Assembly (NCBI GenBank): GCA_017503735.1
Contig: JAFVSN010000005.1
Coordinates: 7,628-71,627 of the forward strand
From: Lachnospiraceae bacterium
Lineage (GTDB): Bacteria > Bacillota > Clostridia > Lachnospirales > Lachnospiraceae
Length of the DNA stretch: 64,000 bases
Direction of reading: 5' to 3'
Below the pieces are notes generated by a model that was not told the origin of the DNA, did no database searches, and saw nothing but the letters and a program-made list of their open reading frames with translations. Shown piece by piece: positions 1 through 64,000 of this stretch. How positions within the stretch are numbered: the first letter of the stretch is position 1; each line of letters begins with the position of its first letter. The position numbers and the translations under genes are program-made.

Positions 1-96
1 TATGGGAATGTGGATTTGAATATCGTGTATGAGACGCTGAAAAATGACATGCCGGAGTTACTGGAAATACTAGAAGATGAGCAAATGGATGCGTAA
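1..96 (+). CDS. 3' end of a CDS entering from upstream; tail resembles DUF86/HepT-type toxin C-terminus
   Basis: Frame 1 is open from base 1 to TAA at 94-96. The tail YGNVDLNIVYETLKNDMPELLEILEDEQMDA resembles the conserved C-terminal helix of DUF86 proteins. This is a recalled pattern and was not searched. Confidence 0.35.
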   Translation, partial: YGNVDLNIVYETLKNDMPELLEILEDEQMDA

Positions 97-174
97 ATAA
101 AACTTTACAAAAAACGTACGATTTCTTATAAAATTATTCTGGAGTTATTGAAAAATCCTACGAACAACCCAAAA

Positions 175-219
175 TGCAACCACAAGTTGCAAAAATAATA
201 TCTTCAAGTTGCTTGCAAC
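175..219 (+). promoter_or_regulatory. Two inverted repeats built on GCAAC/GTTGC; candidate operator sites
   Basis: TGCAACcacaaGTTGCA at 175-191 has 6-bp arms. GTTGCttGCAAC at 208-219 has 5-bp arms and overlaps the -35 hexamer of the downstream promoter. Confidence 0.45.
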
Positions 220-241
220 CGCTATGTTCTTTTGCTATAAT
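213..241 (+). promoter_or_regulatory. Sigma-70/SigA-type promoter of the HTH-glmM operon
   Basis: TTGCAA (213-218), a 17-nt spacer, then TATAAT (236-241). It lies about 40 nt upstream of the RBS AAGGAG and the ATG at 284. Confidence 0.6.
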
Positions 242-283
242 GGAGCACGTAGTATAGTAGTATGTGAAAAAAGGAGAACGTAT

Positions 284-1906
284 ATGACCATCGGACAGAA
301 ACTTATTCACTTACGAAACGTAGCGGATATGTCCCAGGAACAGCTTTCGGAAGAACTGGGGGTGTCCCGCCAGTCCATCTCTAAATGGGAAATGGACCAG
401 GCTCTTCCGCAGATTGACAAGGTAATCCAGCTTGCGGAGATTTTCGGCGTAACCACAGATGAATTGTTACTTGATAAAATAGAGATTAACCGTACTCCGG
501 TAAAGGGACCGAGAAAGTTAAAGTACTTCGGTACCGACGGATTCCGGGGCGAGGCAAATGTAAATCTGACTTCCATGCAGGCTTATAAGGTGGGACGGTT
601 CCTTGGATGGTACTTTTCTTCCAAGCTTTCCGGTTGTGGGAAACCGGGATATCGTCCGCGGATTGTCATCGGGAAAGATACCCGCCGTTCCAGTTATATG
701 TTGGAGTATTCCATTGTGGCGGGAATGACTGCCAGCGGAGCGGATGTGTACATGCTGCACGTTATCACCACGCCGGGAGTGTCCTATGTGACCCGGAAGG
801 ATGAGTTTGATTGCGGTATTATGATTACGGCGTCCCACAATCCGTTTGGAGATAACGGGATCAAGGTGCTGAACCGTTACGGTGAGAAACTGGACGATGA
901 GACTACAGCGTTAATTGAGGCTTATATCGACGGAGATTTACATGAGCTGGGTGTCACCGGTGAGGATTTGCCTTTAGCTCAGGGAGCGAAGCTCGGTTGT
1001 ATCCATGAGTATTCCGCAGGACGGAACCGTTACACCGGCTACTTGATTTCTCTGGCATCTAATTCCTATAAGAGACTGAAAATCGGTCTGGATTGTGCCA
1101 ACGGTGCGGCTTGGAGTATCGCAGGGGCGGTGTTTTCCGCATTGGGAGCCCAGACTTATGTCATCGGTGACGAGCCGGACGGTATCAACATCAACGAAGG
1201 TTGCGGTTCCACCCATATCGAGAAGTTAAAGAAGCTGGTAAAGGAAAAGCATTTAGATTTGGGTTTTGCTTTTGACGGTGACGCGGACCGTTGCATAGCG
1301 GTGGACGAAAACGGAAACGAAGTAGACGGGGATGCCATGATTTATATTCTCGGCAAGCGTATGAAGATGAGGGGAACCTTAAACGACAATACGGTCGTGA
1401 CTACGATTATGTCCAACTCCGGCTTTGTGGCAAGTCTTGAAGAAGCCGGAATGAAGTGTGTACAGACCAAAGTAGGCGACCGCTTTGTCTACGAATGTAT
1501 GCAGAATAACGATTACGCTATCGGCGGCGAGCAGTCCGGTCACATTATTTTAAAGAAATATGCCACCACCGGTGACGGCATTTTGACGGCGATTATGATT
1601 GCGGAGGAGCTTTGCGATTCCAAGTCTTCTTTGGCGAAGTTGGCAGAGCCGATTCATCTGTATCCGCAGTTTTTAAAGAATGTGAGAGTAAAGAATAAAG
1701 CGGCGGTGCTGGCCGATACGAAAGTATTAAAGGCAAAGGAAGAAGTGGAAAAGCTCATCAATAAAAAGGGAAGGGTACTTCTTCGGGAAAGCGGCACGGA
1801 GCCGGTGATTCGCGTGATGGTAGAGAGTGAATCTCAGGAAAGATGTGTAGAGTATGCCGAAATGATTGTAAAAGTAATTGTCGAAGGAGGACATTGCGTT
1901 GAATAA
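284..1906 (+). CDS. glmM: XRE-family HTH domain fused in frame to phosphoglucosamine mutase (GlmM)
   Basis: RBS AAGGAG lies 7 nt before ATG 284. The N-terminus, MTIGQKLIHLRNVADMSQEQLSEELGVSRQSISKWEMDQALPQIDKVIQLAEIFGVTTDELL, is a classic Cro/C1-type HTH. A linker follows, then a full-length GlmM (KYFGTDGFRG, phosphoserine loop TASHNP, metal loop FDGDADR, GEQSGH, RESGTEPVIRVMVE). No start codon separates the HTH from the mutase part. Confidence 0.9.
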   Translation: MTIGQKLIHLRNVADMSQEQLSEELGVSRQSISKWEMDQALPQIDKVIQLAEIFGVTTDELLLDKIEINRTPVKGPRKLKYFGTDGFRGEANVNLTSMQAYKVGRFLGWYFSSKLSGCGKPGYRPRIVIGKDTRRSSYMLEYSIVAGMTASGADVYMLHVITTPGVSYVTRKDEFDCGIMITASHNPFGDNGIKVLNRYGEKLDDETTALIEAYIDGDLHELGVTGEDLPLAQGAKLGCIHEYSAGRNRYTGYLISLASNSYKRLKIGLDCANGAAWSIAGAVFSALGAQTYVIGDEPDGININEGCGSTHIEKLKKLVKEKHLDLGFAFDGDADRCIAVDENGNEVDGDAMIYILGKRMKMRGTLNDNTVVTTIMSNSGFVASLEEAGMKCVQTKVGDRFVYECMQNNDYAIGGEQSGHIILKKYATTGDGILTAIMIAEELCDSKSSLAKLAEPIHLYPQFLKNVRVKNKAAVLADTKVLKAKEEVEKLINKKGRVLLRESGTEPVIRVMVESESQERCVEYAEMIVKVIVEGGHCVE

Positions 1907-2561
1907 GTTAGTGAAAACAAAAGAGCTGTATGCGTCCCAACCGGAGTATCTGACAGAACTGTTTGATGGCTGTGAGTATCCGTGGGAAATGTTGCCGAAG
2001 TTAAAGGGCTACATTCAGGCACTCATCGAAAAGGGAATTCCGGGGTATACCCTGTATGCCGAAGGCGTGCTTGTGGGGGAGAACGTAAAGATTTATCCGA
2101 CGGCTACCATCGAAGGACCGACCATTATCGGTTCCGGTACCGAGGTGCGTCCGGGGGCATTTATCCGCGGCAGTGTGATCACCGGTGAAAACTGCGTGAT
2201 GGGAAATTCCTCGGAGTTTAAGAACTGCGTGCTTCTTGATAAGGTGCAGGTGCCGCATTACAACTACATCGGCGACTCCATCATGGGCAACAAGGCTCAC
2301 ACCGGCGCGGGCACCATTTGTTCCAATTTAAAGTCCGACGGTAAGGCGGTTGTGGTACACGGCGACGTGGACTACGAGACCGGACTTCGTAAAATCGGCG
2401 GCATTTTGGCAGACGGTGCGGACGTGGGATGCGGTTCCGTAATCAATCCGGGGACCGTCATCGGTAAAAACACTTCCGTATATCCGTTAACTTCTTTGCG
2501 TGGCGTATATCCGGCCAACTGTATTGTAAAGGATACGAAGACGGTTGTGGAACGTAGATAG
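1899..2561 (+). CDS. Left-handed beta-helix (hexapeptide repeat) acyltransferase, GlmU C-terminal-domain-like
   Basis: Hexapeptide repeats are visible (IGSGTEVRPGAFIRGSVITGENCVMGNSSEFKNCVLLDKVQV...IGDSIMGNKAHTGAGT...). RBS GAAGGAGG lies 8 nt before TTG 1899; the ORF track starts at TTG 1878. The gene overlaps the glmM stop. Confidence 0.65.
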   Translation: MNKLVKTKELYASQPEYLTELFDGCEYPWEMLPKLKGYIQALIEKGIPGYTLYAEGVLVGENVKIYPTATIEGPTIIGSGTEVRPGAFIRGSVITGENCVMGNSSEFKNCVLLDKVQVPHYNYIGDSIMGNKAHTGAGTICSNLKSDGKAVVVHGDVDYETGLRKIGGILADGADVGCGSVINPGTVIGKNTSVYPLTSLRGVYPANCIVKDTKTVVERR

Positions 2562-2662
2562 AAGTTTTGCAGAGACGAAAAAAGAAGGAAGTTTATTACA
2601 GAGAATAGGCTGTTCTGAAACGGATGGCATGTCAAATTATATATGAAAAGGAGATCATCACC

Positions 2663-3373
2663 ATGAATTTTATCAAAGTAAACAACTATGACGAGCTCAG
2701 CACCAAGGCAGCAGCGCTTATTTGCGCACAGGTTGTCATGAAGCCGGACTGCGTATTAGGCCTTGCAACCGGTTCCTCCCCGCTGGGCACTTACGAGAAG
2801 ATTGCAGAGAAGTGTGCAAAGGGTGAGGTAGACTTTTCCAAGGTTTCTTCCATTAACTTGGATGAGTACGTAGGCCTTGATGGCACCAACGACCAGAGCT
2901 ACCGTTACTTCATGAACACGAACCTTTTTGAGAAGATTAACATTGACGTAACCAAGACCAACGTGCCGAACGGTTGCGTAGCAGACCTTAAGGCAGAGTG
3001 TGAAGCTTACGATGCCTTAATTGCACAGTCCGGTGGCATTGACTTACAGCTTCTCGGTATCGGTCTTGACGGTCACATCGGTTTTAACGAGCCGGATACT
3101 TACTTTGAGAAGGCTACCCATGTAGTAGACCTTGACCCGTCCACCATCGAAGCAAATGCCCGTTTCTTTGCTTCCGAGGCAGATGTGCCGAGAAAGGCAG
3201 TTACCATGGGAATGGGTGGCATCATGAGCGCAAAGAAGGTACTCTTAATCGCCAACGGCAAGAACAAGAAGGATATCGTAGAAAAAGCATTCTTCGGTCC
3301 GATTACTCCGTCCTGCCCGGCATCCATTTTGCAGTTGCATCCGGATTTGACTGTGATTTACAGTGAGAACTAA
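2663..3373 (+). CDS. nagB: Glucosamine-6-phosphate deaminase
   Basis: MNFIKV...LGLATGSSPLGTYEKI...LDEYVGL...GIGLDGHIGFNEP are typical NagB motifs. RBS AAAGGAG lies upstream of ATG 2663. Confidence 0.9.
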   Translation: MNFIKVNNYDELSTKAAALICAQVVMKPDCVLGLATGSSPLGTYEKIAEKCAKGEVDFSKVSSINLDEYVGLDGTNDQSYRYFMNTNLFEKINIDVTKTNVPNGCVADLKAECEAYDALIAQSGGIDLQLLGIGLDGHIGFNEPDTYFEKATHVVDLDPSTIEANARFFASEADVPRKAVTMGMGGIMSAKKVLLIANGKNKKDIVEKAFFGPITPSCPASILQLHPDLTVIYSEN

Positions 3374-3415
3374 GAAATAAGTCCGTTATTTGCTTGTTGA
3401 ATAAGCTATCATAAT

Positions 3416-3460
3416 AAAAAGACTCGTCAAGGGCATGCTACGCATCCTTGACGAGTTTTC
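3416..3460. terminator. Bidirectional intrinsic terminator between nagB and the convergent lipoprotein gene
   Basis: An 11-bp stem, ACTCGTCAAGG (3422-3432) / CCTTGACGAGT (3446-3456), is flanked by an A-run upstream and a T-run downstream. Confidence 0.75.
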
Positions 3461-3465
3461 TTATG

Positions 3466-4224
3466 TTAGCCTCTCACATAACCCAAAAACAACTTATCAT
3501 AATTTGTTAAAATTTCATAGATAAATCCTAAAACTGTTTCCATCTCTTCGGCGCTGGCTTGACTGGTAAATTGTTCGATAAATGCTCTGTCTATGACTAC
3601 TGGATCATACACATATTTTCCTATGTATGGGAGGTAATAATCTGATCTAAAAACTTCTCTGGTAATAAGCTTTTTAGTAATTCCTAATGAATCCAAAACA
3701 GTTCCAAACTCCGTTGGAAGGTAAAGGTGCTCGTCACGGGGAAGTTCCATATTAGCGGTAGCTATGATTATATTAAGACCTACATGGTAGAAGTCACCGT
3801 CTACAAAACTCATCTCGGCATAGAAAGGATCGTATTCTTTAACGACACTGCCATCGTCTTGTGTAACGACACTGCCATCGTCTTGTAGCTGTCGACGGCC
3901 AAAAGTGGTTATACTGATAAATTTTGAGGATACTACATCGGACTCTCCTAAAAATTCTGTTGCAAAGCGATATGCCAAACATTCAAACGCATTCATTATA
4001 TCATCTGCGGTTACCTCTCCCCCGGCAGCTTTAATTTCTTCCGGTGATTGAATCGGGTCAGGTATAGGATACCGATTGGTTAATTGACTAAAATCAAATT
4101 CTTCATTCGCGACATTGCTCTGTTCGTCTGTATTTTTGTCGTCAGAGCATCCTGCACCCCCAAATGTCAGCAGCCCTATGGTAAGAACTGTCATACAAGT
4201 CTTTCGCCACGGTTTTTTCATCAT
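3466..4224 (-). CDS. Putative lipoprotein, function unknown
   Basis: Signal peptide plus lipobox-like LLTFGGAGC|SDD. The gene looks visibly AT-richer than its neighbours. It contains a 24-bp tandem duplication (DDGSVVTQ/DDGSVVKE). Confidence 0.55.
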   Translation of the reverse strand: MMKKPWRKTCMTVLTIGLLTFGGAGCSDDKNTDEQSNVANEEFDFSQLTNRYPIPDPIQSPEEIKAAGGEVTADDIMNAFECLAYRFATEFLGESDVVSSKFISITTFGRRQLQDDGSVVTQDDGSVVKEYDPFYAEMSFVDGDFYHVGLNIIIATANMELPRDEHLYLPTEFGTVLDSLGITKKLITREVFRSDYYLPYIGKYVYDPVVIDRAFIEQFTSQASAEEMETVLGFIYEILTNYDKLFLGYVRG

Positions 4225-4366
4225 ATCCCCCTTTTAGTAGTGTATTGTTAATTCCTAAATAAGCTACGATGTTATTTTAGCATAGGAAGGATGTGATTAC
4301 AATAGGCGAAGGAAAATGAGGAAGGGTGCAAAAAAATGTCGAAAAGAAAAGTTTTTGCACTTGAGT

Positions 4367-4397
4367 GCATAAACTTGATTTTTTTGCAAGTTTATGC
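4367..4397. promoter_or_regulatory. Perfect 11-bp inverted repeat upstream of the AAA ATPase gene
   Basis: GCATAAACTTG (4367-4377) and CAAGTTTATGC (4387-4397) are separated by a 9-nt T-rich spacer, 30 nt before ATG 4428. A second inverted repeat, TGCAAAAA/TTTTTGCA, lies at 4327-4359. Confidence 0.4.
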
Positions 4398-4427
4398 TAC
4401 GATATAGTTGTGAGGAGGTACGAAATT

Positions 4428-5747
4428 ATGATTGAAACTCGTACGTTGAAAAAGAGAGACATTTATTTGAACAAATTAATTGCATTTCAGGACACAGAGC
4501 CGGTAAAGGTAGTTACCGGGATTCGTCGTTGCGGCAAATCCAGCCTGTTACAATTAATGGCAATGCATTTAAGAGAGAACGGTGTTTCCGACAATCAGAT
4601 TATAGAAATGAATTTTGAGTCCCATGATTTTAATCGGATGTCTGCGGACGAATTTTATGAATATGTAAAGCAAAAGGTTTTACCGGGAAAACGGATGTAT
4701 CTGTTCTTTGATGAGTTGCAGAGAATACCGGGTTGGGAGGAGACCGTGAATTCCTTTCGGGTGGATTTTAACTGTGATATTTATATCACGGGTTCCAATG
4801 CATATTTACTATCTTCGGAGTATGCCACGTATCTTTCGGGTAGGTGTGTGGAGATAAAGATGCTGCCGCTTTCCTTCCGTGAGTTTTTGTATTTTCATGA
4901 CTTTGAAGTGAAAGAAAGCGAAAGTGTATTGGGAGGGAAACGGCTACAGGTTCTTGACAAGCAGGGAGAGCGCTATGATTTGAGGGATACGTTTGAGGCA
5001 TATATGCGTCTTGGAGGGATGCCGGGAATTGCAGAAGTAGGGCTTAATCAGGAACGGGCATTGGTGCTGTTAGACGGAATCTATTCCACGGTTATTGTGA
5101 GAGATATATTAGAAAGAGAGAAGAGAAGGGGACAAAAAAGTATTGCAGATCCTATGTTGCTACGGAAAATTATATTGTTTTTGGCGGATAATATCGGTAG
5201 TAATATCTCTGTTTCGTCCATCGGAAACGTTCTTGTAAATGAAGGGCTGTTAGAGTGTGAAGGGCGGAAGGGTTTGCCGAGTGCACATACAGTACAGGCA
5301 TATGTGAATGCGTTGCTAGAGTCTTATTTTTACTATGATATCAAACGGTTTGATATTAAGGGAAAAGAGTATCTGAGGACACTGGGGAAGTATTATATTG
5401 TAGATATGGGACTTCGGAATTATCTTTTAGGTTTTCGGAACAGGGATAGCGGGCACGCATTGGAAAATGTTGTGTACTTTGAATTGTTGCGCAGAGGGTA
5501 TGATGTGGCAATCGGAAAAGTGGATAACAGTGAAGTGGATTTTGTGGCTACGAAAGCAGATGATAAGCTGTATGTCCAGGTAACCGAATCTATGACAAAT
5601 GAGGAAGTTCGTAAGAGGGAACTTGCTCCGCTTCAGAAGATAAATGATAATTACGAAAAGATAGTGTTATCGCTTGAAACGGGACTTGATTCATCCTATG
5701 AAGGAATAAAATCATTGTCAATTGTCGATTGGTTGCTTGCGGAATAG
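4428..5747 (+). CDS. AAA+ ATPase of the COG1373 type (AAA_14 N-domain plus DUF4143-like C-domain)
   Basis: Walker A is GIRRCGKSS and Walker B is YLFFDELQ. The C-terminal EVDFVA...YVQVTES motif is nuclease-fold-like. RBS GAGGAGG precedes ATG 4428. Confidence 0.75.
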   Translation: MIETRTLKKRDIYLNKLIAFQDTEPVKVVTGIRRCGKSSLLQLMAMHLRENGVSDNQIIEMNFESHDFNRMSADEFYEYVKQKVLPGKRMYLFFDELQRIPGWEETVNSFRVDFNCDIYITGSNAYLLSSEYATYLSGRCVEIKMLPLSFREFLYFHDFEVKESESVLGGKRLQVLDKQGERYDLRDTFEAYMRLGGMPGIAEVGLNQERALVLLDGIYSTVIVRDILEREKRRGQKSIADPMLLRKIILFLADNIGSNISVSSIGNVLVNEGLLECEGRKGLPSAHTVQAYVNALLESYFYYDIKRFDIKGKEYLRTLGKYYIVDMGLRNYLLGFRNRDSGHALENVVYFELLRRGYDVAIGKVDNSEVDFVATKADDKLYVQVTESMTNEEVRKRELAPLQKINDNYEKIVLSLETGLDSSYEGIKSLSIVDWLLAE

Positions 5748-5787
5748 TTTGTTGGCAAAAGGAATAGCAGGAAAAGGAGCGATTGCT

Positions 5788-6657
5788 TTGGATAGAAAAA
5801 AGAAAGGCCTCTTCGTAGGTCTTTGTACGAAAGATATTCTATATTACACCGACGAACTGCCGGATTATAATCACAAATCCAAAACCGAGGACTTTGCTAC
5901 TTACATCGGTGGCCCTGCGGCAAATGCAGCCATTACCTATGCGGTGCTGGGAGGAGATGCTACTCTTGCTACCTGTCTCGGGAACAGTATGGAAAGCAAG
6001 GCGATGATAGAGGAGTTGAAGGGGTACGGAGTGAAGGTGCTTAATTTTTCAGAGAATGACACGGTGCCGAATACAGCATGCATTGTGGTATCAAGTGACG
6101 GAAAGCGGACCATTTTAAGCGGGCAACACAAGTTTGAGGTAAATCGTGAGTATGATGTATCGGGCTATGATTTTGCGTTGTTTGACTGCAACCAGCAGGA
6201 GGTTTCTTTGGATATTTTATCCGGTATGGATGTGACGGAAGGAAAAACGGTGGTGTTGGATGCGGGAAGTGTTAAGCCGAATATAGAAGTATTCCTTGAG
6301 AGAGCGGACATTGTCATTGCTTCCGAGGATTTTAAAGATGCGGCGGGGAATACCATATTCGAAATGAATTGTAATGCTGCGCACAAGGCAATTACCCGGG
6401 GAGAGAAGCCGATTCTGTACCTTGGAACAGAGATTGAGCGGAGGGACTGCTCGGTTTTGCCGGAGAAAACAGAGATTCCGGTGGAAGCGGTAGAAGCGGT
6501 GGACACGTTAGGAGCGGGAGATATTTTCCACGGAGCTTTTTGTTACGGGTATTTTGAGAAAGAGTATTCCTGCGAAGAAGCGTTACGGTTTGCCGGGAAG
6601 GTAGCAAGTGAAAGTGTGAAATACCGGGGGCCGAGGGAGTGGATGCGGCACCGGTAA
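5788..6657 (+). CDS. PfkB/ribokinase-family carbohydrate kinase
   Basis: C-terminal signature DTLGAGDIFHGAF. RBS AAAGGAG lies 8 nt before TTG 5788; the ORF track start at 5722 would overlap the preceding gene. Confidence 0.7.
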   Translation: MDRKKKGLFVGLCTKDILYYTDELPDYNHKSKTEDFATYIGGPAANAAITYAVLGGDATLATCLGNSMESKAMIEELKGYGVKVLNFSENDTVPNTACIVVSSDGKRTILSGQHKFEVNREYDVSGYDFALFDCNQQEVSLDILSGMDVTEGKTVVLDAGSVKPNIEVFLERADIVIASEDFKDAAGNTIFEMNCNAAHKAITRGEKPILYLGTEIERRDCSVLPEKTEIPVEAVEAVDTLGAGDIFHGAFCYGYFEKEYSCEEALRFAGKVASESVKYRGPREWMRHR

Positions 6658-6746
6658 ATAACAAAAAAAATTTAAAAAAAATTTTACAAAAAAGTGTAGT
6701 TTTCCCAAAAGAATCCTTAGTATATAAGTGAAAGGCGGTGACACGA

Positions 6747-7304
6747 ATGTTGGATGAGGAAATTATTGAGCTGTTCTTTGAACGCTCCGAACTGGCGCTT
6801 AGCGAGCTGAAAGCAAAGTACGGCAGAACCTGTCTGCAGACGTCCTATAACATTCTGGGAGATTATTGTGATGCCGAGGAATGTGTGAATGACAGCTATC
6901 TCGGTGTTTGGAATGCCATACCGCCGACAAGACCAAACCCTTTGCTTACGTATGTGTTAAAAATCGTAAGAAATGTATCACTGAACCGTTATCACAAAAA
7001 TCACGCACAGAAACGAGACTGCTCTTATGATTTGGCTGTGGAAGAACTGGAGGACTTTCTGGCGGCACCGGACAGTGTAGAATCTACCCTTGAGACAAGT
7101 GAGCTTACAGCGGTAATCGAACGCTTTCTGGATGAACAAAAACCGTTAAATCGTGTTATTTTTGTCCGCAGATATTGGTTTTATGACAGTTACATGCAGA
7201 TTGCAAAGCGGACAGGCCTTTCGGAGAAAAATGTATCGGTAAAATTAACCAGAATGAGGACAAAGCTTAAGGATTATTTGGAAGAAAGGGGAATCTTTCT
7301 ATGA
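6747..7304 (+). CDS. ECF-type RNA polymerase sigma-70 factor
   Basis: Region-2-like DAEECVNDSYLGVWN and a region-4 HTH, SYMQIAKRTGLSEKNVSVKLTRMRTKLKDYL. The stop overlaps the next start (ATGA at 7301-7304). Confidence 0.8.
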   Translation: MLDEEIIELFFERSELALSELKAKYGRTCLQTSYNILGDYCDAEECVNDSYLGVWNAIPPTRPNPLLTYVLKIVRNVSLNRYHKNHAQKRDCSYDLAVEELEDFLAAPDSVESTLETSELTAVIERFLDEQKPLNRVIFVRRYWFYDSYMQIAKRTGLSEKNVSVKLTRMRTKLKDYLEERGIFL

Positions 7305-9229
7305 AGGAAAACAAACTGGTAGAAGCAATCGGTAATTTGGACGAAAAGTACATAAACGAAGCAGAACAGTACCGGAGAAAAGCAAGAAAAAGACCGGTGG
7401 GATTTATCAGTGTTACGGCAATGGCAGCCTGCTTTTTGCTGGTATGCGGAATTAATCTGGCAAAGCCGGGAAAAAAGGTGGATTCGGTTGTCTGCATCGA
7501 TGTAAATCCAAGTATCGAACTTACGGTAAGTAAGAAGGATAAAGTGCTGGAGGCGGTTGCGTTAAATGAGGACGCGAAAGTGGTTCTGGCGGATATGAAC
7601 CTGAAGGATGTGGATTTAAGTATTGCACTGAATGCCATTATGGGGTCCCTTTACAAGAACGGGTATTTGGATGATGTGTATAATGCGGTAAATGTTTGTG
7701 TAGAGAATGATGATACGGACCGTGCCAGCCGGTTGGGAGAATGGATTTCAAGCGAAATCAGCAGTATATTGGATCAACAGGATATCATCGGTGAAGTAAA
7801 TGCACAGTATTGCTCCAATGATAAGGAGACAAAACAGAAAGCAGCCGATTATGAGATATCCGTGGGAAAATTGATTTTGGCACAGAAGGTAGCCTCCAAT
7901 ATGAACATCTCCCTTGAAGCGGCAAGTCAGTTATCCATTGAAGAGTTATGGGACCTTTTGGATGCGGAGTGCGTTGCCCTTCTTACAAAAGAAGAAGTGT
8001 TGGAGATTGCGGCAAAGGATGCGGGCGTAGAGCTTTCTGCTCTTTCCGATGTCAGTCAGAAAGTACAGGAAACAGCCGGAATTTTTACCTATATCGTTAA
8101 GTTTCATGTGGGTGGGAATAAAGAGTACGAATATAAAATAAATGCAGTGGATGGAACGATAATCACCTGTGAATTTAAATACACATTAAAGGAAGAGAAG
8201 CCGACACCGACCACAAGCCCGACGAAAGCACCGAGCCCGACGGCAGCGCCGGAGCCGACCCAAGCAGCAACGCCGGAACCGACTGTGGCACCGACGGAAG
8301 CCCCGTCCTCGGAAGAAAGAGGAGACGGACCGACGCAATCGGAAACCACGGTAACGCCGGAACCGACCCCGGAGCCGACCCAGGCAGCGACGCCGGAACC
8401 GACCCAGGCAGTAAGTCCTGAGGCAACTCCGGAGCCGACCAAGGCAGTGACGCCGGAAGCAACCACGGAGCCGACTCAGGCAGTGACCCCGGAAGCAACC
8501 CCGGAGCCGACCAAGGCAGTGACCCCGGAAGCAACCCCGGAACCGACTCAGGCGGTCACCCCGGAAGTGACACCGACGAAGGCACCGGAACCGACCAAGG
8601 CACCAAAGCCAACCAAGGAACCGTTGCCGCAACCGGAGAAACCGAAAAAGGAATATACCAAAAAGGAAGCACTTGCGTTAGTATATCAGGAAGCGGGCGT
8701 GGAAGAGAAGGACGCAAAGCTGACGAAACTTGAACATAAGCCGAAGGAGAAGCAGTACCACATTGAGTTTTCGGTGGGCTTGTGTGATTATGTTTATGAT
8801 ATCAGTTCTGTGGACGGCAGCGTAATGAACAAAGAAGTTATTGACCATACCGCATCCGGCGGAACGGGTGCTGCCGTATTGACGGAGGATCAGGCTTTGG
8901 AACTGGCGCTTGCAAAAGCAGGTGTAACCTTTGGAGAACTGACAAAGTGTGATGTGAAGTACAAGGCGAAGAAAGACGGAAAGGAATTTACAATACATTT
9001 CCATGTTAATAAGGACCATTACGAATATATTGTAGATGCGGTTACCGGTGAAATAACGGAAAAGGCAAGTCCGGGTCCGGCTACCCCGGAAAAACCGGTA
9101 CCGCCGCACGAAAAGGCGAAAGAAGACCAAAAGGTAACTCCGGTACCGTCGCATGAAAAAGCGGAAGCAAAACTTCCGGGCGGGAAGGAAGAAACCGGAA
9201 AAGTAACGCCTGTTGGCCCGAAGGGATGA
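7301..9229 (+). CDS. Putative anti-sigma factor: short cytoplasmic N-terminus, one TM helix, three PepSY-like modules and a Pro/Thr-rich linker
   Basis: Translationally coupled to the sigma gene. The TM helix is FISVTAMAACFLLVCGINLA. Three roughly 60-aa repeats resemble the PepSY pattern (A..AGV.......Y.....DG.I). The PT linker spans about aa 300-450. Confidence 0.6.
   Translation: MKENKLVEAIGNLDEKYINEAEQYRRKARKRPVGFISVTAMAACFLLVCGINLAKPGKKVDSVVCIDVNPSIELTVSKKDKVLEAVALNEDAKVVLADMNLKDVDLSIALNAIMGSLYKNGYLDDVYNAVNVCVENDDTDRASRLGEWISSEISSILDQQDIIGEVNAQYCSNDKETKQKAADYEISVGKLILAQKVASNMNISLEAASQLSIEELWDLLDAECVALLTKEEVLEIAAKDAGVELSALSDVSQKVQETAGIFTYIVKFHVGGNKEYEYKINAVDGTIITCEFKYTLKEEKPTPTTSPTKAPSPTAAPEPTQAATPEPTVAPTEAPSSEERGDGPTQSETTVTPEPTPEPTQAATPEPTQAVSPEATPEPTKAVTPEATTEPTQAVTPEATPEPTKAVTPEATPEPTQAVTPEVTPTKAPEPTKAPKPTKEPLPQPEKPKKEYTKKEALALVYQEAGVEEKDAKLTKLEHKPKEKQYHIEFSVGLCDYVYDISSVDGSVMNKEVIDHTASGGTGAAVLTEDQALELALAKAGVTFGELTKCDVKYKAKKDGKEFTIHFHVNKDHYEYIVDAVTGEITEKASPGPATPEKPVPPHEKAKEDQKVTPVPSHEKAEAKLPGGKEETGKVTPVGPKG
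8196..8650 (+). repeat. Coding Pro/Thr-rich low-complexity tract with 36-bp tandem repeats
   Basis: About 4.5 copies of a 36-bp unit encoding AVTPEATPEPT(K/Q) between roughly 8408 and 8580, embedded in a wider PT-rich tract. Confidence 0.85.
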
Positions 9230-9246
9230 GAAAATAAATAAAAGAA

Positions 9247-9283
9247 AAGGAGATTACGAAAAAAACGTAATCTCCTTCTTATT
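9247..9283 (+). terminator. Intrinsic terminator after the first sigma/anti-sigma pair
   Basis: A 12-bp stem, AAGGAGATTACG / CGTAATCTCCTT, with an A7 loop and a T-rich tail. Confidence 0.75.
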
Positions 9284-9358
9284 GTGTGTGATATTTTTGT
9301 TCTTTCATGCGTTCAATCAGTGAAAAGCTTTTCAAAAGAAGAAAAAGAGGTGGTTAGT

Positions 9359-9835
9359 TTGGACACAAAAGAGTACGAGCGGTTGGTGAGTTTGTATCTG
9401 GGCAGTATTTATCGCGTAGCATTAAACGGCTGTACCTGCAGTAGTGATGCAGAGGATGTGGTACAGAACACATTCGTTAAGCTGTGGGAGAGGAAAGAGG
9501 CTTTTCCGGATGACGACTATGCCAGAAAGTGGTTAATTCGGGTAACGGTAAACGAGTGTAAAAGCTTGTGGCGGACGGCGTGGCACCGGAAGACGACATA
9601 TCTGGAAGAGGTAGAACGGGAGCCGGTGTTTTCCACGCCGGAGAAAAGCGATTTGTACTATGCGGTGCGGGAGCTTCCCGTAAAGTACCGGCAGATTGTG
9701 CATTTGTATTATTTCGAAGAGTACAGCGTGAAGGAAATCGCCGAACTGATAAAACTTTCGGAAACAGCGGTTCAAACGAGGCTCCTCAGAGCAAGACAGA
9801 AGCTGAAGGAAAAGCTAAAGGAGGCATGGAAATGA
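9359..9835 (+). CDS. Second ECF-type sigma-70 factor
   Basis: DAEDVVQNTFVKLWE (region 2) and SVKEIAELIKLSETAVQTRLLRARQKLKEKL (region 4). RBS GAGGTGG precedes TTG 9359; the ORF track start at 9284 lies inside the terminator tail. Confidence 0.8.
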   Translation: MDTKEYERLVSLYLGSIYRVALNGCTCSSDAEDVVQNTFVKLWERKEAFPDDDYARKWLIRVTVNECKSLWRTAWHRKTTYLEEVEREPVFSTPEKSDLYYAVRELPVKYRQIVHLYYFEEYSVKEIAELIKLSETAVQTRLLRARQKLKEKLKEAWK

Positions 9836-10464
9836 GCGGAGAAGAATATAACAGAGAATTATTTAAAGAGACCTTTGAGGAAATTCCGATACCGGAGGGA
9901 CTGGCGGAAAAGGTGGGAAGTATCACGGTAGGAAATACAAAGAGACAGCGGACGGTTATGGGAAGTGTGCCGAGAAAAGTGGCGATTGCAGCGGCTATCC
10001 TGGTGGCACTTTTTGCGGGCAGCAACGGAATTGCCTATGCCATGACGGGAGAAACCTGGGTGGAAACGATGATACTTCGGCGCGATATAGACGGAATCGA
10101 ATATGAAATAGAAGCGGAAAAACGTGAACTCAGAAACGGAGAAACCGTATATATCGGTGAAATAGAATTGGAGAACGGAGAGAGACACGGTGCTGTAGAG
10201 TATGATGGTGAAGGACCATATATGTATATAGAATTTAAGGATGAGGGCGCAGCAATATGGTCGAATAACGGGAAAACCTATATCTGGGACGGTGATCTGG
10301 AACTGGATATTTCGGAGGATTTTGCGGACGATGGTGACGCAAAAGGAACCTATGTAGTAAACGGTGTTTTTAAGAGATACTTCATATACAGAAACGAAGA
10401 AGGGGAAATAGTTTCCTCTATCTATACGCCTCCACAGGCACTGTGGCCGGAGAATATGAGGTAG
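9832..10464 (+). CDS. Putative cognate anti-sigma / membrane-anchored protein
   Basis: ATGA overlap with the sigma stop, and RBS AAAGGAGG 7 nt upstream of ATG 9832. One TM helix, VAIAAAILVALFAGSNGIAYA. The extracytoplasmic domain has no family I recognise. Confidence 0.5.
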   Translation: MSGEEYNRELFKETFEEIPIPEGLAEKVGSITVGNTKRQRTVMGSVPRKVAIAAAILVALFAGSNGIAYAMTGETWVETMILRRDIDGIEYEIEAEKRELRNGETVYIGEIELENGERHGAVEYDGEGPYMYIEFKDEGAAIWSNNGKTYIWDGDLELDISEDFADDGDAKGTYVVNGVFKRYFIYRNEEGEIVSSIYTPPQALWPENMR

Positions 10465-10519
10465 TAGTTATATCAAAAAGATTTTTTACATTTATTATCA
10501 CCGGAATTGTGTGTTGAAC

Positions 10520-10695
10520 AATTTTTACCATCTGAAAAGCGTTTTGGTGTAAATGTAATGGTAAAGAAAAATGTGTACTAAAAAATCTTACCATTGGAAA
10601 AGGTCTTTTTACGATTTGGAATGGTAAAAATGCGAGTAAGCATAAATTTTGTACCATTGGGAATGAAGATTTGGTAAGTCCAACGGTAAAACGGA
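10520..10695. repeat. Three tandem 63-bp units, each carrying an internal TACCAT(T)GG / CCAA(T/C)GGTA inverted repeat
   Basis: (T/G)TACCA starts at 10525, 10588 and 10651, an exact 63-bp period. The partner A(T/C)GGTA lies at 10558, 10621 and 10683. Each arm pair is separated by about 27 nt. Confidence 0.8.
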
Positions 10696-10706
10696 TAGGA
10701 ATAATC

Positions 10707-10754
10707 ATGGGGAGGACAATTTCCCAGGCGTGCTGTACATGCTTTAAGCGCTAA
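10707..10754 (+). CDS. Speculative micro-ORF encoding a 15-aa Cys-rich peptide (MGRTISQACCTCFKR)
   Basis: ATG 10707 is preceded by the weak RBS-like TAGGAATAATC. The stop TAA at 10752-10754 lies 6 nt before a strong terminator hairpin. There is no homology evidence. Confidence 0.2.
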   Translation: MGRTISQACCTCFKR

Positions 10755-10760
10755 ACAACG

Positions 10761-10806
10761 AGGGCATCCCTTAGTCTTTTTGACTTTGGGATGCCCTTGT
10801 TTTATT
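10761..10806. terminator. Intrinsic terminator in the convergent gap, usable from either strand
   Basis: A 10-bp GC-rich stem, AGGGCATCCC (10761-10770) / GGGATGCCCT (10788-10797), followed by TGTTTTATT on the + strand. It is also positioned just after the minus-strand PFOR stop. Confidence 0.7.
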
Positions 10807-10836
10807 GCTTAAATTATCTTCACGGAAGAAAGAATC

Positions 10837-13800
10837 TTACATCTCCTCCATTGTTTTATACTTCTGATACCGTACACCGGAATCTTCCTTTGCGGCCTTA
10901 AACAAGCTTTCCGCATGCTCCGGGAAGGTACGCTTTAGGGAAGCATAACGGGTCTCACCCTCAAGGAACTCTTCGTAGTCTAAGGACGGCTCCTTGGAGT
11001 CTACGGTTAACGGCTTTTCTGCGTTCGGATTGTAGCGGTATAAAATCCAGTAGCCTGCGTCAACGGCGCGCTTCATTTCCTGCTGTACATTTGCCATGCC
11101 GGCCTTGATGCCGTGAGCGGCACACGGAGTGTAAGCGATGATAACGGACGGTCCCTTGTGTTCCTCTGCTTCCTTGACTGCCTTGATTAACTGGTTCGGG
11201 TCTGCTCCCATAGCTACCTGAGCCACGTATACATTACCGTAGGTCTGGAAGATAGCACCCAGATCTTTCTTTCTGCTGCGCTTACCTGCGGAAGCGAACT
11301 GCGCTACTGCACCCAGCGGAGTAGCTTTGGAGCTCTGGCCGCCGGTGTTAGAGTAAACTTCGGTATCTACAACAAATACGTTAATGTCTTCTCCGCTGGC
11401 TACCACGTGGTCCAAACCGCCGAAGCCGATGTCGTAAGCCCAACCGTCGCCGCCGAACATCCAGAAGCACTTCTTGGATAACTGGTCCTTACGCTCTAAA
11501 ATCTTAGCCGCGGTAGCGGAATCCATGTTTTCCAGCTCTGCTACCAAAGCATCCGTGGTTTCACGGGATTTATCAAAATCATCAAAGCTGTCTAACCAGT
11601 TCTTTGCGGTTTCACTGCCGGTTTCTGCGGCGTATGCTTCCACTAAGGTCTTTTGCGCCTGACGCTGTTGCTTTACGGATAAGAACATACCCAGAGCAAG
11701 CTCTGCATTGTTCTCAAACAAGCTGTTGGTCCAAGCCGGTCCGAAACCACGCTTGTTGGTAGTGTACGGAATACCCGGCATCGGGGAGCCCCAAGCCTGG
11801 GAACATCCCGTAGCGTTTGCCCAGTATACACGGTCACCGAAGAGCTGGGTTAAAAGCTTTGCATACGGAGTCTCGCCGCAACCTGCACAGGCAGCGGAGA
11901 ACTCCAAGAGCGGCTGACGGAACTGGCTTCCCTTAATGGTGTACGGGGAGAATAAATCACCCTTGTCGGAAACAGAAAGTCCGTAGTTCCATAAGGTATT
12001 CTTTTCTTCGTTTAATTCTACCGGCTTCATAGTGATGGCAGGCTCCTTTGCCGGACAGCAAGCTACACAGCTGCCGCAACCGGTACAGTCGTAAGCGGAA
12101 ATCTGCATGGTAAAATGCAGACCCTTTGCAGCCGGACCGTTTGCCGGGGCAGTAATAAAGCCCTCCGGAGCGTTTGCCTTTTCTTCGTCGTTCAGTAAGT
12201 ACGGACGGATCACAGCGTGCGGACATACAAGAGCACACTTGTTACACTGGATACATTTCTGTGCATCCCAAACCGGTACCTGTAATGCGATACCGCGCTT
12301 TTCATAAGCGGTAAGACCAAGGTCGATGCGGCCGTCTTCGTAGCCCTTAAATGCGCTGACCGGAAGGTCGTCGCCTTTTTGCTTGTTAATCGGCTCCAAA
12401 ATACCGGTAACAACAGCCGGAACGTCAAGGGCAGCGGCTGCTTCGGATACTTCTTCCGCATCCTTCCAGGAAGCCGGAACCTCTACCTTTACAAGCTTCG
12501 TTGCGCCGGCATCAATTGCTGCTACGTTACGAGCTACGACATCGTCTCCCTTTGCAAAGTAGGTCTTCTTGGTAGCGGCCTTAATCATTTCCAGTGCTTC
12601 CTCGGTCGGGATAACTTCCATCAGTGCGAAGAAGGAAGCTTGAAGCACCGTATTGGTATGACTGCCGAGGCCTAATTCCTGAGCAATCTTATTTGCATCA
12701 ATGACATAGAAGTTGATGTTCTTCTCCGCAATCTGGTGGCGCACCTTTGCCGGAATGTGAGAAGTCAGCTCGTCGCCGGTCCAGGAACAGTTAAGAAGGA
12801 AGGTACCGCCTTCTACGATTTCGTCTACAATGTCATACTGGGTAATGTAGCTCTGGTTGTGACATGCTACGAAGTCTGCGCTCTTTACATAGTAGGAGCT
12901 GGTAATCGGCTCATCACTGAAACGTAAGTGGGACTTGGTCACACCGAAGGACTTCTTTGCATCATATTCAAAGTACGCCTGAGCGAACTTGTCGGTATTG
13001 TCGTTAATAATACGAACGGTGTTGTGGTTTGCACCTACGGTACCGTCACCGCCCAGACCCCAGAACTTACAACGAATCACGCCGGCCTTTGCATCAGAGA
13101 ACGGCTTTACCGGTAAGGAAAGATGGGTCACATCATCGTTGATACCGATGGTAAAGTTGGTCTTCGGAGTTGCGGAAGCAAGGTTCTCGAATACAGCTAA
13201 AATCTGTGCAGGGTCGGTATCCTTGGAGCTTAAGCCGTAACGGCCGCCGATGACCTTAATGTTTCTGTCGGAGCTCATCAGTACGCTGCATACATCCTCG
13301 AATAACGGCTCGCCGGCACTGCCCATTGCCTTACAACGGTCAAGCACTGCGATACGCTTCACGCTTTCCGGAAGAGCCTTTAAGAAGTACTCTGCGGAGA
13401 ACGGACGATATAAGTGTACCTGTAAGAAGCCTACCTTCTTGCCTTCTGCGCGAAGGGCATCCACCGCATCGCGGATGACGCCGCTGGCGGAACCCATGGC
13501 GATGATAACATCGGTAGCATCCGGATCGCCGTAGTAGTTAAATACATGGTACTCACGACCGGTAATCTTTGTAATTTCACCGAGATACTTTTCCACGATG
13601 TCCGGAAGGGCATTGTAGAACGTGTTGTGAGCTTCGCGCACCTGGAAGTAAACATCGCCGTTCTGTACGGTGTTACGTAAGGTCGGGTGCTCCGGATTTA
13701 AAGAACCGTCCCGGAATTCTTTTAAAGCGTCCTGATTGATAAGGCTGCCTACCGCATCCATATCCGGAAGCTCGATTTTATTGATTTCGTGGGAGGTACG

Positions 13801-14322
13801 GAAACCGTCAAAGAAGTGCATAAACGGAATCCGGCCTTCGATGGCGGATAAATGTGCCACCGGTGCTAAATCAGCTACTTCCTGGACACTGCCGGAAGAT
13901 AACATGGCAAAACCGGTCTGACGGCAGGCCATCACGTCGGAGTGGTCGCCGAAAATACCCATGGCATGAGTACCAACGGTACGGGATGCTACATGAAGTA
14001 CCGCCGGAAGACGTTCCCCGGCAATTCGGTACAGTACCGGCACCATTAACATGAGTCCCTGAGAGGACGTATATGTAGTAGCCAAAGAACCGGTTTGCAG
14101 TGCACCGTGTACAGCGGTAATCGCACCTGCTTCGGACTGCATTTCGGTTAAGGTTACGGTCTGGCCGAAGACGTTTTTACGTCCCTTTGCAGACCAGGCA
14201 TCGGTCAGTCCTGCCATCGGGGAGGACGGAGTGATCGGATAAATTGCGGCTATCTCGGTAAAGGGATAGGCCATATGTGCGGCAGCTTCGTTGCCGTCCA
14301 TGGTAACAAAATTCTTAGCCAT
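10837..14322 (-). CDS. nifJ: Pyruvate:ferredoxin (flavodoxin) oxidoreductase, single-polypeptide NifJ type
   Basis: About 1161 aa. N-terminus MAKNFVTMDGNEAAAHMAYPFTEIAAIYPITPSSPM. Two 4Fe-4S ferredoxin motifs (CIQCNKCALVCPH, CTGCGSCVACCP). TPP-binding GGDGWAYDIG. RBS AAGAGGT before ATG 14322; the ORF track extension to 14415 overlaps the upstream gene. Confidence 0.92.
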   Translation of the reverse strand: MAKNFVTMDGNEAAAHMAYPFTEIAAIYPITPSSPMAGLTDAWSAKGRKNVFGQTVTLTEMQSEAGAITAVHGALQTGSLATTYTSSQGLMLMVPVLYRIAGERLPAVLHVASRTVGTHAMGIFGDHSDVMACRQTGFAMLSSGSVQEVADLAPVAHLSAIEGRIPFMHFFDGFRTSHEINKIELPDMDAVGSLINQDALKEFRDGSLNPEHPTLRNTVQNGDVYFQVREAHNTFYNALPDIVEKYLGEITKITGREYHVFNYYGDPDATDVIIAMGSASGVIRDAVDALRAEGKKVGFLQVHLYRPFSAEYFLKALPESVKRIAVLDRCKAMGSAGEPLFEDVCSVLMSSDRNIKVIGGRYGLSSKDTDPAQILAVFENLASATPKTNFTIGINDDVTHLSLPVKPFSDAKAGVIRCKFWGLGGDGTVGANHNTVRIINDNTDKFAQAYFEYDAKKSFGVTKSHLRFSDEPITSSYYVKSADFVACHNQSYITQYDIVDEIVEGGTFLLNCSWTGDELTSHIPAKVRHQIAEKNINFYVIDANKIAQELGLGSHTNTVLQASFFALMEVIPTEEALEMIKAATKKTYFAKGDDVVARNVAAIDAGATKLVKVEVPASWKDAEEVSEAAAALDVPAVVTGILEPINKQKGDDLPVSAFKGYEDGRIDLGLTAYEKRGIALQVPVWDAQKCIQCNKCALVCPHAVIRPYLLNDEEKANAPEGFITAPANGPAAKGLHFTMQISAYDCTGCGSCVACCPAKEPAITMKPVELNEEKNTLWNYGLSVSDKGDLFSPYTIKGSQFRQPLLEFSAACAGCGETPYAKLLTQLFGDRVYWANATGCSQAWGSPMPGIPYTTNKRGFGPAWTNSLFENNAELALGMFLSVKQQRQAQKTLVEAYAAETGSETAKNWLDSFDDFDKSRETTDALVAELENMDSATAAKILERKDQLSKKCFWMFGGDGWAYDIGFGGLDHVVASGEDINVFVVDTEVYSNTGGQSSKATPLGAVAQFASAGKRSRKKDLGAIFQTYGNVYVAQVAMGADPNQLIKAVKEAEEHKGPSVIIAYTPCAAHGIKAGMANVQQEMKRAVDAGYWILYRYNPNAEKPLTVDSKEPSLDYEEFLEGETRYASLKRTFPEHAESLFKAAKEDSGVRYQKYKTMEEM

Positions 14323-14389
14323 TTTAAATACCTCTTTTATTTGTTGTAGTCGGATTTGACGAAGAGCCGGTGGCCCGGACATCTTCTTT

Positions 14390-16906
14390 CTAATTGTTAC
14401 TCTTTGCGGTGTCAATGCCTGCGGCGCCGACTAAACCGAGACGCTCCGCAGCTTCTTCACGCATTTTATATTTTAACACTTTTCCCGCTGCATTCATAGG
14501 GAAAGATTTCACAAATTCGATATATTTCGGAACTTTATGACGGGCCATGCTTGCGGCGATGTAGTCATGCATTTCCTCTATGGTCATGGACTTGCCGTCC
14601 TTTAAGATAATGCAAGCCATGGCTTCCTCACCGTACTTTTTATCCGGAACACCGATGACCTGTACATCCTGTACATTCGGATGGGTGTAAATGAATTCCT
14701 CGATTTCTTTCGGATAAATGTTTTCACCGCCACGGATAATCATATCCTTAAGACGGCCGGTGATGCGGTAGTTGCCGTCTTTATCCCGGCAGGCAAGGTC
14801 ACCGGAGTGGAGCCAGCCCTGTGCATCTACGGTACCGCGGGTTGCTTCCGGCATCTTATAGTAGCCCTTCATGGTATTGTAACCGCGGGAACAGAATTCG
14901 CCGTTTTCGCCGTCTGCCACTTCTTCGCCGGTTTCCGGATCGATAATTTTACACTCGATGTGAGGGAAGTTATAACCTACGGTGTCGCAACGTAAGTCTA
15001 ACGGGTCGGTCCATGCGGACATGGTGCTTCCCGGAGAAGACTCGGTCTGTCCGTATACGCTGACGATGCCGATCATATTCATTTCGTTAGGATCTGCCGC
15101 ACGGCGCATTAATTCCGGTGGGCACCCCGCACCTGCCATAATACCGGTACGCATATGGGAGAAGTCCGTCTTTCTGTAATCTTCGTGATTGAACATTGCG
15201 ATAAACATAGTCGGTACGCCGTTAAAGCAGGTGATACGCTCCTGATTGATGCAGGCCAGAGAGGACTTCGCGGAGAAGTACGGCATCGGGCATACGGTTG
15301 CACCGTGGGTCAGGGAAGCGGTCATGGAAAGTACCATACCGAAACAATGGAACATCGGTACCTGAATCATCATACGGTCCGCGGTGGAGAGCCCCATGCG
15401 GTCACCGATACATTTTCCGTTGTTGACTACATTATAATGGGTTAACATAACGCCCTTCGGGAAGCCGGTGGTTCCGGAGGTGTACTGCATATTACATACA
15501 TCTTCCGGCTTTACTCTTGCTGCCATACGGTTCAGTTCTTCCTGCGGAACTAAGTTACCGCGTTCCATGGCTTCGTCAAAGGTAAGACATCCCGGCTGCT
15601 TAAAGCCTACGGTGATAACGTTACGAAGGAACGGAAGACGTTTACAATGCAGCGGTTCCCCCGGTTTGCTTGTGGCAATTTCCGGACAAATCTCATTGAT
15701 GATTTCTCTATAGTTGGAATCCAGACAGGACTCTACCATAACTAAGGTGTGGGTATCGGACTGGCGGAACAAATAGTCTGCCTCGTGTCTTTTATAGGCG
15801 GTATTCACCGTAACCAAAACCGCACCGATTTTGGTGGTAGCCCAAAAGGTGATGAACCATGCCGGAACGTTGGTTGCCCAGATGGATACTTTGCTTCCGG
15901 CCTTTACACCCATGGAAATCAATGCCTTTGCAAATTGGTCTACATCCTCACGGAACTGTTCGTAGGTACGCACATAATCCAATGTGGTATATTTGAACGC
16001 ATACTGATCCGGGAACTCTTCTACCATACGATCCAGTACCTGAGAGAATGTCAGATTGATTAACTCATCCTTCTTCCATACATACTGACCGGTACCGTCA
16101 TGGTTCGGATACAATGCTTTTTTCTTGCCACGGGTCTTTTCAAAGCGGCTCATATAGTTGACAAAGTGGGTAAAAATCACCTCGTAATCCGGCAAATCTT
16201 CCATCCATTCGGTCTTCCACTCTAAGGAAATAAAGCCATCGTAGTCGATGGAAGAGAGGGCGCGCATAATGTCCGCCACCGGCATGGAACCTTCGCCGAT
16301 TAAGTTGTAGGTATCCTTGTCATCGGAGTCACGTAAGTGTACATGTTTTACATAAGCTCCGAGATTTTTAATGGTAGTATCCGCGCTTTCCTCACAGTCC
16401 CGGTACGGATGCTGTACATCCCATAATGCAGCCAGATAGTCGCAGGCAAAATCATCCAACATGGAGCGCAGACGGGCGGTGTCGGAAAAAATACCGCTGG
16501 TCTTCACAAGAACGGTTACTTCTGCAGCCTCTGCCTCCTGTAATAATTCGGTTAAACGGGTGCGGACAAGGTCTTCTTTATCCTGCAGGGCAACTACGGA
16601 TACATACGGTACCTCGGCCTGCTTTGCAATCTGGATTAATTGTTTTACCAAGGCAACCGCGTCGTTTCCCTCTACGGACAAATCGCAGGAGGTATCAAAA
16701 CACGGAATGGAGAGCCTCTTTTCTCTCAACTGACGAACGGTTGCGCCGATGTTATATTTATGGAACGGGCCGCTTTTTTCAGCCAAGGAAGGAACGTAAG
16801 GTAAATTGTAAACTTCCACACCTTCAAAGCGCATATCTACGCCGGCGGCAAGCCATTCTTCCCATGACAGGTGGGACCAACCTCTGGTAGAAAATGAAAG
16901 TTTCAT
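14390..16906 (-). CDS. Fusion protein: N-terminal xylose-isomerase-like TIM-barrel domain plus C-terminal AMP-forming acyl-CoA synthetase/ligase
   Basis: Residues 1 to about 265 form an AP_endonuc_2/sugar-phosphate-isomerase-like barrel (FEGVEVYN, HVHLRD, ISLEW). From about residue 290, all ANL adenylation motifs are present: YTSGTTGFPKG, YGQTE, SGD, GRLKDMIIRGGENIYP and the catalytic-Lys region AAGKVLK. RBS AGGAGG lies within the last codons of the upstream gene, with a 3-nt gap. Confidence 0.85.
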   Translation of the reverse strand: MKLSFSTRGWSHLSWEEWLAAGVDMRFEGVEVYNLPYVPSLAEKSGPFHKYNIGATVRQLREKRLSIPCFDTSCDLSVEGNDAVALVKQLIQIAKQAEVPYVSVVALQDKEDLVRTRLTELLQEAEAAEVTVLVKTSGIFSDTARLRSMLDDFACDYLAALWDVQHPYRDCEESADTTIKNLGAYVKHVHLRDSDDKDTYNLIGEGSMPVADIMRALSSIDYDGFISLEWKTEWMEDLPDYEVIFTHFVNYMSRFEKTRGKKKALYPNHDGTGQYVWKKDELINLTFSQVLDRMVEEFPDQYAFKYTTLDYVRTYEQFREDVDQFAKALISMGVKAGSKVSIWATNVPAWFITFWATTKIGAVLVTVNTAYKRHEADYLFRQSDTHTLVMVESCLDSNYREIINEICPEIATSKPGEPLHCKRLPFLRNVITVGFKQPGCLTFDEAMERGNLVPQEELNRMAARVKPEDVCNMQYTSGTTGFPKGVMLTHYNVVNNGKCIGDRMGLSTADRMMIQVPMFHCFGMVLSMTASLTHGATVCPMPYFSAKSSLACINQERITCFNGVPTMFIAMFNHEDYRKTDFSHMRTGIMAGAGCPPELMRRAADPNEMNMIGIVSVYGQTESSPGSTMSAWTDPLDLRCDTVGYNFPHIECKIIDPETGEEVADGENGEFCSRGYNTMKGYYKMPEATRGTVDAQGWLHSGDLACRDKDGNYRITGRLKDMIIRGGENIYPKEIEEFIYTHPNVQDVQVIGVPDKKYGEEAMACIILKDGKSMTIEEMHDYIAASMARHKVPKYIEFVKSFPMNAAGKVLKYKMREEAAERLGLVGAAGIDTAKSNN

Positions 16907-16909
16907 GGA

Positions 16910-18316
16910 TTAAGCCTCCTCATAAACAATTTTATTGATGGCACTGATATAGGCCTGAATACTGGAGCCGATAATATCAGTGGAAGTTCCGCGGCCGGAA
17001 TAGAGTTTTCCGTGGTCACGGAGCTTGATGATGGTTTCACCCATTGCCTCACGGCCTTCCGTTACGGAACGAATCTGGAAATCGTCCAGCTCGTAATGAC
17101 GGCCCAGAATATTTTCCAAAGCAAGGAATGCCGCATCCACCGGACCGTCGCCCAATGCAACACCCTCTAAGGTCTGGCCGTTCTTCTCAAGCTTCATCTG
17201 AGCCATGGAAGATGCGGTATTGCCGGCGGTAATGTGATAGCTGGTTAATATGTAAGTGGCCGGTACCTGCATAGCTGCGGAAGCGACGATGGTGTCCAGT
17301 TCCTTGGAGGAAATAACGTCTTTGCGTGCCGCTATCTTCCCGAATGCCTCCCATACCTTTGCACTGTCTTCTTCACTTAAGTCATAGCCTAATTTTTCAA
17401 CCGCTTTTAATACGGTAGTCATGGTATCCTGCGCGGTAAGGTTCATTTCCTCTACGTCATCCTGTACTCCGTTGTCAAACGGGGAATTCTTGCTGCGGGT
17501 GGTTTCGCAAATCCATGTAATTTGCTTTACGATGCGGTTCATTTCTACGGTACGAACCGAGCAAGTCACGCCGAAAGAATCTCCTCTGGTTGCAAGCAAA
17601 CGTGCAATGTTTGCAAGGGAAATCTGATTGGTGCAGTAAGCGGATGCCTTGATTTCCCGCACACCGTGCTTAATGGCCGCAATGGCACAGGCATCTGCCA
17701 TGGCCAATTCGTTGGAGCAGGAAAGACCGAGAACCACATTCTGAAGCTCCGGAACATTTTTATTTAAAGCATCAAAAAATTCGGCAAACTCTTCCGGAAG
17801 CATGGCACCGGTAGCGTCACATACCGTAACGGTTTTTGCACCGGCTGCAATGGCGGTTTTGATCGCCTGATATAAAAATGCTGCGTCGCTTCTGGTGGCA
17901 TCGTCTGCAATAAATTCAACATCCGGGGTCTTTTCGCAACATGCGGTTACGATTTCCTCGATGGCTTTTAACATGGCATCCGGTTTCTTGTGGAATAAGT
18001 ATTCCATTTGCACGGGACTGACGGAAGCCAATACCTGCAAACGAGGATTTTTTGCTTCTTTTACCGCATTCCATGTGGTCTCAACGCTTTCCGTATTTAA
18101 AGAAACCGGCACGGCAACAATACTGTTTTTTACTGCTGCTGCAATAGATTTGATGCGGAGCGCATCTACCTTCGGTTGGGAAATACCTTCCAGTTCGATG
18201 ACAGTTACATTTAGTTTATCTAATAGTTTCGGCAACTCGATTTTTTCTTTAAAGGATAGGGAGAATTCTTTCCCAGTCTGTTTTAACGTTGTGTCGCTGA
18301 TTCTGATTTGGTTCAT
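16910..18316 (-). CDS. 2-isopropylmalate synthase (LeuA/DRE-TIM) paralogue with substituted catalytic/metal residues and an intact C-terminal LeuA-type regulatory domain
   Basis: 468 aa from ATG 18316, with RBS AAAGGAGA. It is collinear with LeuA, but DTTLRDGEQ is DTTLKQTGKE, HxHxDxG is SCSNELA, NGIGERAGN is YCTNQISLAN, and ESGIHQDG is SPFDNGVQDD. The C-terminal approximately 130 aa keep the LeuA_dimer-like pattern (GDGPVDAAF...GREAMGE...GRGTSTDIIGSSIQAYISAIN). Confidence 0.8.
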   Translation of the reverse strand: MNQIRISDTTLKQTGKEFSLSFKEKIELPKLLDKLNVTVIELEGISQPKVDALRIKSIAAAVKNSIVAVPVSLNTESVETTWNAVKEAKNPRLQVLASVSPVQMEYLFHKKPDAMLKAIEEIVTACCEKTPDVEFIADDATRSDAAFLYQAIKTAIAAGAKTVTVCDATGAMLPEEFAEFFDALNKNVPELQNVVLGLSCSNELAMADACAIAAIKHGVREIKASAYCTNQISLANIARLLATRGDSFGVTCSVRTVEMNRIVKQITWICETTRSKNSPFDNGVQDDVEEMNLTAQDTMTTVLKAVEKLGYDLSEEDSAKVWEAFGKIAARKDVISSKELDTIVASAAMQVPATYILTSYHITAGNTASSMAQMKLEKNGQTLEGVALGDGPVDAAFLALENILGRHYELDDFQIRSVTEGREAMGETIIKLRDHGKLYSGRGTSTDIIGSSIQAYISAINKIVYEEA

Positions 18317-18473
18317 GATTTTGTCTCCTTTCATTTTACCTGTTTTCGCGCTGGCGATGCTTTGCATCAGCCCCCACCTCGTGACTCCGTCACTCGGTCG
18401 TGGGCGCGTTCGCATGCTCAGCGAGTTCGGAAGCAAGCTTCCGAACTCGCTTCGATGTTCACTTTGCCAGCAC

Positions 18474-18742
18474 GAAAAAAAGTCCCTGAAGTCATATGAC
18501 TCCAAGGACGAATAAACGATTCGCGGTACCACCTTGCTTACAGCCTCCTTACGGAAAACTGTCACTCTCGGACTCTATTAAGCCCATAGCCGATAACGAG
18601 GCTGACCGTACTCCACTACACAAATAGATATCCTTCGCAGAGTCGACTCGGGAGTGAGATTGCTGTCTTCCATCCGTACCGGTTCGCACCAACCACCGGC
18701 TCTCTGAAACCCTCAAAAAAGAAGCATAATTCCGTCACAGTC
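18474..18742 (-). promoter_or_regulatory. T-box riboswitch leader; probable Leu specifier CUC
   Basis: Read on the minus strand: a K-turn-like GACUGUGACGG...CCCGAGUC base, AG bulge AGAGAG, distal-loop GGUGCGAA, an F-box-like CUCGUUA, the T-box core GGUGGUACCGCG (+ strand 18522-18533), then a terminator stem (18482-18509) plus U7. In the specifier-loop region (AAUCUCACU) CUC is the only triplet followed by a purine. The UGGU bulge matches discriminator A73. Confidence 0.85.
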
Positions 18743-18767
18743 ATTCTTATCAATTAAAAACGAGACA

Positions 18768-18796
18768 ATTATAACACGTCAACGTGACAAAGTCAA
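18768..18796 (-). promoter_or_regulatory. Consensus SigA-type promoter for the T-box leader
   Basis: On the minus strand: TTGACT (18796-18791), a 17-nt spacer, then TATAAT (18773-18768). Confidence 0.7.
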
Positions 18797-18934
18797 TTCC
18801 CTTTTTTAAAAAAATAAGAGGATGTAAAAAAGCAGTAAAGAATGAAAAAGAAAGAAAACATTATTAATAAAAAGGTATCTCTTTTTGAATAAATGTGGTA
18901 TAATCAATCTGGGGATAAAGAGGGATAAAAACGA

Positions 18935-20761
18935 ATGGAGCAAAAGAAGAGGAGAAGGAAACGTATCGGAGGTAGCATGAAGATGGCAAAAGAAAAGAAA
19001 CAAAAAAAGTTGCGGGACGGTGAGAACGAACCGAAAAAGGCGCGTGGGAAAAAGAAGCGAGGTAAGATTACCCGGATGCATATGATTCAGTCCAAAATAC
19101 ACACTCTTGTTATTTTGGGCGTTGCGTTGGCGGTAGGGGCAACGGTGTTTCTTATGATATCATATGTAAAAGAACTGGTAATCGATTCCGCTTACGGTAA
19201 GATGTTGAATATGGCAACTTCCTACGGACGTTTGATCGATCAGGAAGAAGCTAAATTAGACAACTCGATTTCCAGAAAGTATATGTCTACGGAACAATTT
19301 GAAACCATTTTGGACGGAATGGAAATAACGGGTCTGAATGAGTTTGAGTGTATCGTTGCACACCGGACCGGTATTATTGCGTATCATCCGGACAAAGAAC
19401 AAATCGGAAAGCCGATCAAAATCGGGTTAATAACCGATGTGGTAGCAAGTATTAACCAGGGAAATGTGTTGGAGAATATGTGTGCCGAATATGAAGTGGA
19501 CGGAAAGAAGATGTATGCAAGCTTCTATGTTACGGTAAATAAGTCCATTATGGTAATTTCAACAAGCAGTTCCGAATTGATGCGTCCGGTAACGGAGATG
19601 TCCGTCATTGCGGTCGGTGTAGCATTGTTGGTACTTGCGGTAATTATCGGAGTGTCCACCTATGCCATCGGACGTTTTACAAAGCCGTTGAAGCAGCTGA
19701 CGGGAATTATTGAGGATACGGCGAAACTAAAAATCAGGCTTCCGGAGAATATGGACGCATTGTGTTCCAGAAGAGATGAGACGGGTATGATCAGCCGTGC
19801 CGTTAGGGAAATGAACAGTAATTTGTATGATGTGGTAACACGGATGGATCAGACCAACAATAGCATAAATGAAAACATGACGAAACTGGAAGAGTCCAGT
19901 AATCAGGTACATATGTTTTGTACGGATAATTCCGCTACAACGGAGCAATTGGCGGCCAGTGCGGAGCAGGTGTCCGAGATGACCAAAGTAATGAACCGTC
20001 ATATGGAAGATATGAGGGCACAGGCAGAAGAAATCGGAAAAGAGACAGAAAAGAGCAACCGCTTTTCCGAAGAAGTGGCAGGACGTGCACAGGAAATGCA
20101 ACATTCCACCCGGAGAGCCATTGACAATACAAGGGAAATGTACGGACGGATTCAGGCGAGAACGAAAGCTGCATTGGAAGGTCTTTCTTCGGTTACGAAA
20201 ATCAATGAGCTGACCCGGTCGATTGTGGAAATTTCCGATCAGACCAGCATGCTTGCTTTAAATGCAAGTATCGAAGCGGCAAGAGCAGGCGAAGCGGGAA
20301 AGGGCTTTACGGTGGTTTCGCAGGAAATCAGTAAGTTGGCACAGCGTTCTTTGGCTTCGGTGAATGATATTAATGCAATTATCGGGGAAGTGAATATAGC
20401 AGTTCATAACATTACCGAGAGCATGGAGAACACCACCCGCTTTTTGGAACAGAGTGTGTTGGAGGACTATGACGGATTTAACCGCACCGGTGCACAGTAT
20501 ATGGCGGATGCGGATACATTCCGAGTGCGGATGGACAATATTTCCGAACAGATTCAGGCGTTAAACGAGGCAATCCGGGACATTTCCGCAGCAGTGGAAA
20601 ACATTTCCGTAACGATGAATGAGACTTCTACCGGCGTTATGGATATTTCGGATAAAACGGCGAACGTGGTGAATGCTACCAGTGATAACTACACGTTGGC
20701 AAACGATACGGCAGAACGTGTACAGGAGTTGCGCAGTATCGTGGATCGGTTTGAGTATTAG
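18935..20761 (+). CDS. Methyl-accepting chemotaxis protein
   Basis: Highly conserved signalling hairpin [35 protein letters not shown]. There are TM helices, a HAMP-like segment and an extracellular sensor domain. The start is uncertain: ATG 18935, or ATG 18983 with a GGAGG RBS, or ATG 19076. Confidence 0.85.
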
Positions 20762-20779
20762 TATACGGAGACGCTGCTT

Positions 20780-23266
20780 ATGGTGATAAAAATTCTGAAT
20801 GAAAATTGGAGAGTAAAGGACAGAAGCTGGGATAATGATATCCCGGCTTCTGTGCATGGTGACTTATATACGGATTTATTAAAGGGGAATGTAATTGAGG
20901 ATCCGTACTACAGAGACAATGAATTGGCGGTATTGCCGTTGTCCGAAAAGGAATATGAGTATCGGACTGTGTTTACGGCAGAGGATGAGGTGCTTGGATA
21001 TGAACGGGTATTGTTGCGATTTGAAGGAATCGATACCCTTGCCGATGTTTATGTAAATGAGGCTTGTGTCGGGACGGCATACAATATGCACCGGACCTGG
21101 GAATTTGATGTAAAGGAACAGATAAAGGCAGGAGAGAATACCCTTACGGTGGTATTTCATTCACCGACGGCATATATCCGGGAAAAGTATGCAACGAAAC
21201 GATTGGACGGCACTTCGGATGCAATGAGGGGATTCCCGTATTTGCGAAAGGCGCATTGTATGTTCGGCTGGGATTGGGGTCCGAGACTTCCCGGTGCAGG
21301 GCTTTGGCGTCCGGTTTCTCTGGTAGCATATGATGTGGCTAGAATTGACAGTACTTATGTGACACAGAAGCATGAAAACGGAGAGGTGTTGTTACATACA
21401 CGGGTAGAACTGGAAACAGCCCTTGCGGAACGGTTTGTATTCGGGAAGGAACCCTCTCTTTTATTTAAGGCAGAGCCGGAGTTAAAGAAGCTTTTTGTAA
21501 AGACAGAAGTAACAGACCCGGACGGAACGGTTGTGGCTATCGGAAACGGAACGTCGGAACTTCGGATTGATAATCCGAGACTTTGGTGGCCGGCAGGGTT
21601 CGGCGACCAGCCGTTGTATACGGTAAAAGTGTCGCTGTTTTATGAAGACCGGGAGTTGGATGTTTGGGAACGGAGAATCGGATTGCGTACCATGACCATG
21701 GCTACGGAAAAAGATGCTTACGGCGAGACGTTTGCCCATAAGGTAAACGGAGTGGAGATATTTGCCATGGGTGCGGATTACATTCCGGAGGATAACCTGC
21801 TTGCAAGAACGAGTCCGGAACGGACCAGACGCTTGCTTACGGATGCAAAACTTGCAAATTTTAATTGTATCCGTGTCTGGGGCGGCGGTTATTATCCGGA
21901 GGATTGGTTTTACGATATCTGTGATGAACTGGGATTGATGGTGTGGCAGGACTTTATGTTTGCCTGTGCGGTTTATGATTTGACGGATGAATTCGAGGAA
22001 AATATCGTTGCGGAATTAAAAGACAACATAAAGCGTTTGCGTCACCATGCTTCTTTGGGGCTGTGGTGCGGAAACAATGAGATGGAGCTTTTTGTGAAGC
22101 AGGGAGAATGGGTAAATTTCCCGAAGGAAAAGAGTGATTATGTGAAGATGTATGAGTACATTTTCCCGAAGCTTTTAAAGGAGTATGATCCGGAGACCTT
22201 TTATTGGCCGGCAAGCCCGTCCAGCGGCGGTTGCTTTGACGAGCCGAATGATGAGAACAGGGGAGATGTTCATTACTGGGAGGTTTGGCACGGAAACAAG
22301 CCGATTACCGAGTACCGGAAGTTCTATTTCCGTTATCTTTCGGAGTTTGGATTCCAGTCCTTCCCTTCGGTAAAGACGATTGAAACTTTTACGTTGCCGG
22401 AGGATCGGAATATTTATTCCTATGTGATGGAAAAGCATCAGAGAAATGCGGCGGCAAACGGAAAAATGTCGAATTATATGTCCCAGACCTATTTGTATCC
22501 TACTACCTTTGACACAGTGGTATATGCCTCTCAGCTTTTGCAGGCGCAGGCCATTCGTTACGGGGTGGAACATTTCCGCAGATGGCGGGGACGTTGTATG
22601 GGAACGGTAATTTGGCAGCTAAACGATTGCTGGCCGGTGGCAAGTTGGTCTTCCATCGATTATTACGGCAGATGGAAAGCATTGCACTACTATGCAAAAC
22701 GGTTCTTTGCACCGGTGCTTTTATCCTGTGAAGAAGAAGGAATTTTGACACAGGATACCAATCCGAATGCGGAACCGTATGAGGTGGTAAAATCGGTAAG
22801 ATTTAATGTCAGCAACGAAACCATGCAGGATAAGGATGTCATTGTGGAATGGATGCTTTGTGACGCCGAAGGTGCGCAAAAGGAATGCCGTGAGACGGAA
22901 GTAAAGGTTCCGGCACTGCAAGCGGTATGGTTGGAAAAGGAAGCACTCCCGCAGGCAGACTTATACACAGACCATGTTTTTTACAGACTGAAGGAGAACG
23001 GAGAAGTTTTGGCAGAAGGAAGTGTGATTTTCTGTCAACCGAAGTACTATAAGTTTGTAGATCCGCAGCTTACCTTCCGGGTAGAGGGAAATGAAATCAT
23101 AGTAAAGTCCGAAGGGTATGCAAAGGATGTGGAAATTCTGAATGCAGAGGAAGATTTGCTTCTTTCGGATAATTACTTTGACATGGAACCGGGAGAACGC
23201 AGGGTAACCATATGCAGAGGCAATACGGAAGGAATCAGGGTGCGCAGTACCTATGATATTCGATAA
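20780..23266 (+). CDS. Glycoside hydrolase family 2, beta-mannosidase-like
   Basis: 828 aa, with N-terminal W.VKD....IPASVHGDLYTDLL..G.I.DPYY, and WWPAGFGDQPLY and WQDFMFAC motifs typical of GH2 beta-mannosidases. Confidence 0.75.
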   Translation: MVIKILNENWRVKDRSWDNDIPASVHGDLYTDLLKGNVIEDPYYRDNELAVLPLSEKEYEYRTVFTAEDEVLGYERVLLRFEGIDTLADVYVNEACVGTAYNMHRTWEFDVKEQIKAGENTLTVVFHSPTAYIREKYATKRLDGTSDAMRGFPYLRKAHCMFGWDWGPRLPGAGLWRPVSLVAYDVARIDSTYVTQKHENGEVLLHTRVELETALAERFVFGKEPSLLFKAEPELKKLFVKTEVTDPDGTVVAIGNGTSELRIDNPRLWWPAGFGDQPLYTVKVSLFYEDRELDVWERRIGLRTMTMATEKDAYGETFAHKVNGVEIFAMGADYIPEDNLLARTSPERTRRLLTDAKLANFNCIRVWGGGYYPEDWFYDICDELGLMVWQDFMFACAVYDLTDEFEENIVAELKDNIKRLRHHASLGLWCGNNEMELFVKQGEWVNFPKEKSDYVKMYEYIFPKLLKEYDPETFYWPASPSSGGCFDEPNDENRGDVHYWEVWHGNKPITEYRKFYFRYLSEFGFQSFPSVKTIETFTLPEDRNIYSYVMEKHQRNAAANGKMSNYMSQTYLYPTTFDTVVYASQLLQAQAIRYGVEHFRRWRGRCMGTVIWQLNDCWPVASWSSIDYYGRWKALHYYAKRFFAPVLLSCEEEGILTQDTNPNAEPYEVVKSVRFNVSNETMQDKDVIVEWMLCDAEGAQKECRETEVKVPALQAVWLEKEALPQADLYTDHVFYRLKENGEVLAEGSVIFCQPKYYKFVDPQLTFRVEGNEIIVKSEGYAKDVEILNAEEDLLLSDNYFDMEPGERRVTICRGNTEGIRVRSTYDIR

Positions 23267-23326
23267 AGAATCGTACAGGCGAAGCTGCGGAGAAATGTTC
23301 GGTGTGGCGAAGGAAGAGGAGACGGA

Positions 23327-24565
23327 ATGAAAAAACAATATCAAATCGATACGGAAGAGAATAAGCGTTTTTTAGAAAAGCTGAGGAAAGAATTGTTTTC
23401 CTTCGGACAAAGGTTTCCTTCTCCGGAGGGGGGCTCGTATTATCTGGGGGAGGACGGAACGCCCATAAAAGAAAGAAACAGGGAAACATGGATTACAAGC
23501 CGGATGGCTCATGTATACAGTATCGGCGTTTTGTTGGGGCAGACCGGTAGCGAAGCATTGGCGGATGCGGCACTCCGGGGGCTGACCGGAGAACTGAAAG
23601 ATGCGGAAAACGGCGGCTGGTATGCCGGGCGTACGGAAAATGGTGCAGTGTTACCGAATAAGCAGTGCTATGCCCATGCTTTTGTGATTCTGGCGGCTTC
23701 CTCCGGGGTTCTTGCAAAACGTCCGGGAGCGGAAGCTTTGTTGCGGGAAGCACTTGCGTTATATGACAAATATTTTTGGGATGAAAAAGAAGGGCTTTCC
23801 TGCGATACCTGGAATACGGAGTTTACGGAACCGGATTCTTACCGTGGTCTGAATGCCAATATGCATACCGTAGAAGCTTTTCTTGCGGCAGCGGATGTGC
23901 TGGGAGAGGAAACCTACAGAACCAGAGCCGGACGGATTATCTGCCGGGTGTTAGGATGGGCAAAAGAGAATCATTGGAGAATTCCGGAGCATTTTACGGA
24001 AGACTGGGTGCCTGATTTGGAATGCAATAAAGAAAAACCGGACGATCCGTTTAAACCTTACGGTGCGACGCCGGGGCACGGAATCGAATGGGCCAGATTG
24101 ATTGTCCAGTGGGCGTTGTCCCGTACCGAAACAGAGTCGGATAAGAACGAAAGTTATATCGAAGCGGCGGAACAGCTATATCACCGGGCGGTTTCGGATG
24201 GGTGGAGCAGAGACGGTGCACCGGGAATCGTATATACCACAGACTGGAACGGGGAGCCGGTGGTTCATGACAGAATGCATTGGACACTGGCGGAGGCAAT
24301 CAATACGTCTGCGGTATTGTACCGGGTAACCGGAAAGAAAGAGTACGCCGGGGATTACGCCGGTTTTATGGAGTATTTGGACGAATTTGTATTAGATAAA
24401 AAGAACGGCTCCTGGTTTCATCAGATGGATTGCAAGAACCGGGTCATCGGCACGGTATGGCCGGGAAAATCCGATTTGTATCATGCGGTGCAGGCAACAC
24501 TGATTCCGTATATGCCGGTAGCATGTTCCGTTGCTCCGGCGGTAAAGAAAAGTCGGAAAAAATAA
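23327..24565 (+). CDS. AGE-family (N-acylglucosamine 2-epimerase superfamily) epimerase/isomerase
   Basis: About 410 aa of (alpha/alpha)6-barrel-type sequence, with QCYAHAFVILA and HGIEWARL motifs characteristic of AGE / cellobiose-2-epimerase / sugar isomerase proteins. Confidence 0.7.
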   Translation: MKKQYQIDTEENKRFLEKLRKELFSFGQRFPSPEGGSYYLGEDGTPIKERNRETWITSRMAHVYSIGVLLGQTGSEALADAALRGLTGELKDAENGGWYAGRTENGAVLPNKQCYAHAFVILAASSGVLAKRPGAEALLREALALYDKYFWDEKEGLSCDTWNTEFTEPDSYRGLNANMHTVEAFLAAADVLGEETYRTRAGRIICRVLGWAKENHWRIPEHFTEDWVPDLECNKEKPDDPFKPYGATPGHGIEWARLIVQWALSRTETESDKNESYIEAAEQLYHRAVSDGWSRDGAPGIVYTTDWNGEPVVHDRMHWTLAEAINTSAVLYRVTGKKEYAGDYAGFMEYLDEFVLDKKNGSWFHQMDCKNRVIGTVWPGKSDLYHAVQATLIPYMPVACSVAPAVKKSRKK

Positions 24566-24580
24566 AGCGGAAAGAAACGG

Positions 24581-24616
24581 GCGTGTGTCCTTGAAAGGGG
24601 ACACACGCTTATTTTA
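24581..24616 (+). terminator. Intrinsic terminator
   Basis: Stem GCGTGTGTCC / GGACACACGC followed by TTATTTTA. Confidence 0.75.
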
Positions 24617-24749
24617 CGGAATACTTTATAAGAATGTGGAAAAAATAGAAAATAGTTCTCGAAAAAGCAAAAAAGATGTGATATAATTATATGGATAAAT
24701 AAGATGGGGGAGTAGTAGCTATCATTTGGAGGAGTTAAGGGAGGTTTTC

Positions 24750-25193
24750 ATGTTAAATAATCGAAAAGTCCGCCTGATGACACGTCTTGCGATGTATGAG
24801 CAGACGGAAGGAAAAGAAGATGTCCGACTCAGTAAGTATTTTCGGAGTGACTATGTCCGATTGAATGTTTTAAAAACCGTAGTGGCAATTACACTGGGGT
24901 ATTTGCTTGTTATGGTGCTTTTAGTGGTGTATCATTCCGAGTATTTAATCCGGGAAGCGGTTACGCTTGATTATGAGGGGATAATTTTACGCTATGTAGG
25001 TATTTATATTATCATTCTTTCCATATATTGCGGAGTAGGAATGATAGGGTATATGATAAAGTACAGAGCATCCAGAAAAAAACTGGCAAAGTATTTCCGT
25101 ATGTTACGGAGATTACGCATTCTTTATAGAGAAGAAGGAGAGCCGACAGAGGCAGAGGAGGAGAGTATAGGTTATGATCGTGGCAATACTTGA
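24750..25193 (+). CDS. Small membrane protein, unknown function
   Basis: RBS GGGAGG before ATG 24750. Two predicted TM helices and a basic C-terminal tail. Confidence 0.5.
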   Translation: MLNNRKVRLMTRLAMYEQTEGKEDVRLSKYFRSDYVRLNVLKTVVAITLGYLLVMVLLVVYHSEYLIREAVTLDYEGIILRYVGIYIIILSIYCGVGMIGYMIKYRASRKKLAKYFRMLRRLRILYREEGEPTEAEEESIGYDRGNT

Positions 25194-26223
25194 ATTGCGG
25201 GCACATATCCTGCGTTTTTTACAAAGATTCCAGCTGGTTGTGGAGCCGGTAGTTAAGTTTATTATTGCATTTGTGGTATTCCGCACGATTAATAATGCAA
25301 TCGGGCATGAGACGATGTTGATGAGTTTGCCGATAGAACTGTTGCTTTCGCTACTCGGTACATTTACCCCGGCGGTTATTCTGATATTGCTGGCGGCGGT
25401 AGTTTCACTGGCTCATATTTATGTGGCGTCTCCGATTTTGGCAATTTTAGTAGCGATATTAATGGCAATTTTGTATTGTTTTATTGCCAGATTTTCCGGA
25501 AAATACGGCTATGTGGTATTGGCAACGCCGATTTTGTTTTTGTTAAAGATTCCGTATGTGATTCCTTTGATTTTGGGATTGGTTGCAAATCCGATGACAA
25601 TTATTCCTACCGCCTGCGGTGTCGTAATCTATCGGATGTTTCAGGTGGTCAGCAGTGCGGCGGTGGCAGACAGCACCCTGGCAATGGAAGACATTCTGAC
25701 ATTGTATATCGATGTAATTGACCGTTTGATTGCAGATAAGCAGATGATTCTTACCATTGCGGTATTTTTTATAATTATTTTGGCAATGTATTTGGTTCGC
25801 AAAATCAGCATGGAGTATGTTTTTGAGGTATCCATTGCGGTGGGAGCCATTGTTTGTATTCTTGGTTTTTTGGTGGCGGATACGGTATTGCACGCGGAAC
25901 TTGACATTATTTCCATGGTATTCGGTACGGTGGGCTCTATGTTGATTGCACTGGTATTCCAGTTTTTCCGTCTGGCACTGGACTATACTGCGGTAGAAAG
26001 AGTACAGTTTGAGGATGACGATTACTATTATTACGTGAAAGCGGTTCCGAAAATCAATTTGGCGGTGCCGGAGCGGAGCGTAAAGAAAATCAGTGAAAAT
26101 GACGAAACCGTTTTTTCGGACGAAATAGACGATGCGGAACTTTCGGAGGAAGAACGATATGCGTTGGGAGAAGAGTCCGTGGAGGATGAGGAAGAAGACG
26201 AACCGTTTTTTCACAATCAGTAA
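25174..26223 (+). CDS. Polytopic membrane protein with a strongly acidic C-terminal tail, unknown function
   Basis: It overlaps the preceding gene by 20 nt. About 8 hydrophobic helices are followed by DDDYYYYV...EEERYALGEESVEDEEEDEPFF. Confidence 0.5.
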   Translation: MIVAILELRAHILRFLQRFQLVVEPVVKFIIAFVVFRTINNAIGHETMLMSLPIELLLSLLGTFTPAVILILLAAVVSLAHIYVASPILAILVAILMAILYCFIARFSGKYGYVVLATPILFLLKIPYVIPLILGLVANPMTIIPTACGVVIYRMFQVVSSAAVADSTLAMEDILTLYIDVIDRLIADKQMILTIAVFFIIILAMYLVRKISMEYVFEVSIAVGAIVCILGFLVADTVLHAELDIISMVFGTVGSMLIALVFQFFRLALDYTAVERVQFEDDDYYYYVKAVPKINLAVPERSVKKISENDETVFSDEIDDAELSEEERYALGEESVEDEEEDEPFFHNQ

Positions 26224-26271
26224 AAAGTAACACACAAGGCGATAAAATAAGAGGCAAGGGGCGGATTGAAT

Positions 26272-27147
26272 ATGGAAAGCCTAAAGGAATTCTTTTCAAA
26301 ATTTGTGATGTGGATGCGGATTCCCAGTATAACGGTAATCGACATACTGGAGATCATTATTATTGCGTTCATTGTTTACAACGTAATTAAATGGATCAGA
26401 TCCACGAGAGCATGGATGCCGGTAAAAGGATTAATGATTTTATTCTTTTTCTGGCTGGTAGCCTTGATTTTCAAGATGGATGTTATTTTGTGGATTTTAA
26501 ATAATACCATCGGTGTCGGTATTACAGCGATTATTATCGTGTTCCAGCCGGAAATCCGGCGGGCGTTGGAGCAGTTGGGACAGCAGAGTTTTCCGACCTC
26601 GCTTCGCATTTTTTCCGAGAACAAGGAAAGAGACGAGAGGTTTTCCGAGAAAACCGTGGAGGAGTTGGTGAAGGGTACTTTTTTCCTTGCACGACACAAG
26701 ACGGGCGCATTGATTGTCATGGAACAAGAGGTGTTTCTCGGAGAATATGAGGAGACGGGAATCGCCATCGATGCGGTTGTGACAAATCAGTTGTTAATTA
26801 ATATTTTTGAGCATAATACACCGTTGCATGACGGTGCGGTTATTGTGCGCGGAGATCGCATTGTGGCGGCTACCTGTTACCTGCCGGTATCAAAGAATAT
26901 GAGACTGAGTAAAGAATTGGGAACCAGACATCGTGCAGGCGTAGGAATCAGTGAAGTGACGGATAGTTTTACCATTATTGTATCCGAGCAGACCGGAAAG
27001 GTATCTTTGGCACAAAACGGTACATTAATCAGCAATATCGATGCGGATTATCTGCGTATGAAGTTACAGGAAATTCAGAAAGATAAGGCAAAGGTCTCCG
27101 CGGGCAGGAAAAAGCCGTTATGGAAGAAGGGAGGAGAACGTCAATGA
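26272..27147 (+). CDS. cdaA: Diadenylate cyclase CdaA (membrane-anchored DAC domain)
   Basis: Three N-terminal TM helices, then DAC motifs HDGAVIV and GTRHRAGVGISE. Confidence 0.9.
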   Translation: MESLKEFFSKFVMWMRIPSITVIDILEIIIIAFIVYNVIKWIRSTRAWMPVKGLMILFFFWLVALIFKMDVILWILNNTIGVGITAIIIVFQPEIRRALEQLGQQSFPTSLRIFSENKERDERFSEKTVEELVKGTFFLARHKTGALIVMEQEVFLGEYEETGIAIDAVVTNQLLINIFEHNTPLHDGAVIVRGDRIVAATCYLPVSKNMRLSKELGTRHRAGVGISEVTDSFTIIVSEQTGKVSLAQNGTLISNIDADYLRMKLQEIQKDKAKVSAGRKKPLWKKGGERQ

Positions 27148-28388
27148 AAAAGAAATTGACCAATAACTTTTGGATGAAACTCCTCTCCGTGGGAATTGCG
27201 GTTGTGTTTTGGTTTGTAATTATCAACTCGGAAGATCCGATGGAAAGCAGAGTGTTCAAGGATATCCGGGTAACGGTATTAAACGAAGAACAAGTGCAGG
27301 AAAGAGAAAAAGTATTAGAGGTTTTAAGCGGAGATAAAGTTGACGTGGTAGTAGAAGGAAGGCGTTCGGTATTGGAACAGTTGACGGACTCCGACATTGA
27401 AGCGACGGCAGACCTGTCCGAAGTTTCTTTTATGGATACGGTACTGGTAAAGGCGAGTGTGCCGTCCCGTTCCGACGTAAAAGTATTAAATAACGGCGAG
27501 AATGTGATGAAGCTGTTATTTGATGATTATGTAACAAAACGGTTTAGTTTCAAGGTGAATACCATCGGAGAGCCGATGGCCGGATATTATGTGGGAGACG
27601 CGTTACCGAGCCCGAATATTATTCAGATTTCCGGTGCGAAGACTGTGTTAGACAAGATAAAAGAAGTAATCTTAAATGTAGATGTCAGCGGAAGAAGCGT
27701 GAATTTTGCTACGGGAGTTACTCCGGTTGTCTATGATATGAACGGGGACGAGATTGCTTCTTCAAAGTTAAAGCTGCAGATGGAAGCGGATACGGTAATC
27801 GTAAATGTACCGATTCTTGCATCGAAGGAACTGAAGATTCGTGTAACTACCATAGGAGAAGTGGCGGAAGGGTATGAACTTCTGAGTGATAATGTTGCAT
27901 TTCAGCCGGAGACGGTACGCATTGCGGGAACCAGGGAAGAACTGGATAAGTTAGGAAGCGTTCTGTTACTGGAGGTGGATGTGACCGGACAATCGGGTTC
28001 CATTGAGAAAAACATCCAGCTCAGTTCCGTGTTGGATGATGCATTGACCAGCTTAAGAGTTGTGGATAATCAAAAGGTGGCGGTTACGATAAATGTGACT
28101 CCGTATGTGGAGCGGGAGTTATCCATTCCGGTGTCGAAAATCGAAATCAGAAATTTGGAAGAAGGCCTGATTGCGGAATTTGTGCAGACGACCAATGTAC
28201 CTGCAACGGTAAAATGTAAGGCCGCCAGAGCTCCTTTGATTACAGTAGAACATTTAAAACCTCATGTAGACCTAAGCGGCTACACGGAGGGTACATATAG
28301 CTTGCCGTTACAATTGGAGCTTCCTTCCAAGGTTTTGTGGGAAGAAGGAGAACAGGTGGAATTGGTGATACGGAAGCCGGCACCGTAG
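27144..28388 (+). CDS. cdaR: CdaA regulatory protein CdaR (YbbR-domain repeats)
   Basis: ATGA overlap with the cdaA stop. An N-terminal TM helix is followed by four YbbR-like repeats of about 90 aa. Confidence 0.8.
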   Translation: MKKKLTNNFWMKLLSVGIAVVFWFVIINSEDPMESRVFKDIRVTVLNEEQVQEREKVLEVLSGDKVDVVVEGRRSVLEQLTDSDIEATADLSEVSFMDTVLVKASVPSRSDVKVLNNGENVMKLLFDDYVTKRFSFKVNTIGEPMAGYYVGDALPSPNIIQISGAKTVLDKIKEVILNVDVSGRSVNFATGVTPVVYDMNGDEIASSKLKLQMEADTVIVNVPILASKELKIRVTTIGEVAEGYELLSDNVAFQPETVRIAGTREELDKLGSVLLLEVDVTGQSGSIEKNIQLSSVLDDALTSLRVVDNQKVAVTINVTPYVERELSIPVSKIEIRNLEEGLIAEFVQTTNVPATVKCKAARAPLITVEHLKPHVDLSGYTEGTYSLPLQLELPSKVLWEEGEQVELVIRKPAP

Positions 28389-28430
28389 GAAGAATATAGT
28401 ATAGGAAGAAAAGATAGGAGATGGGCAGGA

Positions 28431-29204
28431 ATGTCTGTAATAAAGACTTTTGGAAAATACCGTAATTTACTGATAGAGCTGATAAAAAAGGATATTAAAT
28501 TAAAATACCGCAGTTCTTATCTGGGAGTTGTGTGGACATTACTGGAACCGTTGCTTACCATGCTGGTACTGACGCTGGTTTTTTCAGCGATGTTAGGAAA
28601 AGGGACGCGGGATTTCCCTGTGTACATTTTAACCGGACGTCTGGTTTATTCCTTTTTTTCCAACGGAACAAAGGCTGCATTGCGGGCGGTACGTGCCAAT
28701 GCGGGGATGATTCGAAAGGTATATGTGCCGAAATACATGTATCCTTTTGCATCGGTATTGTCGGGATATGTTATCTTTTTGATTTCTCTGATTGTTTTGG
28801 CAATCGTGGCACTGGTGCGAGGAGTTTATCCGACGTTACAGTTGTTGTGGATTTTGATACCGCTCGGTCAGGTGTTGCTTATGACCACGGGTGTCGGAAT
28901 GATTTTAGCGACGATGGCAGTATTCTTTCGCGATGTGGAGTATTTGTGGGGAGTGGCACTGATGCTGATTATGTATGCAAGTGCGATTTTCTATCAGGTA
29001 AAGGATGTGGTAAGTCCGACCAATGCTTGGATTTTTAAGTTGAATCCGTTATATGCCGTAATTGTGAATTTCCGGAATGCGGTATTCGGTCAGGCACCGG
29101 ATTTTTCTGCCATGTGGTACGCCTTTGGGTTCGGTGCGGTATCCATGGTGCTTGGTGTTTTTGTATTTTACAAAAAGCAGGATAAGTTTATTTTGTATTT
29201 ATAA
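28431..29204 (+). CDS. ABC-2 type polysaccharide/teichoic-acid exporter permease (TagG/Wzm-like)
   Basis: KDIKLKYRSSYLGVVWTLLEP is the N-terminal signature of ABC-2 permeases. Six TM helices. Confidence 0.75.
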   Translation: MSVIKTFGKYRNLLIELIKKDIKLKYRSSYLGVVWTLLEPLLTMLVLTLVFSAMLGKGTRDFPVYILTGRLVYSFFSNGTKAALRAVRANAGMIRKVYVPKYMYPFASVLSGYVIFLISLIVLAIVALVRGVYPTLQLLWILIPLGQVLLMTTGVGMILATMAVFFRDVEYLWGVALMLIMYASAIFYQVKDVVSPTNAWIFKLNPLYAVIVNFRNAVFGQAPDFSAMWYAFGFGAVSMVLGVFVFYKKQDKFILYL

Positions 29205-29221
29205 GTGCGGAGTGATGGAAG

Positions 29222-29965
29222 ATGGAAGAGAAGAATGTGGTTTCGGTAAAGGACCTTGGGGTGAAATTTCACCTGAGTGAACAAAAGGTAGACAATTTAA
29301 AAGAATATGTGATCCGCATTGTAAAACGTCAGATGAGATACAAAGAATTTTGGGCCCTTCGGAATGTTTCTTTTGATGTGAAAAAGGGAGAAAGAGTTGC
29401 GATTTTAGGCCTGAACGGTGCGGGGAAAAGTACAATGCTTAAGGTGATTGCCGGAGTGTTGAAAGCAACGGAGGGAAAGGTTTCCCGTTCCGGTGTGTTG
29501 GTTCCTTTGTTGGAATTGGGAGCAGGGTTTGATCTCCAGTATACCGGTGCCGAGAATATCTATTTATATGGAGCTATGCTGGGCTATTCCAAAGCTTTTT
29601 TAAAGGAAAAGTATGATGAAATCGTAGAATTTTCGGAGCTGGGGGATTTTATTCATGTGCCGCTTAAGAACTACTCTTCGGGAATGCGGGCCAGATTGGG
29701 GTTTGCTATTGCTACATTGGTGGAACCGGATATTTTGATTTTGGATGAGGTTCTTTCTGTCGGAGATGTACAATTTCGGAAAAAGAGTGAGAACCGCATT
29801 AAAGAAATGTTTGATAAGGGAATTACCGTTTTATTTGTGTCCCATAATCTGGTGCAGGTCCGCTCTTTGTGTACCAGAGCAATCTGGTTGGAAAACGGAC
29901 ATGTGGTGGAGGACGGTCCGGTGGATGAGGTAACGGCGCATTTTGAAGAAAAGGTGACGAAATAG
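29222..29965 (+). CDS. ABC exporter ATP-binding protein (TagH/Wzt-like)
   Basis: Walker A GLNGAGKST, signature YSSGMRARL and Walker B ILILDE. Confidence 0.8.
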   Translation: MEEKNVVSVKDLGVKFHLSEQKVDNLKEYVIRIVKRQMRYKEFWALRNVSFDVKKGERVAILGLNGAGKSTMLKVIAGVLKATEGKVSRSGVLVPLLELGAGFDLQYTGAENIYLYGAMLGYSKAFLKEKYDEIVEFSELGDFIHVPLKNYSSGMRARLGFAIATLVEPDILILDEVLSVGDVQFRKKSENRIKEMFDKGITVLFVSHNLVQVRSLCTRAIWLENGHVVEDGPVDEVTAHFEEKVTK

Positions 29966-29987
29966 AAGAAAGAAACGATGAAATTAC

Positions 29988-30036
29988 AAAAGCTGCCTTG
30001 GGTTACATTCGACGAATGTTCCGGGCAGCTTTTGCT
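29988..30036. terminator. Long hairpin terminator between convergent genes
   Basis: AAAAGCTGCC (29988-29997) pairs with GGCAGCTTTT (30024-30033). An inner ACATTC/GAATGT pairing extends the stem. Confidence 0.7.
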
Positions 30037-30068
30037 ATGAGGAGTTATGAACAAAGAGTAAGTGTTTC

Positions 30069-31583
30069 CTAAGGAAGTTTCGGTACTTCGGATGAATTTT
30101 GCGTTGCCAGTTCAGGATTTTGCTGTAAGGTTACGTGAAAGGTAAGCTCTTTAAATTTTCCTTCTATAATCCGTTGTACGGTAATCTGAATTTCGGTGCC
30201 GTAGCGATTTGAGGTTACGGCATTGATTAACTGGTTCGGGGTGGTTACCTTTGTGTCGTTTACTTTGGTAATGATATCGCCTTGGTAGATACCGGCTTTC
30301 TCTGCGGCACTGTCTTTCAAAACATCAGAGACATATACACCTTCCGGCCAACCGTAATATTGGAAAATATCTGCTTCCAGTTCCATGACGGAAACACCGA
30401 GATAGCCCTTTTCGTTTTCGGAAAGAATCTCCCGTGTCATTAAGTCGTCTAAAATCGGGATTGCTTTGGAAATCGGAATGGCAAAGCAGATGCCTTCAAT
30501 CTCTGTACTGGTCAGCTTTGCGTTATTGATGCCGATGACTTCTCCCTTGGTATTTAACAGGGCACCGCCACTGTTTCCTTCATTGATTGCCGCATTGGTT
30601 TGTAATAATACCATATCGTTTCCGGAAATGGTAACATCCCGGTCCTTTGCACTTAAATAACCGACGGTTACGGTAGGACCGTGGCCTAAGGAATTTCCGA
30701 TGGCAACTACCATCTGTCCGATACGGGAACTGTCGGAATCGCCTAAAACCGCCACGTCGATGCTGTCTAAGGTTTCCTGCGTCAAACCGGAAATCGGAAG
30801 AGCCAAAATCGCCAGATCCGATTGGGCATCGGAGCCTTTTACCGTAGCGGCATGGGAAGTGCCGTCCGCAAGGATGACCTGAACGGAAGAAGTTTTTTCG
30901 ATTACGTGGTAGTTTGTGGCAATGAGTAAATCGTTTTCATTGGAGCCTACAATAATACCGGAACCGCCGCCTTCCGATTCCTCGGAAAACGGTTGTCCGA
31001 AGAAATTATATGAGGTGATGGTGGTCAGAGTTTTAATGGATACCATGGCAGGCATGGTCTGTTCTACCACCGAAGCTACGGTCTCCGAAGCATCCGTTTC
31101 GCCCACATCGTTGGTAGGGGTTGCGGCGATGGAAAAATCCGGTCGCTCATGGACCTCGTCTTTTTTCGGGAAATCTTCTACCAAAGCCTTTTGTTCCGGA
31201 AAGAAATAGGAAACTGCATATTTGACACCGAAAAATGTACCGCCGGCAACAAGGCCGAAACAAACGGCAAGCCCGACGCATGCAAAGAATTTTTTCAAAC
31301 GCCGATGCTCTTTTTTGACCTTTTTCGGAGCAGGATCGAAAAAGGGAGCATCTCCGGCTGCATCAGTTCCGCTATCCGGTACAGGGCCTGTTGCGGAACC
31401 GGTTGCAAAATCTGCTGCCTCTGTTGCAGTTTCGTTTGCGGAAGCTGCATGGACAGTTGCAGTCTCTGTTACGGCTTCCGGTGTCTTTGTATCGGAAGCA
31501 GGGGCGGTCTCCGGAGAGGTATCGGAGGAGGATGTTTGTCCTTCTGCCCAGAAATGATAGGTTACGTCTTGTTCTGTATTCAT
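30069..31583 (-). CDS. htrA: HtrA/DegP-family trypsin-like serine protease with PDZ domain
   Basis: Catalytic Ser motif GNSGGALLN and a C-terminal PDZ domain. The N-terminal cytoplasmic region is low-complexity and is followed by a TM helix. RBS GGAGG. Confidence 0.85.
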   Translation of the reverse strand: MNTEQDVTYHFWAEGQTSSSDTSPETAPASDTKTPEAVTETATVHAASANETATEAADFATGSATGPVPDSGTDAAGDAPFFDPAPKKVKKEHRRLKKFFACVGLAVCFGLVAGGTFFGVKYAVSYFFPEQKALVEDFPKKDEVHERPDFSIAATPTNDVGETDASETVASVVEQTMPAMVSIKTLTTITSYNFFGQPFSEESEGGGSGIIVGSNENDLLIATNYHVIEKTSSVQVILADGTSHAATVKGSDAQSDLAILALPISGLTQETLDSIDVAVLGDSDSSRIGQMVVAIGNSLGHGPTVTVGYLSAKDRDVTISGNDMVLLQTNAAINEGNSGGALLNTKGEVIGINNAKLTSTEIEGICFAIPISKAIPILDDLMTREILSENEKGYLGVSVMELEADIFQYYGWPEGVYVSDVLKDSAAEKAGIYQGDIITKVNDTKVTTPNQLINAVTSNRYGTEIQITVQRIIEGKFKELTFHVTLQQNPELATQNSSEVPKLP

Positions 31584-31749
31584 AAAAACCTCCTACATTG
31601 ACTTCGTTATGGCTATAGTGTACCACGGTTTTGTGTAGGCTTTGTGACGAATCGGTTAAGAAATGTTGTATTTCTAAAATTTTTGTTGAGGTTTTGGTTA
31701 GAATCATGTAAGATAACATATAAGAGGAGTGGAAGAATAGGAGAATATA

Positions 31750-33147
31750 ATGATCAAAGACAATCAAAAAACATTCAATCAATTGCATATTTTGGCGGAC
31801 GCCTTTTTTGTTCTCCTTTCGTATGCTTTGGCCTACATGCTTCGTTTCGTATGGCTGGATATGCATAAGGCGGGAGATTATACCGTAGAATCCTATGCGC
31901 GTTTTTTTGTGGTGGCACTGCCGGTTTATATTTTGATTTACTGGTTCGGAGGGTTGTATGCACCGAAACGCGGAAAAAGCATGTACTGGGAGTTGTGGCT
32001 TGTTCTGAAGGCAAATATAATCAGCGGAGCCGGCTTCATGGTGCTGTTGTTCTTGTTTAAGATGGATATTTCCCGAGGTTTCCTTGCGATGTTCTTCGGT
32101 ACGAATGTTGTGTTTGAAAGCGCATTCCGTTATTGCGTCAGAAAATTGCTGGAGCATATCCGAAGAAAAGGAAAGAATTTAAAACACATTCTGATTGTGG
32201 GTTACAGCCGGGCGGCAGAGGCTTACATTGACCGTATCCTTTCCAATCCGCAATGGGGCTATTTTATTCACGGAATTCTGGATGATAAGATGGCGGTGGG
32301 GACGCGGTATAAGAAAATTGCGGTAGTAGGAACCATGGAAGAATTATCGTCGTATCTAAAAGAGAGGGAATATGACGAAATTGCCATTACCTTGTCCATC
32401 GAGGAATACGAAAAGCTGGAACGATTGGTGACTGCCTGTGAATATTCCGGTGTGCATACGAAATTTATACCGGATTATAATCACATTGTGCCAACGGTGC
32501 CGTATATTGAAGATCTGGAGGGGCTTCCGGTTATTAATATACGAAAGGTGCCGCTCAGTAATACGGTAAATCGTGCCATAAAGCGTACCGTTGATATTAT
32601 AGGTGCCTTTACAGCGTTAATTCTGTTTTCGATTCCGATGTTGATTGTAGCAATCGTGATAAAATGTACCTCCAAAGGTCCGGTGATTTTTTCTCAGGTT
32701 CGTGTAGGACTGCATAATAAGGAATTCAAAATGTATAAGTTCCGTTCCATGGTGGTACAAGATGCGACAGCGGAAGCAAAAGCATGGACTACGAAGAATG
32801 ACACCAGAGTAACGGGAATCGGTAAAATTATTCGTAAGACAAGTATAGATGAACTTCCGCAATTGTTTAATGTGTTAAAGGGAGACATGAGTTTGGTTGG
32901 ACCTCGTCCCGAACGGCCGAAATTCGTGGAAAAATTCAAGGAAGAGATTCCGCGTTACATGATCAAACATCAGGTACGTCCGGGAATCACGGGCTGGGCA
33001 CAGGTAAACGGATACCGGGGGGATACGTCCATCCGGAAAAGAATCGAGCATGATGTACATTATATTGAGAATTGGACGCTCGGGTTCGATGTCAAAATTT
33101 TGTTTATGACTATTTTTAAAGGATTTATCAATAAGAATGCGTATTAA
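31750..33147 (+). CDS. Polyprenyl-phosphate glycosyl-1-phosphate transferase (bacterial sugar transferase, WcaJ/EpsL-like initiating enzyme)
   Basis: The C-terminal catalytic domain carries KFRSM, DELPQLFNVLKGDMSLVGPRP and the PGITGWAQV motif. The N-terminal membrane domain has four TM helices. Confidence 0.85.
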   Translation: MIKDNQKTFNQLHILADAFFVLLSYALAYMLRFVWLDMHKAGDYTVESYARFFVVALPVYILIYWFGGLYAPKRGKSMYWELWLVLKANIISGAGFMVLLFLFKMDISRGFLAMFFGTNVVFESAFRYCVRKLLEHIRRKGKNLKHILIVGYSRAAEAYIDRILSNPQWGYFIHGILDDKMAVGTRYKKIAVVGTMEELSSYLKEREYDEIAITLSIEEYEKLERLVTACEYSGVHTKFIPDYNHIVPTVPYIEDLEGLPVINIRKVPLSNTVNRAIKRTVDIIGAFTALILFSIPMLIVAIVIKCTSKGPVIFSQVRVGLHNKEFKMYKFRSMVVQDATAEAKAWTTKNDTRVTGIGKIIRKTSIDELPQLFNVLKGDMSLVGPRPERPKFVEKFKEEIPRYMIKHQVRPGITGWAQVNGYRGDTSIRKRIEHDVHYIENWTLGFDVKILFMTIFKGFINKNAY

Positions 33148-33174
33148 CGCAACGGGAACGGAAAGGTGAGAAAG

Positions 33175-34593
33175 ATGGAGGACGACAAGAATTTATCGGA
33201 AGAGAAAAAGGATGAAATCACTGGCGAATCCGGAAAAGAGGAGCAAACAACAAACAAAAAGGATACGGACTTTGAAAAATATTGTCAGATGTGCCGCAGA
33301 CCGGAAAGTGTTGTAGGGAAAATGATTCAGCTTCCCAATGATTTTTGTGTTTGCAATGACTGCATGCAAAAGACCCTTGATTCCATGAACAGTAAAAATT
33401 TCCCTTATATGGAACTGCTGACGCTGGACCCGTCCATGTTCCGCATGGGAGGGGACTTTATGAAAATGCCGAAGGTAAAGAAAAAGGCTAAACCGGCGGA
33501 AAAGGAAGAAAAGGAACAGGCACCGGTGCTTGATTTAAAGAATTTGAAAGCTCCTCACAAAATAAAGGCGGAGTTGGACGAATATGTCATCGGACAGGAT
33601 TATGCAAAGAAGGTTATTTCCGTTGCGGTGTACAATCATTATAAGAGGGTTGCGGATAAGAGCAATACCATTGAGTTGGAGAAGTCCAACATGTTGATGT
33701 TGGGACCGACCGGTAGCGGGAAAACCTATCTTGTAAAAACATTGGCAAGATTGTTAAATGTGCCTCTTGCCATTACGGATGCCACGACGCTTACGGAGGC
33801 CGGCTACATCGGCGATGATGTGGAGAGTGTACTTTCCAAGCTTCTGGCTGCTGCGGATAATGATGTGGAACGGGCGGAACACGGTATTATTTTTATTGAT
33901 GAAATCGACAAAATTGCAAAGAAACGTAACACAAACAGCAGGGATGTCAGCGGAGAGTCCGTACAGCAGGGATTGTTAAAGCTATTGGAAGGCAGTGAGG
34001 TGGAAGTGCCGGTGGGTGCCACCAATAAAAATGCCATGGTTCCGATGACCACCATAAACACAAAGGACATTTTGTTTATTTGCGGCGGTGCATTTCCGGA
34101 ATTGGAAAAAGTAATTAAAAAACGGTTAAATAAGACGGCTATGATTGGGTTCGGCTCCGAATTAAAGGATAAATATGATGAAGATAAAAAGTTGCTTTCC
34201 AAGGTGACGGTAGAAGATTTGCGGGAATATGGTATGATTCCGGAATTTTTGGGACGTCTTCCGGTTGTATTTGCCTTACAGGGTTTGGAAAAAGAGCAGT
34301 TGATTCAAGTGTTAAAGGAACCGAAAAATGCGATTTTAAAGCAGTATGAGCATTTATTATCCCTGGATGAAGTAAAGCTGGTATTTGATGAGGATGCTCT
34401 GGATGCCATCGCGGAACGGGCGTTGGAGAAAGATACGGGGGCCCGTGCATTGCGTGCGATTTTGGAAGAAATCATGCTGGATATTATGTACGAGATTCCG
34501 AAGGATGATACCATCGGAAAAGTGACCATTACAGGGGATTATGTAAGAGGTTGCGGCGGCCCGGTGATTGAAATGCGCGGTTCGGAAAAATAA
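33175..34593 (+). CDS. clpX: ClpX-type AAA+ unfoldase with an acidic N-terminal extension
   Basis: Zinc ribbon CQMC...CNDC, Walker A GPTGSGKT, Walker B IIFIDEIDK, an IGF loop (AMIGFGS) and sensor-2 GARALR. About 35 extra residues precede the zinc ribbon. Confidence 0.85.
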   Translation: MEDDKNLSEEKKDEITGESGKEEQTTNKKDTDFEKYCQMCRRPESVVGKMIQLPNDFCVCNDCMQKTLDSMNSKNFPYMELLTLDPSMFRMGGDFMKMPKVKKKAKPAEKEEKEQAPVLDLKNLKAPHKIKAELDEYVIGQDYAKKVISVAVYNHYKRVADKSNTIELEKSNMLMLGPTGSGKTYLVKTLARLLNVPLAITDATTLTEAGYIGDDVESVLSKLLAAADNDVERAEHGIIFIDEIDKIAKKRNTNSRDVSGESVQQGLLKLLEGSEVEVPVGATNKNAMVPMTTINTKDILFICGGAFPELEKVIKKRLNKTAMIGFGSELKDKYDEDKKLLSKVTVEDLREYGMIPEFLGRLPVVFALQGLEKEQLIQVLKEPKNAILKQYEHLLSLDEVKLVFDEDALDAIAERALEKDTGARALRAILEEIMLDIMYEIPKDDTIGKVTITGDYVRGCGGPVIEMRGSEK

Positions 34594-34668
34594 AGGGAAT
34601 GAAACGGTAAAATATGGAAATACTCCTCGTAGAAGCTTACATATGTAAGGAAGAGAGGAGTATTTTTT

Positions 34669-35427
34669 ATGCACGTTTCATGGAAACCGAATCAAAAACA
34701 GAAGAAAATACTGGGAGGACTGGCGGCTGTATTGGTTTTGGCGGTGGCATTCCGTGTGATTACGGAACGGGCTTTTTTTGCTCAGGCAAGTATTGAAGGG
34801 GCATTTTCGACGTTGAAACCGGAGAAAAGTGAAGGGACGGTTACATTAACCGGAAGATATTTGCCGCCTCCTTACGGATTTTCCGAGGAAAAGTTGTTGA
34901 AACATTTTGCAGAAAAAATCGGTCTTACGGTGGATGGGGAACTTAGGGAAGTACAGTATACCGGACGGACAGAATATGTTTATGAGAAAGTGGCGGCGGA
35001 GGCACATTCCGTGATAAAAGTGGTATATTTGACAGCGGAAGAAGCGTACTATTTGTGTGCAAAAATCAGCCTGACCGGAAAGAATGCAACGGGAGTCGCT
35101 TCGTTTCAAAAAGGACTGAAGGCGGTGGCGGAGGAGCTTTCCCTGGAAGAAGTTGCGACAACATTGGAATTGTGCGGAAGCTATACCGGAGAACTCCCAC
35201 TTGCAATCAAGGATACGTTTACGGATGATTTGCTGCAGGAACTCTACGCGCAACCGGTTTATGAGAACCGGGAAAACGCTAACTATACGGTATACGCATA
35301 CACCGGTGCGGTAGAGGAATATCTTGTGGTGGAAAAACAAAAGATTAATGTGCAGGTGGCGATATATTATGATCGTGTAACGGATTGTACCGAGGTGGTA
35401 CTGGCTTCCCCCATCGGATTACGGTAA
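34669..35427 (+). CDS. Membrane-anchored protein, possibly YwmB (DUF1779) family
   Basis: An N-terminal TM helix and a C-terminal KINVQVAIYYDRVTDCTEVVLASPIG resembling the YwmB-family end. This is a recalled pattern only. Confidence 0.4.
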   Translation: MHVSWKPNQKQKKILGGLAAVLVLAVAFRVITERAFFAQASIEGAFSTLKPEKSEGTVTLTGRYLPPPYGFSEEKLLKHFAEKIGLTVDGELREVQYTGRTEYVYEKVAAEAHSVIKVVYLTAEEAYYLCAKISLTGKNATGVASFQKGLKAVAEELSLEEVATTLELCGSYTGELPLAIKDTFTDDLLQELYAQPVYENRENANYTVYAYTGAVEEYLVVEKQKINVQVAIYYDRVTDCTEVVLASPIGLR

Positions 35428-35843
35428 TGCCGGCGTTTGACGCACAGCAGTTCCGATAAAACGATGTCTGTTAAAAGCTGTAACCAAAAAATGGGACAGC
35501 CTTCTCCTAAGAATTCCTCGGTAAGTCCTTGGTTTTCATGTAAGATACGGTCCCGCAACAGATGAAGGGATAAGTAGTCCGGATAAGCATCGTAGAGAAA
35601 AGTCTGTTTCGAATAGGTGTCTAAATGTGTATCAACGGCGGAATAAAGGCGTTGTAATAGGATAGGATGACGATGTGAAAGATAACTGACATCGTCATTT
35701 TTTTGTAGAACAGACAATCCTGCGGTGGGAGTGGTCCGGTTTATATAAACCGGGGGCCTCACGGGAAAAGTCTCTCCTTGTGACGGATAAAAACGACGAT
35801 TCGGTTCGGTTGTCATCGGTGTAGACGGAGTAGGTTCCGGCAT
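35367..35843 (-). CDS. Hypothetical protein
   Basis: An ORF of 158 aa with a Pro-rich N-terminus. Its last 20 codons overlap the 3' end of the convergent gene. I recognise no family. Confidence 0.3.
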   Translation of the reverse strand: MPEPTPSTPMTTEPNRRFYPSQGETFPVRPPVYINRTTPTAGLSVLQKNDDVSYLSHRHPILLQRLYSAVDTHLDTYSKQTFLYDAYPDYLSLHLLRDRILHENQGLTEEFLGEGCPIFWLQLLTDIVLSELLCVKRRHYRNPMGEASTTSVQSVTRS

Positions 35844-35973
35844 AGTTGTTCCTGCCTTAAAAAGATGTTGTTATATTATATGACGGCGGATGAAAAAGGT
35901 GCGGGATAGTATTGAAATTCGGCTAAAATATGCTATACTGAAAAGTGGATAAGTTTGCGAGAAAGGAACGGAA

Positions 35974-37149
35974 ATGGAACAGACGGTAAAGGAAGCGGTT
36001 ACAAAGAGTTTTGAAGAGGGATTACAACGGCTGGTGTTAAGCAATGCACCGAAAACGGCAGAACTTTCTAAAGTAAAAGTTCATCCGGTGGTAATCGGCG
36101 GAAAACAACAATATCAAATGGAAGAATATCGCGGAACGCAGGTGTTTCATTTGAACTGTTCGGAGACCGAAGCGGCGGAACGGGTGACTTCCTGGTTAAA
36201 CGACGGCTGTTTTAAACAGGCAGAGCTTTTGTCGGTGTTTCATCAAAGAACCGTACTGATCGGAAAAAAAGGAACAGCTACCGTGAAGTGCAAAAAGCGT
36301 CAGGAGGGGACTTCGGTAGTAATGCCGAGAGAACATAACCGGAAAAAACGGTATTTGTTGGAAGAAGGAACTGCGGTCCCGTTTTTGGTGGATTTGGGCG
36401 TGATGACCAAAGAGGGGGTTGTGGTGAAAGCAAAGTATGATAAGTTTCGCCAGATCAACCGTTTCTTGGAGTTTGTGGAGGATATTTTGCCGGCACTTCC
36501 GAAGAATCGGGAACTTACCATATTGGATTTCGGTTGCGGAAAGTCATATCTGACCTTTGCACTGTATCATTATCTGTGCACGTTACAGGAATATGATGTG
36601 CGGATTGTGGGTTTGGACTTAAAAAAAGATGTGATTGCCCATTGCAGCCGATTGGCAAAAGAGTACGGCTACGAAAAACTGGAGTTTTTGTGTGGGGACA
36701 TCGCCGGATATAACGGAATGGATACGGTTGACATGGTGGTGACACTACATGCCTGCGATACGGCAACGGATTATGCACTCTATAAAGCGGTGCGTTGGAA
36801 TGCATCGGTAATTCTTTCGGTGCCTTGCTGTCAGCATGAATGGAATCGTCAGATGGAATGTAAACCGTTGCAGTCGTTTTTGCAATACGGAATTGTTAAG
36901 GAACGGATGTCTGCTTTGATGACGGATGCGTTCCGGGCAAATGTAATGGAGGCCTGCGGTTATAAAACGCAGTTGCTGGAATTTATTGATATGGAACATA
37001 CGCCGAAGAACATTTTGTTGCGGGCGGTGAAAAAGGAAAGAAAAGAAAGGGAGCAGTTGGCGGAATGCGTAGAACAAAGCGTGAAGGAGATTCTTGCTTA
37101 TTGCAATACGGAGCCGACGCTTTATCGTTTGTTGACGGAGAAAGAATAG
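35974..37149 (+). CDS. Class I SAM-dependent methyltransferase
   Basis: Motif I ILDFGCGKSYL, with a post-I acidic residue (VGLDL). Confidence 0.7.
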   Translation: MEQTVKEAVTKSFEEGLQRLVLSNAPKTAELSKVKVHPVVIGGKQQYQMEEYRGTQVFHLNCSETEAAERVTSWLNDGCFKQAELLSVFHQRTVLIGKKGTATVKCKKRQEGTSVVMPREHNRKKRYLLEEGTAVPFLVDLGVMTKEGVVVKAKYDKFRQINRFLEFVEDILPALPKNRELTILDFGCGKSYLTFALYHYLCTLQEYDVRIVGLDLKKDVIAHCSRLAKEYGYEKLEFLCGDIAGYNGMDTVDMVVTLHACDTATDYALYKAVRWNASVILSVPCCQHEWNRQMECKPLQSFLQYGIVKERMSALMTDAFRANVMEACGYKTQLLEFIDMEHTPKNILLRAVKKERKEREQLAECVEQSVKEILAYCNTEPTLYRLLTEKE

Positions 37150-37150
37150 G

Positions 37151-39679
37151 ATGAAACGAGTTTATCAGATAATCTACCTGGCGGTGGTTTTTTTCGGGGC
37201 GGTTTTCTTTTTCGGAAGCCGTATGGGAGAAACACTGTTTGCGGGCGGAAAGGAAACGGTCCAGTCGGGAGAGGCGGTGTTCCCGACAGTATCGGTGCTT
37301 ACATGCGGAGAGGAATTGAACTGCCTTTACGGGTATAGTTCCAATCTGGAGACAATACTGAACAGGGAAGATATGATTCCCGTCGGACCGGATGGGATCT
37401 TTGAATTAAAAATAAAAGAATACGATACGGATGTTCGTAGATTGAAATATGAGGTCTTGGACGTTTCCAGTGAAGCGGAAGTGGATTCCGGGACAATCAA
37501 TGCATTTGAAAAACAGGATGGATGTAAAATTGCCCGGATTAAGTTAAAAACCGATTTGAAGGATAAAACGGAGTATGCGGTTAAGGCGACCTTGATCAGC
37601 AATACGGGAAAGCGAATCTATTATTATTTCCGGTTGAAACAGTATGAGACACCGTATTTGACGGAAAAACTGGATTTTATCCGTGGGTTTGTGGAAAATT
37701 CCGTGAGTGAAAATGCTGCGGAAAACGAAAAAATCATTCCGTATTTGGAAACAAAGGCGGGAATCGTTACCGATAGTTTTCACTATGTGAATATATATGA
37801 CAGCTATCGGACCGTGGCATGGGGAACGCTTGCTCCGAAGATGGTAACGGAACCGCTGGTGTCCGTGACGGAATTTTACGATGAAATCATGACAGCGGTG
37901 GTACGGTACGGTGTGACCATCGATGTGGGATATGGCGAAGAATACTATTTCGTGGAAGAATTTTTCCGTATCCGCTATTTGGGGGATGTGGTGCATTTGC
38001 TGAACTTTGAGCGATACACGGAATCCTTATTTGATGCTACCCGTTCCAGTCTGTCACAAAGTGATTTAAAGATTGGAATTACTTCACCGGATCAGATGGA
38101 GCTTTATCCGAATTCGGATCACACGGTGGTGGCGTTTCTTCGGAACGGTTCTCTTTATAGCTACAGTATGGTAGACAATGCGATTACCACGGTGTTCTCC
38201 GGAGCACACAGTTCCATGGAGCGCATGTTGGGGCAACAGAAGTTGTATGACATCCGGGTGCTGAAGGTAAAAGACAGCGGTGATATTACGTTTTTGGTCA
38301 GCGGATATATGAACCGCGGGGCATATGAAGGCAGAGTCGGATTGTTTGTGTACCGCTATTATGAGGAAGAACAAAGGCTGGAAGAATTGATTTATGTTCC
38401 GGTCAATACCACCTATCAGATTTTGAAGGAGGAATTGGGCGGGTTTGCATATCTGAGCGATTATGATGTGTTCTATTTTATGGTAAATCGCAGCATCTAT
38501 GAGTATAACATGGTTACGGAAGAACTGAAGGAACTTGCCGGAGATGTCCGGGAGAGCGGTTATGTATATTCCGTGAATGAACGATATGTGGCTTATCAGG
38601 AACATGAGTATTCCGATTTTGTAACCATATTGTTCCCGGAATCGGGAGAACGTACGATAGTGAAAGCAGAAGAGGGAGAGTATATTCGTCTGCTGGGGAA
38701 ATCGGAAGATAATCTGGTATATGGGTACGGAAAAAATGAAGATTTGTATGTGAATGAAGACGGAAGAACCGTCTATGCCATGGATAAGGTACAGATACGA
38801 AGTGCTTCCGGAGAACTGATGAAAGAATACCGAAAAGAAGGATATTATGTGGAAAATGCGGAAGTCTCCGGAAATGTAATCCGCTTGATGCGACTTGCAA
38901 AAACGGAGGAAGGAAGATACGAGAGCGCATCGGATGATTATATCCTGAATTTGGAGAAAACGGAAACCGAGAAGATAACGTTGTCGAAACGTGTGACAGA
39001 CCGGTTGCTGACGGAGTATTACATTTCTTTCCCGCAGGCATTCGTGATGGAAGAGTTACCGAAGGAAGGAACCGCACTGTATGCGGTGGTAGAAAAGGAT
39101 ACCACGCTTCGGGTAAATGAATTGGATAATGACGGAGAAAGGTATTATACCTATTATTACGGTTTGATTGACGGAATCTACGACAATGCAGGGGATGCGA
39201 TTCTGGCAGCAGACGAGAAAGTAGGAACAGTAATTAACGCAGAAGGAAAAATTGTGTGGGAGCGCGGTGTGAAGTCCAATGCCGCATCTGTACAGAATAT
39301 TACCGGAGTCAAGGCAGGTAAGGATAAGAGTACAATACAGGCAGCGGTACAGATGATGACATCTTTTAAGGGGGGAACGGCAGAACCGTCCGCAGAAGAA
39401 CTGAACCGGCCGCTGCAGCAGGTTATCGGGGAGACTACGGGGGCAGACACCGTGGTATTAACCGGGGCCACATTGGATGAAGTATTGTATTTTGTCTGGA
39501 AAGGACAACCGATACTGGCAATGACACAGCCGGGGGTTGCGGTGGTGATTACCGGTTACAACACAAGAGAAGTCACCTATTACAGTCCGGAGCAGGGACG
39601 TAACGTAACAGTGGAAAAAGCCCGGGCGGAAGCTCTGTTTGAAGAAGGCGGGCAGATTTTCATCAGTTATTTATATTAA
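37151..39679 (+). CDS. Large (842 aa) membrane-anchored protein of unknown function
   Basis: It starts 1 nt after the methyltransferase stop. An N-terminal TM helix, IIYLAVVFFGAVFFFG, precedes a long extracytoplasmic region with no motif I can name. Confidence 0.5.
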   Translation: MKRVYQIIYLAVVFFGAVFFFGSRMGETLFAGGKETVQSGEAVFPTVSVLTCGEELNCLYGYSSNLETILNREDMIPVGPDGIFELKIKEYDTDVRRLKYEVLDVSSEAEVDSGTINAFEKQDGCKIARIKLKTDLKDKTEYAVKATLISNTGKRIYYYFRLKQYETPYLTEKLDFIRGFVENSVSENAAENEKIIPYLETKAGIVTDSFHYVNIYDSYRTVAWGTLAPKMVTEPLVSVTEFYDEIMTAVVRYGVTIDVGYGEEYYFVEEFFRIRYLGDVVHLLNFERYTESLFDATRSSLSQSDLKIGITSPDQMELYPNSDHTVVAFLRNGSLYSYSMVDNAITTVFSGAHSSMERMLGQQKLYDIRVLKVKDSGDITFLVSGYMNRGAYEGRVGLFVYRYYEEEQRLEELIYVPVNTTYQILKEELGGFAYLSDYDVFYFMVNRSIYEYNMVTEELKELAGDVRESGYVYSVNERYVAYQEHEYSDFVTILFPESGERTIVKAEEGEYIRLLGKSEDNLVYGYGKNEDLYVNEDGRTVYAMDKVQIRSASGELMKEYRKEGYYVENAEVSGNVIRLMRLAKTEEGRYESASDDYILNLEKTETEKITLSKRVTDRLLTEYYISFPQAFVMEELPKEGTALYAVVEKDTTLRVNELDNDGERYYTYYYGLIDGIYDNAGDAILAADEKVGTVINAEGKIVWERGVKSNAASVQNITGVKAGKDKSTIQAAVQMMTSFKGGTAEPSAEELNRPLQQVIGETTGADTVVLTGATLDEVLYFVWKGQPILAMTQPGVAVVITGYNTREVTYYSPEQGRNVTVEKARAEALFEEGGQIFISYLY

Positions 39680-39715
39680 AAGAAAAGCGCACAAGGGCGC
39701 GGAAAAGAGGAGATT

Positions 39716-40732
39716 ATGAAAGTCATTTCGGCAGTGATACCGTGTTATAATTCGGAAGCGTACATGGAGAAAGCAATTCAAAGCTTGTTGTCCGGTGGGG
39801 ACGATATGGAAATTATTATTGTGGATGACGGTTCTTCGGACCGCACGCTTGAAATCGCCAAACAATACGAAGCGCAATATCCGGGGATTATCCGGGCGGT
39901 ACACAAAGAGAACGGCGGACACGGGGATGCAGTAATGACCGGTCTTTCTTATGCGGAAGGGGTATATTTTAAAGTTGTGGACAGCGATGACTGGGTAAAA
40001 GAAAGTGCGCTGGCTGAAATTTTAGATACTTTGCGGGAATTACTGAAACAGGGAACCGCACCGGATATGCTGGTAGCCAATTATGTTTATGAAAAAGTGG
40101 GGGAAGCAAAGAAAAAAGTGATTCAGTATCGCAGTGCGTTGCCGAGACAACAGGTGTTTACCTGGGCCGATACGGGACATTTCCATCAGGGACAGTATAT
40201 TTTGATGCATTCGGTGATGTACCGGACCGCTCTTTTGCGGGAGTGTGGATTAAGCCTTCCGAAGCACACGTTTTATGTTGATAACATTTTTGTTTATCAG
40301 CCGTTGCCGTCGGTAAAATCCATGTATTATATCGATGTGAATTTGTACCGTTATTTTATCGGTCGGGATGACCAGTCGGTAACGGAAGCAAATATGATTA
40401 AGAGAATCGACCAACAGTTGCGTGTGACAAAGATTATGATTGAAGCACATGATGTGTGGAAAATTAAGGAGAAGCGTCTGCGTAACTATATGATAAAGTA
40501 TTTATGCATTATGATGACGATTTCTTCGATTTATCTGTTAAAGAGCGGAACGGAAGAGAATTTGTTAAAGAAACAGGAACTCTGGGAATATTTAAAGGCG
40601 TATGATAAAAAGCTGTATAACAAGATCAGCAGAACTATTTTAGGAAAATCCTCCAAAGCAGACAGCAAGGCCGGACAGGGAGTCTTTAAAATCGGTTATG
40701 AAGTGGCACGGAAAATATTTAAGTTTAATTAA
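39716..40732 (+). CDS. Family 2 glycosyltransferase
   Basis: VISAVIPCYNSEAYMEKAIQSLL...IIIVDDGSSDRT...DSDD are GT-A/GT2 signatures. Confidence 0.8.
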   Translation: MKVISAVIPCYNSEAYMEKAIQSLLSGGDDMEIIIVDDGSSDRTLEIAKQYEAQYPGIIRAVHKENGGHGDAVMTGLSYAEGVYFKVVDSDDWVKESALAEILDTLRELLKQGTAPDMLVANYVYEKVGEAKKKVIQYRSALPRQQVFTWADTGHFHQGQYILMHSVMYRTALLRECGLSLPKHTFYVDNIFVYQPLPSVKSMYYIDVNLYRYFIGRDDQSVTEANMIKRIDQQLRVTKIMIEAHDVWKIKEKRLRNYMIKYLCIMMTISSIYLLKSGTEENLLKKQELWEYLKAYDKKLYNKISRTILGKSSKADSKAGQGVFKIGYEVARKIFKFN

Positions 40733-41397
40733 ATTTGACGGGTGGCTGTCTCGGTAGGCTGTGATCTTTTTGGAAGAAGATGACGGTAAAACACCGGGAC
40801 AGTAACCAAAAATAATGCAATTGCGCAAAAAACATCAATCACAGAATGTTGCTTTAAAAATACGGTGGATAAACAAATCAATACCGTAAGGGTCAGTGTG
40901 GCGATTTTTAACAGGTGTTTCTTCTTCATGTGGGAGGATGCAAAAAAAGCAAAACATACCGCAAGAGAATTATACACATGGATGCTCGGACAAACATTTG
41001 TGGAAGTGTCTGCCTGATGTAACACGCGGATAAGATCAATAAAAACATTTTCCCGACCCAATGTTGATAAATCCGGGCGGAGGGTGATGCCGTTAGGAAA
41101 AATCGTGGAAACGATTAAAAATACGGTCATACCGGAGATCAGTACGCCGCAAAGGCGGTAATATTCCGTTTTGTCCCGAAAAATAAAATACAGAACAGAG
41201 ATTGCGATAAACGGAAACCATAACAAATAAGGGAGAATAAAATATTCATTGAACGGGATAAAAGAATCCAGAGAGGATTCAATCACATAGAAGTGTTCCG
41301 TAACATGCTGTTCTAATAAAAAAAACCAAAGGAGATAGAATGGCAGATAGGCGAAAATCAGTATGCCGTGACGGTATTTTTTTAAAAAACGCAACAT
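40729..41397 (-). CDS. PAP2-superfamily membrane phosphatase-like protein
   Basis: Polytopic membrane protein with a PSIHV motif. RBS GGAGGGGAG precedes ATG 41397. Its stop overlaps the GT2 stop in TTAA. Confidence 0.55.
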   Translation of the reverse strand: MLRFLKKYRHGILIFAYLPFYLLWFFLLEQHVTEHFYVIESSLDSFIPFNEYFILPYLLWFPFIAISVLYFIFRDKTEYYRLCGVLISGMTVFLIVSTIFPNGITLRPDLSTLGRENVFIDLIRVLHQADTSTNVCPSIHVYNSLAVCFAFFASSHMKKKHLLKIATLTLTVLICLSTVFLKQHSVIDVFCAIALFLVTVPVFYRHLLPKRSQPTETATRQI

Positions 41398-41579
41398 AGA
41401 CTCCCCTCCTTCTTTGCATGATAGAACGCAAGTTGTTTCATAAAACATCGATAAGTATTGTAGCATATATTTTTTGGGGAAACAAGACAACAGATAAAAA
41501 TTTCGAAAATCTTTATAATTGCATAAAGTAATCTCTTTAAGCAAAAACTAGAAGAAGGAAAAACAGAACGGAGGTTATT

Positions 41580-42752
41580 ATGGGAAGAAGGGTATTTTTG
41601 GTTGTATTGGATAGTGTGGGCATCGGTGCATTGCCGGATGCGGAATTGTACGGAGATGAGGGGAGCAATACGTTGGCGTCGGCAGCAGGCAGCAAGGGCT
41701 TTTCTATGGAACATATGGAAAAACTGGGATTGTTTGATATAGAAGGAGTAAAACACCTGAAAAAAGGCACGGAAAAACCAAAGGGAGTATACGGAAGGAT
41801 GAGGGAAGCCTCCAAAGGAAAAGACACCACCATCGGGCACTGGGAAATTGCGGGAGTTGTATCCGAACGACCGTTGCCGACCTTCCCGGGCGGATTTCCG
41901 CAGGAGTTACTGATTTCTTTTACGGAACGGACCGGGCGAAAGGTGCTTTGCAATAAGCCTTATTCCGGAACGGATGTAATTCGTGACTACGGGAAAGAGC
42001 ATATGGAAACCGGAGCATTAATTGTGTATACTTCCGCAGACAGTGTGTTTCAGATTGCTGCACATGAAGCGGTGGTTCCGGTGGAGGAGTTATATCGTTA
42101 TTGTGAAATCGCAAGAGAACTTTGTCAGGGAGTTTACGGTGTGGGACGTGTAATCGCTCGTCCGTTTGAAGGAGAGTATCCTTTTGTGCGGACGCCGAGA
42201 CGCCATGATTATTCTTTGGTGCCGCCGAAAAGAACCATGCTAAATATTTTGGCCGACAACGGATACGATGTCATCGGAGTGGGAAAAATCAATGATATTT
42301 TTGCCGGGAGCGGGATTACGGAATTTGTAAGAACCTCGGGAAACGAAGACGGAATCGAGCAGATGATTTCCTATGCGGAACGGGATTTTAACGGCTTGTG
42401 TTTTGTAAATCTGGTTGATTTTGATATGAAGTACGGTCATCGTAACGATGTGGAGGGATACGGAGCCGCATTATCCTATTTTGATGCGCAGCTTCCACGA
42501 TTGTTGGAACGCTTAAAAGAGGGAGATTTGTTGATTATAACGGCAGATCATGGCTGTGATCCTGCGACACCGTCTACAGATCATTCCAGAGAGTATGTTC
42601 CGCTTATTGTGACGGGCCCCGGAATTAAAAAAGGGGTAGATTTGGGGACCAGAGACTGTTTCGCGGATACCGGAGCGACGGTGCTTGATTGGTTCGGTAT
42701 TTTCGGAGGAATCGAAGGTTCTTCCTATCGGGCGGAACTTGTGGAAGAATAA
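41580..42752 (+). CDS. deoB: Phosphopentomutase
   Basis: VFLVVLDSVGIGALPDAELYGDEGSNTL, TADHGCDP and the overall length of 390 aa are typical of DeoB. Confidence 0.9.
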   Translation: MGRRVFLVVLDSVGIGALPDAELYGDEGSNTLASAAGSKGFSMEHMEKLGLFDIEGVKHLKKGTEKPKGVYGRMREASKGKDTTIGHWEIAGVVSERPLPTFPGGFPQELLISFTERTGRKVLCNKPYSGTDVIRDYGKEHMETGALIVYTSADSVFQIAAHEAVVPVEELYRYCEIARELCQGVYGVGRVIARPFEGEYPFVRTPRRHDYSLVPPKRTMLNILADNGYDVIGVGKINDIFAGSGITEFVRTSGNEDGIEQMISYAERDFNGLCFVNLVDFDMKYGHRNDVEGYGAALSYFDAQLPRLLERLKEGDLLIITADHGCDPATPSTDHSREYVPLIVTGPGIKKGVDLGTRDCFADTGATVLDWFGIFGGIEGSSYRAELVEE

Positions 42753-42846
42753 GAAAACGATCGAGAAAGCAAAGGAAAATTTATCCCCTTGTCACAGAGA
42801 AGGGAATGCGATACAATAAAGAAAAAACGTGGAAGGGGAGACCGGA

Positions 42847-43902
42847 ATGCGGAACAGGAAAAGCAATAGAACGCTGAAAAAGAGAGCGGTAGCTACCGGT
42901 CTCTTTCTTGGCATTCTGTGTACTTTGGGCGGGTGTGTACGACCGACGGTGCAGCCTACGGGGACGCCGGAACCTACAAAGGAGATTTCGGAGAACGTTA
43001 CGCAGTCACCCATAGAGGAAGTAACCCCGGTTCCTACCGTTACCCAACCGCCGGAAATAACCCCGGAACCGACTCGGGACGTGGAGATTCCTACGGGACG
43101 TCCCACACCTTCACTTCCTACGGGAGTGCCGGATGTTTCACCTACTCCGGTGACGGGCGGGGCGATTTCAGTAACGCCGGAAGTAACCCCGGAACCGACC
43201 GAGGCGCCGGAGGTGACCCCGGAACCGACCGAGGTCCCGGAAGTGACCCCGGAACCGACCGAGGCGCCGGAAGTAACCCCGAAACCGACCGAGGCACCGG
43301 AAGTGACCCCGGAACCGACCGAGGCGCCGGAAGTAACCCCGAAACCGACCGAGGCACCGGAGGTAACCCCGGAACCGACCGAGGCGCCGGAGGTAACCCC
43401 GAAACCGACCGAGGCGCCGGAGATAACCCCGGAGCCGACCGAGGCACCGGAGATAACCCCGGAGCCGACCGAGGCACCGGAGGTACAATCGGATTATGAG
43501 GTGTTGATACAAAACGGGTGGCAGCGGACAGAGGACTTCTTTGTGGGCCGGAGTATTTATTTTTCCGGAAGGTTTACGCAGACCGAATTGTTGACGGAAC
43601 CGGGACGATATGAGTATCGCTATACGACAACGGAGGATGCCGAGGCAGTTTTTTCGATCATCGGAGAAGAATTGCCGGTACAGACCTTTTTAGATGAATT
43701 GACACAAAAAGGACCGGCCTGTGAGATTACGAAGGAAGCAGAAGAAGATTACGGCTATCGATATACGGAACAGGGACGCGTGGTATTCGGTCGGGTCTAT
43801 GCCTGTTTTGTGGAAGAAAAAGAATATCGTATGCGGATTGAGATGTCATATTCGATAGGGACGGAATCTCAAACCGAGGAATATCGATTCTATTTGAAAT
43901 AA
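42847..43902 (+). CDS. Lipoprotein with a long (EVTPEPTEAP)n linker and a C-terminal globular domain of unknown function
   Basis: Signal peptide plus lipobox LGGC. About 10 near-identical decapeptide repeats. Confidence 0.6.
   Translation: MRNRKSNRTLKKRAVATGLFLGILCTLGGCVRPTVQPTGTPEPTKEISENVTQSPIEEVTPVPTVTQPPEITPEPTRDVEIPTGRPTPSLPTGVPDVSPTPVTGGAISVTPEVTPEPTEAPEVTPEPTEVPEVTPEPTEAPEVTPKPTEAPEVTPEPTEAPEVTPKPTEAPEVTPEPTEAPEVTPKPTEAPEITPEPTEAPEITPEPTEAPEVQSDYEVLIQNGWQRTEDFFVGRSIYFSGRFTQTELLTEPGRYEYRYTTTEDAEAVFSIIGEELPVQTFLDELTQKGPACEITKEAEEDYGYRYTEQGRVVFGRVYACFVEEKEYRMRIEMSYSIGTESQTEEYRFYLK
43171..43485 (+). repeat. About 10.5 copies of a 30-bp coding tandem repeat
   Basis: The unit GAGGCGCCGGAGGTGACCCCGGAACCGACC recurs every 30 bp from 43201 to 43470 with only 1-4 substitutions per copy. 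Partial copies flank the tract. Confidence 0.9.
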
Positions 43903-43934
43903 AAAACGGATGGAACGGAACAAAGGAGGATGTT

Positions 43935-44783
43935 ATGCAGGAAAAGCTGGAACAAATCATGCGACAGATTTACTTAATGTTATCAAACTGCGAAGAAAGT
44001 GCGTATTCATCGGAAGATCTGATTGTGCCGAAAAAAAGAATTTTTCAATTGTTGGAAGAATTAAATTATACGGTATATGATTTGATGGAACAATATGAGG
44101 GCACGGTAACGTCAAGAGAGAGGGGACTTGCGGAACACGAACATCGCATGGCAAAAATAAAAGAAGATGCGAAGGGACGTGCGGAAGATACCTATGCGGC
44201 TTCGTTGTTATATGCAAGAGAGATGTTTATGGATATGCGCAGAACCACGGAACAGCTTTGCCGGAATCTGAGAAAAGAATACAATGAGGCGTTGCGTAAC
44301 TACGAAGAGAGCCTTCGCTTTTTACAGGAAAACGAAGAGAGTACCGTGGCACAGATGAGCCTGATGATGGATGCAAAGAAATATCTTCGATTAATCGAAC
44401 AGCAGAATAAAGAGAAAGAAAAGGCAAATACCATGACGGAGGAGGAAAAGAAACGTCAGGAAGAATTCCTGAAAGAGCAGGCGGAGATTGCGGCTGCGGA
44501 AGCAACCTCGGAATTAAATCAAAAGTTGTCCGCTCCGATTGTGGTACAGGTAAATGAGCAACCGAAGGTACCGGAAGGCTTCGGCAAAAAGCAGGGAAAG
44601 AAGAAAAAGTATACCCCGAGCCAGGCATTGGAAGAAACCGTGGTGGAAGGAGAAGGTGTAGTGACTCCGAATTTGCCGGATGCAGATACCTTGGACGAGG
44701 AGTATTTCGAGTGGCGGCAGGAACAGGAAGGGAATGAGAAACAGGTAAAAAAAGGCGGTAAGAAGTTTTTTGGAAAGCGGTAA
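43935..44783 (+). CDS. Coiled-coil, Lys/Glu-rich protein of unknown function
   Basis: RBS AAAGGAGG. The sequence has a heptad-like charged pattern and a basic C-terminal tail. Confidence 0.5.
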   Translation: MQEKLEQIMRQIYLMLSNCEESAYSSEDLIVPKKRIFQLLEELNYTVYDLMEQYEGTVTSRERGLAEHEHRMAKIKEDAKGRAEDTYAASLLYAREMFMDMRRTTEQLCRNLRKEYNEALRNYEESLRFLQENEESTVAQMSLMMDAKKYLRLIEQQNKEKEKANTMTEEEKKRQEEFLKEQAEIAAAEATSELNQKLSAPIVVQVNEQPKVPEGFGKKQGKKKKYTPSQALEETVVEGEGVVTPNLPDADTLDEEYFEWRQEQEGNEKQVKKGGKKFFGKR

Positions 44784-44836
44784 ATGTTGCCTCTCAACAG
44801 GTTTTGTTCGTAAAATTAAAAAAATAAAAAAAGTTG

Positions 44837-44868
44837 TTGACAATTAAAAGAAAAGGTGTTAGTATAAT
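44837..44868 (+). promoter_or_regulatory. Promoter for the tRNA-Leu pair
   Basis: TTGACA (44837-44842), then either a 17-nt spacer to TGT-TAGTAT (extended -10) or a 20-nt spacer to TATAAT (44863-44868). The first tRNA starts at 44879. Confidence 0.6.
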
Positions 44869-44878
44869 AGGGCAGTTC

Positions 44879-44962
44879 GCAGTTGTGGCGGAATTGGCAT
44901 ACGCGCATGATTCAGGTTCATGTCCACGTACGTGGGTAGGGGTTCAAGTCCCCTCAACTGCA
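44879..44962 (+). tRNA. tRNA-Leu, anticodon CAG
   Basis: Manual cloverleaf: acceptor GCAGTTG/CAACTGC, A73, anticodon stem CATGA/TCATG, loop TTCAGGT (anticodon 44913-44915), a long variable arm and T-loop TTCAAGT. No CCA is encoded. Confidence 0.9.
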
Positions 44963-45001
44963 TCGTACCGTATGCAAAACAATGTGAGGTGCGTATTATA
45001 T

Positions 45002-45084
45002 GCGGAAATGCTGGAATTGGCAGACAGGCATGACTAAGGATCATGTGGTCCCCGACCGTGAGGGTTCAAGTCCCTTTTTCCGCA
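45002..45084 (+). tRNA. tRNA-Leu, anticodon AAG (A at wobble position 34)
   Basis: Manual cloverleaf: acceptor GCGGAAA/TTTCCGC, A73, D-stem CTG/CAG, anticodon stem CATGA/TCATG, loop CTAAGGA (anticodon 45036-45038, G37), variable-arm hairpin GGTC/GACC and T-arm GAGGG-TTCAAGT-CCCTT. Confidence 0.85.
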
Positions 45085-45096
45085 TTATAAAATTGT

Positions 45097-45138
45097 AAAC
45101 GGCAGTATCCTGTTTGGGATACTGCCGTTTTGTGTTTG
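45097..45138 (+). terminator. Intrinsic terminator after the tRNA pair
   Basis: AAACGGCAGTATCC / GGATACTGCCGTTT followed by TGTGTTT. Confidence 0.8.
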
Positions 45139-45236
45139 AAAAAATGTGTTAAAATCGTAGGAAATGAGTGAAACGGTGCTATCCTTAAAGAACCGTTTGC
45201 TCAGAAACGAGAAAATCATACAGAAATAGAGGAAAA

Positions 45237-46253
45237 CTATAGATTTTCCCTAAAAAACCGGAATGCGTTCATATAAAAAATTTTTTCGATTTGATAAGAG
45301 GAAAAACCGGAATGACGCAGTGCATGTTCGAACCGGTACAGGAAGGTGACATCCGGAATGGCAGCGTTTCCCGGAGCGCCGTCAAAATCCGTTCCCAGTG
45401 CCGGAGTGTCGGAGCCGGCAACCGAAAGGATGTGTTTTGTGTGATGTACCAGAAAAGACAGCACCTGTTCCGGAGAAGAGGGTGAGGGACCCAGGAACGG
45501 TTCGTGAAGATTCAGACCGACGATGCCGCCCCGGGATGCGATGATACGAAGCATGGCATCCGAAAGGTTACGGGGAACGTTCCACACGGTGCGGGCATTG
45601 GAATGACTGGCAAGAAAGGGTTTTTGACTATGGCGGGCCACATCACAAAAAGAAGCATCGGATAAGTGGGATACATCAATCAGAATCCCTAATCGTTCCG
45701 CTTCACACACATAATCAATGCCGGACGGACTTAATCCGGGATGTTTTGAGACAGGTTGCAATAATCCGGAAGAAAGAGAAGAAATTTTCGGTGTGGACAG
45801 AGGAATGGTATGGTTTGCGGCGGTGGCTAACAGATTGTGATAATCCCAGGTGAGAGTGGCCATGCGGACACCCATAGAACGAAATGCGGGAAGCAGGGAA
45901 ACCGGAGCGGGAGAAAGACAGCTTTCTTCCATTGTTAAAAGTGCTCCGATTTTTTTGTCCTTTTTACAGGCAAGGAGTTCCGATTTGTTTTGAACCTGTA
46001 CCATTTTCCCTTTGGAGAGAGCCAGAATGCGTCGGAAGGTATCATACTGTGACCGGACGGAGGAAAGGGGTGTGGGAGAGGAAGGATCACATAAGTCCGT
46101 GAACATGGCAAAACATTGCAGAAGAGAGCCGGAAGAGAGAAGGCCTTCATAAAACAGATGGGAGGCGGCACTTTTTTTGGGAAGGAAAAATCGTTCCGGA
46201 ACGTTGGCTAAACGATAGAGGGTATCACAGTGTAAATCGATGAGAGGAGTCAT
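45237..46253 (-). CDS. Membrane dipeptidase (peptidase family M19)
   Basis: N-terminal IDLHCDTL and later HSNAR and DFDG motifs characteristic of M19 dipeptidases. Confidence 0.8.
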   Translation of the reverse strand: MTPLIDLHCDTLYRLANVPERFFLPKKSAASHLFYEGLLSSGSLLQCFAMFTDLCDPSSPTPLSSVRSQYDTFRRILALSKGKMVQVQNKSELLACKKDKKIGALLTMEESCLSPAPVSLLPAFRSMGVRMATLTWDYHNLLATAANHTIPLSTPKISSLSSGLLQPVSKHPGLSPSGIDYVCEAERLGILIDVSHLSDASFCDVARHSQKPFLASHSNARTVWNVPRNLSDAMLRIIASRGGIVGLNLHEPFLGPSPSSPEQVLSFLVHHTKHILSVAGSDTPALGTDFDGAPGNAAIPDVTFLYRFEHALRHSGFSSYQIEKIFYMNAFRFFRENL

Positions 46254-46391
46254 GTAAATTCATCCGTTTTGTTTTGGTTATAATATGATATGTAAAAAAA
46301 GAAAAAATGAAAGAGGAAAAACAGAGAAAGAATGGACAAAACGTGAAAAAGGGAGTATACTGAAACTATATTATAGTCGAGGTGTCCCGAA

Positions 46392-46745
46392 GTGTCGGAA
46401 TTGTATGTGAAATTGAAGCCTTTTTTGGGCGATGAGCAGAAATTAATTGAGCGGATGGCCGGAAGGATGGATTTATGGGAAGAGTGTGTACTGCTCTTTC
46501 CGGGGCCGGAATTAATAGAAAAAACGGATAGTGCATTGCGTGAGGAAGACGGTACGGTGTTGTATCAGGAAGTTCACCGCCTGAAAGGAAATCTGGCGAA
46601 TTTTGGATTTGACCGGGCGGCGGAAAAAGCGTTCACTGTATTACAAGCGATAAAAGAGAAGGATATGGGAATCGTAAGACAAAGTTATACAGAACTTAGA
46701 GAAGAGTATTTACAGATTACAGAAAGGATAGGCGAGGTTAAATGA
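46392..46745 (+). CDS. Stand-alone Hpt (histidine phosphotransfer) domain protein
   Basis: HRLKGNLANFGF matches the Hpt HxxKG phospho-His motif. The start is GTG with RBS GAGGTG 7 nt upstream. ATGA overlap with the next gene. Confidence 0.6.
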   Translation: MSELYVKLKPFLGDEQKLIERMAGRMDLWEECVLLFPGPELIEKTDSALREEDGTVLYQEVHRLKGNLANFGFDRAAEKAFTVLQAIKEKDMGIVRQSYTELREEYLQITERIGEVK

Positions 46746-48652
46746 GACGTAAAAAGCTTGGGGTGATTATCGGATCCATAACACAGAATTTTTCCAGCAG
46801 AGTTTGTCAGACAATCAGCGCAAAGGCGGAAGAGTACGGATATGATGTGTACTTTTTTACCACCTTTAATTCCTATGGCGATAATTTGCTGTACGGAGAA
46901 GGCGAAAAGCAGATTTATTCCTTGGCAGACTACTCTAAATTAGACGGAGTTATTATCGCTGCGGACACATTAAATATTTCGGACGGCGGAGTTCCGCTGG
47001 TGGAACGTTTGAAAAAGTTATCTTGTCCGGTGGTTTCGTTACGTGTTCATTTTGACGATGTGTATAATATATCGGTGGATGAGTCTGTGTCCATGGAAAA
47101 GATGCTGCGTCACTTTATAGAGGTGCATCAGTTCCAGGATATTTGTTTTATGACCGGTAAGATGGATTTAGAAGATGCAAGGTTGCGTTTTTCCTGCTAT
47201 AAACGTATCATGGCAGAGTATGGGATTCCGGTAACCGATGATATGGTATTTTACGGAGATTATTGGAAGTTCAAGGGAAAAGAAGCCGTAGACCACTTCT
47301 TGTCGAGAAGAGTGAATACATATCCGGATGCCATTGTTTGTGCCAATGACTATATGGCGCTTGCGGTATGCAGAGAACTGGGGGAAAGAGGAATCCGTGT
47401 ACCGGAGGATATTTGCGTTTCCGGTTTTGATGATGTACTGGAGGCACAGCATTGTGAACCGCCGTTGACTACCATATCCGTAAATTTTGAGGAAATGGCG
47501 ATTCGTGCAGTGGAGTTGATCGATGAGATTGACCAGGGAATGAAACCGGATAAGGAGCAGCATGTTTCAACCCAGGATAAGTACCGCGGAAGCTGTGGTT
47601 GTAAGCGACATAAGGTAAAGAGTAAATGGTACAGCCTGACCGGTGAATTGGAAGAGAGAAAAGAGATTAACTACCAAACGATTTTTATGAATGCGGATTT
47701 GGAAGGTGTCACGGATGAGAAGGAATTATTAAATGTAGTACATAAATATCACCTTCGTAACAATGCTCAAAAATCCTGGATTTGTCTGTGCGATGAGACA
47801 GAAGAGTTGACCGAGGAAGAGAAGAACCTCGGCAGTACCCGTATGGAGTATACAAAAACCATGGTGCTTCGTGCGGTAAAGGGGGCCAATAACGCATTAC
47901 ATTTAATGAATAAGAAGTTTGAGAGAAGCGAACTTATTCCGGAAGACGAACGTAGCGAGTATGAAACGGGAAGTTTCTATTTTATACCGCTTCATTATAA
48001 AAACCATAACCTGGGATATGTGGCATGTACCTTTGAAAACTTCGGACATTATAATGATTTCCTGCAACCGTGGGCGATGAACTTTGCGGTGGCACTGGAG
48101 AATTATTCTCTGCATGAGCGATTAAACGCAATGAAGGACATCCGGAGACTTTATAAAGAAGATACACTGACCGGTATTTCCAATCGTCGCGGTTTTGAGG
48201 AACAGGCACGTAAGATTTACGGAGATGCCGGCTATTCCAGAAAACGGGTGGCGGTTATCAGTGTGGATATGGATAATCTGAAAAAGACCAATGATGCCTA
48301 CGGACATTCCGCCGGGGACGATTCGCTCTGTCGTATTGCAAAGGCCTTATCCATCGTGGCAGAAGGAAGAGACAATATAACTTATGCCCGTACCGGAGGC
48401 GATGAATTTGTAATGGTGTGTCAAATCGACCACCAAAACGAAGGTGCGGAACTTATTATGAAGATACGGGAAGAACTGCAAAAGATAAACGAGCGGGGCG
48501 GACAGCCGTATTATGCGGAGGTAAGTTGCGGTGTATATGAAGTAAAGGATACATCGAAGGTGGCACTTGCCCGTGCGTTGGAAATGAGTGATGAACGGAT
48601 GTATGAAGATAAGCGTCAAAGAAAGGCGCTTCAAAACGCGGGTGTAAGATAA
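46742..48652 (+). CDS. Cytoplasmic PBP1/LacI-type sugar-binding-like domain, central domain, then GGDEF diguanylate cyclase
   Basis: The N-terminal 270 aa resemble the LacI-family effector domain without its HTH (LGVIIGSITQNFSS...DAIVCANDYMALAV...VSGFDD). At the C-terminus, GISNRRGF and the active site GGDEF sit in ARTGGDEFVMV. No TM helix and no receiver domain. Confidence 0.8.
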   Translation: MRRKKLGVIIGSITQNFSSRVCQTISAKAEEYGYDVYFFTTFNSYGDNLLYGEGEKQIYSLADYSKLDGVIIAADTLNISDGGVPLVERLKKLSCPVVSLRVHFDDVYNISVDESVSMEKMLRHFIEVHQFQDICFMTGKMDLEDARLRFSCYKRIMAEYGIPVTDDMVFYGDYWKFKGKEAVDHFLSRRVNTYPDAIVCANDYMALAVCRELGERGIRVPEDICVSGFDDVLEAQHCEPPLTTISVNFEEMAIRAVELIDEIDQGMKPDKEQHVSTQDKYRGSCGCKRHKVKSKWYSLTGELEERKEINYQTIFMNADLEGVTDEKELLNVVHKYHLRNNAQKSWICLCDETEELTEEEKNLGSTRMEYTKTMVLRAVKGANNALHLMNKKFERSELIPEDERSEYETGSFYFIPLHYKNHNLGYVACTFENFGHYNDFLQPWAMNFAVALENYSLHERLNAMKDIRRLYKEDTLTGISNRRGFEEQARKIYGDAGYSRKRVAVISVDMDNLKKTNDAYGHSAGDDSLCRIAKALSIVAEGRDNITYARTGGDEFVMVCQIDHQNEGAELIMKIREELQKINERGGQPYYAEVSCGVYEVKDTSKVALARALEMSDERMYEDKRQRKALQNAGVR

Positions 48653-48672
48653 TAAAAGAATAAGAAAGAGAA

Positions 48673-48718
48673 ACGGAGCTGTTAAGGAAAAGAATCTTAC
48701 AGCTCCGTCTTTTATTTT
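48673..48718. terminator. Bidirectional terminator
   Basis: ACGGAGCTGT(T)AAG / CTTACAGCTCCGT followed by CTTTTATTTT. Confidence 0.75.
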
Positions 48719-48754
48719 ATATAAAGTGTCTTGCTGTAGGCAGAAAATTCAAAA

Positions 48755-49516
48755 TCAAAGGAAACCGCCGTCAAATCGGATGATTTGTCCGGTAAGATAA
48801 GACGGCATTTTTGTGAGAAGGAGCAGGGCATCCGCCACTTCTTCCGGAGAAGCGAACCGGTTTGCCGGGATTTCTTCAATAAGAGCTGCCCGCTCTTCTT
48901 CGGTAAAACAGCGGTTCATGTCGGTGTCGATAACTCCGCAGGCGAGGGCATTTACTGCAATGTTGCTTGGTGCAAGTTCTTTGGCAAGTGCAACGGTAAG
49001 GCCGTTCATGCCGGCTTTGGAAGCGGAATATGCAACTTCGCAGGAGGCACCGGAGCATCCCCAGACAGAGGATACATTCAGAATGACACCGCAAGGGGCA
49101 TGAGGAGGTATGTCCTCTCGATCCCGATTTTTCAGGAAGTAAGGAATGGCGGCACGGGAACAGTAAAATGCGGAAGATAAGTTATTGGAAAGCATGTGTT
49201 CCCATAATGCGTCATTGGTATCGGTGGTCAATTGAATCAGAGAGGCACCGGCGTTGTTAATCAAGACATCCAGACGACCGAATCGTTCCACCGTTTGAGA
49301 AACGAGAGCGGAAGGGAAAGAGGATTGTTGCAATTCTCCCTGTAAAAGCAGATGAGGTGCGCCGATGGTATCCAGCTCGGCAGCAAGGGAATCCAAAAGG
49401 TCGGTACGCGTGTGACAACATCCGGCAACAGCATACCCCTCCTTTGCAAACGCAATGGCACAGGCCCGTCCGATGCCACGGGAAATGCCTGTGATTAAAA
49501 CGGTTTTTTGAGACAT
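48755..49516 (-). CDS. Short-chain dehydrogenase/reductase (FabG-like)
   Basis: TGISRGIG cofactor motif, NNAG and YSASK catalytic motifs. RBS GGAGGT precedes ATG 49516. Confidence 0.8.
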   Translation of the reverse strand: MSQKTVLITGISRGIGRACAIAFAKEGYAVAGCCHTRTDLLDSLAAELDTIGAPHLLLQGELQQSSFPSALVSQTVERFGRLDVLINNAGASLIQLTTDTNDALWEHMLSNNLSSAFYCSRAAIPYFLKNRDREDIPPHAPCGVILNVSSVWGCSGASCEVAYSASKAGMNGLTVALAKELAPSNIAVNALACGVIDTDMNRCFTEEERAALIEEIPANRFASPEEVADALLLLTKMPSYLTGQIIRFDGGFL

Positions 49517-49701
49517 AATTACCTCCGGTTCCGACATAGCGAAATTTGTCTGTATTTTGAATGAAAAAAAATTTAATGACCATATTATTAATAATAGCAT
49601 GATATAGGGAAAGAATGCAACAGGGAAGAAGTTGTAAGAGGAGCGGATTGCACAGACGAAAAAAGTCTGTTATACTGGGGATGGGAATGAAAAGGAGGAG
49701 A

Positions 49702-50457
49702 ATGATGAAAAAAGGAAGTTTTGCGCTACGACTTTTTTTATATGCTTCTTTGTTCAGTTTGGTGTGGCTTGGAGGGTATGTGGCATTATCCGGTATTTTT
49801 GCGGTGCCGGAAGAACCGCTGAACACTACAATATCAGAAATAACGCCGACTCCCACGATTCCGGAGCCGGTATTTGCCCAGTGGTCTGTTTTGATTGTAA
49901 AAGATGAGGAGAAGGATGTGACAAGCTTTCTTCTGCGGTATGCCGACTTTCTGGCGGATACCCTTGTGTTCCTGGATGTTCCGGTGGATACGAAGGTGGA
50001 ACTTACCGCCGGAGGGCATGAAATGTTAAATGTGCATAATCCGGAAGTGCCCGATTTATTTATGGTGTCGGATTTGTGCCGGATTTTTTCCGAAGAGACT
50101 TGGTGTATGGCGGCAGAAGAAGTGGGAACCGTGTTTTTGGGAACAAGGCCGAAGGAAACTTATATCGTGGATGAGACGGTATATGATACCATTACGGAAA
50201 CCGTAGCGGGAGAGACCAGGTTTCTGCCTATGCTTTCCGTTAAGGAAACGATTGCGGCTATGACAAATCATGCGGTGACAAATGATACATTCCGTGATGA
50301 ACTGGTTTATTGGGAAAGCTACCAGGATGTGGACCGTGTTTTGTATATGGAACTGCCGGGCGAGAAATTCGCGGAGGAATTCCGGCCGGATACGGATGCG
50401 GTCCGGGGAATGGCAGAACGGTTTCGGCTTGGAGATTTTTCGGAGAGCGGCAGATAA
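49702..50457 (+). CDS. Membrane-anchored hypothetical protein
   Basis: RBS AAAGGAGG, then ATGATG (start at 49702 or 49705). An N-terminal TM helix. No recognised motif. Confidence 0.4.
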   Translation: MMKKGSFALRLFLYASLFSLVWLGGYVALSGIFAVPEEPLNTTISEITPTPTIPEPVFAQWSVLIVKDEEKDVTSFLLRYADFLADTLVFLDVPVDTKVELTAGGHEMLNVHNPEVPDLFMVSDLCRIFSEETWCMAAEEVGTVFLGTRPKETYIVDETVYDTITETVAGETRFLPMLSVKETIAAMTNHAVTNDTFRDELVYWESYQDVDRVLYMELPGEKFAEEFRPDTDAVRGMAERFRLGDFSESGR

Positions 50458-50469
50458 AAGGAGGCATAT

Positions 50470-50886
50470 ATGAAGAAGGGAAAAAAGTGGTTATTGGCGG
50501 GTCTCATGGTGTTGCTTGTTACGGGGGCATTTGCTACGGGGCATTATGCAGGTGCTGCGTCGAAGACCCCGGGAGGAATAAGCGATCCGTTGGTAACACT
50601 CGGTTATTTGGAAAAAAGATTGGCAACACAATGCAATTCCATGGAAAAGGTGAAGCTGGAGAAGGGAGAGAACCTGATTGGAGCAGAGGGCACCGAAATC
50701 ATTTTATTAGGCGGGTCTGTGACAGCTGCCGGCGGAGGTCTGGTAGATGTGACGCAAGGGAGCCTGACGAAAGAAAATACATCTATGTTTTTGTACCATA
50801 ACTACATAGTGACAGAGAAGGGAGCCGGGTGTGAAGCGTTGTCTGCCTGTACGGTATTCGTTTCCGGAGAATACACTGTGAAATAA
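50470..50886 (+). CDS. Small secreted/anchored hypothetical protein
   Basis: Signal-peptide-like MKKGKKWLLAGLMVLLVTGAFA, with RBS AAAGGAGG. Confidence 0.4.
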   Translation: MKKGKKWLLAGLMVLLVTGAFATGHYAGAASKTPGGISDPLVTLGYLEKRLATQCNSMEKVKLEKGENLIGAEGTEIILLGGSVTAAGGGLVDVTQGSLTKENTSMFLYHNYIVTEKGAGCEALSACTVFVSGEYTVK

Positions 50887-51151
50887 GCGAAAACAAATAA
50901 AATATTACACACTTTTCTGACAAGTTTGAATATAGCGTACGAAAAAGAAAATTTTCGAGTCTGTTCGGCGATAGTGCGTGAAAACAAGGCGCTGACAGGG
51001 AAGAAAGAACTGTGCAAATGTAACAAAAATAGAGGGTGGAATTTGGTTAAATGAGATATGGTATTTTATTTAAAAATAGTGTATCATATCAGTATGCTGT
51101 TTAGAGTAGAAAAGCAGAGAGAATTACACATTATTTTAGGAGGAAAAAGAA

Positions 51152-52279
51152 ATGGCAAGTTTATCGTTGAAGAATATCAACAAGACTTATCCGAACGGTT
51201 TCGTTGCCGTTAAGGATTTCAATCTTGAGATTGAGGATAAGGAATTCATCATCTTCGTAGGCCCGTCCGGTTGTGGTAAGTCCACCACCTTACGTATGAT
51301 TGCAGGTCTTGAAGAAATCACCGGAGGAGAACTTTACATCGGCAACAAGCTTATGAACGATGTGGAGCCGAAGGACAGAGATATCGCGATGGTATTCCAG
51401 AACTACGCATTGTATCCGCATATGTCCGTATATGACAATATGGCATTCGGTTTGAAGTTAAGAAAGACTCCGAAGGAAGAAATTAAGAGACTTGTAAGCG
51501 AAGCTGCAAGAATTCTTGATATCGAGCATTTGTTAGACCGTAAGCCGAAGGCTCTTTCCGGTGGTCAGAGACAGCGAGTAGCAATGGGTCGTGCAATCGT
51601 ACGTAATCCGAAGGTATTCCTCATGGATGAGCCGCTTTCCAACTTGGATGCAAAGCTCCGTGTACAGATGCGTATTGAGATCTCCAAGCTTCATCAGAAG
51701 CTTCAGACCACCGTTATCTACGTTACCCATGACCAGACTGAGGCTATGACCCTTGGTACCAGAATCGTAGTTATGAAGGACGGTGTAATCCAGCAGGTAG
51801 ATACTCCGCAGAACCTTTATGATAAGCCGCAGAACTTGTTCGTTGCAGGTTTCATGGGATCTCCGCAGATGAACTTCATTGATTGTGATGCTGTAGAGGA
51901 AGACGGTGTTGTATTACTTAAGTTCGGTAACCACTCCATTAAGCTCAATGATAAGAGAGCACAGAAGTTAATCGATGGCGGATATACCAACGAAGAGTTC
52001 CCGAAGAAGGTTGTTCTTGGTATCAGACCGGAGGACATTAAGGATGAGGAGAGCTTCATCAATATGTCCAAGGACAGCAGCTTAGAAGCTACCGTTCGTG
52101 TATACGAGCTTCTCGGTGCAGAAGTATTCTTATACTTCGATATCGATGAGACCATTCCGGTAACCGCACGTGTGAACCCGCGTACCACTGCAAGACCGGG
52201 TGATACCATCACCATCGCATTCGACTTAACGAAGATACATATCTTCGATAAGGAGACCGAGCAGATTATTTCTCACTAA
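51152..52279 (+). CDS. Orphan sugar-ABC-importer ATPase of the MalK/MsmK/UgpC type
   Basis: Walker [10 protein letters not shown], signature LSGGQRQRV, Walker [12 protein letters not shown] and a C-terminal MalK-type regulatory domain. No adjacent permease or binding-protein genes. Confidence 0.85.
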
Positions 52280-52300
52280 TTTTGGTTCGAAATCTTTTAG

Positions 52301-52342
52301 TTGCACGAGTATGGCATTTGCCCTGCTCGTGCAATTTTTTTG
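52301..52342 (+). terminator. Intrinsic terminator
   Basis: TTGCACGAG / CTCGTGCAA followed by T7. Confidence 0.8.
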
Positions 52343-52421
52343 TTCGTTTTGTTGACTTTTTCGGGGGCGAATGATAAACTGACAATAGTGGAGAAGTGTT
52401 GCTACGCGAAAAGGAGGACAT

Positions 52422-53510
52422 ATGATTTCAAATCAGGTTTTACAGAATACAATAGATGGATTGAAGGCAATCGCGAGAGTAGAACTTTGTGTATTGGGAA
52501 CCGACGGAGAAGTTTTGGCGACGACATTGGAACCGGCACAGGAGAGCATTGATGCGGTTGTGGCCTTTGTGGATTCGCCGGCAGACAGCCAGTCGTTGGC
52601 GGGGTATCAGTTTTTTAAAGTATATGATGATAATCATTTGGAATTTGTTGTTTTGGCAAAAGGCGATACCGATGATGTTTACATGATCGGAAAAATGACG
52701 GTGTTCCAGATTCAGAACTTAATTGTGGCGTATAAGGAACGTTACGATAAAGATAATTTCATTAAGAATTTGTTGCTGGATAATTTGCTGTTGGTTGACA
52801 TCTATAACTTGGCAAAGAAGCTTCACATCGAGGCAGATGCACGTCGTATTGTTTTTCTGATTGAGACAAAGCAGGAAAAGGATACCAATGCGCTTGAGAC
52901 CGTACGGAGCCTGTTTGCCGGAAAAAGCAGGGATTTCATTACCGCAGTGGATGAACGGAACATCATTCTCGTGAAGGAGCTTAAGATAAACGAAGACTAC
53001 GAGCATATGATGAAGACGGCAAAGGTGCTGTTAGATACGTTAAACACCGAGGCTATGACCAGAGTGAATATTGCAATCGGTACCATTGTGAATGAAATTA
53101 AAGACGTGTCCCGTTCTTATAAAGAGGCAAAGATGGCACTGGAAGTTGGTAAAATTTTCTATAGCGACCGTAATGTGGTGGCATATTCCAATTTGGGAAT
53201 CGGCCGTTTGGTATATCAGCTACCGCTTCCGATGTGTAAGGTATTTATCCGGGAGATTTTTGACGGAAAGTCATTGGAAGATTTTGACGAAGAAACGATT
53301 GTTACCATTAATAAGTTTTTTGAGAATAATTTAAATGTTTCGGAGACCTCCCGTCAGCTTTACATTCACCGGAATACGTTAGTATACCGTTTGGATAAGT
53401 TGCAGAAAATGACGAATTTGGATTTACGGACCTTTGAGGATGCCATTACGTTCAAGATGGCACTGATGGTAGTAAAGTATATGAAGTACGTGGAAACTAT
53501 GGAATTTTAA
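52422..53510 (+). CDS. PucR/CdaR(sugar-diacid-regulator)-family transcriptional regulator
   Basis: C-terminal PucR-type HTH, NVSETSRQLYIHRNTLVYRLDKLQKMT. Confidence 0.7.
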   Translation: MISNQVLQNTIDGLKAIARVELCVLGTDGEVLATTLEPAQESIDAVVAFVDSPADSQSLAGYQFFKVYDDNHLEFVVLAKGDTDDVYMIGKMTVFQIQNLIVAYKERYDKDNFIKNLLLDNLLLVDIYNLAKKLHIEADARRIVFLIETKQEKDTNALETVRSLFAGKSRDFITAVDERNIILVKELKINEDYEHMMKTAKVLLDTLNTEAMTRVNIAIGTIVNEIKDVSRSYKEAKMALEVGKIFYSDRNVVAYSNLGIGRLVYQLPLPMCKVFIREIFDGKSLEDFDEETIVTINKFFENNLNVSETSRQLYIHRNTLVYRLDKLQKMTNLDLRTFEDAITFKMALMVVKYMKYVETMEF

Positions 53511-53566
53511 GGCATAAAGCCGCATCTTTCGGTGCGGCTTTTCGAACGATACAAGGAGGAAATAAT

Positions 53567-54307
53567 ATGGCGGGTGCATATGATTTGCAAAAGGATTTAC
53601 GGAACATACAGGCACCGGTAATCCGGTTTGAGCAGGTAACCAAAGAGTATCAAAAAGGCGTACATGCCATTAATGATATTACCTTTAGCATCAATAAAGG
53701 AGAGTTTGTATTCATTGTCGGAAGCAGCGGCTCCGGAAAATCTACGCTTATCCGGTTGATGCTTCGGGAGATTTTGCCTACCAAGGGGAAAGTGTTTGTA
53801 GCGGGACGAGAATTGTCCCGGTTACGTCGACATCAAATCAGTAAATATCGCCGTAGCATCGGTGTGGTGTTTCAGGATTTCCGATTGCTGAAAGATAGAA
53901 ATGCCTATGAAAATGTAGCCTTTGCACAGCGTGTGGTGGAGACTCCGCCGGGGGATATTAAACGTAATGTGCCGCGGATGCTCTCTTTGGTGGGGCTGAG
54001 CGAGAAATATAAGGCATTTCCTTCGGAACTTTCCGGAGGAGAACAGCAGAGAGTGGCATTGGCAAGAGCATTGATTAATAATCCGATGATTTTGCTGGCG
54101 GATGAACCTACGGGAAATTTGGATCCGAAAAATTCCCAGGAGATTATGCATCTGTTGGAGGAGATTAATCGGCGCGGAACTACGGTGGTTGTAGTAACTC
54201 ATAATCATGAAATTGTGGATATGATGCAGAAGCGGGTGATTACACTCCGGAACGGAAGAATCATCAGTGATGAAGAAAAAGGCGGGTATGTGTATGCAAA
54301 GTATTAG
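53567..54307 (+). CDS. ftsE: Cell-division ABC ATPase FtsE
   Basis: GSSGSGKST, LSGGEQQRVALARA and LLADEPTGNLD motifs. It is followed by ftsX. Confidence 0.9.
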   Translation: MAGAYDLQKDLRNIQAPVIRFEQVTKEYQKGVHAINDITFSINKGEFVFIVGSSGSGKSTLIRLMLREILPTKGKVFVAGRELSRLRRHQISKYRRSIGVVFQDFRLLKDRNAYENVAFAQRVVETPPGDIKRNVPRMLSLVGLSEKYKAFPSELSGGEQQRVALARALINNPMILLADEPTGNLDPKNSQEIMHLLEEINRRGTTVVVVTHNHEIVDMMQKRVITLRNGRIISDEEKGGYVYAKY

Positions 54308-55214
54308 AACGTTTTTTTATTGCTTAAAGCAGGGAATACGCAGCATCTTTCATAACGGGATGTTTTCTTTGGCATCCATCGGAACCATTACGGCAAGTCT
54401 GTTTATATTGGGGTTGTTTTTCTTTGTGACCTTAAATGTGCGCCATGTGATGGAGGGAGCGGAACAGAATGTGGGTGTGACGGTACTGTTTGAAGAGGAC
54501 TGTCCGCAAGAGAAAATAGAAGCAATCGGTGCCGCAATCGAAAAAAGGGCAGAAGTGGCGGATGTGGTGTTTATTTCTGCGGAACAGGCCTGGGAGACTT
54601 ACAAAGCCGAACATTTAAATGAAGAACTGGCGGCAACCTTCGGGGATGATAATCCGTTGGAGGATTCGGCATCCTTTAAGGTATATTTAAATGATGCGTC
54701 CATGCAGGATGTGTTGGTACGATATATTGAGACGTTGGACGGAGTACGCAAGGTAAACGCAATGGATGGCGTGGCGGAAAGTTTCGAAGGGATGAGCCGG
54801 ATGATTACCGTGGTTTCGGTTGCGATTATTTTGGTGTTGGTGGCAGTTGCGGTATTCTTAATCCGTATGACGGTGTCCATCGGTATTTCTGTCCGCAAAG
54901 AGGAGATTTCTATTATGAATCTAATCGGAGCAACGGATTTTTTTGTCAGATTCCCGTTTGTGGTAGAAGGAATTATCCTTGGAATTTGCGGAGCGGCGGT
55001 GCCTCTCGGAATTTTGTATTTGATTTACGGGAAGGTAATTTCCTATCTTTCCGGGGAGTTCGGAAGTGTATTTCGTAAATTGACATTTTTAAATGAAACG
55101 CAGGTATTCTCAATTTTGATTCCGTTGTTACTGGGAATCGGAATTCTGATCGGATGGTTCGGAAGTGCAACAACGGCCAGAAGGCAGTTGAGGAAGATCA
55201 GTTTGCGTGAGTAG
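54294..55214 (+). CDS. ftsX: Cell-division permease-like protein FtsX
   Basis: Four TM helices with a large extracellular loop and an FtsX C-terminal domain. It overlaps the end of ftsE. Alternative starts are ATG 54288 and ATG 54267. Confidence 0.85.
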   Translation: MQSIRTFFYCLKQGIRSIFHNGMFSLASIGTITASLFILGLFFFVTLNVRHVMEGAEQNVGVTVLFEEDCPQEKIEAIGAAIEKRAEVADVVFISAEQAWETYKAEHLNEELAATFGDDNPLEDSASFKVYLNDASMQDVLVRYIETLDGVRKVNAMDGVAESFEGMSRMITVVSVAIILVLVAVAVFLIRMTVSIGISVRKEEISIMNLIGATDFFVRFPFVVEGIILGICGAAVPLGILYLIYGKVISYLSGEFGSVFRKLTFLNETQVFSILIPLLLGIGILIGWFGSATTARRQLRKISLRE

Positions 55215-55261
55215 TATATTGTGAGCCTGAAACGAGGGTTGAAGGAAAGAGAGGGCAAGGG

Positions 55262-56545
55262 ATGAAACAGAGACGAAGAAAGGTTCTTTGCTATATCGGT
55301 CTGTTTGTAATGGTGTTTATTCTCTGCCAAACGAGAAACGAGCATTCCGCATTGGCGGTAGAGTCTTATCAATCGGCCATTGATAAGGCAAAGGAAGAAA
55401 AGGAAGCTTTGGAGAAAAAGAAGAAAGAAGCCGAGGAACGAATTGCGGAATTGGAAGCAGATAAAAAGAACACGGAAGAGTATATCAAACGTGTGGATGA
55501 AGAACTTTCAACGGCATACGGTGAGATGGAGATTCTTACGCAGAACATTGCTTTGTGTGAGGAAACCATCAAAGAAACCCAAAAAGAGTTGGAAGCTGCG
55601 ATTGCAACAAAAGAGAAACAGTATGCAACCATGAAAGCAAGGATAAAATATATGTATGAGAACGGAGACACAGGGATTTGGGAAATCATTACCGGAGCGG
55701 ACAGCTTGGAGGATTTGCTGAATCAGGTAGAATACCGTTCCCGGATTGCTGCATATGATGACAATCTTTTAAAACGCTATGAAACGACCTGTGAAGAAGT
55801 TAAGAAAAAGGAAGAAGCCCATGCATTGGCTCTTGTGGAACTGAATGCGGAAAAAGAAGAGCAACAGTTACAAATTGATCAATTGTCGGTGCTTGTCTCC
55901 AATAAAGCGGCATACATGGATGAACTGACGGCTACGCTAGGGATAACCGAGGAACAATACTTTGAGTTTTATGAGGAAATCGAAAGCAAGGAGTTACAGA
56001 TTGAGGACTTAGAGGAGAAGGAACGTCTTCGGATTGAAGAAGAAGAACGGAAAAGAAGAGAAGAAGAAGAACGGTTGCGCCGTGAGGAAGAGGAACGACG
56101 GAGACGGGAAGAAGAGTTAAAGAAACTGGGACTTACGGATGTGACATCGATAGATCATATGATTTGGCCGTTTCCGAGTGATCCGAATATTTACTCTTAT
56201 TTTGGGAACCGGATCAGTCCGATTACAGGAAAACCGGAGTATCACAGCGGTATTGATATCGGTGGCGCTTATGGTGCCGATATTGTGGCATCTCTGGCAG
56301 GAACCGTCACAAAAGCTACCTGGAGTACCATGAACGGAAATCACATTGTGATTGACCACGGAAACGGTGTGACGACGTACTATTTACATGCATCAAAATT
56401 GTTGGTAAAAGCAGGGGATTATGTAAAGCAGGGGCAGGTAATTATGAAATGCGGTTCCACCGGATGGTCTACGGCACCCCATTTGCATTTTACAATTAAG
56501 ATTAACGGAACCGCGGTAGATCCGTGTAAGTATGTTAGCCCTTAA
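55262..56545 (+). CDS. Coiled-coil M23 metallopeptidase (EnvC/PcsB-like murein hydrolase or activator)
   Basis: A long coiled coil is followed by the M23 motifs HSGIDIG and HLHFTI. Confidence 0.8.
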   Translation: MKQRRRKVLCYIGLFVMVFILCQTRNEHSALAVESYQSAIDKAKEEKEALEKKKKEAEERIAELEADKKNTEEYIKRVDEELSTAYGEMEILTQNIALCEETIKETQKELEAAIATKEKQYATMKARIKYMYENGDTGIWEIITGADSLEDLLNQVEYRSRIAAYDDNLLKRYETTCEEVKKKEEAHALALVELNAEKEEQQLQIDQLSVLVSNKAAYMDELTATLGITEEQYFEFYEEIESKELQIEDLEEKERLRIEEEERKRREEEERLRREEEERRRREEELKKLGLTDVTSIDHMIWPFPSDPNIYSYFGNRISPITGKPEYHSGIDIGGAYGADIVASLAGTVTKATWSTMNGNHIVIDHGNGVTTYYLHASKLLVKAGDYVKQGQVIMKCGSTGWSTAPHLHFTIKINGTAVDPCKYVSP

Positions 56546-56562
56546 AGGAAAGACGGAAGGAA

Positions 56563-57831
56563 ATGGAAACCATGAAAAAGGAAAGCTTTAGAAACGTGAA
56601 AAAATGGGCAGGAATGTTTGGTGCTCTTTGCATTTTGTTCTTTGGCAGTATTGTTACATTGGGAGGTTGCAAAATTCCGGAGCTTAGTGAGGAAGGTAAA
56701 AGTATCTGGGATATGCTGACCGAAGAAGGACAGAGTGAGGGAACAACGGATGATACCGCCTTTTTGCAAAAAGCAAATTATTTAAAAGAACTGATTGATG
56801 TATATTTTTGGGAGGATACGACGGAAGAAGAGTTGTACGAGGGAATGTATCACGGTTTGCTGAATTCTCTGGGTGACCCGTATTCCTGTTATTATACGGT
56901 GGAGGAGTTTGCGGCTCTGATGGAGGAAATGGAAGGCTCCTATTGCGGAATCGGCGCTCTGGTGAGTCAGAATGCGTCCACAAAAGTGATTACCATCGTA
57001 CGGCCGTTTATAGACGGACCTGCGCACAAAGCGGGAATGCTTCCGGGAGATATTCTGACAAAGATTGACGGAGAGGATGTTTCCGGCTGGGATATTGATT
57101 TGGCGGTAAAGCATATGAAGGGAGAGCAGGGAACCGTTGTGAACGTGGAAGTTTGGCGTGCTTCCGCGGAGGAATACGTGGAGCTTTCTATTACCCGTGA
57201 TGTGGTTGAAGTGGAAACGGTAACCTATGAGATGATGGAAGATTCCATCGGATACATTTATGTGATGCAGTTTGACGAGGTTACGAGTGAGCAGTTTGAG
57301 ACGGCATACAATGCGTTAAAGGAACAGGGGATGAAGGGACTGGTAGTGGATATCCGCGATAACGGCGGCGGGCTTTTGACTACCGTGTGTGAAATGTTGG
57401 ACCTGTTTTTGGAGGAAGAGGACTTAATCGTTTATACCTTAGATAAATACGAGAAAAAGGAAGAGATTTATGCGGAAGCGGGAAGTGTAACACCGATTCC
57501 TATGGCAGTGTTAATCAACGGCTACAGTGCCAGCGCATCCGAAATCTTTTCCGGAGCATTGCAGGATTACGGCCTGGCAACGATTGTGGGAACCCAGAGC
57601 TTCGGAAAAGGAATTGTACAGAGTGTGATTCCGCTTTCTGACGGAAGTGCGGTGAAACTGACGGTATCCACCTACTATACTCCGGCAGGAAGAAATATTC
57701 ACGGTCTCGGTATCACGCCGGATGTGGAAGTGGAACTGGAAGAAGAATTAAAGAAACTTCCGATTGTACCTTTGGAGGATGATAATCAGGTGCAACGTGC
57801 CATCGAAGAAGTGAAAAAATTAATGAAGTAA
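56563..57831 (+). CDS. S41 C-terminal processing peptidase with PDZ domain
   Basis: VDIRDNGGG, the catalytic Ser region NGYSASASEIF and the Lys region FGKG. Confidence 0.85.
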   Translation: METMKKESFRNVKKWAGMFGALCILFFGSIVTLGGCKIPELSEEGKSIWDMLTEEGQSEGTTDDTAFLQKANYLKELIDVYFWEDTTEEELYEGMYHGLLNSLGDPYSCYYTVEEFAALMEEMEGSYCGIGALVSQNASTKVITIVRPFIDGPAHKAGMLPGDILTKIDGEDVSGWDIDLAVKHMKGEQGTVVNVEVWRASAEEYVELSITRDVVEVETVTYEMMEDSIGYIYVMQFDEVTSEQFETAYNALKEQGMKGLVVDIRDNGGGLLTTVCEMLDLFLEEEDLIVYTLDKYEKKEEIYAEAGSVTPIPMAVLINGYSASASEIFSGALQDYGLATIVGTQSFGKGIVQSVIPLSDGSAVKLTVSTYYTPAGRNIHGLGITPDVEVELEEELKKLPIVPLEDDNQVQRAIEEVKKLMK

Positions 57832-57840
57832 GGTTTCGGA

Positions 57841-57885
57841 AAGAGGCCTACACTTGAAAGAGAGTGTGGCCTCTTTCTTCTTTTA
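57841..57885 (+). terminator. Intrinsic terminator
   Basis: AAGAGGCCTACACT / AGTGTGGCCTCTT followed by TCTTCTTTT. Confidence 0.8.
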
Positions 57886-57998
57886 TATTTGATGGAGCTT
57901 TTTTGAAAAAGGGGTTGCATTCTTTTTTTTTCTGTGGTATCATATCTCCTTGATACGGACAATTGTTTTTATGGCGCGAACACGAAAGGAGAATTCCT

Positions 57999-58439
57999 TT
58001 GGCAGAAGAAAAGTTTTATATCGTAAAGAAAAAAGCGGTGCCTGAGGTGTTACTGCAGGTGGTGGAAGCGAAACGTCTTCTGGACTCCGAACGGGTTTTG
58101 ACGGTGCAGGAGGCAACAGAAGCGGTTGGGATCAGCCGCAGCTCGTTTTACAAGTATAAGGATGATATTTTTCCGTTCCATGAAAATAACAGGGGCCGGA
58201 CCATTACCTTTATGCTTCAAATGGATGATGAGCCGGGATTGTTGTCCGTGGTACTGGGGGAGATTGCGAAAAGTCATGCAAACATCCTGACCATTCATCA
58301 GGCAATTCCCATCGGTGGTATCGCATCCCTTACCATTTCCGTAGAAATGCGACCGGAAACAGAGGAAGCGACGGTTTTGGTGGAACGTATGGAAGCGATT
58401 TCGGGTGTACACTATATTAAGATATTGGGAAGAGAATAA
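57999..58439 (+). CDS. ACT-domain protein (UPF0735/PheB-like) with an N-terminal HTH-like segment
   Basis: RBS AAAGGAGAA precedes TTG 57999. The C-terminal ACT fold pattern is ITFMLQMDDEPGLLSVVLGEIAKSHANILTIHQ. Confidence 0.65.
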   Translation: MAEEKFYIVKKKAVPEVLLQVVEAKRLLDSERVLTVQEATEAVGISRSSFYKYKDDIFPFHENNRGRTITFMLQMDDEPGLLSVVLGEIAKSHANILTIHQAIPIGGIASLTISVEMRPETEEATVLVERMEAISGVHYIKILGRE

Positions 58440-58457
58440 GACAACGGAGGCAAAAAT

Positions 58458-59660
58458 ATGAAAATTGCAGTATTAGGATACGGCACCGTAGGTTCGGGTG
58501 TGGTTGAGGTATTAAACCAGAATAAGGACAGTATCCAAAAGCGTGCGGGAAAAGCGATTGAGGTAAAGCACGTATTGGATTTGCGTGATTTTCCGGGAGA
58601 TCCGGTACAGGAGATATTAACCCACGATTTTCAGGATATTTTAAATGACCCGGAAGTGGAAATTGTAGCGGAAGTCATGGGCGGTGTAAACCCGGCATAT
58701 GATTTTGTAAAGGCATGTCTGGAAAACGGTAAGAGCGTATGTACCTCCAATAAGGAATTGGTGGCAAAGCACGGCGCGGAGCTTCTTGAGATTGCAAAAC
58801 AGAATAAGTTAAATTTCCTGTTTGAGGCAAGTGTGGGTGGCGGTATTCCGATTATTCGTCCGTTAAATCAGTCGCTTACCGCAGATGAGATTATGGAAAT
58901 TACCGGTATCTTAAACGGTACCACCAACTATATTTTAACCCAGATGCGTGACTATGGTTCCGATTTCGATACCGTTCTTAAGGAAGCGCAGAGACTGGGC
59001 TATGCGGAGCGTAATCCGGAGGCTGACGTAGAAGGGTATGATGCTTGCCGTAAGCTTGCAATTTTAACTTCTCTTGCTTACGGGAAGCAGGTGGATTTTG
59101 AAGATATTTATACCGAGGGTATCACAAAGATTACTTCCGAGGATATGAAGTATGCGCAAAGTATGGGTTGTACCATTAAGCTTCTGGGGATGGGCAATCG
59201 TCAGGACGATAAGTTCTTTGCAATGGTCGCACCGCGTATGATTAACAAGCATCATCCGTTGTACAGTGTAGATGATGTATTTAACGGTATTTTGGTAAAG
59301 GGAAATATGCTGGGGGATGTTATGTTCTACGGTCGCGGTGCAGGAAAGCTTCCGACCGCAAGTGCAGTGGTGGCGGATATCGTAGATGCGGCAAAGCACG
59401 TCGGTACCAACATTATGACCCACTGGAGCAGTAAGAAGCTGGCGCTTTCTTCCTGTGACGAGGCATTGAACGTATTCTTCGTTCGTGTACCGGCAGAGGA
59501 GAAGGATGCGGCCGTGGCAGTCTTCGGTAATGTGAAGGAAGTAAAGGCAGAGGGTGTTACCGGTGAGTTTGCGTTCGTAACCGAGAAGATGACGGAAGCG
59601 GCTTTTGCGGAGCAGAGTAAGAAGGTTACGGTAAAGAACCGTATTCGTGTAGAAGCATAA
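58458..59660 (+). CDS. hom: Homoserine dehydrogenase
   Basis: N-terminal GYGTVGSGV Rossmann motif, a central GGIPII motif and a C-terminal ACT-like domain. Confidence 0.9.
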   Translation: MKIAVLGYGTVGSGVVEVLNQNKDSIQKRAGKAIEVKHVLDLRDFPGDPVQEILTHDFQDILNDPEVEIVAEVMGGVNPAYDFVKACLENGKSVCTSNKELVAKHGAELLEIAKQNKLNFLFEASVGGGIPIIRPLNQSLTADEIMEITGILNGTTNYILTQMRDYGSDFDTVLKEAQRLGYAERNPEADVEGYDACRKLAILTSLAYGKQVDFEDIYTEGITKITSEDMKYAQSMGCTIKLLGMGNRQDDKFFAMVAPRMINKHHPLYSVDDVFNGILVKGNMLGDVMFYGRGAGKLPTASAVVADIVDAAKHVGTNIMTHWSSKKLALSSCDEALNVFFVRVPAEEKDAAVAVFGNVKEVKAEGVTGEFAFVTEKMTEAAFAEQSKKVTVKNRIRVEA

Positions 59661-59678
59661 GGAAAGAAGGATATAGAT

Positions 59679-60881
59679 ATGAAGTATATTGTAGTGTTAG
59701 GTGACGGTATGGCGGATGAGCCGATTGCGGAAATCGGTGGCAAGACTCCGCTTAAGCATGCAAATACCCCGATGATGGATGAACTGGCAGGAAAGTCCGT
59801 AGTAGGTTTGTCCGCAACCATTCCGGAGGGCATGAACCCGGGAAGTGACACCGCGAATTTAGCGGTTTTGGGGTATAACCCGAAGAAGTATTACACCGGA
59901 CGTTCTCCGCTTGAAGCGCTTTCCATCGGTGTACCGATGAAGGATACGGATATTGCCCTTCGGTGTAATATCGTAACGGTATCCGAAGAGGATGTTCCTT
60001 ACGCCGAGAGAACCATTATCGACCACAGCTCCAGCGAGATTTCCACGGAGGATGCGGCGGTGCTCTTAGAGGCAGTAAAAAAGGAATTGCAGGATGATAT
60101 TTATAGCTACTATGTGGGTACCAGCTACCGCCATCTTTTGATTTGGGATAAGGGACAGGTGGTGCCGCTTACTCCGCCTCATGATATTCTCGGAAAGGTC
60201 ATCGGAGAGTATCTTCCGAAGGAGGATAAGCTTCGGGAGATGATGGAAAAGAGTTACGAGATTTTAAATAATCATCCGCTTAATGTGGAACGTGCCAAGA
60301 AGGGCTTACATAAGGCAAATTCCATTTGGTTCTGGGGCGCGGGCACCAGACCTGCACTGGATAGTTTTGAAGAAAAGACCGGAAAGCGCGGTGTTATGAT
60401 TTCTGCGGTAGATTTACTGAAAGGCATTGCCATCGGTGCGGGTATGAAGGTGATTGAAGTGCCGGGGGCTGACGGTACGCTTCATACCAACTATGTGGGT
60501 AAGGCACAGGCAGCGGTAGATGCACTTACGAAGGATGGTTATGATTTTGCCTATGTTCATGTGGAAGCTCCGGACGAAATGGGACATCAGGGAAGCCTGC
60601 CGAATAAATTAGAGGCGATTGAGTCCTTGGATTCCAAAGTAATTCGCACGGTGGTAGAAGGCATGAAGGCAGCGGGAGAGCCGTTCCGTCTTCTTGTAAT
60701 GCCGGATCATCCGACGCCGATTCGTTGCCGGACGCATACGTCCGACCCGGTGCCGTTTATGCTTTATGACAGTACAAAGGAATGTAAGCGTGTCGGTTTC
60801 TATAACGAGGAAGAGGCAAAGGCGTCCGGTATTCTGTATCCGGAAGGCTACAAATTAATTGATACCTTGTTCGCCGAATAA
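59679..60881 (+). CDS. Cofactor-independent phosphoglycerate mutase homologue (archaeal ApgM type); probably the non-orthologous homoserine kinase
   Basis: MKYIVVLGDGMAD, HVEAPDEMGHQG and PDHPTP are metalloenzyme-superfamily motifs. The gene lies 18 nt downstream of hom. Confidence 0.75.
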   Translation: MKYIVVLGDGMADEPIAEIGGKTPLKHANTPMMDELAGKSVVGLSATIPEGMNPGSDTANLAVLGYNPKKYYTGRSPLEALSIGVPMKDTDIALRCNIVTVSEEDVPYAERTIIDHSSSEISTEDAAVLLEAVKKELQDDIYSYYVGTSYRHLLIWDKGQVVPLTPPHDILGKVIGEYLPKEDKLREMMEKSYEILNNHPLNVERAKKGLHKANSIWFWGAGTRPALDSFEEKTGKRGVMISAVDLLKGIAIGAGMKVIEVPGADGTLHTNYVGKAQAAVDALTKDGYDFAYVHVEAPDEMGHQGSLPNKLEAIESLDSKVIRTVVEGMKAAGEPFRLLVMPDHPTPIRCRTHTSDPVPFMLYDSTKECKRVGFYNEEEAKASGILYPEGYKLIDTLFAE

Positions 60882-60912
60882 GCGGGGAGCACCAAAAAGA
60901 AAACGAGGATAA

Positions 60913-60953
60913 GAGCATTCTGTGTTGATATACAGAATGCTCCTTGCTTTTTT
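60913..60953 (+). terminator. Intrinsic terminator
   Basis: GAGCATTCTGT / ACAGAATGCTC followed by CTTGCTTTTTT. Confidence 0.8.
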
Positions 60954-61104
60954 ATGAGATTATGAACAAAATGCTTGTGAAATGTTAACAAAAAAGACAA
61001 AATATATTTGCTTTTTCTTGTGGAATCCTATGGAATTCTGTGATAAAATATGATTCGGGTGCGAGTTTATGGGAAGAGGAAGGAACAATAACTAGGAGGT
61101 TACA

Positions 61105-62166
61105 ATGGGAAGGAAACGGTTTTATGCAGGAGTGGTGCTTGCCTCCTGCGCACTTGCGTTTTGTGGGTGTACCGCGAAACAGGAAGAAGATCATTTGTCT
61201 GCTCTTGCGGCAAATAACGGAGCAAAGTCATATGAAATGATACAGGTGGATCGGAGTACGATTCAAAAAACGAAGGTGATTTCTGCAAACTATGAGCAGG
61301 TAATGACGGAGAATCTTTCTTTTTCCGTAGATGGGAGACGCTTGGCAGGTGTGTATGTTTCTCTCGGCGATACGGTGAAAAAAGGCGATTTACTTGCGGA
61401 ATTACTTTGCGAAGAAGAACAGGACTATCTGAATGAATTGGAATATGCAATAACGACACAAGAGATGCAGATAACGCAGTTGCAAGAGAAGAAGGAATTA
61501 GACCTTGCACAATTGTCCCGGAAGAAAGCGGAATTGCCGGAAGAGGAATATCTTGCGAAGGTAACAAAAATCGAGCAGGAGTATCAGCGGAAAACGGAAG
61601 ATATCGAGGATCAGCTTTACATAGAACGTATGCAGTACGATGAATTGTACCAATGGATTGAAGGTTGTAAGATCTATGCGGGATTGGACGGTACCGTAAC
61701 TTACATGGGAGAGTTGGGAAGTGAGTATTCTTCCTGGTCCAGAGGAAAAGTGTTTACGGTCAGTGATGATGCGGAATGTGCATTTTTATGCACGGAACCG
61801 GGTTTTGTTTCCTATTTTTCGGAAGGGGAACACTATGTGTTTTCTTCCAGTACGGGAGAAGAATTTGAAACGGTGTTGACAACAAAAGATGATGCAACGG
61901 GAATGATGCGCTTCGAGCTGGTAGAAGGACGTCAGAGCACCGTGCTGGGACAGCGAGTGATGTATTCTCTTGTATTGGAAGAGAGACAGGACGTACTGAA
62001 TTTACCGAAAAGTGCGGTACATTTTGTGGATGGAGATGCGTATGTGTATGTCTTTGACTCCGAAGGCAACCGACAGGCTAAAAAAATCGAGGTTGGTCTC
62101 CAGGCAGATATGAAAGTAGAAATAATCAGTGGCCTTTCAGAAGGCGAAGAAGTGATTTTGCGTTAG
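61105..62166 (+). CDS. Membrane-fusion-protein (HlyD/efflux adaptor-like) lipoprotein 1
   Basis: Lipobox AFCGC, biotinyl-lipoyl-like hairpins (GDTVKKGDLLAEL ... IYAGLDGTV), a coiled coil and a C-terminal beta-barrel. Confidence 0.7.
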   Translation: MGRKRFYAGVVLASCALAFCGCTAKQEEDHLSALAANNGAKSYEMIQVDRSTIQKTKVISANYEQVMTENLSFSVDGRRLAGVYVSLGDTVKKGDLLAELLCEEEQDYLNELEYAITTQEMQITQLQEKKELDLAQLSRKKAELPEEEYLAKVTKIEQEYQRKTEDIEDQLYIERMQYDELYQWIEGCKIYAGLDGTVTYMGELGSEYSSWSRGKVFTVSDDAECAFLCTEPGFVSYFSEGEHYVFSSSTGEEFETVLTTKDDATGMMRFELVEGRQSTVLGQRVMYSLVLEERQDVLNLPKSAVHFVDGDAYVYVFDSEGNRQAKKIEVGLQADMKVEIISGLSEGEEVILR

Positions 62167-62178
62167 CAGGAGGATGGC

Positions 62179-63198
62179 ATGAGTAAGAAAAGAAAGAGCT
62201 TCTGCCTGGCAGGTGTGATTGGCGTCATGGTCTGTCTGGCCGGGTGCGGAACAGAAGAAGCGATACAAAAAGAAATAGAATTATTGTCGCCGGTAGAGGC
62301 TGTTACCGGTGTAGAGACGGTGGCACGACGGGATTTATATACAGTAACGGTTAAGGATGCGGAGCTGGCTCCGTATACCGAAGAGGTTTCCTTTGATGCG
62401 GGAGGAAGTATCTCGAAGCTCTATGTAAAACTGGGCAGTAATGTGAGTGCCGGTGATTTGCTGGCGGAGTTGGAAGAGGAAGGTGTCCGGACGAAAGCAA
62501 ACGATGCACTGGACAAATATCTCTCGGAGAAAAAAGTATACATGGATGCGGTGAAGGGTGCCAGAAAGAAACTGGGAACCAATCTGACGGTAGAGGAGAG
62601 AGAACAGCAGGAACTTGTGATTTCTCAGGCAGAGGAGCTTTGGAAAATGCAGGAACCGGGGCTTTGGGCAACCTGGGAAGCTGCAAGAGATGAGTTGGGG
62701 AAAAATAAGATTTATGCGCCTTGTGACGGTGTGATTACGGCATGCTTAAGTGAAGGAAGTACCGTGGCGGAAGGACAGCCGGTATTGGCGTTGTCCGATC
62801 CGGAACGGTTGTATATCGTTGTGGGAGAATATATGGAACCTTCCGAGTACAGAGCATATAAGAATGTGTATGCGGTAGTGGACGGAAAAGACACGGAAAT
62901 TACTTATGCGGATGAACTGATGGAGGAAAAAGGTGCTTATACGTACTATACCGCAGCGGATTTAAACGGGGCAAAAATGGGTGATTTTATTTTGATTTGT
63001 ATGATAGGCGATTATCATGAACAAGTATTGTCGGTTCCGAAAAGCGCCGTATACAAAGATAGTCTCGGAAATTATGTATATTTGATCGAAAACGGTGTCA
63101 GAGTACGTAGGGATGTGACTACCGGCTATCAAAGCGGTGTGTATGTAGAGGTTGTTGAAGGGTTGCAGGAAGGAGATAAGGTATATGTTAAGAATTAG
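62179..63198 (+). CDS. Membrane-fusion-protein-like lipoprotein 2
   Basis: Lipobox LAGCG, with GSNVSAGDLLAEL ... IYAPCDGVI lipoyl-like halves and a C-terminal GLQEGDKVYV. Confidence 0.7.
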   Translation: MSKKRKSFCLAGVIGVMVCLAGCGTEEAIQKEIELLSPVEAVTGVETVARRDLYTVTVKDAELAPYTEEVSFDAGGSISKLYVKLGSNVSAGDLLAELEEEGVRTKANDALDKYLSEKKVYMDAVKGARKKLGTNLTVEEREQQELVISQAEELWKMQEPGLWATWEAARDELGKNKIYAPCDGVITACLSEGSTVAEGQPVLALSDPERLYIVVGEYMEPSEYRAYKNVYAVVDGKDTEITYADELMEEKGAYTYYTAADLNGAKMGDFILICMIGDYHEQVLSVPKSAVYKDSLGNYVYLIENGVRVRRDVTTGYQSGVYVEVVEGLQEGDKVYVKN

Positions 63199-64000
63199 TC
63201 GAAGAAAAAAAGCACTGCTTGCACTTACCTTGTGCATCTTTATGGGAACCTGTGCCGCTGCTCCGAATCAACCGGAGGAAGCGATGAACGGAACCGAGGC
63301 AACGGTAGAAGAAAGCAAAGGCGGTCTTACCATTCAGAAAGAAGTTTCTTCAAAGAAATTGTATACAGAAGCTTTGGAATCAACGGAACCGAAGGTATAT
63401 AAGTATTCTACGGTACGACGGGGAGATTTTGTGATAACGGAAACGGTGGACGGAACCATTGTGTACCCGAAGCAGGAACGGATTCGTTACAACTTTCCTT
63501 ACGGTCAGACATTTTATTTGGAAGCACTGAACATAGAGTCTCCGAATAAAAAGGCAGGGGATGCCATTGCCCGGATTTATGTGGCAATGGACGGAATACA
63601 ACTTGCGGCGATGGAACGGCAGTTGGAGCGTATGGAGCAACGGGGAGAAACCGGAAGTACATACGATGACTTGAAAGAGCGACTGGTGGAGATGCAGGAT
63701 GCATTGAATCAGACAGAGATTGTAATGGAAGAAGACGGAATTTTATTGGAGCAGGAAACCCCGCGGTTCGGTTCACAGATTTCCTCGTATACCATTGTGG
63801 TTGCAGATCCGGCAGAGCGATTGCTACAGGTGCCGAATGAGAAAAAGCTGTTTCGTTACGGACAAACGGTAACAGTTTCCGCAAGAGTAAACGGAACGAC
63901 CTGTAAAGGAACCGGAACGGTAATTACGGCTTCTCCGAACGTGGTATCCGCGGAACTGGCAGGAACGGTTGCCTATATCCGTTTGGATGAAGAGAGCGAA
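63185..64000 (+). CDS. Membrane-fusion-protein-like lipoprotein 3 (5' part; runs off the window)
   Basis: It is absent from the ORF track because no stop lies within the window. ATG 63185 has an RBS GGAG and overlaps the previous gene by 14 nt. Signal peptide plus lipobox FMGTC. The frame stays open for 272 codons to base 64000. Confidence 0.6.
   Translation, partial: MLRISRRKKALLALTLCIFMGTCAAAPNQPEEAMNGTEATVEESKGGLTIQKEVSSKKLYTEALESTEPKVYKYSTVRRGDFVITETVDGTIVYPKQERIRYNFPYGQTFYLEALNIESPNKKAGDAIARIYVAMDGIQLAAMERQLERMEQRGETGSTYDDLKERLVEMQDALNQTEIVMEEDGILLEQETPRFGSQISSYTIVVADPAERLLQVPNEKKLFRYGQTVTVSARVNGTTCKGTGTVITASPNVVSAELAGTVAYIRLDEESE

Follow-up and report, generated by a model that had tools for sequence, protein, structure and literature searches.

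The window analysed here, a 64,000-nt stretch of forward-strand DNA from a Lachnospiraceae bacterium, contains on its plus strand a gene (284-1906; ATG at 284, TAA at 1904-1906) encoding a protein of 540 amino acids, with a Shine-Dalgarno sequence, AGGAG, read at 272-276, 7 nt before the ATG. The product consists of an XRE/Cro-C1 helix-turn-helix (HTH) domain (residues 1-62; 284..469), a linker (residues 63-79; 470..520), and a complete phosphoglucosamine mutase, GlmM (residues 80-540 plus the stop codon; 521..1906). In the Pfam analysis, HTH_3 matched residues 14-61 with an E value of 4.9e-14 and a score of 52.5 bits (cut-off 23), and HTH_19 and HTH_31 were also detected in the N-terminus, both above their own cut-offs. 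The closest solved structure to the HTH was the Xre-type N-terminal domain of ImmR (7T8I, E 2e-6). PGM_PMM_I, II, III, and IV were all found within residues 80-530 (Pfam, E 2e-38 to 4e-15); residues 82-532 scored 507.4 bits for the NCBIfam glmM equivalog TIGR01455 (cut-off 447.55), and residues 80-532 matched the GlmM of B. subtilis (PDB 7OJR) with an E value of 6e-127. The catalytic motifs TASHNP, FDGDADR, GEQSGH, and RESGTEP, which the initial annotation had listed, all lie in the GlmM part, beginning at residues 182, 330, 415, and 501, respectively, and the codon at 833-835 specifies Ser184, the predicted catalytic residue.

The absence of a separate start for the mutase at the junction, as claimed earlier, was found to be true for the linker itself: no in-frame ATG, GTG, or TTG occurs between residues 62 and 97. 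The nearest in-frame starts are a TTG at residue 61, without a Shine-Dalgarno sequence, and an ATG at residue 98, which is already beyond the conserved start of GlmM (KYFGTDGFRG). The linker stands in place of the 'MG' with which unfused GlmM begins. An AlphaFold2 model of the fusion, built from an alignment of 31 family members that were 85-96% identical to the query (all eligible sequences being more than 72% identical), had a mean pLDDT of 52, with domains I-II below 50, and was too poor for geometry.

The HTH-glmM architecture is common, occurring in hundreds of uncultured species of gut Clostridia. At least 240 clusters at 90% identity (120 + 120), all of about 540 amino acids, carry the HTH and PGM domains. 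A scan of species genomes gave 491 relatives, of which the best 80 all cover query residues 1 to at least 537 and are encoded by intact ORFs of 535-541 amino acids obtained in many studies and from many hosts. These 80 loci originated from gut MAGs of Lachnospiraceae, Acutalibacteraceae, and Oscillospiraceae; the family is abundant in uncultured Clostridia of the rumen and hindgut. MAGs with the fusion include JAGBBP01 (RGIG8970), 99% identical to the window, and JAZQBM01. Among the best 150 matches in representatives at 50% identity, all began at query residue 74 or later and most were of about 440-470 amino acids, providing no evidence of independent HTH-GlmM fusions elsewhere. The longer matches examined did not contain an HTH either; two of them (P0125 and P0169) appear to be chimeric or truncated calls, and three (P0126, P0235, and P0247) have unassigned C-terminal extensions.

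Purifying selection is equally strong on the two domains, HTH and GlmM, with a dN/dS of 0.045 each, as compared with 0.21 in the linker. Across 81 proteins, the mean pairwise identity was 76% for the HTH and 33% for the linker, and the segment SRQS.SKWE, the expected site of the recognition helix, was nearly invariant. The TASHNP phosphoserine loop was invariant in all 81, and the other catalytic loops showed conservative variants only. Identity among fused proteins from different orders was 72-79%, whereas it was 56-61% to the nearest unfused GlmMs, including one with an annotated origin in a Lachnospiraceae MAG. The in-frame fusion is thus real and conserved, as first proposed. In public annotation the family is labelled plainly as 'phosphoglucosamine mutase', and some PGAP models begin at Met37 (504 amino acids), which halves the HTH. 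The possibility had been raised that the architecture is common and already characterised. It proved to be common; it is apparently uncharacterised, as no description of an HTH-GlmM fusion was found in the openly accessible literature or in curated families.

The fusion gene heads a conserved operon consisting of HTH-glmM, a GlmU-like acetyltransferase gene, and nagB. The second gene (1899..2561, plus strand), whose start overlaps the glmM stop, encodes a stand-alone left-handed beta-helix acetyltransferase of 220 amino acids (Pfam Hexapep, LbH), which matches positions 214-390 of NCBIfam Arch_glmU and has its best PDB matches in the C-terminal domain of ST0452 (2GGO and 5Z09). By sequence, it resembles the C-terminal GlcN-1-P acetyltransferase half of archaeal-type GlmU. 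The third gene (2663..3373, plus strand) is nagB, encoding glucosamine-6-phosphate deaminase (NCBIfam TIGR00502, 256 bits against a cut-off of 236.9). Among 76 loci, an acetyltransferase gene follows HTH-glmM in 55, and nagB comes shortly afterwards in the operon in 49; in two loci (L018 and L077), glmS takes the place of nagB directly 3' of the acetyltransferase gene. Beyond the operon, the flanking genes are not syntenic among loci. Neither the window nor five loci in which glmS adjoins the operon gave a match to the glmS ribozyme (Rfam RF00234); the intergenic gap upstream of glmS measures 1-127 nt in these five, which leaves no room for the ribozyme. A second glmM was looked for in the 64-kb window and in the ±6-10 kb around each of the 80 loci, and none was found. 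The sole additional PGM-family gene near the loci, encoding 569 amino acids in L036 and L065, was considered as a second GlmM and set aside, since it looks like a phosphoglucomutase.

A perfect palindrome, TGCAAC-CACAA-GTTGCA, is located upstream of the fusion gene at 175..191, with the core GCAAC-N5-GTTGC at 176-190. This site, designated O1, lies about 100-115 nt upstream of the fusion genes of the family. Of 79 loci, 64 carry the exact core no more than 200 nt upstream of the fusion gene, and 75 carry it when one mismatch is allowed. In 842 kb of locus sequence, 66 exact copies were counted, 65 of them positioned within 200 nt upstream of a fusion gene against about 0.8 expected by chance. 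The sole off-position copy (L076) is 268 nt upstream of the fusion gene itself, so that nothing beyond autoregulation is supported. Searches of the 64-kb window, of the adjoining 10 kb on its upstream side, and of the flanks of all 80 loci (approximately 0.9 Mb) detected no other exact O1. A site with one mismatch occurs at 17936, inside a long ORF on the minus strand (16910-18565), and possibly belongs to the leader of that gene. In the family alignment, the arms of O1 are kept in sequence without compensatory change, whereas the 5-nt spacer varies freely. Since the flanking genes are not syntenic, it is the fusion gene, rather than any neighbour, that O1 accompanies. Three loci of unfused relatives with 56-58% identity lack the palindrome upstream of glmM and also lack the operon partners of the fusion gene. 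This co-occurrence suggests that O1 is the operator of the fused HTH.

A second site, O2, is found downstream of O1. In the window its right arm, CAAGTTGC (205..212, plus strand), contains the core GTTGC (208-212), is a direct repeat of 183-190, and adjoins the -35 element. Palindromes had originally been marked over 175-219. The one at 175-191 is real and conserved in the family, whereas GTTGC-TT-GCAAC (208-219) is palindromic in the closest relatives only; the family conserves there the half-site GTTGC followed directly by the -35 TTGnnn. O2 was present in 65 of 76 palindrome loci with TTGnnn directly 3' of it, and in 62 of these 65 the sequence GTTG(C/G/A) stood 22-23 bp past the right arm of O1. 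A left arm, TCAAn, was recognised in 38 of 65 loci against a background of 3%; it is absent from the clade of the window, in which O2 is a half-site only. O2 is weaker than O1. The centres of the two sites are two helical turns apart. The A-rich spacer between them, AAAAATAATATCTT (191..204, plus strand), forms an A-tract directly 3' of O1 that was kept in both the O1-anchored and the O2-anchored alignments; it is similar to an UP element and may act as one.

The predicted promoter (213..241, plus strand) is composed of the -35 TTGCAA (213-218), a spacer of 17 nt, and the extended -10 TGCTATAAT (233-241). It was the best sigma-70-like match in positions 1-4400, with 10 of 12 positions and the TG. 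The layout is fixed in the family: O1, 22-23 bp, O2, the -35 without a gap, a 17-nt spacer (64 of 65 loci), and the -10, which matches at least five of six positions in 58 of 65 loci. Many of the -35 hexamers are imperfect, such as TAGATA and TTGTTT. With respect to the predicted transcription start, the centre of O1 is at about -65 and that of O2 at about -44. Both operators precede the -35 and leave the -10 and the start site free.

The initial annotation had also considered a coupling to c-di-AMP through the cyclase CdaA, for which no support was obtained. The window contains cdaA (26266-27147) and cdaR (27120-28388) followed by ABC-transporter genes, 24 kb away from the fusion gene, and glmM was not found downstream of cdaA-cdaR in the window. 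In Firmicutes, cdaA-cdaR-glmM is a conserved operon, and in B. subtilis the acidic residues D151, E154, and D195 of GlmM domain 2 pair with R126 of CdaA (PMC8573169). The fusion gene, unlike the B. subtilis gene, is outside that operon and heads its own operon with a dedicated predicted operator. At the B. subtilis positions, the fusion has E for D151, A for E154, and A for D195; two of the three acidic contact residues are thus lost and one is conservatively kept, and the CdaA of the window has K at the position of R126, although the interface may differ between species.

Taken as a whole, the features of the locus suggest that HTH-GlmM is probably a bifunctional trigger enzyme, in which an active mutase carries an XRE HTH that binds its own promoter. 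The trigger-enzyme-like design first suggested for this gene gains support from the selection on the HTH, equal to that on the enzyme, and from the conserved operator at its own promoter, which is present whatever the upstream neighbour and absent upstream of the unfused relatives examined. At the sequence level, a DNA-binding domain and an enzyme domain bearing the catalytic loops are joined in one polypeptide, and the predicted operator precedes genes of the same pathway, namely glmM, the GlcN-1-P-acetyltransferase-like gene, and nagB or glmS.

The following mechanism is proposed. The GlmM enzymes of B. subtilis and S. aureus form dimers via domain 1 (PMC8573169). If the fused GlmM dimerises in the same way, with the HTH tethered to domain 1 by a flexible linker of approximately 17 residues, two HTHs would be offered to the O1 palindrome. 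A second dimer would bind the weaker O2 cooperatively, two helical turns downstream and adjoining the -35; when occupied, the two sites would mask the A-rich UP-like region together with the edge of the -35. Occupancy would set the transcription of HTH-glmM, the GlcN-1-P-acetyltransferase-like gene, and nagB (glmS in some lineages), an operon that would make and consume GlcN-6-P en route to UDP-GlcNAc, and is expected to be tuned by a ligand or by the phosphorylation state, with GlcN-6-P, GlcN-1-P, and phospho-Ser184 as candidates. Because domain 1, which carries the HTH, is distant from the mobile domain 4, there is no obvious route from ligand to DNA binding. Negative autoregulation of the hexosamine operon is favoured because the predicted promoter is near-consensus with an extended -10.

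The same bifunctional protein could be an activator, with dimers at O1 and O2 recruiting RNA polymerase for positive autoregulation, which we regard as somewhat unlikely. The position of both sites upstream of the -35, clear of the -10 and the start site, the end of O2 exactly where the -35 begins, the spacing of two helical turns, and the many imperfect -35 hexamers all agree with activation. The arrangement of lambda CI at OR1/OR2 relative to PRM is an activating one, and O1 and O2 upstream of the -35 resemble it, an analogy that counts against repression. However, a promoter with so strong a -10, a 17-nt spacer, and, in the window, the TG extension should work without an activator; proteins of the XRE family mostly repress; and bound protein would occlude the intervening A-tract, which has the look of an UP element.

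It is less probable still, and indeed unlikely, that the protein is a transcription factor only, comprising a retired GlmM used as a sensor of hexosamine phosphates while a separate housekeeping glmM provides catalysis. Comparable sensing of hexosamine phosphates is known from ROK and SIS/RpiR-type sensors, and the higher identity of fused proteins to one another than to unfused GlmMs fits a distinct paralogous or mobile lineage. However, enzyme derivatives that serve only as sensors have usually lost their catalytic residues, whereas here the phosphoserine loop is invariant, the metal, sugar, and phosphate loops are kept, and the protein exceeds the glmM equivalog cut-off. Its gene is also translationally coupled to a GlcN-1-P-acetyltransferase-like gene, the product of which would use that of the mutase.

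The palindrome might instead belong to another amino-sugar regulator or form an RNA hairpin or terminator, with the HTH serving for protein-protein contacts or nucleoid tethering; this is improbable. A terminator scan did report a weak hairpin followed by TTTTGG on the minus strand (191-175), but arms conserved in sequence around a free spacer, without compensatory change, follow the pattern of a protein site rather than of an RNA stem. The hairpin reading of O1 was rejected, given a stem of just 5-6 bp, the lack of compensatory change, and a position upstream of the predicted promoter, where no minus-strand gene reads into it; and the site accompanies the HTH-fused glmM irrespective of its neighbours and is missing upstream of the unfused relatives examined. 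Finally, an artefact in which a frameshift, mis-assembly, or wrong start joins a small XRE gene to glmM, to which the PGAP models starting at Met37 and plainly chimeric metagenome calls near the family (P0125 and P0169) might point, is effectively refuted by the intact ORFs in all 80 independent genome loci, the at least 240 protein clusters of the same length, the lack of a usable start codon for a separate GlmM, and the purifying selection on the HTH in the frame of the fusion.

Returning to the bifunctional trigger enzyme, a further reading is advanced tentatively: HTH-GlmM may be the only, essential GlmM of these Clostridia, in which occupancy by GlcN-6-P or GlcN-1-P, or phosphorylation of the active site, would be converted directly into repression of the whole hexosamine operon, and which would replace the glmS ribozyme and NagR circuits of other Firmicutes. 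This is possible, although we would not presume it.

Compared with canonical GlmM, a stand-alone enzyme of about 450 amino acids, the fusion comprises 540 amino acids with 79 N-terminal residues of HTH and linker; its residues 80-540 align end to end with the canonical enzyme, with the four domains, all catalytic loops, and a score above the equivalog cut-off. A close parallel in design is RbkR, an archaeal wHTH-riboflavin kinase in which an N-terminal DNA-binding domain is carried by a still-active essential pathway enzyme; comparative genomics served to predict its operators, which lie in front of genes of that pathway, RbkR fills the niche of the FMN riboswitch of other lineages, and its dual function, ligand response, and DNA complex are experimental (PMC5397151). 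At the sequence level, HTH-GlmM shares the N-terminal DNA-binding domain on a pathway enzyme, and the absence of a glmS ribozyme beside glmS in its loci accords with the riboswitch analogy. The two differ in that RbkR combines a MarR-type wHTH with a kinase in Archaea, whereas HTH-GlmM combines an XRE domain with a phosphohexomutase in Clostridia.

BirA, NadR, and PutA likewise combine an N-terminal DNA-binding domain with a catalytic domain of their own pathway, including autoregulation of their own operons (PMC5397151). Their pathways are those of vitamins, cofactors, and proline, whereas that of HTH-GlmM leads to amino sugars and cell-wall precursors. Dimerisation of BirA is driven by its own reaction intermediate. 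In contrast, GlmM is already a constitutive dimer in solved structures (PMC8573169).

With lambda CI and with ImmR of ICEBs1, the fusion has in common an HTH nearest to the ImmR N-terminal domain, a short inverted-repeat operator, and a pair of sites, separated by two helical turns, on the promoter of the regulator itself. In place of the C-terminal oligomerisation or cleavage domain of such phage and ICE repressors, it carries an enzyme of 460 amino acids, and it has neither a mobile-element context nor a divergent lytic promoter. The glmS ribozyme and NagR/YvoA are known GlcN-6-P-responsive controls of hexosamine genes in Firmicutes, for which GlcN-6-P is the natural signal. They act on the same pathway node as HTH-GlmM would; NagR/YvoA is of the GntR/HutC type, whereas HTH-GlmM is an XRE domain joined to an enzyme.

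GlmM stands at the entry to UDP-GlcNAc and hence to peptidoglycan and other cell-envelope glycans, and the controls known for this node in Firmicutes are chiefly the glmS ribozyme, repressors of the NagR type, and the interaction of GlmM with CdaA. The conserved palindrome GCAAC-N5-GTTGC upstream of HTH-glmM is new here, and its position suggests that HTH-GlmM probably controls its own amino-sugar operon. As the protein is annotated as a plain mutase and some gene models halve the HTH, the DNA-binding half is invisible to metabolic reconstructions based on annotation. Should HTH-GlmM prove to be the sole GlmM, it would be a protein replacement for the glmS ribozyme and NagR circuits of other Firmicutes, as RbkR is for the FMN riboswitch in Archaea. 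If the trigger-enzyme reading is true, the few trigger enzymes that carry a fused DNA-binding domain would be joined by one from the synthesis of cell-wall precursors, and HTH-GlmM would offer a directly testable case in which a catalytic state is read out as transcription, with simple experiments thanks to the operator, promoter, and operon predicted here.

The fusion gene (284-1906, +) runs from an ATG at 284, with AGGAG upstream at 272-276, to a TAA at 1904-1906 and encodes a protein of 540 aa. Pfam analysis assigned residues 14-61 to an XRE-type HTH_3 domain (E 4.9e-14) and residues 80-530 to the four phosphohexomutase domains PGM_PMM_I, II, III, and IV, and the NCBIfam glmM equivalog TIGR01455 matched residues 82-532 with 507 bits, above its cut-off of 447.55. 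These matches confirmed the in-frame joining of an XRE HTH to a full GlmM that had been proposed in the initial annotation, and the four catalytic loops named there were all found. Among solved structures, 7OJR (B. subtilis GlmM) was the closest, with E 6e-127 over residues 80-532. PDB matches at E <= 1e-5 all stopped short of the N-terminal 79 residues; the nearest solved relative of the HTH was the N-terminal domain of ImmR. The GlmM part passes every sequence test for GlmM, and the regulator part, judged by its sequence, is a bona fide XRE HTH with predicted DNA binding. No in-frame start codon was found between residues 62 and 97, and the TTG at residue 61 lacks a ribosome-binding site; accordingly, a separate GlmM cannot be produced from the fusion mRNA, as had also been claimed.

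A search of 5.8 billion proteins, clustered at 90% identity, returned 120 clusters with the window protein as the query, which were 85-96% identical, approximately 540 aa long, and all composed of HTH and PGM domains. A second search with an Acutalibacteraceae member as the seed returned another 120 clusters. Scanning one genome per GTDB species yielded at least 491 relatives, the best 80 of which all covered residues 1 to at least 537 with 72-99% identity and had intact ORFs (80/80, 535-541 aa). The MAGs carrying these 80 were labeled Lachnospiraceae, Acetatifactor, Acutalibacteraceae, Oscillospiraceae, Congzhengia, Ruminococcus, or 'Clostridia', and originated from ruminant, horse, rabbit, and human gut. 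The identical window protein was also encoded on a 295-kb metagenome scaffold. An assembly artefact was rejected, because the same architecture recurred in both sets of 120 clusters and the ORFs were intact in all 80 loci. Two metagenome gene calls joining a GlmM fragment to a T4SS coupling-protein fragment (P0125) or a SIS domain (P0169) were rejected as additional fusions, since they appear to be chimeric or frameshifted assemblies. Among 50%-identity representatives, the closest proteins lacking the HTH shared 56-61% identity with the query. The best 150 matches in this library all began at query residue 74 or later, consistent with the fusion having arisen once.

Selection on the two halves was compared using mean pairwise identity over 81 proteins and dN/dS within the Lachnospiraceae clade (dS about 1). 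The HTH (residues 1-62) and GlmM (residues 80-540) had the same dN/dS of 0.045, with identities of 76% and 78.5% (90% in domain I), respectively, and the linker (residues 63-79) had an identity of 33% and a dN/dS of 0.21. The SRQS.SKWE segment, the expected recognition-helix site, was at least 95% conserved, and TASHNP was invariant in 81/81 proteins. The equal dN/dS and high conservation indicate that the HTH is translated and under constraint as tight as that on the enzyme, the linker being a free-evolving tether between them.

Alignment of the upstream regions of related fusion-gene loci revealed a palindrome, O1 (GCAAC-N5-GTTGC, 176-190 in the window), approximately 100-115 nt ahead of the start codon, which was exact in 64/79 loci and had at most one mismatch in 75/79. 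The 842 kb of fetched DNA contained 66 exact copies (about 0.8 expected by chance), 65 of them within 200 nt upstream of a fusion gene. Regulon members beyond the operon itself were sought in approximately 0.9 Mb of flanking DNA, and the 64-kb window contained no second exact copy. Conserved arm sequences around a variable 5-nt spacer give O1 the pattern of a protein-binding site, and it is predicted to be one. The genes flanking the operon vary from locus to locus, so O1 goes with the fusion gene itself; among unfused relatives, three loci (56-58% identical) had no O1-type site upstream of glmM. In one locus (L073), the usual O1 was accompanied, farther from the gene (approximately 190 nt upstream), by another perfect palindrome of greater length, TGCAAGCAACTTATAGTTGCTTGCA. 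Immediately before the operator is a toxin-antitoxin pair, MNT (NTP_transf_2)/HepT (9003-9813 in locus L001; the HepT gene ends near window position 96). A Fic protein and an integrase fragment are encoded farther upstream, giving the left flank the appearance of accessory DNA.

A second element, O2 (GTTG(C/G/A)), was present in 65 of the 76 loci having the palindrome, lying 22-23 bp past the right arm of O1 in 62/65, and was adjoined without a gap by a TTGnnn -35 hexamer. The -35 to -10 spacer was 17 nt in 64/65 loci, and the -10 matched TATAAT at 5 or more of 6 positions in 58/65. A left arm, TCAAn, was found in 38/65 loci versus a background of 3%, and in these O2 is a degenerate copy of O1; the clade of the window has the right half only. 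The window promoter (+), with TTGCAA at 213-218, 17 nt, and TGCTATAAT at 233-241, ranked first among the sigma-70-like matches of the first 4.4 kb. This conserved, predicted operator on the fusion gene's own promoter is the main new result.

GlmM dimerises via domain 1 to give an M-shaped dimer (PMC8573169), and the HTH is attached to this domain through a tether of about 17 residues. One HTH-GlmM dimer would therefore engage O1 with both of its HTHs, and another may bind O2 cooperatively on the same helix face; the two dimers together would cover the -35 edge and an UP-like, A-rich stretch. Repression of the operon is favoured, as the near-consensus promoter is intrinsically strong. Activation is a less likely but serious alternative, because the site positions, at about -65 and -44, resemble lambda CI at PRM. 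Occupancy of O1 and O2 may further depend on the ligand or phospho-enzyme state, and such dependence would make HTH-GlmM a true trigger enzyme. The proposed DNA binding, catalytic activity, regulatory sign, and effector are all predictions.

The next gene (1899-2561, +), whose start overlaps the glmM stop and which is translationally coupled to it, encodes a 220-aa left-handed beta-helix protein and follows the fusion gene in 55/76 loci. Its match to archaeal-type GlmU is confined to the C-terminal acetyltransferase half, and among solved structures it is closest to 2GGO and 5Z09, both of ST0452. This implies a split GlmU, whose uridylyltransferase half was not found. The following gene is nagB (2663-3373, +) in 49/76 loci, and glmS takes its position in L018 (1 nt after the acetyltransferase gene; 4439-4440) and L077 (23 nt; 8270-8292). 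In L007 (9094-9176), L008 (9140-9258), and L014 (3583-3709), glmS lies downstream of nagB, beyond a strong hairpin that has a T-run. No Rfam match to the glmS ribozyme was found in the window or these five loci, and the five gaps upstream of glmS are too short for one. From its gene content, the operon encodes GlcN-6-P formation or removal (NagB or GlmS), isomerisation (GlmM), and probably N-acetylation of GlcN-1-P. As nagB and glmS are interchangeable in position, NagB may work biosynthetically in these ammonia-rich habitats.

Downstream of the operon (4365-6657, +) are an AAA_14/DUF4143 ATPase and a PfkB-family sugar kinase, the latter recurring in the closest relatives. A GH2 beta-mannosidase-like gene followed by a GlcNAc 2-epimerase-family gene (20780-24565, +) places amino-sugar/mannoside metabolism near the hexosamine operon. 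The window also contains a T-box leader (18501-18747, -; Rfam, 106 bits) upstream of an HMGL-like/LeuA_dimer gene (~16829-18286, -), and two neighbouring tRNA genes (44879-44962 and 45002-45084, +).

In Bacilli, glmM completes a conserved cdaA-cdaR operon, and B. subtilis GlmM holds CdaA through D151, E154, and D195 (PMC8573169). In the window, cdaA (CdaA_N and DAC domains) and cdaR (YbbR) at 26266-28388 (+) are followed by ABC-transporter genes, not glmM. The counterparts of the three residues in the fusion protein are E, A, and A, respectively, and R126 is replaced by K in the CdaA of the window. These features lend no support to the c-di-AMP coupling raised as possible in the initial annotation, and do not refute it.

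The initial annotation, which knew of no described example, would have yielded to an architecture both common and already characterised; it proved to be common, and our literature search likewise found no description. No NCBIfam model covers the whole fusion, and the proteins are named plainly 'phosphoglucosamine mutase'. The PGAP models of three (P0272, P0274, and P0275; MBQ8548058.1, MBR2407517.1, and MBQ8798701.1) are 504 aa long and start at the internal Met37, so the deposited proteins lack half of the HTH and the architecture is masked. Like BirA, NadR, and PutA, HTH-GlmM would belong to the trigger enzymes bearing a fused DNA-binding domain. The closest in logic is archaeal RbkR, an essential kinase whose N-terminal HTH regulates the pathway in lineages without the corresponding riboswitch (PMC5397151). 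HTH-GlmM is common in uncultured gut Clostridia, where it is concealed by its annotation.

What the first reader, a model, noticed from the sequence alone, without database searches (positions are those of the whole stretch)
10837..18796. Leu T-box-controlled module: degenerate LeuA paralogue, TIM-barrel::acyl-CoA ligase fusion and NifJ-type PFOR. Candidate leucine-starvation salvage pathway.
Seen directly on the minus strand:
- A consensus promoter (18796-18768) precedes a T-box leader whose best specifier is CUC (Leu).
- Then comes a LeuA-like gene.
- Three nt later, with an RBS inside the previous gene, comes an 838-aa fusion of a xylose-isomerase-like TIM barrel to a fully motif-competent AMP-forming acyl-CoA ligase.
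- 67 nt later, with no hairpin plus U-tract terminator and no recognisable promoter, comes a 1161-aa pyruvate:ferredoxin oxidoreductase.

Established knowledge: T-boxes switch genes on when the cognate tRNA is uncharged. 2-oxoacid:ferredoxin oxidoreductases are reversible. Rumen and gut anaerobes have been shown biochemically to make leucine by reductive carboxylation of isovalerate via isovaleryl-CoA, and the genes for this route are poorly defined.

Inference: the cluster may encode that route. Acid would be activated to acyl-CoA by the ligase, Fd-dependent carboxylation by the PFOR would give 2-oxoisocaproate, and the inactive LeuA paralogue would serve as a leucine-binding regulatory subunit. 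A leucine-controlled acyl-CoA ligase/PFOR unit has, to my knowledge, not been described.
Basis: partly seen in the sequence, partly recalled or inferred. Interest (0 to 1): 0.8.

Follow-up and report, generated by a model that had tools for sequence, protein, structure and literature searches.

The report
Leucine-starvation operon for isovalerate-to-leucine salvage
A leucine-sensing RNA switch in an uncultured gut Lachnospiraceae bacterium controls a dead copy of a leucine-synthesis enzyme, an unusual fused acid-activating enzyme and a pyruvate:ferredoxin oxidoreductase; comparison with about 80 other genomes suggests these are the long-missing genes that let rumen and gut anaerobes make leucine from isovalerate.

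Summary

- **Promoter:** TTGACT-17-TATAAT, with a Rfam-significant T-box downstream.
- **T-box:** it has a CUC (Leu) specifier and its own terminator.
- **LeuA paralogue (468 aa):** it has lost all metal and substrate ligands but keeps the allosteric domain.
- **Fusion (838 aa):** a xylose-isomerase-like TIM barrel joined to an acyl-CoA ligase, translationally coupled to the LeuA-like gene.
- **PFOR:** a bona fide NifJ-type enzyme, with no promoter or terminator in front of it.

Relatives occur in 351 species genomes of gut and rumen Clostridia.

- **Core:** LeuA-like plus fusion is invariant.
- **Leucine control:** T-box CUC in 41 loci, T-box CUG in 32, and a Leu-codon-rich leader ORF in 6.
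- **PFOR:** it follows in Lachnospiraceae-type loci, often only 12-18 nt downstream. Elsewhere a VorB-type 2-oxoacid:ferredoxin oxidoreductase and the aminotransferase IlvE are linked instead.
- **Parallel arms:** Oscillospiraceae loci also carry two MbcS-like ligases behind Ile and Val T-boxes.

The best reading is a leucine-starvation-induced route: isovalerate, isovaleryl-CoA, 2-oxoisocaproate, leucine. Two points remain inferred: that the dead LeuA acts as a leucine sensor, and that PFOR is the carboxylase. No paper in the library I could search describes this system.

The parts
18768..18796 (-). Sigma-70-type promoter TTGACT-17-TATAAT with a TG extension
   Evidence: 11 of 12 matches. It is the only strong minus-strand promoter-like site in 10500-19100.
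18501..18747 (-). T-box leader (tRNA-sensing transcription attenuator)
   Evidence: RF00230, 106.3 bits against a gathering score of 93, E=1.8e-22, full-length match to the model. The T-box sequence GGUGGUACCGCG is present.
18656..18658 (-). Specifier codon CUC (Leu), followed by A
   Evidence: alignment (model 'uuc a' aligned to CUC A); the same column reads CTC or CTG in the relatives, and both are Leu codons.
18475..18509 (-). Intrinsic terminator of the T-box (12-bp stem plus T7)
18330..18470 (-). Lineage-specific insertion of about 130 nt between the T-box terminator and the start codon, containing a near-perfect hairpin (18451-18420)
   Evidence: the T-box motif lies 217 nt before the ATG here, against about 85 nt in most relatives; the insertion is shared only with the close relatives L006, L008 and L003, and the arms match 30 of 32.
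16910..18316 (-). LeuA-like pseudoenzyme, 468 aa: a degenerate DRE-TIM (HMGL-like) barrel plus an intact LeuA_dimer allosteric domain
   Evidence: metal and substrate ligands lost. (the replacement residues are invariant in the family). (fold matches full-length MtLeuA; the regulatory domain matches the LiCMS regulatory domain, TMt 0.77-0.81).
16067..16906 (-). N-terminal xylose-isomerase-like TIM-barrel domain of the fusion (aa 1-280), with the first canonical Glu replaced by Lys135
   Evidence: PF01261, 64 bits against 31. (K135, D163, H190 and E229; 'LEN' in MJ1311 aligns to 'lKt'). (distant relatives keep the Glu). (pLDDT about 90).
14390..16066 (-). AMP-forming acyl-CoA ligase domain of the fusion (aa 281-838)
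   Evidence: PF00501, 300 bits; PF13193. (best family PRK12583, 676 bits, below its cut-off of 832). (YTSGTTGFPKG, YGQTE, GWLHSGD, ITGRLKDMIIRGGENIYP and PMNAAGK invariant in 56 orthologues).
14323..14389 (-). 67-nt spacer with an AAAGAGG ribosome-binding site and no promoter-like or terminator-like site
   Evidence: In nine related loci the equivalent spacer is only 12-18 nt.
10837..14322 (-). NifJ-type pyruvate:ferredoxin oxidoreductase, 1161 aa
   Evidence: TIGR02176, 1713 bits against 911. (1424 bits to the Moorella PFOR 6CIN). (the YPITPSS motif with Thr31, Arg114 and Ile123 are kept).
10751..10797 (-). Hairpin AGGGCATCCC...GGGATGCCCT followed by CGTTGTTT: the likely end of the transcription unit
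   Evidence: read directly from the sequence. The loop is long (17 nt), so the simple scan did not list it.

Best explanation
The locus is a three-gene operon switched on when tRNA-Leu is uncharged. Its job is to make leucine from exogenous isovalerate.

**Proposed steps**
1. The ligase half of the 838-aa fusion converts isovalerate, ATP and CoA to isovaleryl-CoA.
2. A 2-oxoacid:ferredoxin oxidoreductase reductively carboxylates isovaleryl-CoA with CO2 and reduced ferredoxin to 2-oxoisocaproate. Here that enzyme is the co-transcribed PFOR. In Oscillospiraceae it is a linked VorB-type VOR.
3. The branched-chain aminotransferase IlvE makes leucine. IlvE lies elsewhere in this genome but inside or beside the module in several relatives.

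**Role of the two degenerate barrels**
The catalytically dead LeuA paralogue is translationally coupled to the fusion and is always found with it. It most likely acts as a leucine-sensing subunit. Through its intact LeuA-type allosteric domain it would dock on the equally degenerate TIM domain (Glu changed to Lys) and throttle the ligase when leucine is present. That would add feedback inhibition on top of the T-box, much as the dead tRNA-synthetase paralogue HisZ does for HisG.

**What is shown and what is inferred**
- Shown: the anatomy, the leucine-specific control, the loss of catalytic residues and the gene linkage.
- Inferred: the substrate, the direction of the oxidoreductase reaction, PFOR acting on a branched acyl-CoA, and the sensor role.
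For: **Regulation**
- A T-box with specifier CUC and its own terminator sits behind the only promoter.
- Of the 80 related loci plus the window, 74 carry the T-box motif upstream. The specifier column reads CTC in 41 and CTG in 32, both Leu codons.
- Six of the seven loci without a T-box have a promoter, a short ORF with 5-9 Leu codons (for example MDKYASKNFIVVSLLLGGLLLGHSYN) and a terminator hairpin instead.

**Linkage**
- LeuA-like is directly followed by the fusion in every locus with enough sequence.
- PFOR follows in 24 of 45 loci with at least 3.6 kb downstream. The spacer is 12-18 nt in nine of them.
- Of the 21 loci without PFOR, 14 carry a VOR within the locus. No locus has both.
- L076 has VOR alpha/beta/gamma, IlvE, LeuA-like and the fusion on one strand. 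VorB scores 549 bits against a cut-off of 399, and IlvE 482 against 307.
- L070 has leader ORF, LeuA-like, fusion, IlvE-type aminotransferase, PFOR. L052 has a BCAT-like gene (tblastn match only) directly after the fusion.

**Parallel arms**
- In Faecousia and other Oscillospiraceae loci, two further ligases whose best family is MbcS sit behind T-boxes with specifiers AUC (Ile) and GUC/GUA (Val). VOR and IlvE follow them.
- Purified MbcS activates 2-methylbutyrate and isobutyrate but only poorly isovalerate (PMC10026030). That explains why the Leu arm needs a different ligase.

**Proteins**
- The ligase motifs are intact and 82-98% conserved across families.
- LeuA-like has lost the Asp and both His metal ligands and the Arg. 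It keeps LeuA_dimer at 108 bits and the GDGPVDA motif, and the replacement residues are invariant.
- TIM residue K135 is invariant in this clade. Distant fusions that have neither a LeuA-like partner nor a T-box keep the Glu.
Against: - No biochemical data exist for any of these proteins.
- The ligase's substrate is inferred from context only. Its best NCBIfam family is a generic 'fatty acid CoA ligase', and the score is below that family's cut-off.
- The module PFORs keep the pyruvate-type residues Thr31, Arg114 and Ile123 and show no consistent pocket change. Activity on a branched C5 acyl-CoA is therefore unproven.
- The PFOR-versus-VOR split largely follows phylogeny, so it represents few independent events.
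- Three well-covered loci (L036, L037, L077) show neither oxidoreductase nearby.
- No IlvE lies in the 64-kb window.
- Nothing tests a physical contact between LeuA-like and the fusion, or leucine binding by LeuA-like.
- The invariance of the replacement residues in both barrels could equally mean a new catalytic site rather than a docking surface.
Confidence: 0.62

Rival explanations
1. The pathway is the same, but PFOR is not the carboxylase. It oxidises pyruvate as usual and supplies the reduced ferredoxin and CO2 (and acetyl-CoA) that a VOR encoded elsewhere uses. Alternatively, it is simply a second pyruvate enzyme that became attached to the operon in Lachnospiraceae.
For: - The module PFORs keep Thr31, Arg114 and Ile123 and a canonical or near-canonical ALSIFGDH segment.
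- PFOR is absent from about half of the loci.
- The core pair works without it in Oscillospiraceae.
Against: - Spacers of 12-18 nt and the lack of any promoter place PFOR under the Leu leader in many genomes. That is odd for a central catabolic enzyme.
- L030 carries a second PFOR paralogue, 54% identical, 2 kb away. The module copy therefore looks like a dedicated extra.
- PFOR and VOR never co-occur in a locus.
- In L070 a BCAT (Pfam Aminotran_4) sits between the fusion and PFOR.
Confidence: 0.2
2. The ligase supplies isovaleryl-CoA as a primer for iso-branched membrane fatty acids when leucine, its normal source, is scarce. This is the role MbcS plays in Staphylococcus aureus. On this reading the ligase does not serve leucine synthesis.
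For: - MbcS activates short branched acids for FabH priming (PMC10026030).
- The neighbouring ligases in Oscillospiraceae are MbcS-like.
- Leucine limitation would also limit primer supply.
Against: - The module is repeatedly linked to an oxoacid:ferredoxin oxidoreductase and to IlvE. Primer supply needs neither.
- T-boxes as a class control aminoacylation, amino-acid synthesis or uptake (established knowledge).
- No fab genes are linked in any locus examined.
Confidence: 0.08
3. The two degenerate barrels are not regulators. Together they form a new metal-independent catalytic unit acting on a leucine-related compound, and the ligase activates that product rather than free isovalerate.
For: - The residues that replaced the catalytic ones are themselves invariant. 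In LeuA-like these are K12, Q13, T14, G15, K16, C166, C200, N202 and E203. In the TIM domain it is K135, with D163, H190 and E229 retained.
- The fusion and the translational coupling would also suit substrate channelling.
Against: - No chemistry is needed between isovalerate and isovaleryl-CoA.
- The Ile and Val arms lack such barrels and carry HTH-cupin domains instead.
- LeuA-like keeps the complete allosteric domain.
- All three metal ligands of the DRE-TIM site are gone.
Confidence: 0.08
4. The module is catabolic: leucine to 2-oxoisocaproate to isovaleryl-CoA to isovalerate.
For: Oxoacid:ferredoxin oxidoreductases and aminotransferases are reversible and are used for branched-chain amino-acid fermentation in other Clostridia (established knowledge).
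Against: - Induction by uncharged tRNA-Leu, or by ribosome stalling at Leu codons, is the opposite of what a leucine-degrading operon needs.
- AMP-forming ligases work in the activating direction and conserve no ATP.
Confidence: 0.02

Closest known systems
T-box leaders (Rfam RF00230) controlling amino-acid supply genes in Firmicutes
   Same: It is a full-length match above the gathering score. It has a specifier loop, the T-box sequence and a terminator/antiterminator, and it sits upstream of genes that should raise the supply of the cognate amino acid.
   Different: The regulated genes are not a tRNA synthetase, a de novo pathway or a transporter. They are an acyl-CoA ligase, a pseudoenzyme and an oxidoreductase. 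In some relatives the T-box is replaced by a Leu-rich leader ORF.
2-Isopropylmalate synthase LeuA (DRE-TIM metallolyase with a LeuA_dimer regulatory domain)
   Same: The domain order and fold are the same: a barrel, a linker and a beta-beta-beta-alpha regulatory domain. The regulatory-domain motifs (GDGPVDA and others) are retained.
   Different: The Asp and two His metal ligands, the substrate Arg, the TSxxH His and the GERAGNA loop are all lost. It scores far below every LeuA equivalog cut-off, so it cannot be an isopropylmalate synthase.
HisZ-HisG (a dead histidyl-tRNA-synthetase paralogue serving as the allosteric subunit of ATP phosphoribosyltransferase)
   Same: It works like this on the proposed reading. 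A catalytically dead paralogue of an enzyme of the same amino-acid system would give end-product control to the first enzyme of a pathway.
   Different: The protein families are unrelated. Complex formation and leucine binding are untested here. This is an analogy only, drawn from my own knowledge.
MbcS, methylbutyryl-CoA synthetase of Staphylococcus aureus (PMC10026030)
   Same: It is an AMP-forming ligase that activates exogenous short branched acids. It is the best family for the two neighbouring Ile- and Val-controlled ligases in Oscillospiraceae.
   Different: The window's ligase belongs to another subfamily (PRK12583-like) and carries an N-terminal TIM barrel. MbcS handles isovalerate poorly and feeds lipid synthesis, not amino-acid synthesis.
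Reductive carboxylation of branched-chain volatile fatty acids to branched-chain amino acids in rumen bacteria (Allison, Bryant and co-workers, 1960s-70s; my own knowledge), and VOR/PFOR acting as 2-oxoacid synthases
   Same: The proposed chemistry is the same: acid, acyl-CoA, ferredoxin-dependent carboxylation to the 2-oxoacid, then the amino acid. The habitat is also the same, since nearly all carriers are ruminant or herbivore gut MAGs.
   Different: That work was physiological and enzymological, with no gene assignment that I could find. Here a NifJ-type PFOR, not a VOR, is the linked oxidoreductase.
Leader-peptide attenuation of the enterobacterial leu operon
   Same: In six related loci a short ORF with runs of Leu codons precedes a terminator hairpin upstream of the same genes.
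   Different: This is seen in Lachnospiraceae, with no Rfam match. The ORF starts about 9-10 nt after the -10 box, so it is nearly leaderless. It is not present in the window itself.

Membership tests
T-box leader (RF00230) | Covariance-model score at or above the gathering score over the full model | tested here: met
   106.3 bits against 93, model positions 1-219 of 219.
T-box leader (RF00230) | A specifier codon in the Stem I internal loop that matches one amino acid and is conserved as such in orthologous leaders | tested here: met
   CUC here. The column reads CTC in 41 leaders and CTG in 32, both Leu.
T-box leader (RF00230) | The T-box sequence, with a competing terminator/antiterminator | tested here: met
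   GGUGGUACCGCG, then a 12-bp hairpin plus U7.
T-box leader (RF00230) | Read-through induced by uncharged cognate tRNA | not testable with these tools
   This needs in vitro transcription or RNA-seq under leucine limitation.
2-isopropylmalate synthase LeuA | Score above the cut-off of an NCBIfam LeuA equivalog | tested here: not met
   best score 303 bits against a cut-off of 532 (NF002086); TIGR00973 gives 269 against 599.
2-isopropylmalate synthase LeuA | Divalent-metal ligands (the Asp of RDGEQ and the two His of HxH) and the substrate Arg | tested here: not met
   KQTGK and SCSNE replace them; the replacements are invariant in the family.
2-isopropylmalate synthase LeuA | C-terminal LeuA_dimer allosteric domain | tested here: met
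   PF08502, 107.8 bits against 24.9; structural match to the LiCMS regulatory domain, TMt 0.77-0.81.
Xylose-isomerase-like TIM barrel (PF01261) | Pfam gathering score | tested here: met
   64.4 bits against 31.1; the barrel is predicted with pLDDT of about 90.
Xylose-isomerase-like TIM barrel (PF01261) | The canonical Glu-Asp-His-Glu metal/catalytic set | tested here: not met
   the first Glu is Lys135, invariant in this clade. D163, H190 and E229 are kept, and distant relatives keep the Glu.
ANL-superfamily AMP-forming acyl-CoA ligase | AMP-binding and AMP-binding_C domains with the core adenylation motifs, including the C-terminal catalytic Lys | tested here: met
ANL-superfamily AMP-forming acyl-CoA ligase | Membership of a subfamily of defined substrate (PRK12583, MbcS or others) | tested here: not met
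   PRK12583 gives 676 bits against a cut-off of 832, and no equivalog is reached.
ANL-superfamily AMP-forming acyl-CoA ligase | Substrate: isovalerate | not testable with these tools
   The substrate is inferred from context only.
Pyruvate:ferredoxin oxidoreductase, NifJ type (TIGR02176) | Equivalog cut-off and full domain set | tested here: met
   1713 bits against 911. POR_N, PFOR_II, POR, EKR, 2x[4Fe-4S] and TPP_enzyme_C are all present.
Pyruvate:ferredoxin oxidoreductase, NifJ type (TIGR02176) | Substrate-binding Thr31, Arg114 and Ile123 (D. africanus numbering, recalled from the literature) | tested here: met
   This argues for a pyruvate-like pocket rather than a remodelled one.
Branched-acid to branched-amino-acid reductive-carboxylation route | Ligase, oxoacid:ferredoxin oxidoreductase and branched-chain aminotransferase encoded together under control of the cognate amino acid | tested here: met
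   The window holds the ligase and PFOR under a Leu T-box. IlvE is added in L052, L070 and L076. VOR and IlvE lie with Ile and Val T-box ligases in at least 14 loci.
Branched-acid to branched-amino-acid reductive-carboxylation route | Demonstrated flux from isovalerate and CO2 into leucine | not testable with these tools
   This needs isotope labelling in a carrier organism.
Pseudoenzyme allosteric subunit (HisZ-like logic) | A stable complex with the catalytic partner, and effector binding that changes its activity | not testable with these tools
   The only indirect support is strict co-occurrence, translational coupling and the intact regulatory domain.

The most novel reading that the evidence does not exclude
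A catalytically dead LeuA paralogue has been recruited as a dedicated leucine sensor. It would dock on an equally inactivated TIM barrel fused to an isovalerate-CoA ligase. This would give allosteric feedback on top of tRNA-sensing transcriptional control, in a ferredoxin-driven CO2-fixing route to leucine. The route would be one arm of a three-armed, T-box-addressed system (Leu, Ile, Val) that converts each branched volatile fatty acid into its amino acid. In Lachnospiraceae a NifJ-type PFOR would have taken over the branched-chain 2-oxoacid synthase step.
Probability: 0.3. Interest if true: 0.88.

Novelty: new variant of a known kind. Interest (0 to 1): 0.78.

Why it matters
**An old question becomes testable.** It has been known since the 1960s that rumen and gut anaerobes need branched volatile fatty acids and build leucine, valine and isoleucine from them. 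These 'isoacids' are fed to dairy cattle for that reason. I found no paper in the searchable library that assigns genes to the route.

**What this locus offers.** This locus and its relatives give a concrete gene set, each part addressed by its own amino-acid-specific RNA switch. The set is present in at least 351 species-level genomes of gut Clostridia, where the proteins are annotated only as 'hypothetical protein' and 'AMP-binding protein'.

**If the reading is right:**
- Isoacid-dependent amino-acid synthesis could be predicted from genomes.
- It would add a ferredoxin-driven CO2-fixing step to gut carbon budgets.
- It would supply a new example of a pseudoenzyme reused as a metabolic sensor.
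- It would show a NifJ-type PFOR working on a branched substrate.

Tried and rejected
**PFOR pocket remodelling.** The window's PFOR has AMGIFGDH where Moorella and Desulfovibrio have ALSIFGDH. The Ser-to-Gly change is confined to this genome, most relatives have AMSIFGDH, and L070 is canonical. I dropped this as evidence.

**Structure prediction.**
- The only alignments allowed were shallow. Both models have a mean pLDDT of 58.
- The LeuA-like model still found LeuA and the LiCMS regulatory domain.
- The fusion model returned only generic ANL ligases and said nothing new about the TIM domain.

**Sequence search of the TIM domain against solved structures.** Only weak hits to uncharacterised or sugar-epimerase barrels came back; the best was MJ1311 at 1.7e-09. 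No function could be transferred.

**Distant TIM::ligase fusions and stand-alone barrels.** Their contexts (L083, L084, L085) have no T-box and no LeuA-like gene, and they gave no functional clue.

**The second T-box of L076 (73 bits).** Its specifier could not be read with confidence; it is either GCA or CUG.

**Literature.** Eight searches found no paper linking a T-box to an acyl-CoA ligase or oxidoreductase unit, or assigning genes to isovalerate carboxylation. The library is not complete.

**Could not be determined.**
- Whether carrier genomes lack leuABCD, or hold another PFOR or VOR.

**Window context.** The rest of the window holds unrelated genes: sigma factors, a chemoreceptor, glycosidases, cdaA and a clpX-like gene.

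Full report
**1.

On the minus strand a near-consensus promoter lies at 18796-18768: TTGACT, 17 nt, TG-extended TATAAT. It is the only strong minus-strand promoter-like site between 10500 and 19100. Directly downstream, Rfam finds a full-length T-box leader at 18747-18501, scoring 106.3 bits against a gathering score of 93. In the alignment to the model the specifier triplet is CUC (18658-18656), followed by A. The T-box sequence GGUGGUACCGCG is followed by a 12-bp hairpin and seven U residues at 18509-18482.

The first gene really starts at the ATG at 18316, giving 468 aa. The longer GTG ORF overlaps the leader and is not the gene. Its stop codon is separated from the next ATG by three bases (TAA-TCC-ATG). 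A GAGGAGG ribosome-binding site lies inside its last codons.

The second gene encodes 838 aa. After a 67-nt spacer with an AAAGAGG ribosome-binding site, and with no promoter-like or terminator-like site in between, the third gene encodes 1161 aa. A hairpin follows its stop codon.

The three proteins are deposited as MBR2407529.1 'hypothetical protein', MBR2407528.1 'AMP-binding protein' and MBR2407527.1 PFOR, all from a Lachnospiraceae MAG.

**2. The three proteins**

*Protein 1, the LeuA-like protein.* It has the HMGL-like barrel and the LeuA_dimer domain. It reaches only 303 bits on the best LeuA model, whose cut-off is 532. Residue-by-residue alignment to the Listeria and Neisseria LeuA structures shows these changes:
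- RDGEQ to KQTGK
- TSxxH to VSPVQ
- PDTVG to CDATG
- HCHND to SCSNE
- the GERAGNA loop deleted

The Asp and both His metal ligands and the substrate Arg are therefore gone. The replacement residues are invariant across the family, so this is a conserved pseudoenzyme and not a decaying gene. A low-confidence model (pLDDT 58) still retrieves full-length M. tuberculosis LeuA, including the leucine-bound entry. Its C-terminal domain superposes on the isoleucine-bound regulatory domain of Leptospira citramalate synthase (TM 0.77-0.81, rmsd 2.5 Å).

*Protein 2, the fusion.* It joins a xylose-isomerase-like TIM barrel (residues 27-234) to a complete AMP-forming ligase. Every adenylation motif is intact and invariant in 56 orthologues. 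The nearest NCBIfam family is PRK12583, at 676 bits against a cut-off of 832. The family's first catalytic and metal-binding Glu is an invariant Lys (K135), while D163, H190 and E229 remain.

*Protein 3, the PFOR.* It is a bona fide NifJ-type PFOR: 1713 bits against a cut-off of 911, and 1424 bits to the Moorella enzyme.

**3. Distribution and the conserved core**

I scanned one genome per species with an alignment of the LeuA-like protein. Relatives turned up in 351 species genomes, and the best 80 loci were kept. They come from Lachnospiraceae, Roseburia, Faecalimonas, Coprococcus, Oscillibacter, Dysosmobacter, Faecousia, Acutalibacteraceae and Christensenellaceae. Almost all are MAGs from ruminant or other animal guts.

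In every locus with enough sequence, the LeuA-like gene is immediately followed by the TIM::ligase fusion. Identity to the window across these loci:

| Part | Identity |
|---|---|
| Ligase domain | 82-98% in all but one locus (71% in L076) |
| LeuA-like | 58-93% |
| TIM domain | 56-92% |

The ligase domain is thus far more constrained than its partners.

**4. Leucine control is universal, and is achieved in three ways**

- The T-box motif lies upstream in 73 of the 80 loci, as well as in the window.
- The specifier column reads CTC in 41 leaders, mostly of the Lachnospiraceae type, and CTG in 32, of the Oscillospiraceae type. Three were cut off or interrupted. Switching between synonymous Leu codons is strong evidence for leucine specificity.
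- The seven loci without the motif have no Rfam T-box.
- Six of those seven, from rumen Lachnospiraceae, instead carry a promoter and a short ORF with 5-9 Leu codons. Examples are MDKYASKNFIVVSLLLGGLLLGHSYN and MNGILISNLVLVSLLLGGLLLGHSYNSCR. A GC-rich hairpin with a U-tract follows. This looks like a ribosome-mediated leucine attenuator that has replaced the T-box.
- The seventh, L076, places the pair at the end of a longer operon.

**5. What the pair is linked to**

Of the 45 loci with at least 3.6 kb downstream of the fusion:
- 24 have the PFOR next. L034 and L035 are the same sequence, so this is 23 of 44 distinct loci. The spacer is only 12-18 nt in nine of them.
- 21 have no PFOR. Of these, 14 carry a multi-subunit oxidoreductase within the locus. 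Among the 15 that also have at least 7.5 kb upstream, 12 do.
- No locus has both enzymes.

In L076 the alpha subunit of that oxidoreductase is a VorB, at 549 bits against a cut-off of 399. The gene after the gamma subunit is IlvE, at 482 bits against 307. The order there is VOR alpha/beta/gamma, IlvE, LeuA-like, fusion, all on one strand. L070 reads leader ORF, LeuA-like, fusion, IlvE-type aminotransferase, PFOR. L052 has a BCAT-like gene (tblastn match only) directly after the fusion.

In Faecousia and other Oscillospiraceae loci the Leu-controlled pair is transcribed divergently from a second operon, in this order:
1. a T-box
2. an HTH-cupin::ligase
3. a T-box
4. a second HTH-cupin::ligase
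5. a P-loop protein
6. VOR alpha/beta/gamma
7. IlvE

The same genes lie downstream on the same strand in L072 and L081.

The first of these T-boxes has specifier AUC (Ile), at 113 bits in L061. The second has GUC or GUA (Val), at 84 bits in L082. The best family for both ligases is MbcS, at 428 and 413 bits, below the cut-off.

Purified MbcS activates 2-methylbutyrate and isobutyrate. Isovalerate is a poor substrate (PMC10026030).

The picture is three acid-activating enzymes, each addressed by the T-box of the amino acid that its acid would yield. They sit around a VOR and a branched-chain aminotransferase.

**6. Most likely mechanism**

Uncharged tRNA-Leu stabilises the antiterminator and the operon is transcribed. 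That step follows from established T-box knowledge. The next three steps are inferred from context.
1. The ligase domain makes isovaleryl-CoA from isovalerate.
2. An oxoacid:ferredoxin oxidoreductase carboxylates it reductively to 2-oxoisocaproate.
3. IlvE transaminates that to leucine.

Induction by starvation and the use of an AMP-forming ligase fix the direction as anabolic.

For the oxidoreductase step in this window the candidate is the co-transcribed PFOR. Three things support this: its complementary distribution with VOR, the very short spacers, and a second PFOR paralogue (54% identical) 2 kb away in L030. Two things count against it. Its Thr31, Arg114 and Ile123 are unchanged. And the PFOR/VOR split largely follows phylogeny.

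**7. The two degenerate barrels**

Distant TIM::ligase fusions (30-37% identical in the TIM domain) and stand-alone barrels keep the catalytic Glu. The two fusions whose context I could read have their own promoter, no T-box and no LeuA-like gene upstream. So the Glu-to-Lys change and the acquisition of the LeuA-like partner go together in the Leu clade.

Four observations bear on the role of the LeuA-like protein:
- it strictly co-occurs with the fusion
- it is translationally coupled to it
- its allosteric domain is intact
- its GDGPVDA motif is the LeuA-type form, not the citramalate-synthase form GDGGYDA

My best guess is that LeuA-like is a leucine-sensing subunit acting on the ligase through the TIM domain. 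This is analogous to HisZ and HisG. It is inference only. A new metal-independent catalytic site is not excluded, because the replacement residues are themselves invariant.

**8. Rivals**

- PFOR as a supplier of reduced ferredoxin and CO2, or as a bystander (0.2).
- Primer supply for branched-chain lipids, as with MbcS (0.08). The repeated linkage to VOR or PFOR and IlvE argues against this.
- A novel catalytic pair acting on another leucine-related compound (0.08).
- Catabolism (0.02), which the regulation contradicts.

**9. Novelty**

Eight full-text searches found no paper connecting a T-box to an acyl-CoA ligase or oxidoreductase unit, or assigning genes to isovalerate carboxylation. The comparative T-box and riboswitch paper I opened does not mention such genes.

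The chemistry is long known from rumen physiology (my own knowledge), and all the protein families are known. What is new is the gene system, its triple T-box addressing, the pseudoenzyme partner, the doubly degenerate barrels, and a NifJ-type PFOR in the role of a branched-chain oxoacid synthase. I rate it a new variant of a known kind, with high interest. It makes a 60-year-old question directly testable, and it bears on isoacid nutrition of ruminants.

**10. Limits**

- There are no biochemical or expression data.
- Nearly all carriers are uncultured.
- Only 10-kb flanks were available, so I could not check whether carriers lack leuABCD or hold other oxidoreductases.
- The structure models were of low confidence outside the TIM domain.
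- One T-box specifier, in L076, could not be read.

Noticed in passing
L055, L065, L068, L070, L073, L078: about 170-320 nt upstream of the LeuA-like start: In these rumen Lachnospiraceae loci the T-box is replaced. A promoter is followed by a short ORF with 5-9 Leu codons (conserved core SLLLGGLLLG) and then a GGCTTCGTTTCC...GGAACGGAGCC hairpin with a T-run. The ORF's ATG lies only about 9-10 nt after the -10 box, so it would be nearly leaderless. This is a candidate leucine leader-peptide attenuator with no Rfam match.
   Followed up: partly
L061 4369-9562 (minus strand); likewise L041, L042, L044, L046, L047, L049, L056, L058, L060, L062, L066, L067, L075, L080, L082; same strand in L072, L076, L081: An operon with two roughly 770-800-aa fusions of an XRE-type HTH, a cupin and an MbcS-like acyl-CoA ligase. 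Each fusion has its own T-box, with specifiers AUC (Ile) and GUC/GUA (Val). A Mrp/ParA-like P-loop protein, VOR alpha/beta/gamma and IlvE follow. An HTH fused to an adenylating enzyme recalls BirA-type enzyme/repressors. I did not look into the function of the HTH-cupin part.
   Followed up: partly
window 18330-18470 (-): An insertion of about 130 nt sits between the T-box terminator and the start codon. It contains a near-perfect inverted repeat, GCGAGTTCGGAAGC/GCTTCCGAACTCGC (18451-18420). It is shared only with the closest relatives (L006, L008, partly L003) and is not repeated elsewhere in the window. Similar GC-rich repeat units lie in the leaders of L068 and L070. Its effect on expression is unknown.
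   Followed up: partly
window 44879-44962 and 45001-45085 (+): Two adjacent tRNA-Leu genes, with anticodons CAG and AAG. An A34 anticodon outside tRNA-Arg is unusual in bacteria. If deaminated to inosine, it would read CUC, the specifier of this T-box. No tRNA-Leu(GAG) lies in the window.
   Followed up: no
L083 270-2792, L084 161-2638, L085 105-917: Distant TIM::ligase fusions (825-840 aa) and stand-alone barrels of about 270 aa exist that keep the catalytic Glu. They have their own promoters, no T-box and no LeuA-like gene. In L084 the fusion is followed by a protein with the 2-oxoacid dehydrogenase acyltransferase domain and by a homoserine O-acyltransferase. The ancestral function of the fusion is unknown.
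   Followed up: partly
L030 13220-15325 (-): A second NifJ-type PFOR paralogue, 54% identical to the module PFOR, lies 2 kb downstream of the module on the opposite strand and is cut by the contig end.
   Followed up: no
L034 and L035 (contig JAGAQI010000047.1, both ends): The two loci are identical 21.4-kb sequences in inverted orientation at the two ends of one 265-kb contig. This is probably an assembly artefact (terminal inverted duplication). I counted them once.
   Followed up: yes
L001/L002/L012 and L015, inside the T-box leader: These Roseburia-type leaders carry an insertion of about 100 nt between Stem I and the rest of the T-box. As a result, the specifier lies far upstream of its usual position.
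   Followed up: no
L076 5277-5525 (+): A weak T-box (73 bits) lies in front of the P-loop, VOR, IlvE, LeuA-like, fusion operon. Its specifier register is ambiguous: GCA by the model alignment, with CUG one shift away.
   Followed up: partly
L070 331-509 (+): A Clostridiales-1 sRNA (RF01699, 80.9 bits) lies about 9.5 kb upstream of the module.
   Followed up: no
all loci, ligase domain of the fusion: The ligase domain stays 82-85% identical between Lachnospiraceae and Oscillospiraceae. In the same loci LeuA-like, the TIM domain and PFOR fall to 60-77%. That is unusually strong constraint for an acyl-CoA ligase.
   Followed up: no

What the first reader, a model, noticed from the sequence alone, without database searches (positions are those of the whole stretch)
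16910..18316. LeuA/DRE-TIM homologue that has lost every metal-binding and catalytic residue but keeps the leucine-binding regulatory domain
The protein aligns collinearly with 2-isopropylmalate synthase, but the catalytic signatures are replaced:
- R-D-G-E-Q in DTTLRDGEQ reads K-Q-T-G-K (codons at about 18266-18295).
- The H-x-H metal ligands read S-C-S (SCSNELA, codons at about 17714-17722).
- GERAGN reads NQISLAN.
- SGIHQDG reads NGVQDD.

In all characterised members of this superfamily (LeuA, CimA, NifV, HMG-CoA lyase, 4-hydroxy-2-oxovalerate aldolase) the Asp/His/His triad binds the essential divalent metal. The C-terminal approximately 130 residues, which form the allosteric leucine site and dimer interface in LeuA, look intact. 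It is therefore most likely a pseudoenzyme retained as a sensor or regulator, expressed from a leucine-responsive T-box and translationally coupled to the acyl-CoA ligase fusion.
Basis: partly seen in the sequence, partly recalled or inferred. Interest (0 to 1): 0.75.

Follow-up and report, generated by a model that had tools for sequence, protein, structure and literature searches.

The report
Dead LeuA copy in leucine-salvage operon
This gene encodes a catalytically dead copy of the first leucine-biosynthesis enzyme that keeps its leucine-sensing domain; in hundreds of gut and rumen Clostridia it sits directly in front of an acyl-CoA ligase, in a leucine-starvation-induced operon that most likely makes leucine from isovalerate.

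Summary
ORF 16910-18316 (-) is a 468-aa LeuA homologue: a confident TIM barrel plus a full LeuA_dimer domain. R-D-G-E-Q reads K-Q-T-G-K and H-x-H reads S-C-S. The GERAGN loop has a 4-residue deletion.

The loss is family-wide: 0 of 107 diverse relatives keep even two of the three metal ligands. The regulatory domain is the best-conserved part, including the glycine whose mutation (G462D) is used to remove feedback inhibition of E. coli LeuA.

At least 568 species genomes encode a relative. In 77 of the 80 loci examined, the TIM-barrel/acyl-CoA-ligase fusion follows within a few bases. All 55 T-boxes whose specifier could be read carry a Leu codon.

Related clusters add MbcS-like ligases behind Ile and Val T-boxes, a VorB-type 2-oxoacid:ferredoxin oxidoreductase and IlvE. 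The window carries a PFOR instead.

Best reading: the operon converts isovalerate to leucine by reductive carboxylation, and the dead LeuA acts as a leucine-sensing subunit of the ligase. The pathway context is strongly supported by comparative genomics. The sensor role is inferred, not shown. I found no description of this family.

The parts
18768..18796 (-). Promoter-like site TTGACT-17 nt-TATAAT with TG extension, upstream of the T-box
   Evidence: Consensus scan, 11 of 12 matches. This is a consensus match only; function is not shown.
18501..18747 (-). T-box leader. The specifier codon CUC (Leu) is at 18656-18658 and the T-box sequence GGUGGUACCGCG is near 18522-18533.
   Evidence: Rfam RF00230, 106.3 bits (gathering 93), E 1.8e-22, full model 1-219. 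Sequence read. The same register gives Leu codons in 55 of 55 resolved homologous leaders.
18472..18509 (-). Intrinsic terminator of the T-box: 12-bp stem, 4-nt loop, then a T-run
   Evidence: Terminator scan. It overlaps the 3' end of the T-box model.
18317..18471 (-). Leader spacer between the terminator and the start codon. It includes about 130 nt absent from the closest relative and a perfect 13-nt-arm palindrome at 18421-18450. The RBS is AAAGGAG.
   Evidence: Sequence. The T-box motif lies 217 nt upstream of the start codon here and 86 nt upstream in L001. The palindrome is unique in the window. Role unknown.
16910..18316 (-). LeuA-like pseudoenzyme, 468 aa: degenerate DRE-TIM barrel (1-270), shortened linker (271-335), LeuA regulatory/dimerisation domain (336-468)
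14390..16906 (-). Fusion protein, 838 aa: AP_endonuc_2 (xylose-isomerase-like) TIM barrel (about 1-270) plus ANL acyl-CoA ligase (about 285-838). The presumed substrate is isovalerate. Its start lies 3 nt after the LeuA-like stop codon.
   Evidence: Pfam and NCBIfam. It is adjacent to the LeuA-like gene in 77 of 80 loci. Junction sequence.
10837..14322 (-). Single-chain pyruvate/2-oxoacid:ferredoxin oxidoreductase (PFOR type). There is a 67-nt gap after the ligase and no terminator-like site between them. It is the presumed reductive carboxylase.
   Evidence: TIGR02176, 1712.9 bits against a cut-off of 911. Start codon read. No terminator on the - strand. The same position is conserved in L001, L002, L005, L007, L026, L059 and L077, with partial PFOR matches at the contig ends of L010 and L028.

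Best explanation
The gene encodes a catalytically dead paralogue of 2-isopropylmalate synthase. It has lost the metal site, the catalytic Arg, Glu and Thr, and the entire His-containing subdomain-I motif. It keeps the barrel as a fold and keeps the C-terminal leucine-binding/dimerisation domain under strong constraint.

It is made from one mRNA, in tight translational coupling, with an AP_endonuc_2 TIM-barrel/acyl-CoA-ligase fusion and, in this genome, a PFOR-type 2-oxoacid:ferredoxin oxidoreductase. All three lie behind a T-box that reads uncharged tRNA-Leu.

Proposed mechanism:
1. When leucyl-tRNA charging falls, the T-box antiterminates.
2. The ligase activates isovalerate to isovaleryl-CoA.
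3. The oxidoreductase reductively carboxylates isovaleryl-CoA to 2-ketoisocaproate.
4. A branched-chain aminotransferase makes leucine. This is the isovalerate carboxylation-plus-amination route known from rumen microbiology.
5. The LeuA-like protein, probably a dimer through its regulatory domain, binds the ligase fusion and passes leucine occupancy on as feedback inhibition of this ATP-consuming first step. It plays the role that the regulatory domain plays within LeuA in the de novo pathway.

Shown by tests here: loss of catalytic residues, retention of the regulatory domain, the T-box with its specifier, gene coupling and cluster content.

Inferred: ligase substrate, direction of flux, complex formation, leucine binding and inhibition.
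For: Dead enzyme:
- Alignments to LeuA structures and to E. coli LeuA show the substitutions and deletions.
- 0 of 107 family members keep two of the three metal ligands.
- The best LeuA equivalog model scores 303 bits against a cut-off of 532.

Fold kept:
- AlphaFold2 mean pLDDT 91.8.
- Foldseek against LeuA catalytic domains: 3ewb TM 0.93 (rmsd 1.8 A), 3eeg 0.91-0.92, 3rmj 0.81-0.84. M. tuberculosis LeuA aligns over about 540 columns.

Regulatory domain is the constrained part:
- Mean top-residue frequency is 0.69, against 0.46 for the barrel. 32 of 133 columns are at least 90% conserved, against 16 of 270.
- G389-x-G-P-[IV]-D-A, G441-x-G-x-S-T-D and A459-x-N-K are kept.
- E. coli G462 aligns with G426, which is conserved in 79 of 81 locus sequences. 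The G462D allele is used to remove feedback inhibition in PMC6345581.
- The ligand-loop residue is V/I as in LeuA, not Tyr as in the Ile-inhibited citramalate synthase 3f6g.

Coupling:
- At least 568 species genomes encode a relative.
- The fusion gene follows in 77 of the 80 loci examined. The other 3 are cut by contig ends.
- The pairing persists at 35% identity (L083).
- A Shine-Dalgarno sequence lies inside the upstream gene and the spacer is 3 nt.

Leucine logic:
- T-box in the window.
- The T-box motif is found upstream in 71 of 81 sequences examined, the window included.
- 55 of 55 resolved specifiers are Leu codons.

Pathway:
- In Oscillospiraceae-type loci, paralogous ligases sit behind T-boxes with AUC (Ile, 29 loci) and GUC (Val, 15 loci) specifiers.
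- Their best family hit is MbcS. MbcS activates 2-methylbutyrate and isobutyrate and is poor on isovalerate (PMC10026030). This fits a separate ligase lineage for Leu: the two lineages share only 25% identity.
- The clusters carry a VorB-type oxidoreductase (527 bits against a cut-off of 399), a Fer4 delta subunit and IlvE (497 bits against 307). IlvE is present in 18 loci. It lies between the oxidoreductase gamma subunit and the LeuA-like gene in five of them, and between the ligase and PFOR in L026.
- Leucine synthesis by carboxylation of isovalerate followed by amination is stated in PMC7356843.
Against: - There is no direct evidence of leucine binding, of a LeuA-like/ligase complex, or of any effect on ligase activity.
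- The ligase domain's best family (PRK12583) says nothing about substrate and scores below its cut-off.
- If only a leucine sensor were needed, it is unclear why a whole degenerate barrel is retained, and why a second TIM barrel with conserved Asp/His/Glu residues is fused to the ligase. One or both barrels may do something not considered here.
- About 10 of 80 loci have no T-box directly upstream.
- A distant family member stands alone without the ligase (L082).
- The window has no aminotransferase gene.
- I could not test whether the PFOR here is a dedicated paralogue or the housekeeping enzyme.
- I could not test whether these genomes lack or keep leuABCD.
Confidence: 0.5

Rival explanations
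1. Same operon and pathway, but the LeuA-like protein is an obligate structural or assembly subunit. It would be a scaffold that dimerises the ligase or docks it to the oxidoreductase, with no leucine sensing. On this view the regulatory domain is kept only as a dimerisation module.
For: Tight gene coupling. The LeuA_dimer domain is also LeuA's dimer interface, as the Pfam name says. The barrel fold is retained with conserved structural residues and two family-specific invariants, F22 and K111, which could be interface residues.
Against: The conserved residues of the regulatory domain include the G-x-G-P-x-D-A loop and G426, the position of the E. coli feedback-resistance mutation. Dimerisation alone would not be expected to constrain these so strongly.
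Confidence: 0.2
2. The degenerate barrel has acquired a new ligand-binding or catalytic role. Examples would be binding 2-ketoisocaproate, isovaleryl-CoA or CoA, or metal-independent chemistry using the conserved E105, Y106, K111, D139, R142 and D167. On this view the protein is not a pure pseudoenzyme.
For: A set of polar barrel residues is at least 90% conserved, and K111 is invariant. LeuA barrels naturally bind a branched 2-oxoacid and an acyl-CoA (established knowledge of the family).
Against: Most of these conserved residues are also conserved in canonical LeuA motifs (TSxxHMEY, EDAxR, PDT). They look like fold maintenance; K111 is Lys in N. meningitidis LeuA too. Every position known to act in catalysis varies freely. 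The pathway needs no additional chemical step.
Confidence: 0.1
3. The operon scavenges isovalerate to supply isovaleryl-CoA primers for branched-chain fatty acid (membrane) synthesis when leucine is scarce, as MbcS does in S. aureus. It would not be for making leucine. The LeuA-like protein would still be an accessory subunit.
For: MbcS, the best family hit of the Ile and Val paralogues, serves lipid primer supply (PMC10026030). Leucine is the normal source of isovaleryl-CoA.
Against: The clusters carry a 2-oxoacid:ferredoxin oxidoreductase and IlvE under the same control. Inducing these during starvation for the amino acid makes sense only in the synthetic direction.
Confidence: 0.1
4. It is an active isopropylmalate or citramalate synthase whose ligands are shifted rather than lost, or it is a decaying pseudogene.
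For: Overall collinearity with LeuA.
Against: Single-sequence, profile and structure comparisons all place Ser, Cys and Ser at the H-x-H position and Gln at the Asp position. No column in the barrel holds a conserved His, apart from position 109 (71 of 107), which is not a ligand position. The subdomain-I motif is deleted. Against decay: intact ORFs of about 460-475 aa occur in at least 568 species genomes and remain recognisable down to 33% identity, with a strongly conserved C-terminal domain.
Confidence: 0.03

Closest known systems
2-Isopropylmalate synthase LeuA (short bacterial form, e.g. E. coli b0074; structures 3rmj, 3ewb, 3eeg)
   Same: Collinear domain order: DRE-TIM barrel, linker, LeuA_dimer regulatory domain. 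Barrel TM-score is 0.81-0.93. The regulatory-domain motifs and the G462-equivalent glycine are kept.
   Different: The Asp/His/His metal site, catalytic Arg, Glu and Thr are absent. There is a 4-residue deletion in GERAGN and a 30-residue deletion that removes AFAHSSGIHQDG. It scores far below the equivalog cut-offs. It lies next to a ligase, not in a leu operon.
HisZ, the catalytically inactive histidyl-tRNA-synthetase paralogue that is the regulatory subunit of short-form ATP phosphoribosyltransferase HisG (from my own knowledge; not tested here)
   Same: A dead paralogue of an enzyme from the same amino acid's metabolism, encoded beside the first enzyme of a biosynthetic route. In HisZ it confers end-product (histidine) inhibition on a partner that lacks its own sensor.
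   Different: Different fold and ancestry. For HisZ the complex and the allostery are demonstrated; here both are inferred. The partner here also carries an extra TIM-barrel domain.
Isoacid assimilation by reductive carboxylation in rumen bacteria: isovalerate to leucine, 2-methylbutyrate to isoleucine, isobutyrate to valine
   Same: The gene content matches the required steps: acyl-CoA ligases, a VorB-type or PFOR-type 2-oxoacid:ferredoxin oxidoreductase, and IlvE. T-boxes for exactly Leu, Ile and Val control them. The route is cited in PMC7356843.
   Different: I found no gene-level description of dedicated, amino-acid-specific ligases with sensor-type accessory modules. PMC7709123 still treats activation as a side activity of acetyl-CoA synthetase and calls the reverse reaction unproven.
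MbcS, methylbutyryl-CoA synthetase of S. aureus (PMC10026030)
   Same: It is the best family match of the Ile and Val T-box ligases in the related clusters. Its preference for 2-methylbutyrate and isobutyrate and its poor use of isovalerate mirror the split between the Ile/Val ligases and the separate Leu ligase lineage.
   Different: The window's ligase is only about 25% identical to those paralogues. MbcS has no N-terminal accessory domain or LeuA-like partner, and it serves lipid primer supply.

Membership tests
2-isopropylmalate synthase / DRE-TIM Claisen-condensing enzymes | HMGL-like (beta/alpha)8 barrel | tested here: met
   PF00682, E 5.5e-32. AlphaFold2 pLDDT 91.8. Foldseek TM 0.81-0.93 to 3ewb, 3eeg and 3rmj.
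2-isopropylmalate synthase / DRE-TIM Claisen-condensing enzymes | Asp + His + His divalent-metal site (R-D of DTTLRDGEQ; H-x-H) | tested here: not met
   Q13, S199 and S201 occupy these positions. 0 of 107 relatives have even two of the three ligands.
2-isopropylmalate synthase / DRE-TIM Claisen-condensing enzymes | Catalytic Arg (RD), Glu (EDA), Thr (PDTVG) and the subdomain-I His motif (HxSGIHQDG) | tested here: not met
   K12, D138 and A168 occupy these positions, which vary freely across the family. E. coli residues 279-308, which carry the motif, are deleted.
2-isopropylmalate synthase / DRE-TIM Claisen-condensing enzymes | C-terminal LeuA allosteric/dimerisation domain | tested here: met
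   PF08502, positions 2-130 of 131, E 4.8e-31. It is the most conserved region of the family.
2-isopropylmalate synthase / DRE-TIM Claisen-condensing enzymes | Score above the curated equivalog cut-off | tested here: not met
   The best model is NF002086 at 303 bits against 532. TIGR00973 scores 269 against 599.
2-isopropylmalate synthase / DRE-TIM Claisen-condensing enzymes | Acetyl-CoA + 2-oxoisovalerate condensation activity | not testable with these tools
   Needs an enzyme assay.
T-box leader (RF00230), Leu class | Covariance-model score above gathering; specifier loop, T-box sequence, and a terminator that overlaps the antiterminator | tested here: met
   106.3 bits against 93. Specifier CUC at 18656-18658. 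GGUGGUACCGCG is present. Terminator at 18482-18509 plus a T-run. Leu codons in 55 of 55 resolved orthologous leaders.
T-box leader (RF00230), Leu class | Antitermination dependent on uncharged tRNA-Leu | not testable with these tools
   Needs in vitro transcription or a reporter assay.
Dead-paralogue regulatory subunit (HisZ-like concept) | Paralogue of an enzyme that lacks catalytic residues but is under purifying selection | tested here: met
   Intact ORFs occur in at least 568 species genomes.
Dead-paralogue regulatory subunit (HisZ-like concept) | Stable complex with the enzyme it regulates | not testable with these tools
   Only indirect evidence: adjacency in 77 of 80 loci and a 3-nt spacer. 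No natural fusion of the two proteins was seen.
Dead-paralogue regulatory subunit (HisZ-like concept) | Binds the end product and transmits inhibition | not testable with these tools
   Motif conservation only.
Isoacid-to-BCAA reductive carboxylation pathway | Short branched-chain acyl-CoA ligase | tested here: inconclusive
   The window's ligase best matches PRK12583 at 676 bits, below the 832 cut-off. The Ile paralogue tested (L029) best matches MbcS at 424 bits, below 850. Substrates were not assayed.
Isoacid-to-BCAA reductive carboxylation pathway | 2-Oxoacid:ferredoxin oxidoreductase in the same unit | tested here: met
   PFOR in the window: TIGR02176, 1713 bits. VorB in related clusters: 527 bits against a cut-off of 399. 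Conserved linkage.
Isoacid-to-BCAA reductive carboxylation pathway | Branched-chain aminotransferase | tested here: inconclusive
   IlvE (497 bits against 307) lies in or next to the cluster in 18 related loci. None is present in this 64-kb window.
Isoacid-to-BCAA reductive carboxylation pathway | Induction by shortage of the cognate amino acid | tested here: met
   Leu, Ile and Val specifier T-boxes lie in front of the three ligase units.

The most novel reading that the evidence does not exclude
A LeuA-derived pseudoenzyme is the leucine sensor of a previously unassigned, widespread gene system for isoacid assimilation in gut and rumen Clostridia. The system has three amino-acid-specific CoA ligases, for isovalerate, 2-methylbutyrate and isobutyrate. 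Each is switched on by its own T-box (Leu, Ile, Val). Each would be gated post-translationally by a recruited sensor module: dead LeuA plus a TIM barrel for Leu, and HTH-cupin domains for Ile and Val. All three feed one 2-oxoacid:ferredoxin oxidoreductase and IlvE. This would be a new example of an allosteric domain transplanted, as a dead paralogue, from the de novo pathway's first enzyme to the salvage pathway's first enzyme.
Probability: 0.35. Interest if true: 0.85.

Novelty: new variant of a known kind. Interest (0 to 1): 0.72.

Why it matters
Rumen and gut Clostridia have been known for decades to need or use isoacids (isovalerate, isobutyrate, 2-methylbutyrate) for branched-chain amino acid synthesis, and isoacids are used as feed additives. 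The genes that activate them have remained assumed rather than identified; PMC7709123 still invokes a side activity of acetyl-CoA synthetase.

This locus and its relatives give a concrete, testable gene set with built-in specificity labels: the T-box specifier codons.

The LeuA-like protein itself would be a clear case of a pseudoenzyme kept for its allosteric domain, present in hundreds of species and currently annotated 'hypothetical protein'.

It also has a practical consequence. Automated annotation that calls this gene leuA would wrongly predict leucine prototrophy by the standard pathway.

Tried and rejected
- Literature. Seven full-text searches were run in all. Six looked for the pathway genes, a LeuA pseudoenzyme, or LeuA_dimer/LeuA-like proteins. 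They found no description of this family or cluster, only background on the pathway. The library lacks most subscription journals, so absence is weak evidence.
- Rosetta-stone fusion. A database search with the TIM domain returned only fragments and TIM-ligase fusions, with no fusion to the LeuA-like protein. One apparent stand-alone TIM protein (P0375, L081) is a fusion gene split into two overlapping calls, probably by a frameshift.
- PDB sequence search with the regulatory domain alone gave only a marginal hit to the citramalate synthase regulatory domain (E 0.49). The leucine pocket therefore could not be mapped residue by residue. I used motif conservation and the E. coli G462 position instead.
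- PDB search with the AP_endonuc_2 domain gave only remote hits (MJ1311, E 1.5e-5), so no function can be assigned to that domain.
- Canonical leuA was looked for in the window and in the flanks of the 80 loci. None was found.
- A complex prediction for LeuA-like plus fusion was not attempted. The structure tool takes single chains of at most 1200 aa, restricts which sequences may be submitted, and returns no inter-domain error map.
- Shifted-ligand and pseudogene readings were considered and rejected (see rivals).
Full report
**1. What is at the coordinates**

ORF 16910-18316 on the minus strand encodes 468 aa. Pfam finds an HMGL-like barrel at residues 4-225 (E 5.5e-32) and a complete LeuA_dimer domain at 335-463, covering profile positions 2-130 of 131 (E 4.8e-31). 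All NCBIfam LeuA equivalog models hit, but far below their cut-offs; the best scores 303 bits against 532.

Upstream lie:
- a strong promoter-like site at 18768-18796;
- a T-box leader at 18501-18747 (Rfam, 106.3 bits against a gathering score of 93), with specifier CUC (Leu) at 18656-18658;
- its terminator at 18482-18509.

Downstream, 3 nt after the stop codon and with a GAGGAGG Shine-Dalgarno sequence inside the last codons, starts an 838-aa fusion of an AP_endonuc_2 TIM barrel and an ANL acyl-CoA ligase. After a further 67 nt, with no terminator-like site, comes a single-chain PFOR (TIGR02176, 1713 bits).

**2. Are the catalytic residues really lost?**

Yes. A phmmer alignment to LeuA structures, a 107-sequence family profile against PDB and a multiple alignment with E. 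coli LeuA all give the same register.

| Canonical LeuA feature (E. coli) | LeuA-like protein |
|---|---|
| R13-D14-G15-E16-Q17 | K12-Q13-T14-G15-K16 |
| H202, H204 | S199, S201 |
| E of E-D-A | D138 |
| T of P-D-T-V-G | A168 |
| residues 235-238, within G-E-R-A-G-N | deleted |
| residues 279-308, the whole A-F-A-H-S-S-G-I-H-Q-D-G subdomain-I segment | deleted |

The motifs are removed, not rewritten.

An AlphaFold2 model built on the family alignment is confident (mean pLDDT 91.8), except for a disordered loop at 274-286 where the deleted segment would sit. Foldseek places the barrel on LeuA catalytic domains: 3ewb TM 0.93 (rmsd 1.8 A), 3eeg 0.91-0.92, 3rmj 0.81-0.84. M. tuberculosis LeuA aligns over about 540 columns. 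The ligands are lost, not shifted.

**3. Is this one odd sequence or a family?**

It is a family.
- An exhaustive search of 1.8 billion cluster representatives finds on the order of 100 clusters of 455-480-aa relatives, down to about 33% identity. Canonical LeuAs of about 500-516 aa appear only after them, at 30-34% identity.
- A scan of one genome per species finds at least 568 genomes with a relative. These are Lachnospiraceae, Oscillospiraceae (many Faecousia), Acutalibacteraceae and a Peptococcaceae MAG, mostly from ruminant and human gut.
- In 107 diverse members the catalytic positions vary freely. Position 13 is Asp in 8, position 199 is His in 2, position 201 is His in 1. None has two of the three.
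- Conservation is inverted relative to what one expects of an enzyme. Mean top-residue frequency is 0.46 in the barrel and 0.69 in the regulatory domain.
- The regulatory-domain motifs G389-x-G-P-[IV]-D-A, G441-x-G-x-S-T-D and A459-x-N-K are nearly invariant.
- E. coli G462 aligns with G426, conserved in 79 of 81 locus sequences. The G462D allele is used to abolish feedback inhibition (PMC6345581).
- In the ligand loop the family has Val/Ile, as LeuA does. The Ile-inhibited citramalate synthase has Tyr there.

**4. Genomic context**

In 77 of 80 fetched loci the LeuA-like gene is followed within a few bases by the same TIM-ligase fusion. The other three are cut by contig ends. The pairing is still present at 35% identity (L083).

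The T-box core motif lies upstream in 71 of 81 sequences, the window included. In every one of the 55 leaders where the specifier could be read it is a Leu codon: CUG 38, CUC 14, CUA 2, CUU 1.

Two cluster types exist:
- Lachnospiraceae type (this window, L001, L002, L005, L007, L026, L059, L077): T-box(Leu), LeuA-like, TIM-ligase, PFOR. L026 has IlvE between ligase and PFOR.
- Oscillospiraceae type: the Leu unit lies next to two paralogous ligases with N-terminal HTH+cupin domains, then a CbiA-like ORF, a Fer4 delta subunit and oxidoreductase alpha/beta/gamma subunits. Often a CN-hydrolase or IlvE follows.

Each HTH-cupin ligase has its own T-box. The specifier is AUC (Ile) for the first, in 29 loci, and GUC (Val) for the second, in 15 loci.

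The oxidoreductase alpha subunit passes the VorB (2-oxoisovalerate) model: 527 bits against a cut-off of 399. The Ile ligase's best family is MbcS. MbcS activates 2-methylbutyrate and isobutyrate but is poor on isovalerate (PMC10026030). This matches the finding that the Leu unit uses a different ligase lineage, only about 25% identical, while the Ile and Val ligases are 74% identical to each other.

**5. Interpretation**

T-boxes switch on genes that restore charging of the cognate tRNA. Three ligases labelled Leu, Ile and Val, a 2-oxoacid:ferredoxin oxidoreductase and IlvE are exactly the parts needed to convert isovalerate, 2-methylbutyrate and isobutyrate into leucine, isoleucine and valine by reductive carboxylation and transamination. 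Leucine synthesis by that route in the rumen is cited in PMC7356843. In the literature I could search, the activating enzymes are still only assumed (PMC7709123).

Ligase, oxidoreductase and aminotransferase account for all the chemistry, so the LeuA-like protein has no chemical step left to perform. It occupies, together with the fused AP_endonuc_2 barrel, the position that sensor-type HTH-cupin domains occupy in the Ile and Val ligases.

The most economical reading is that it is the leucine-sensing, probably dimeric, regulatory subunit of the isovalerate ligase. It would inhibit an ATP-consuming committed step when leucine is sufficient, while the T-box acts at the transcript level. A precedent in kind is HisZ, the dead HisRS paralogue that makes HisG histidine-sensitive (my own knowledge).

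I put about 0.9 on 'catalytically dead LeuA paralogue', about 0.75-0.8 on the isovalerate-to-leucine operon, and about 0.45-0.5 on the leucine-sensor role.

**6. Caveats**

- Nothing here shows leucine binding, complex formation, ligase substrate or direction of flux.
- The retained barrel has conserved polar residues and two family-specific invariants, F22 and K111. Most belong to canonical LeuA structural motifs, but a new binding function cannot be excluded.
- The fused AP_endonuc_2 domain keeps Asp/His/Glu residues but has an invariant Lys where the first metal-binding Glu normally sits. Its role is unknown.
- About 10 of 80 loci lack a T-box directly upstream. In several of these the gene follows the oxidoreductase and IlvE genes on the same strand, so it may be part of a longer operon.
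- One distant member stands alone (L082).
- I could not determine whether carriers also have leuABCD or a second PFOR.

**7. Novelty**

Database names for the protein are 'hypothetical protein', and for its partner 'AMP-binding protein' or 'sugar phosphate isomerase/epimerase'. No paper found in six topic searches describes the family or the cluster.

It fails the defining catalytic tests for LeuA membership, so it should not be filed as an isopropylmalate synthase. It is best described as a new LeuA-derived pseudoenzyme family: a new variant of the known 'dead paralogue as regulatory subunit' theme, embedded in a gene-level candidate for a long-known but genetically unassigned pathway.

Noticed in passing
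L051 14221-16617 and 16970-19264; L029 10100-12376: Acyl-CoA ligases fused to N-terminal HTH_19 + Cupin_2 domains. Each sits behind its own T-box, with specifier AUC (Ile) or GUC (Val). The ligase domains are 74% identical to each other and the HTH-cupin parts 42%. The best family hit is MbcS. An HTH fused to an adenylating enzyme recalls BirA, so these could be enzyme-repressors or carry fused amino-acid sensors.
   Followed up: partly
L029 12385-13083; L051 19274-19975: A CbiA/ParA-like ORF of about 232 aa is conserved between the ligases and the oxidoreductase genes in nearly all Oscillospiraceae-type clusters. It has no NCBIfam match and its role is unknown.
   Followed up: no
L029 15637-16422: A CN_hydrolase (amidohydrolase/nitrilase family) follows the oxidoreductase gamma subunit in many clusters. 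It might be an omega-amidase that pulls a glutamine-dependent transamination forward. This is speculative.
   Followed up: no
window 18317-18481: The window has about 130 nt between the T-box terminator and the start codon that the closest relative (L001) lacks. The stretch includes a perfect palindrome with 13-nt arms at 18421-18450, found only once in the window.
   Followed up: partly
window 44879-44962 and 45001-45085: Two adjacent tRNA-Leu genes with anticodons CAG and AAG. An A34 leucine tRNA is unusual in bacteria (my own knowledge). The operon's T-box specifier here is CUC, whereas Oscillospiraceae relatives mostly use CUG.
   Followed up: no
window 16097-16906 (N-terminal domain of the fusion protein): In the AP_endonuc_2 barrel, the position of the first canonical metal-binding Glu is an invariant Lys (K135). 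D163, H166, H188, H190, D193 and E229 stay conserved across 65 orthologues. It may be a second modified TIM barrel in the same system.
   Followed up: partly
proteins P0255 and P0266: LeuA homologues of 497 and 516 aa read DTTLRDGG/DTTLRDGA instead of RDGEQ, while keeping R-D and H-x-H. They may be functionally shifted relatives lying between canonical LeuA and the dead family.
   Followed up: no
L082 1287-2693: A distant member of the family (33% identity) stands alone, with no TIM-ligase neighbour and no T-box motif. It keeps R-D but lacks both His ligands.
   Followed up: partly
window 209-1906: The ORF containing GlmM (phosphoglucosamine mutase, residues 105-557) extends about 100 aa upstream in frame. 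That extension matches an RstR-like HTH repressor domain (residues 26-92). It may be a fusion, or an artefact of taking the first possible start codon.
   Followed up: no
L051 7597-7697; L026 331-509: A THF riboswitch and a Clostridiales-1 RNA lie in the flanks of related loci. They are unrelated to the finding.
   Followed up: no
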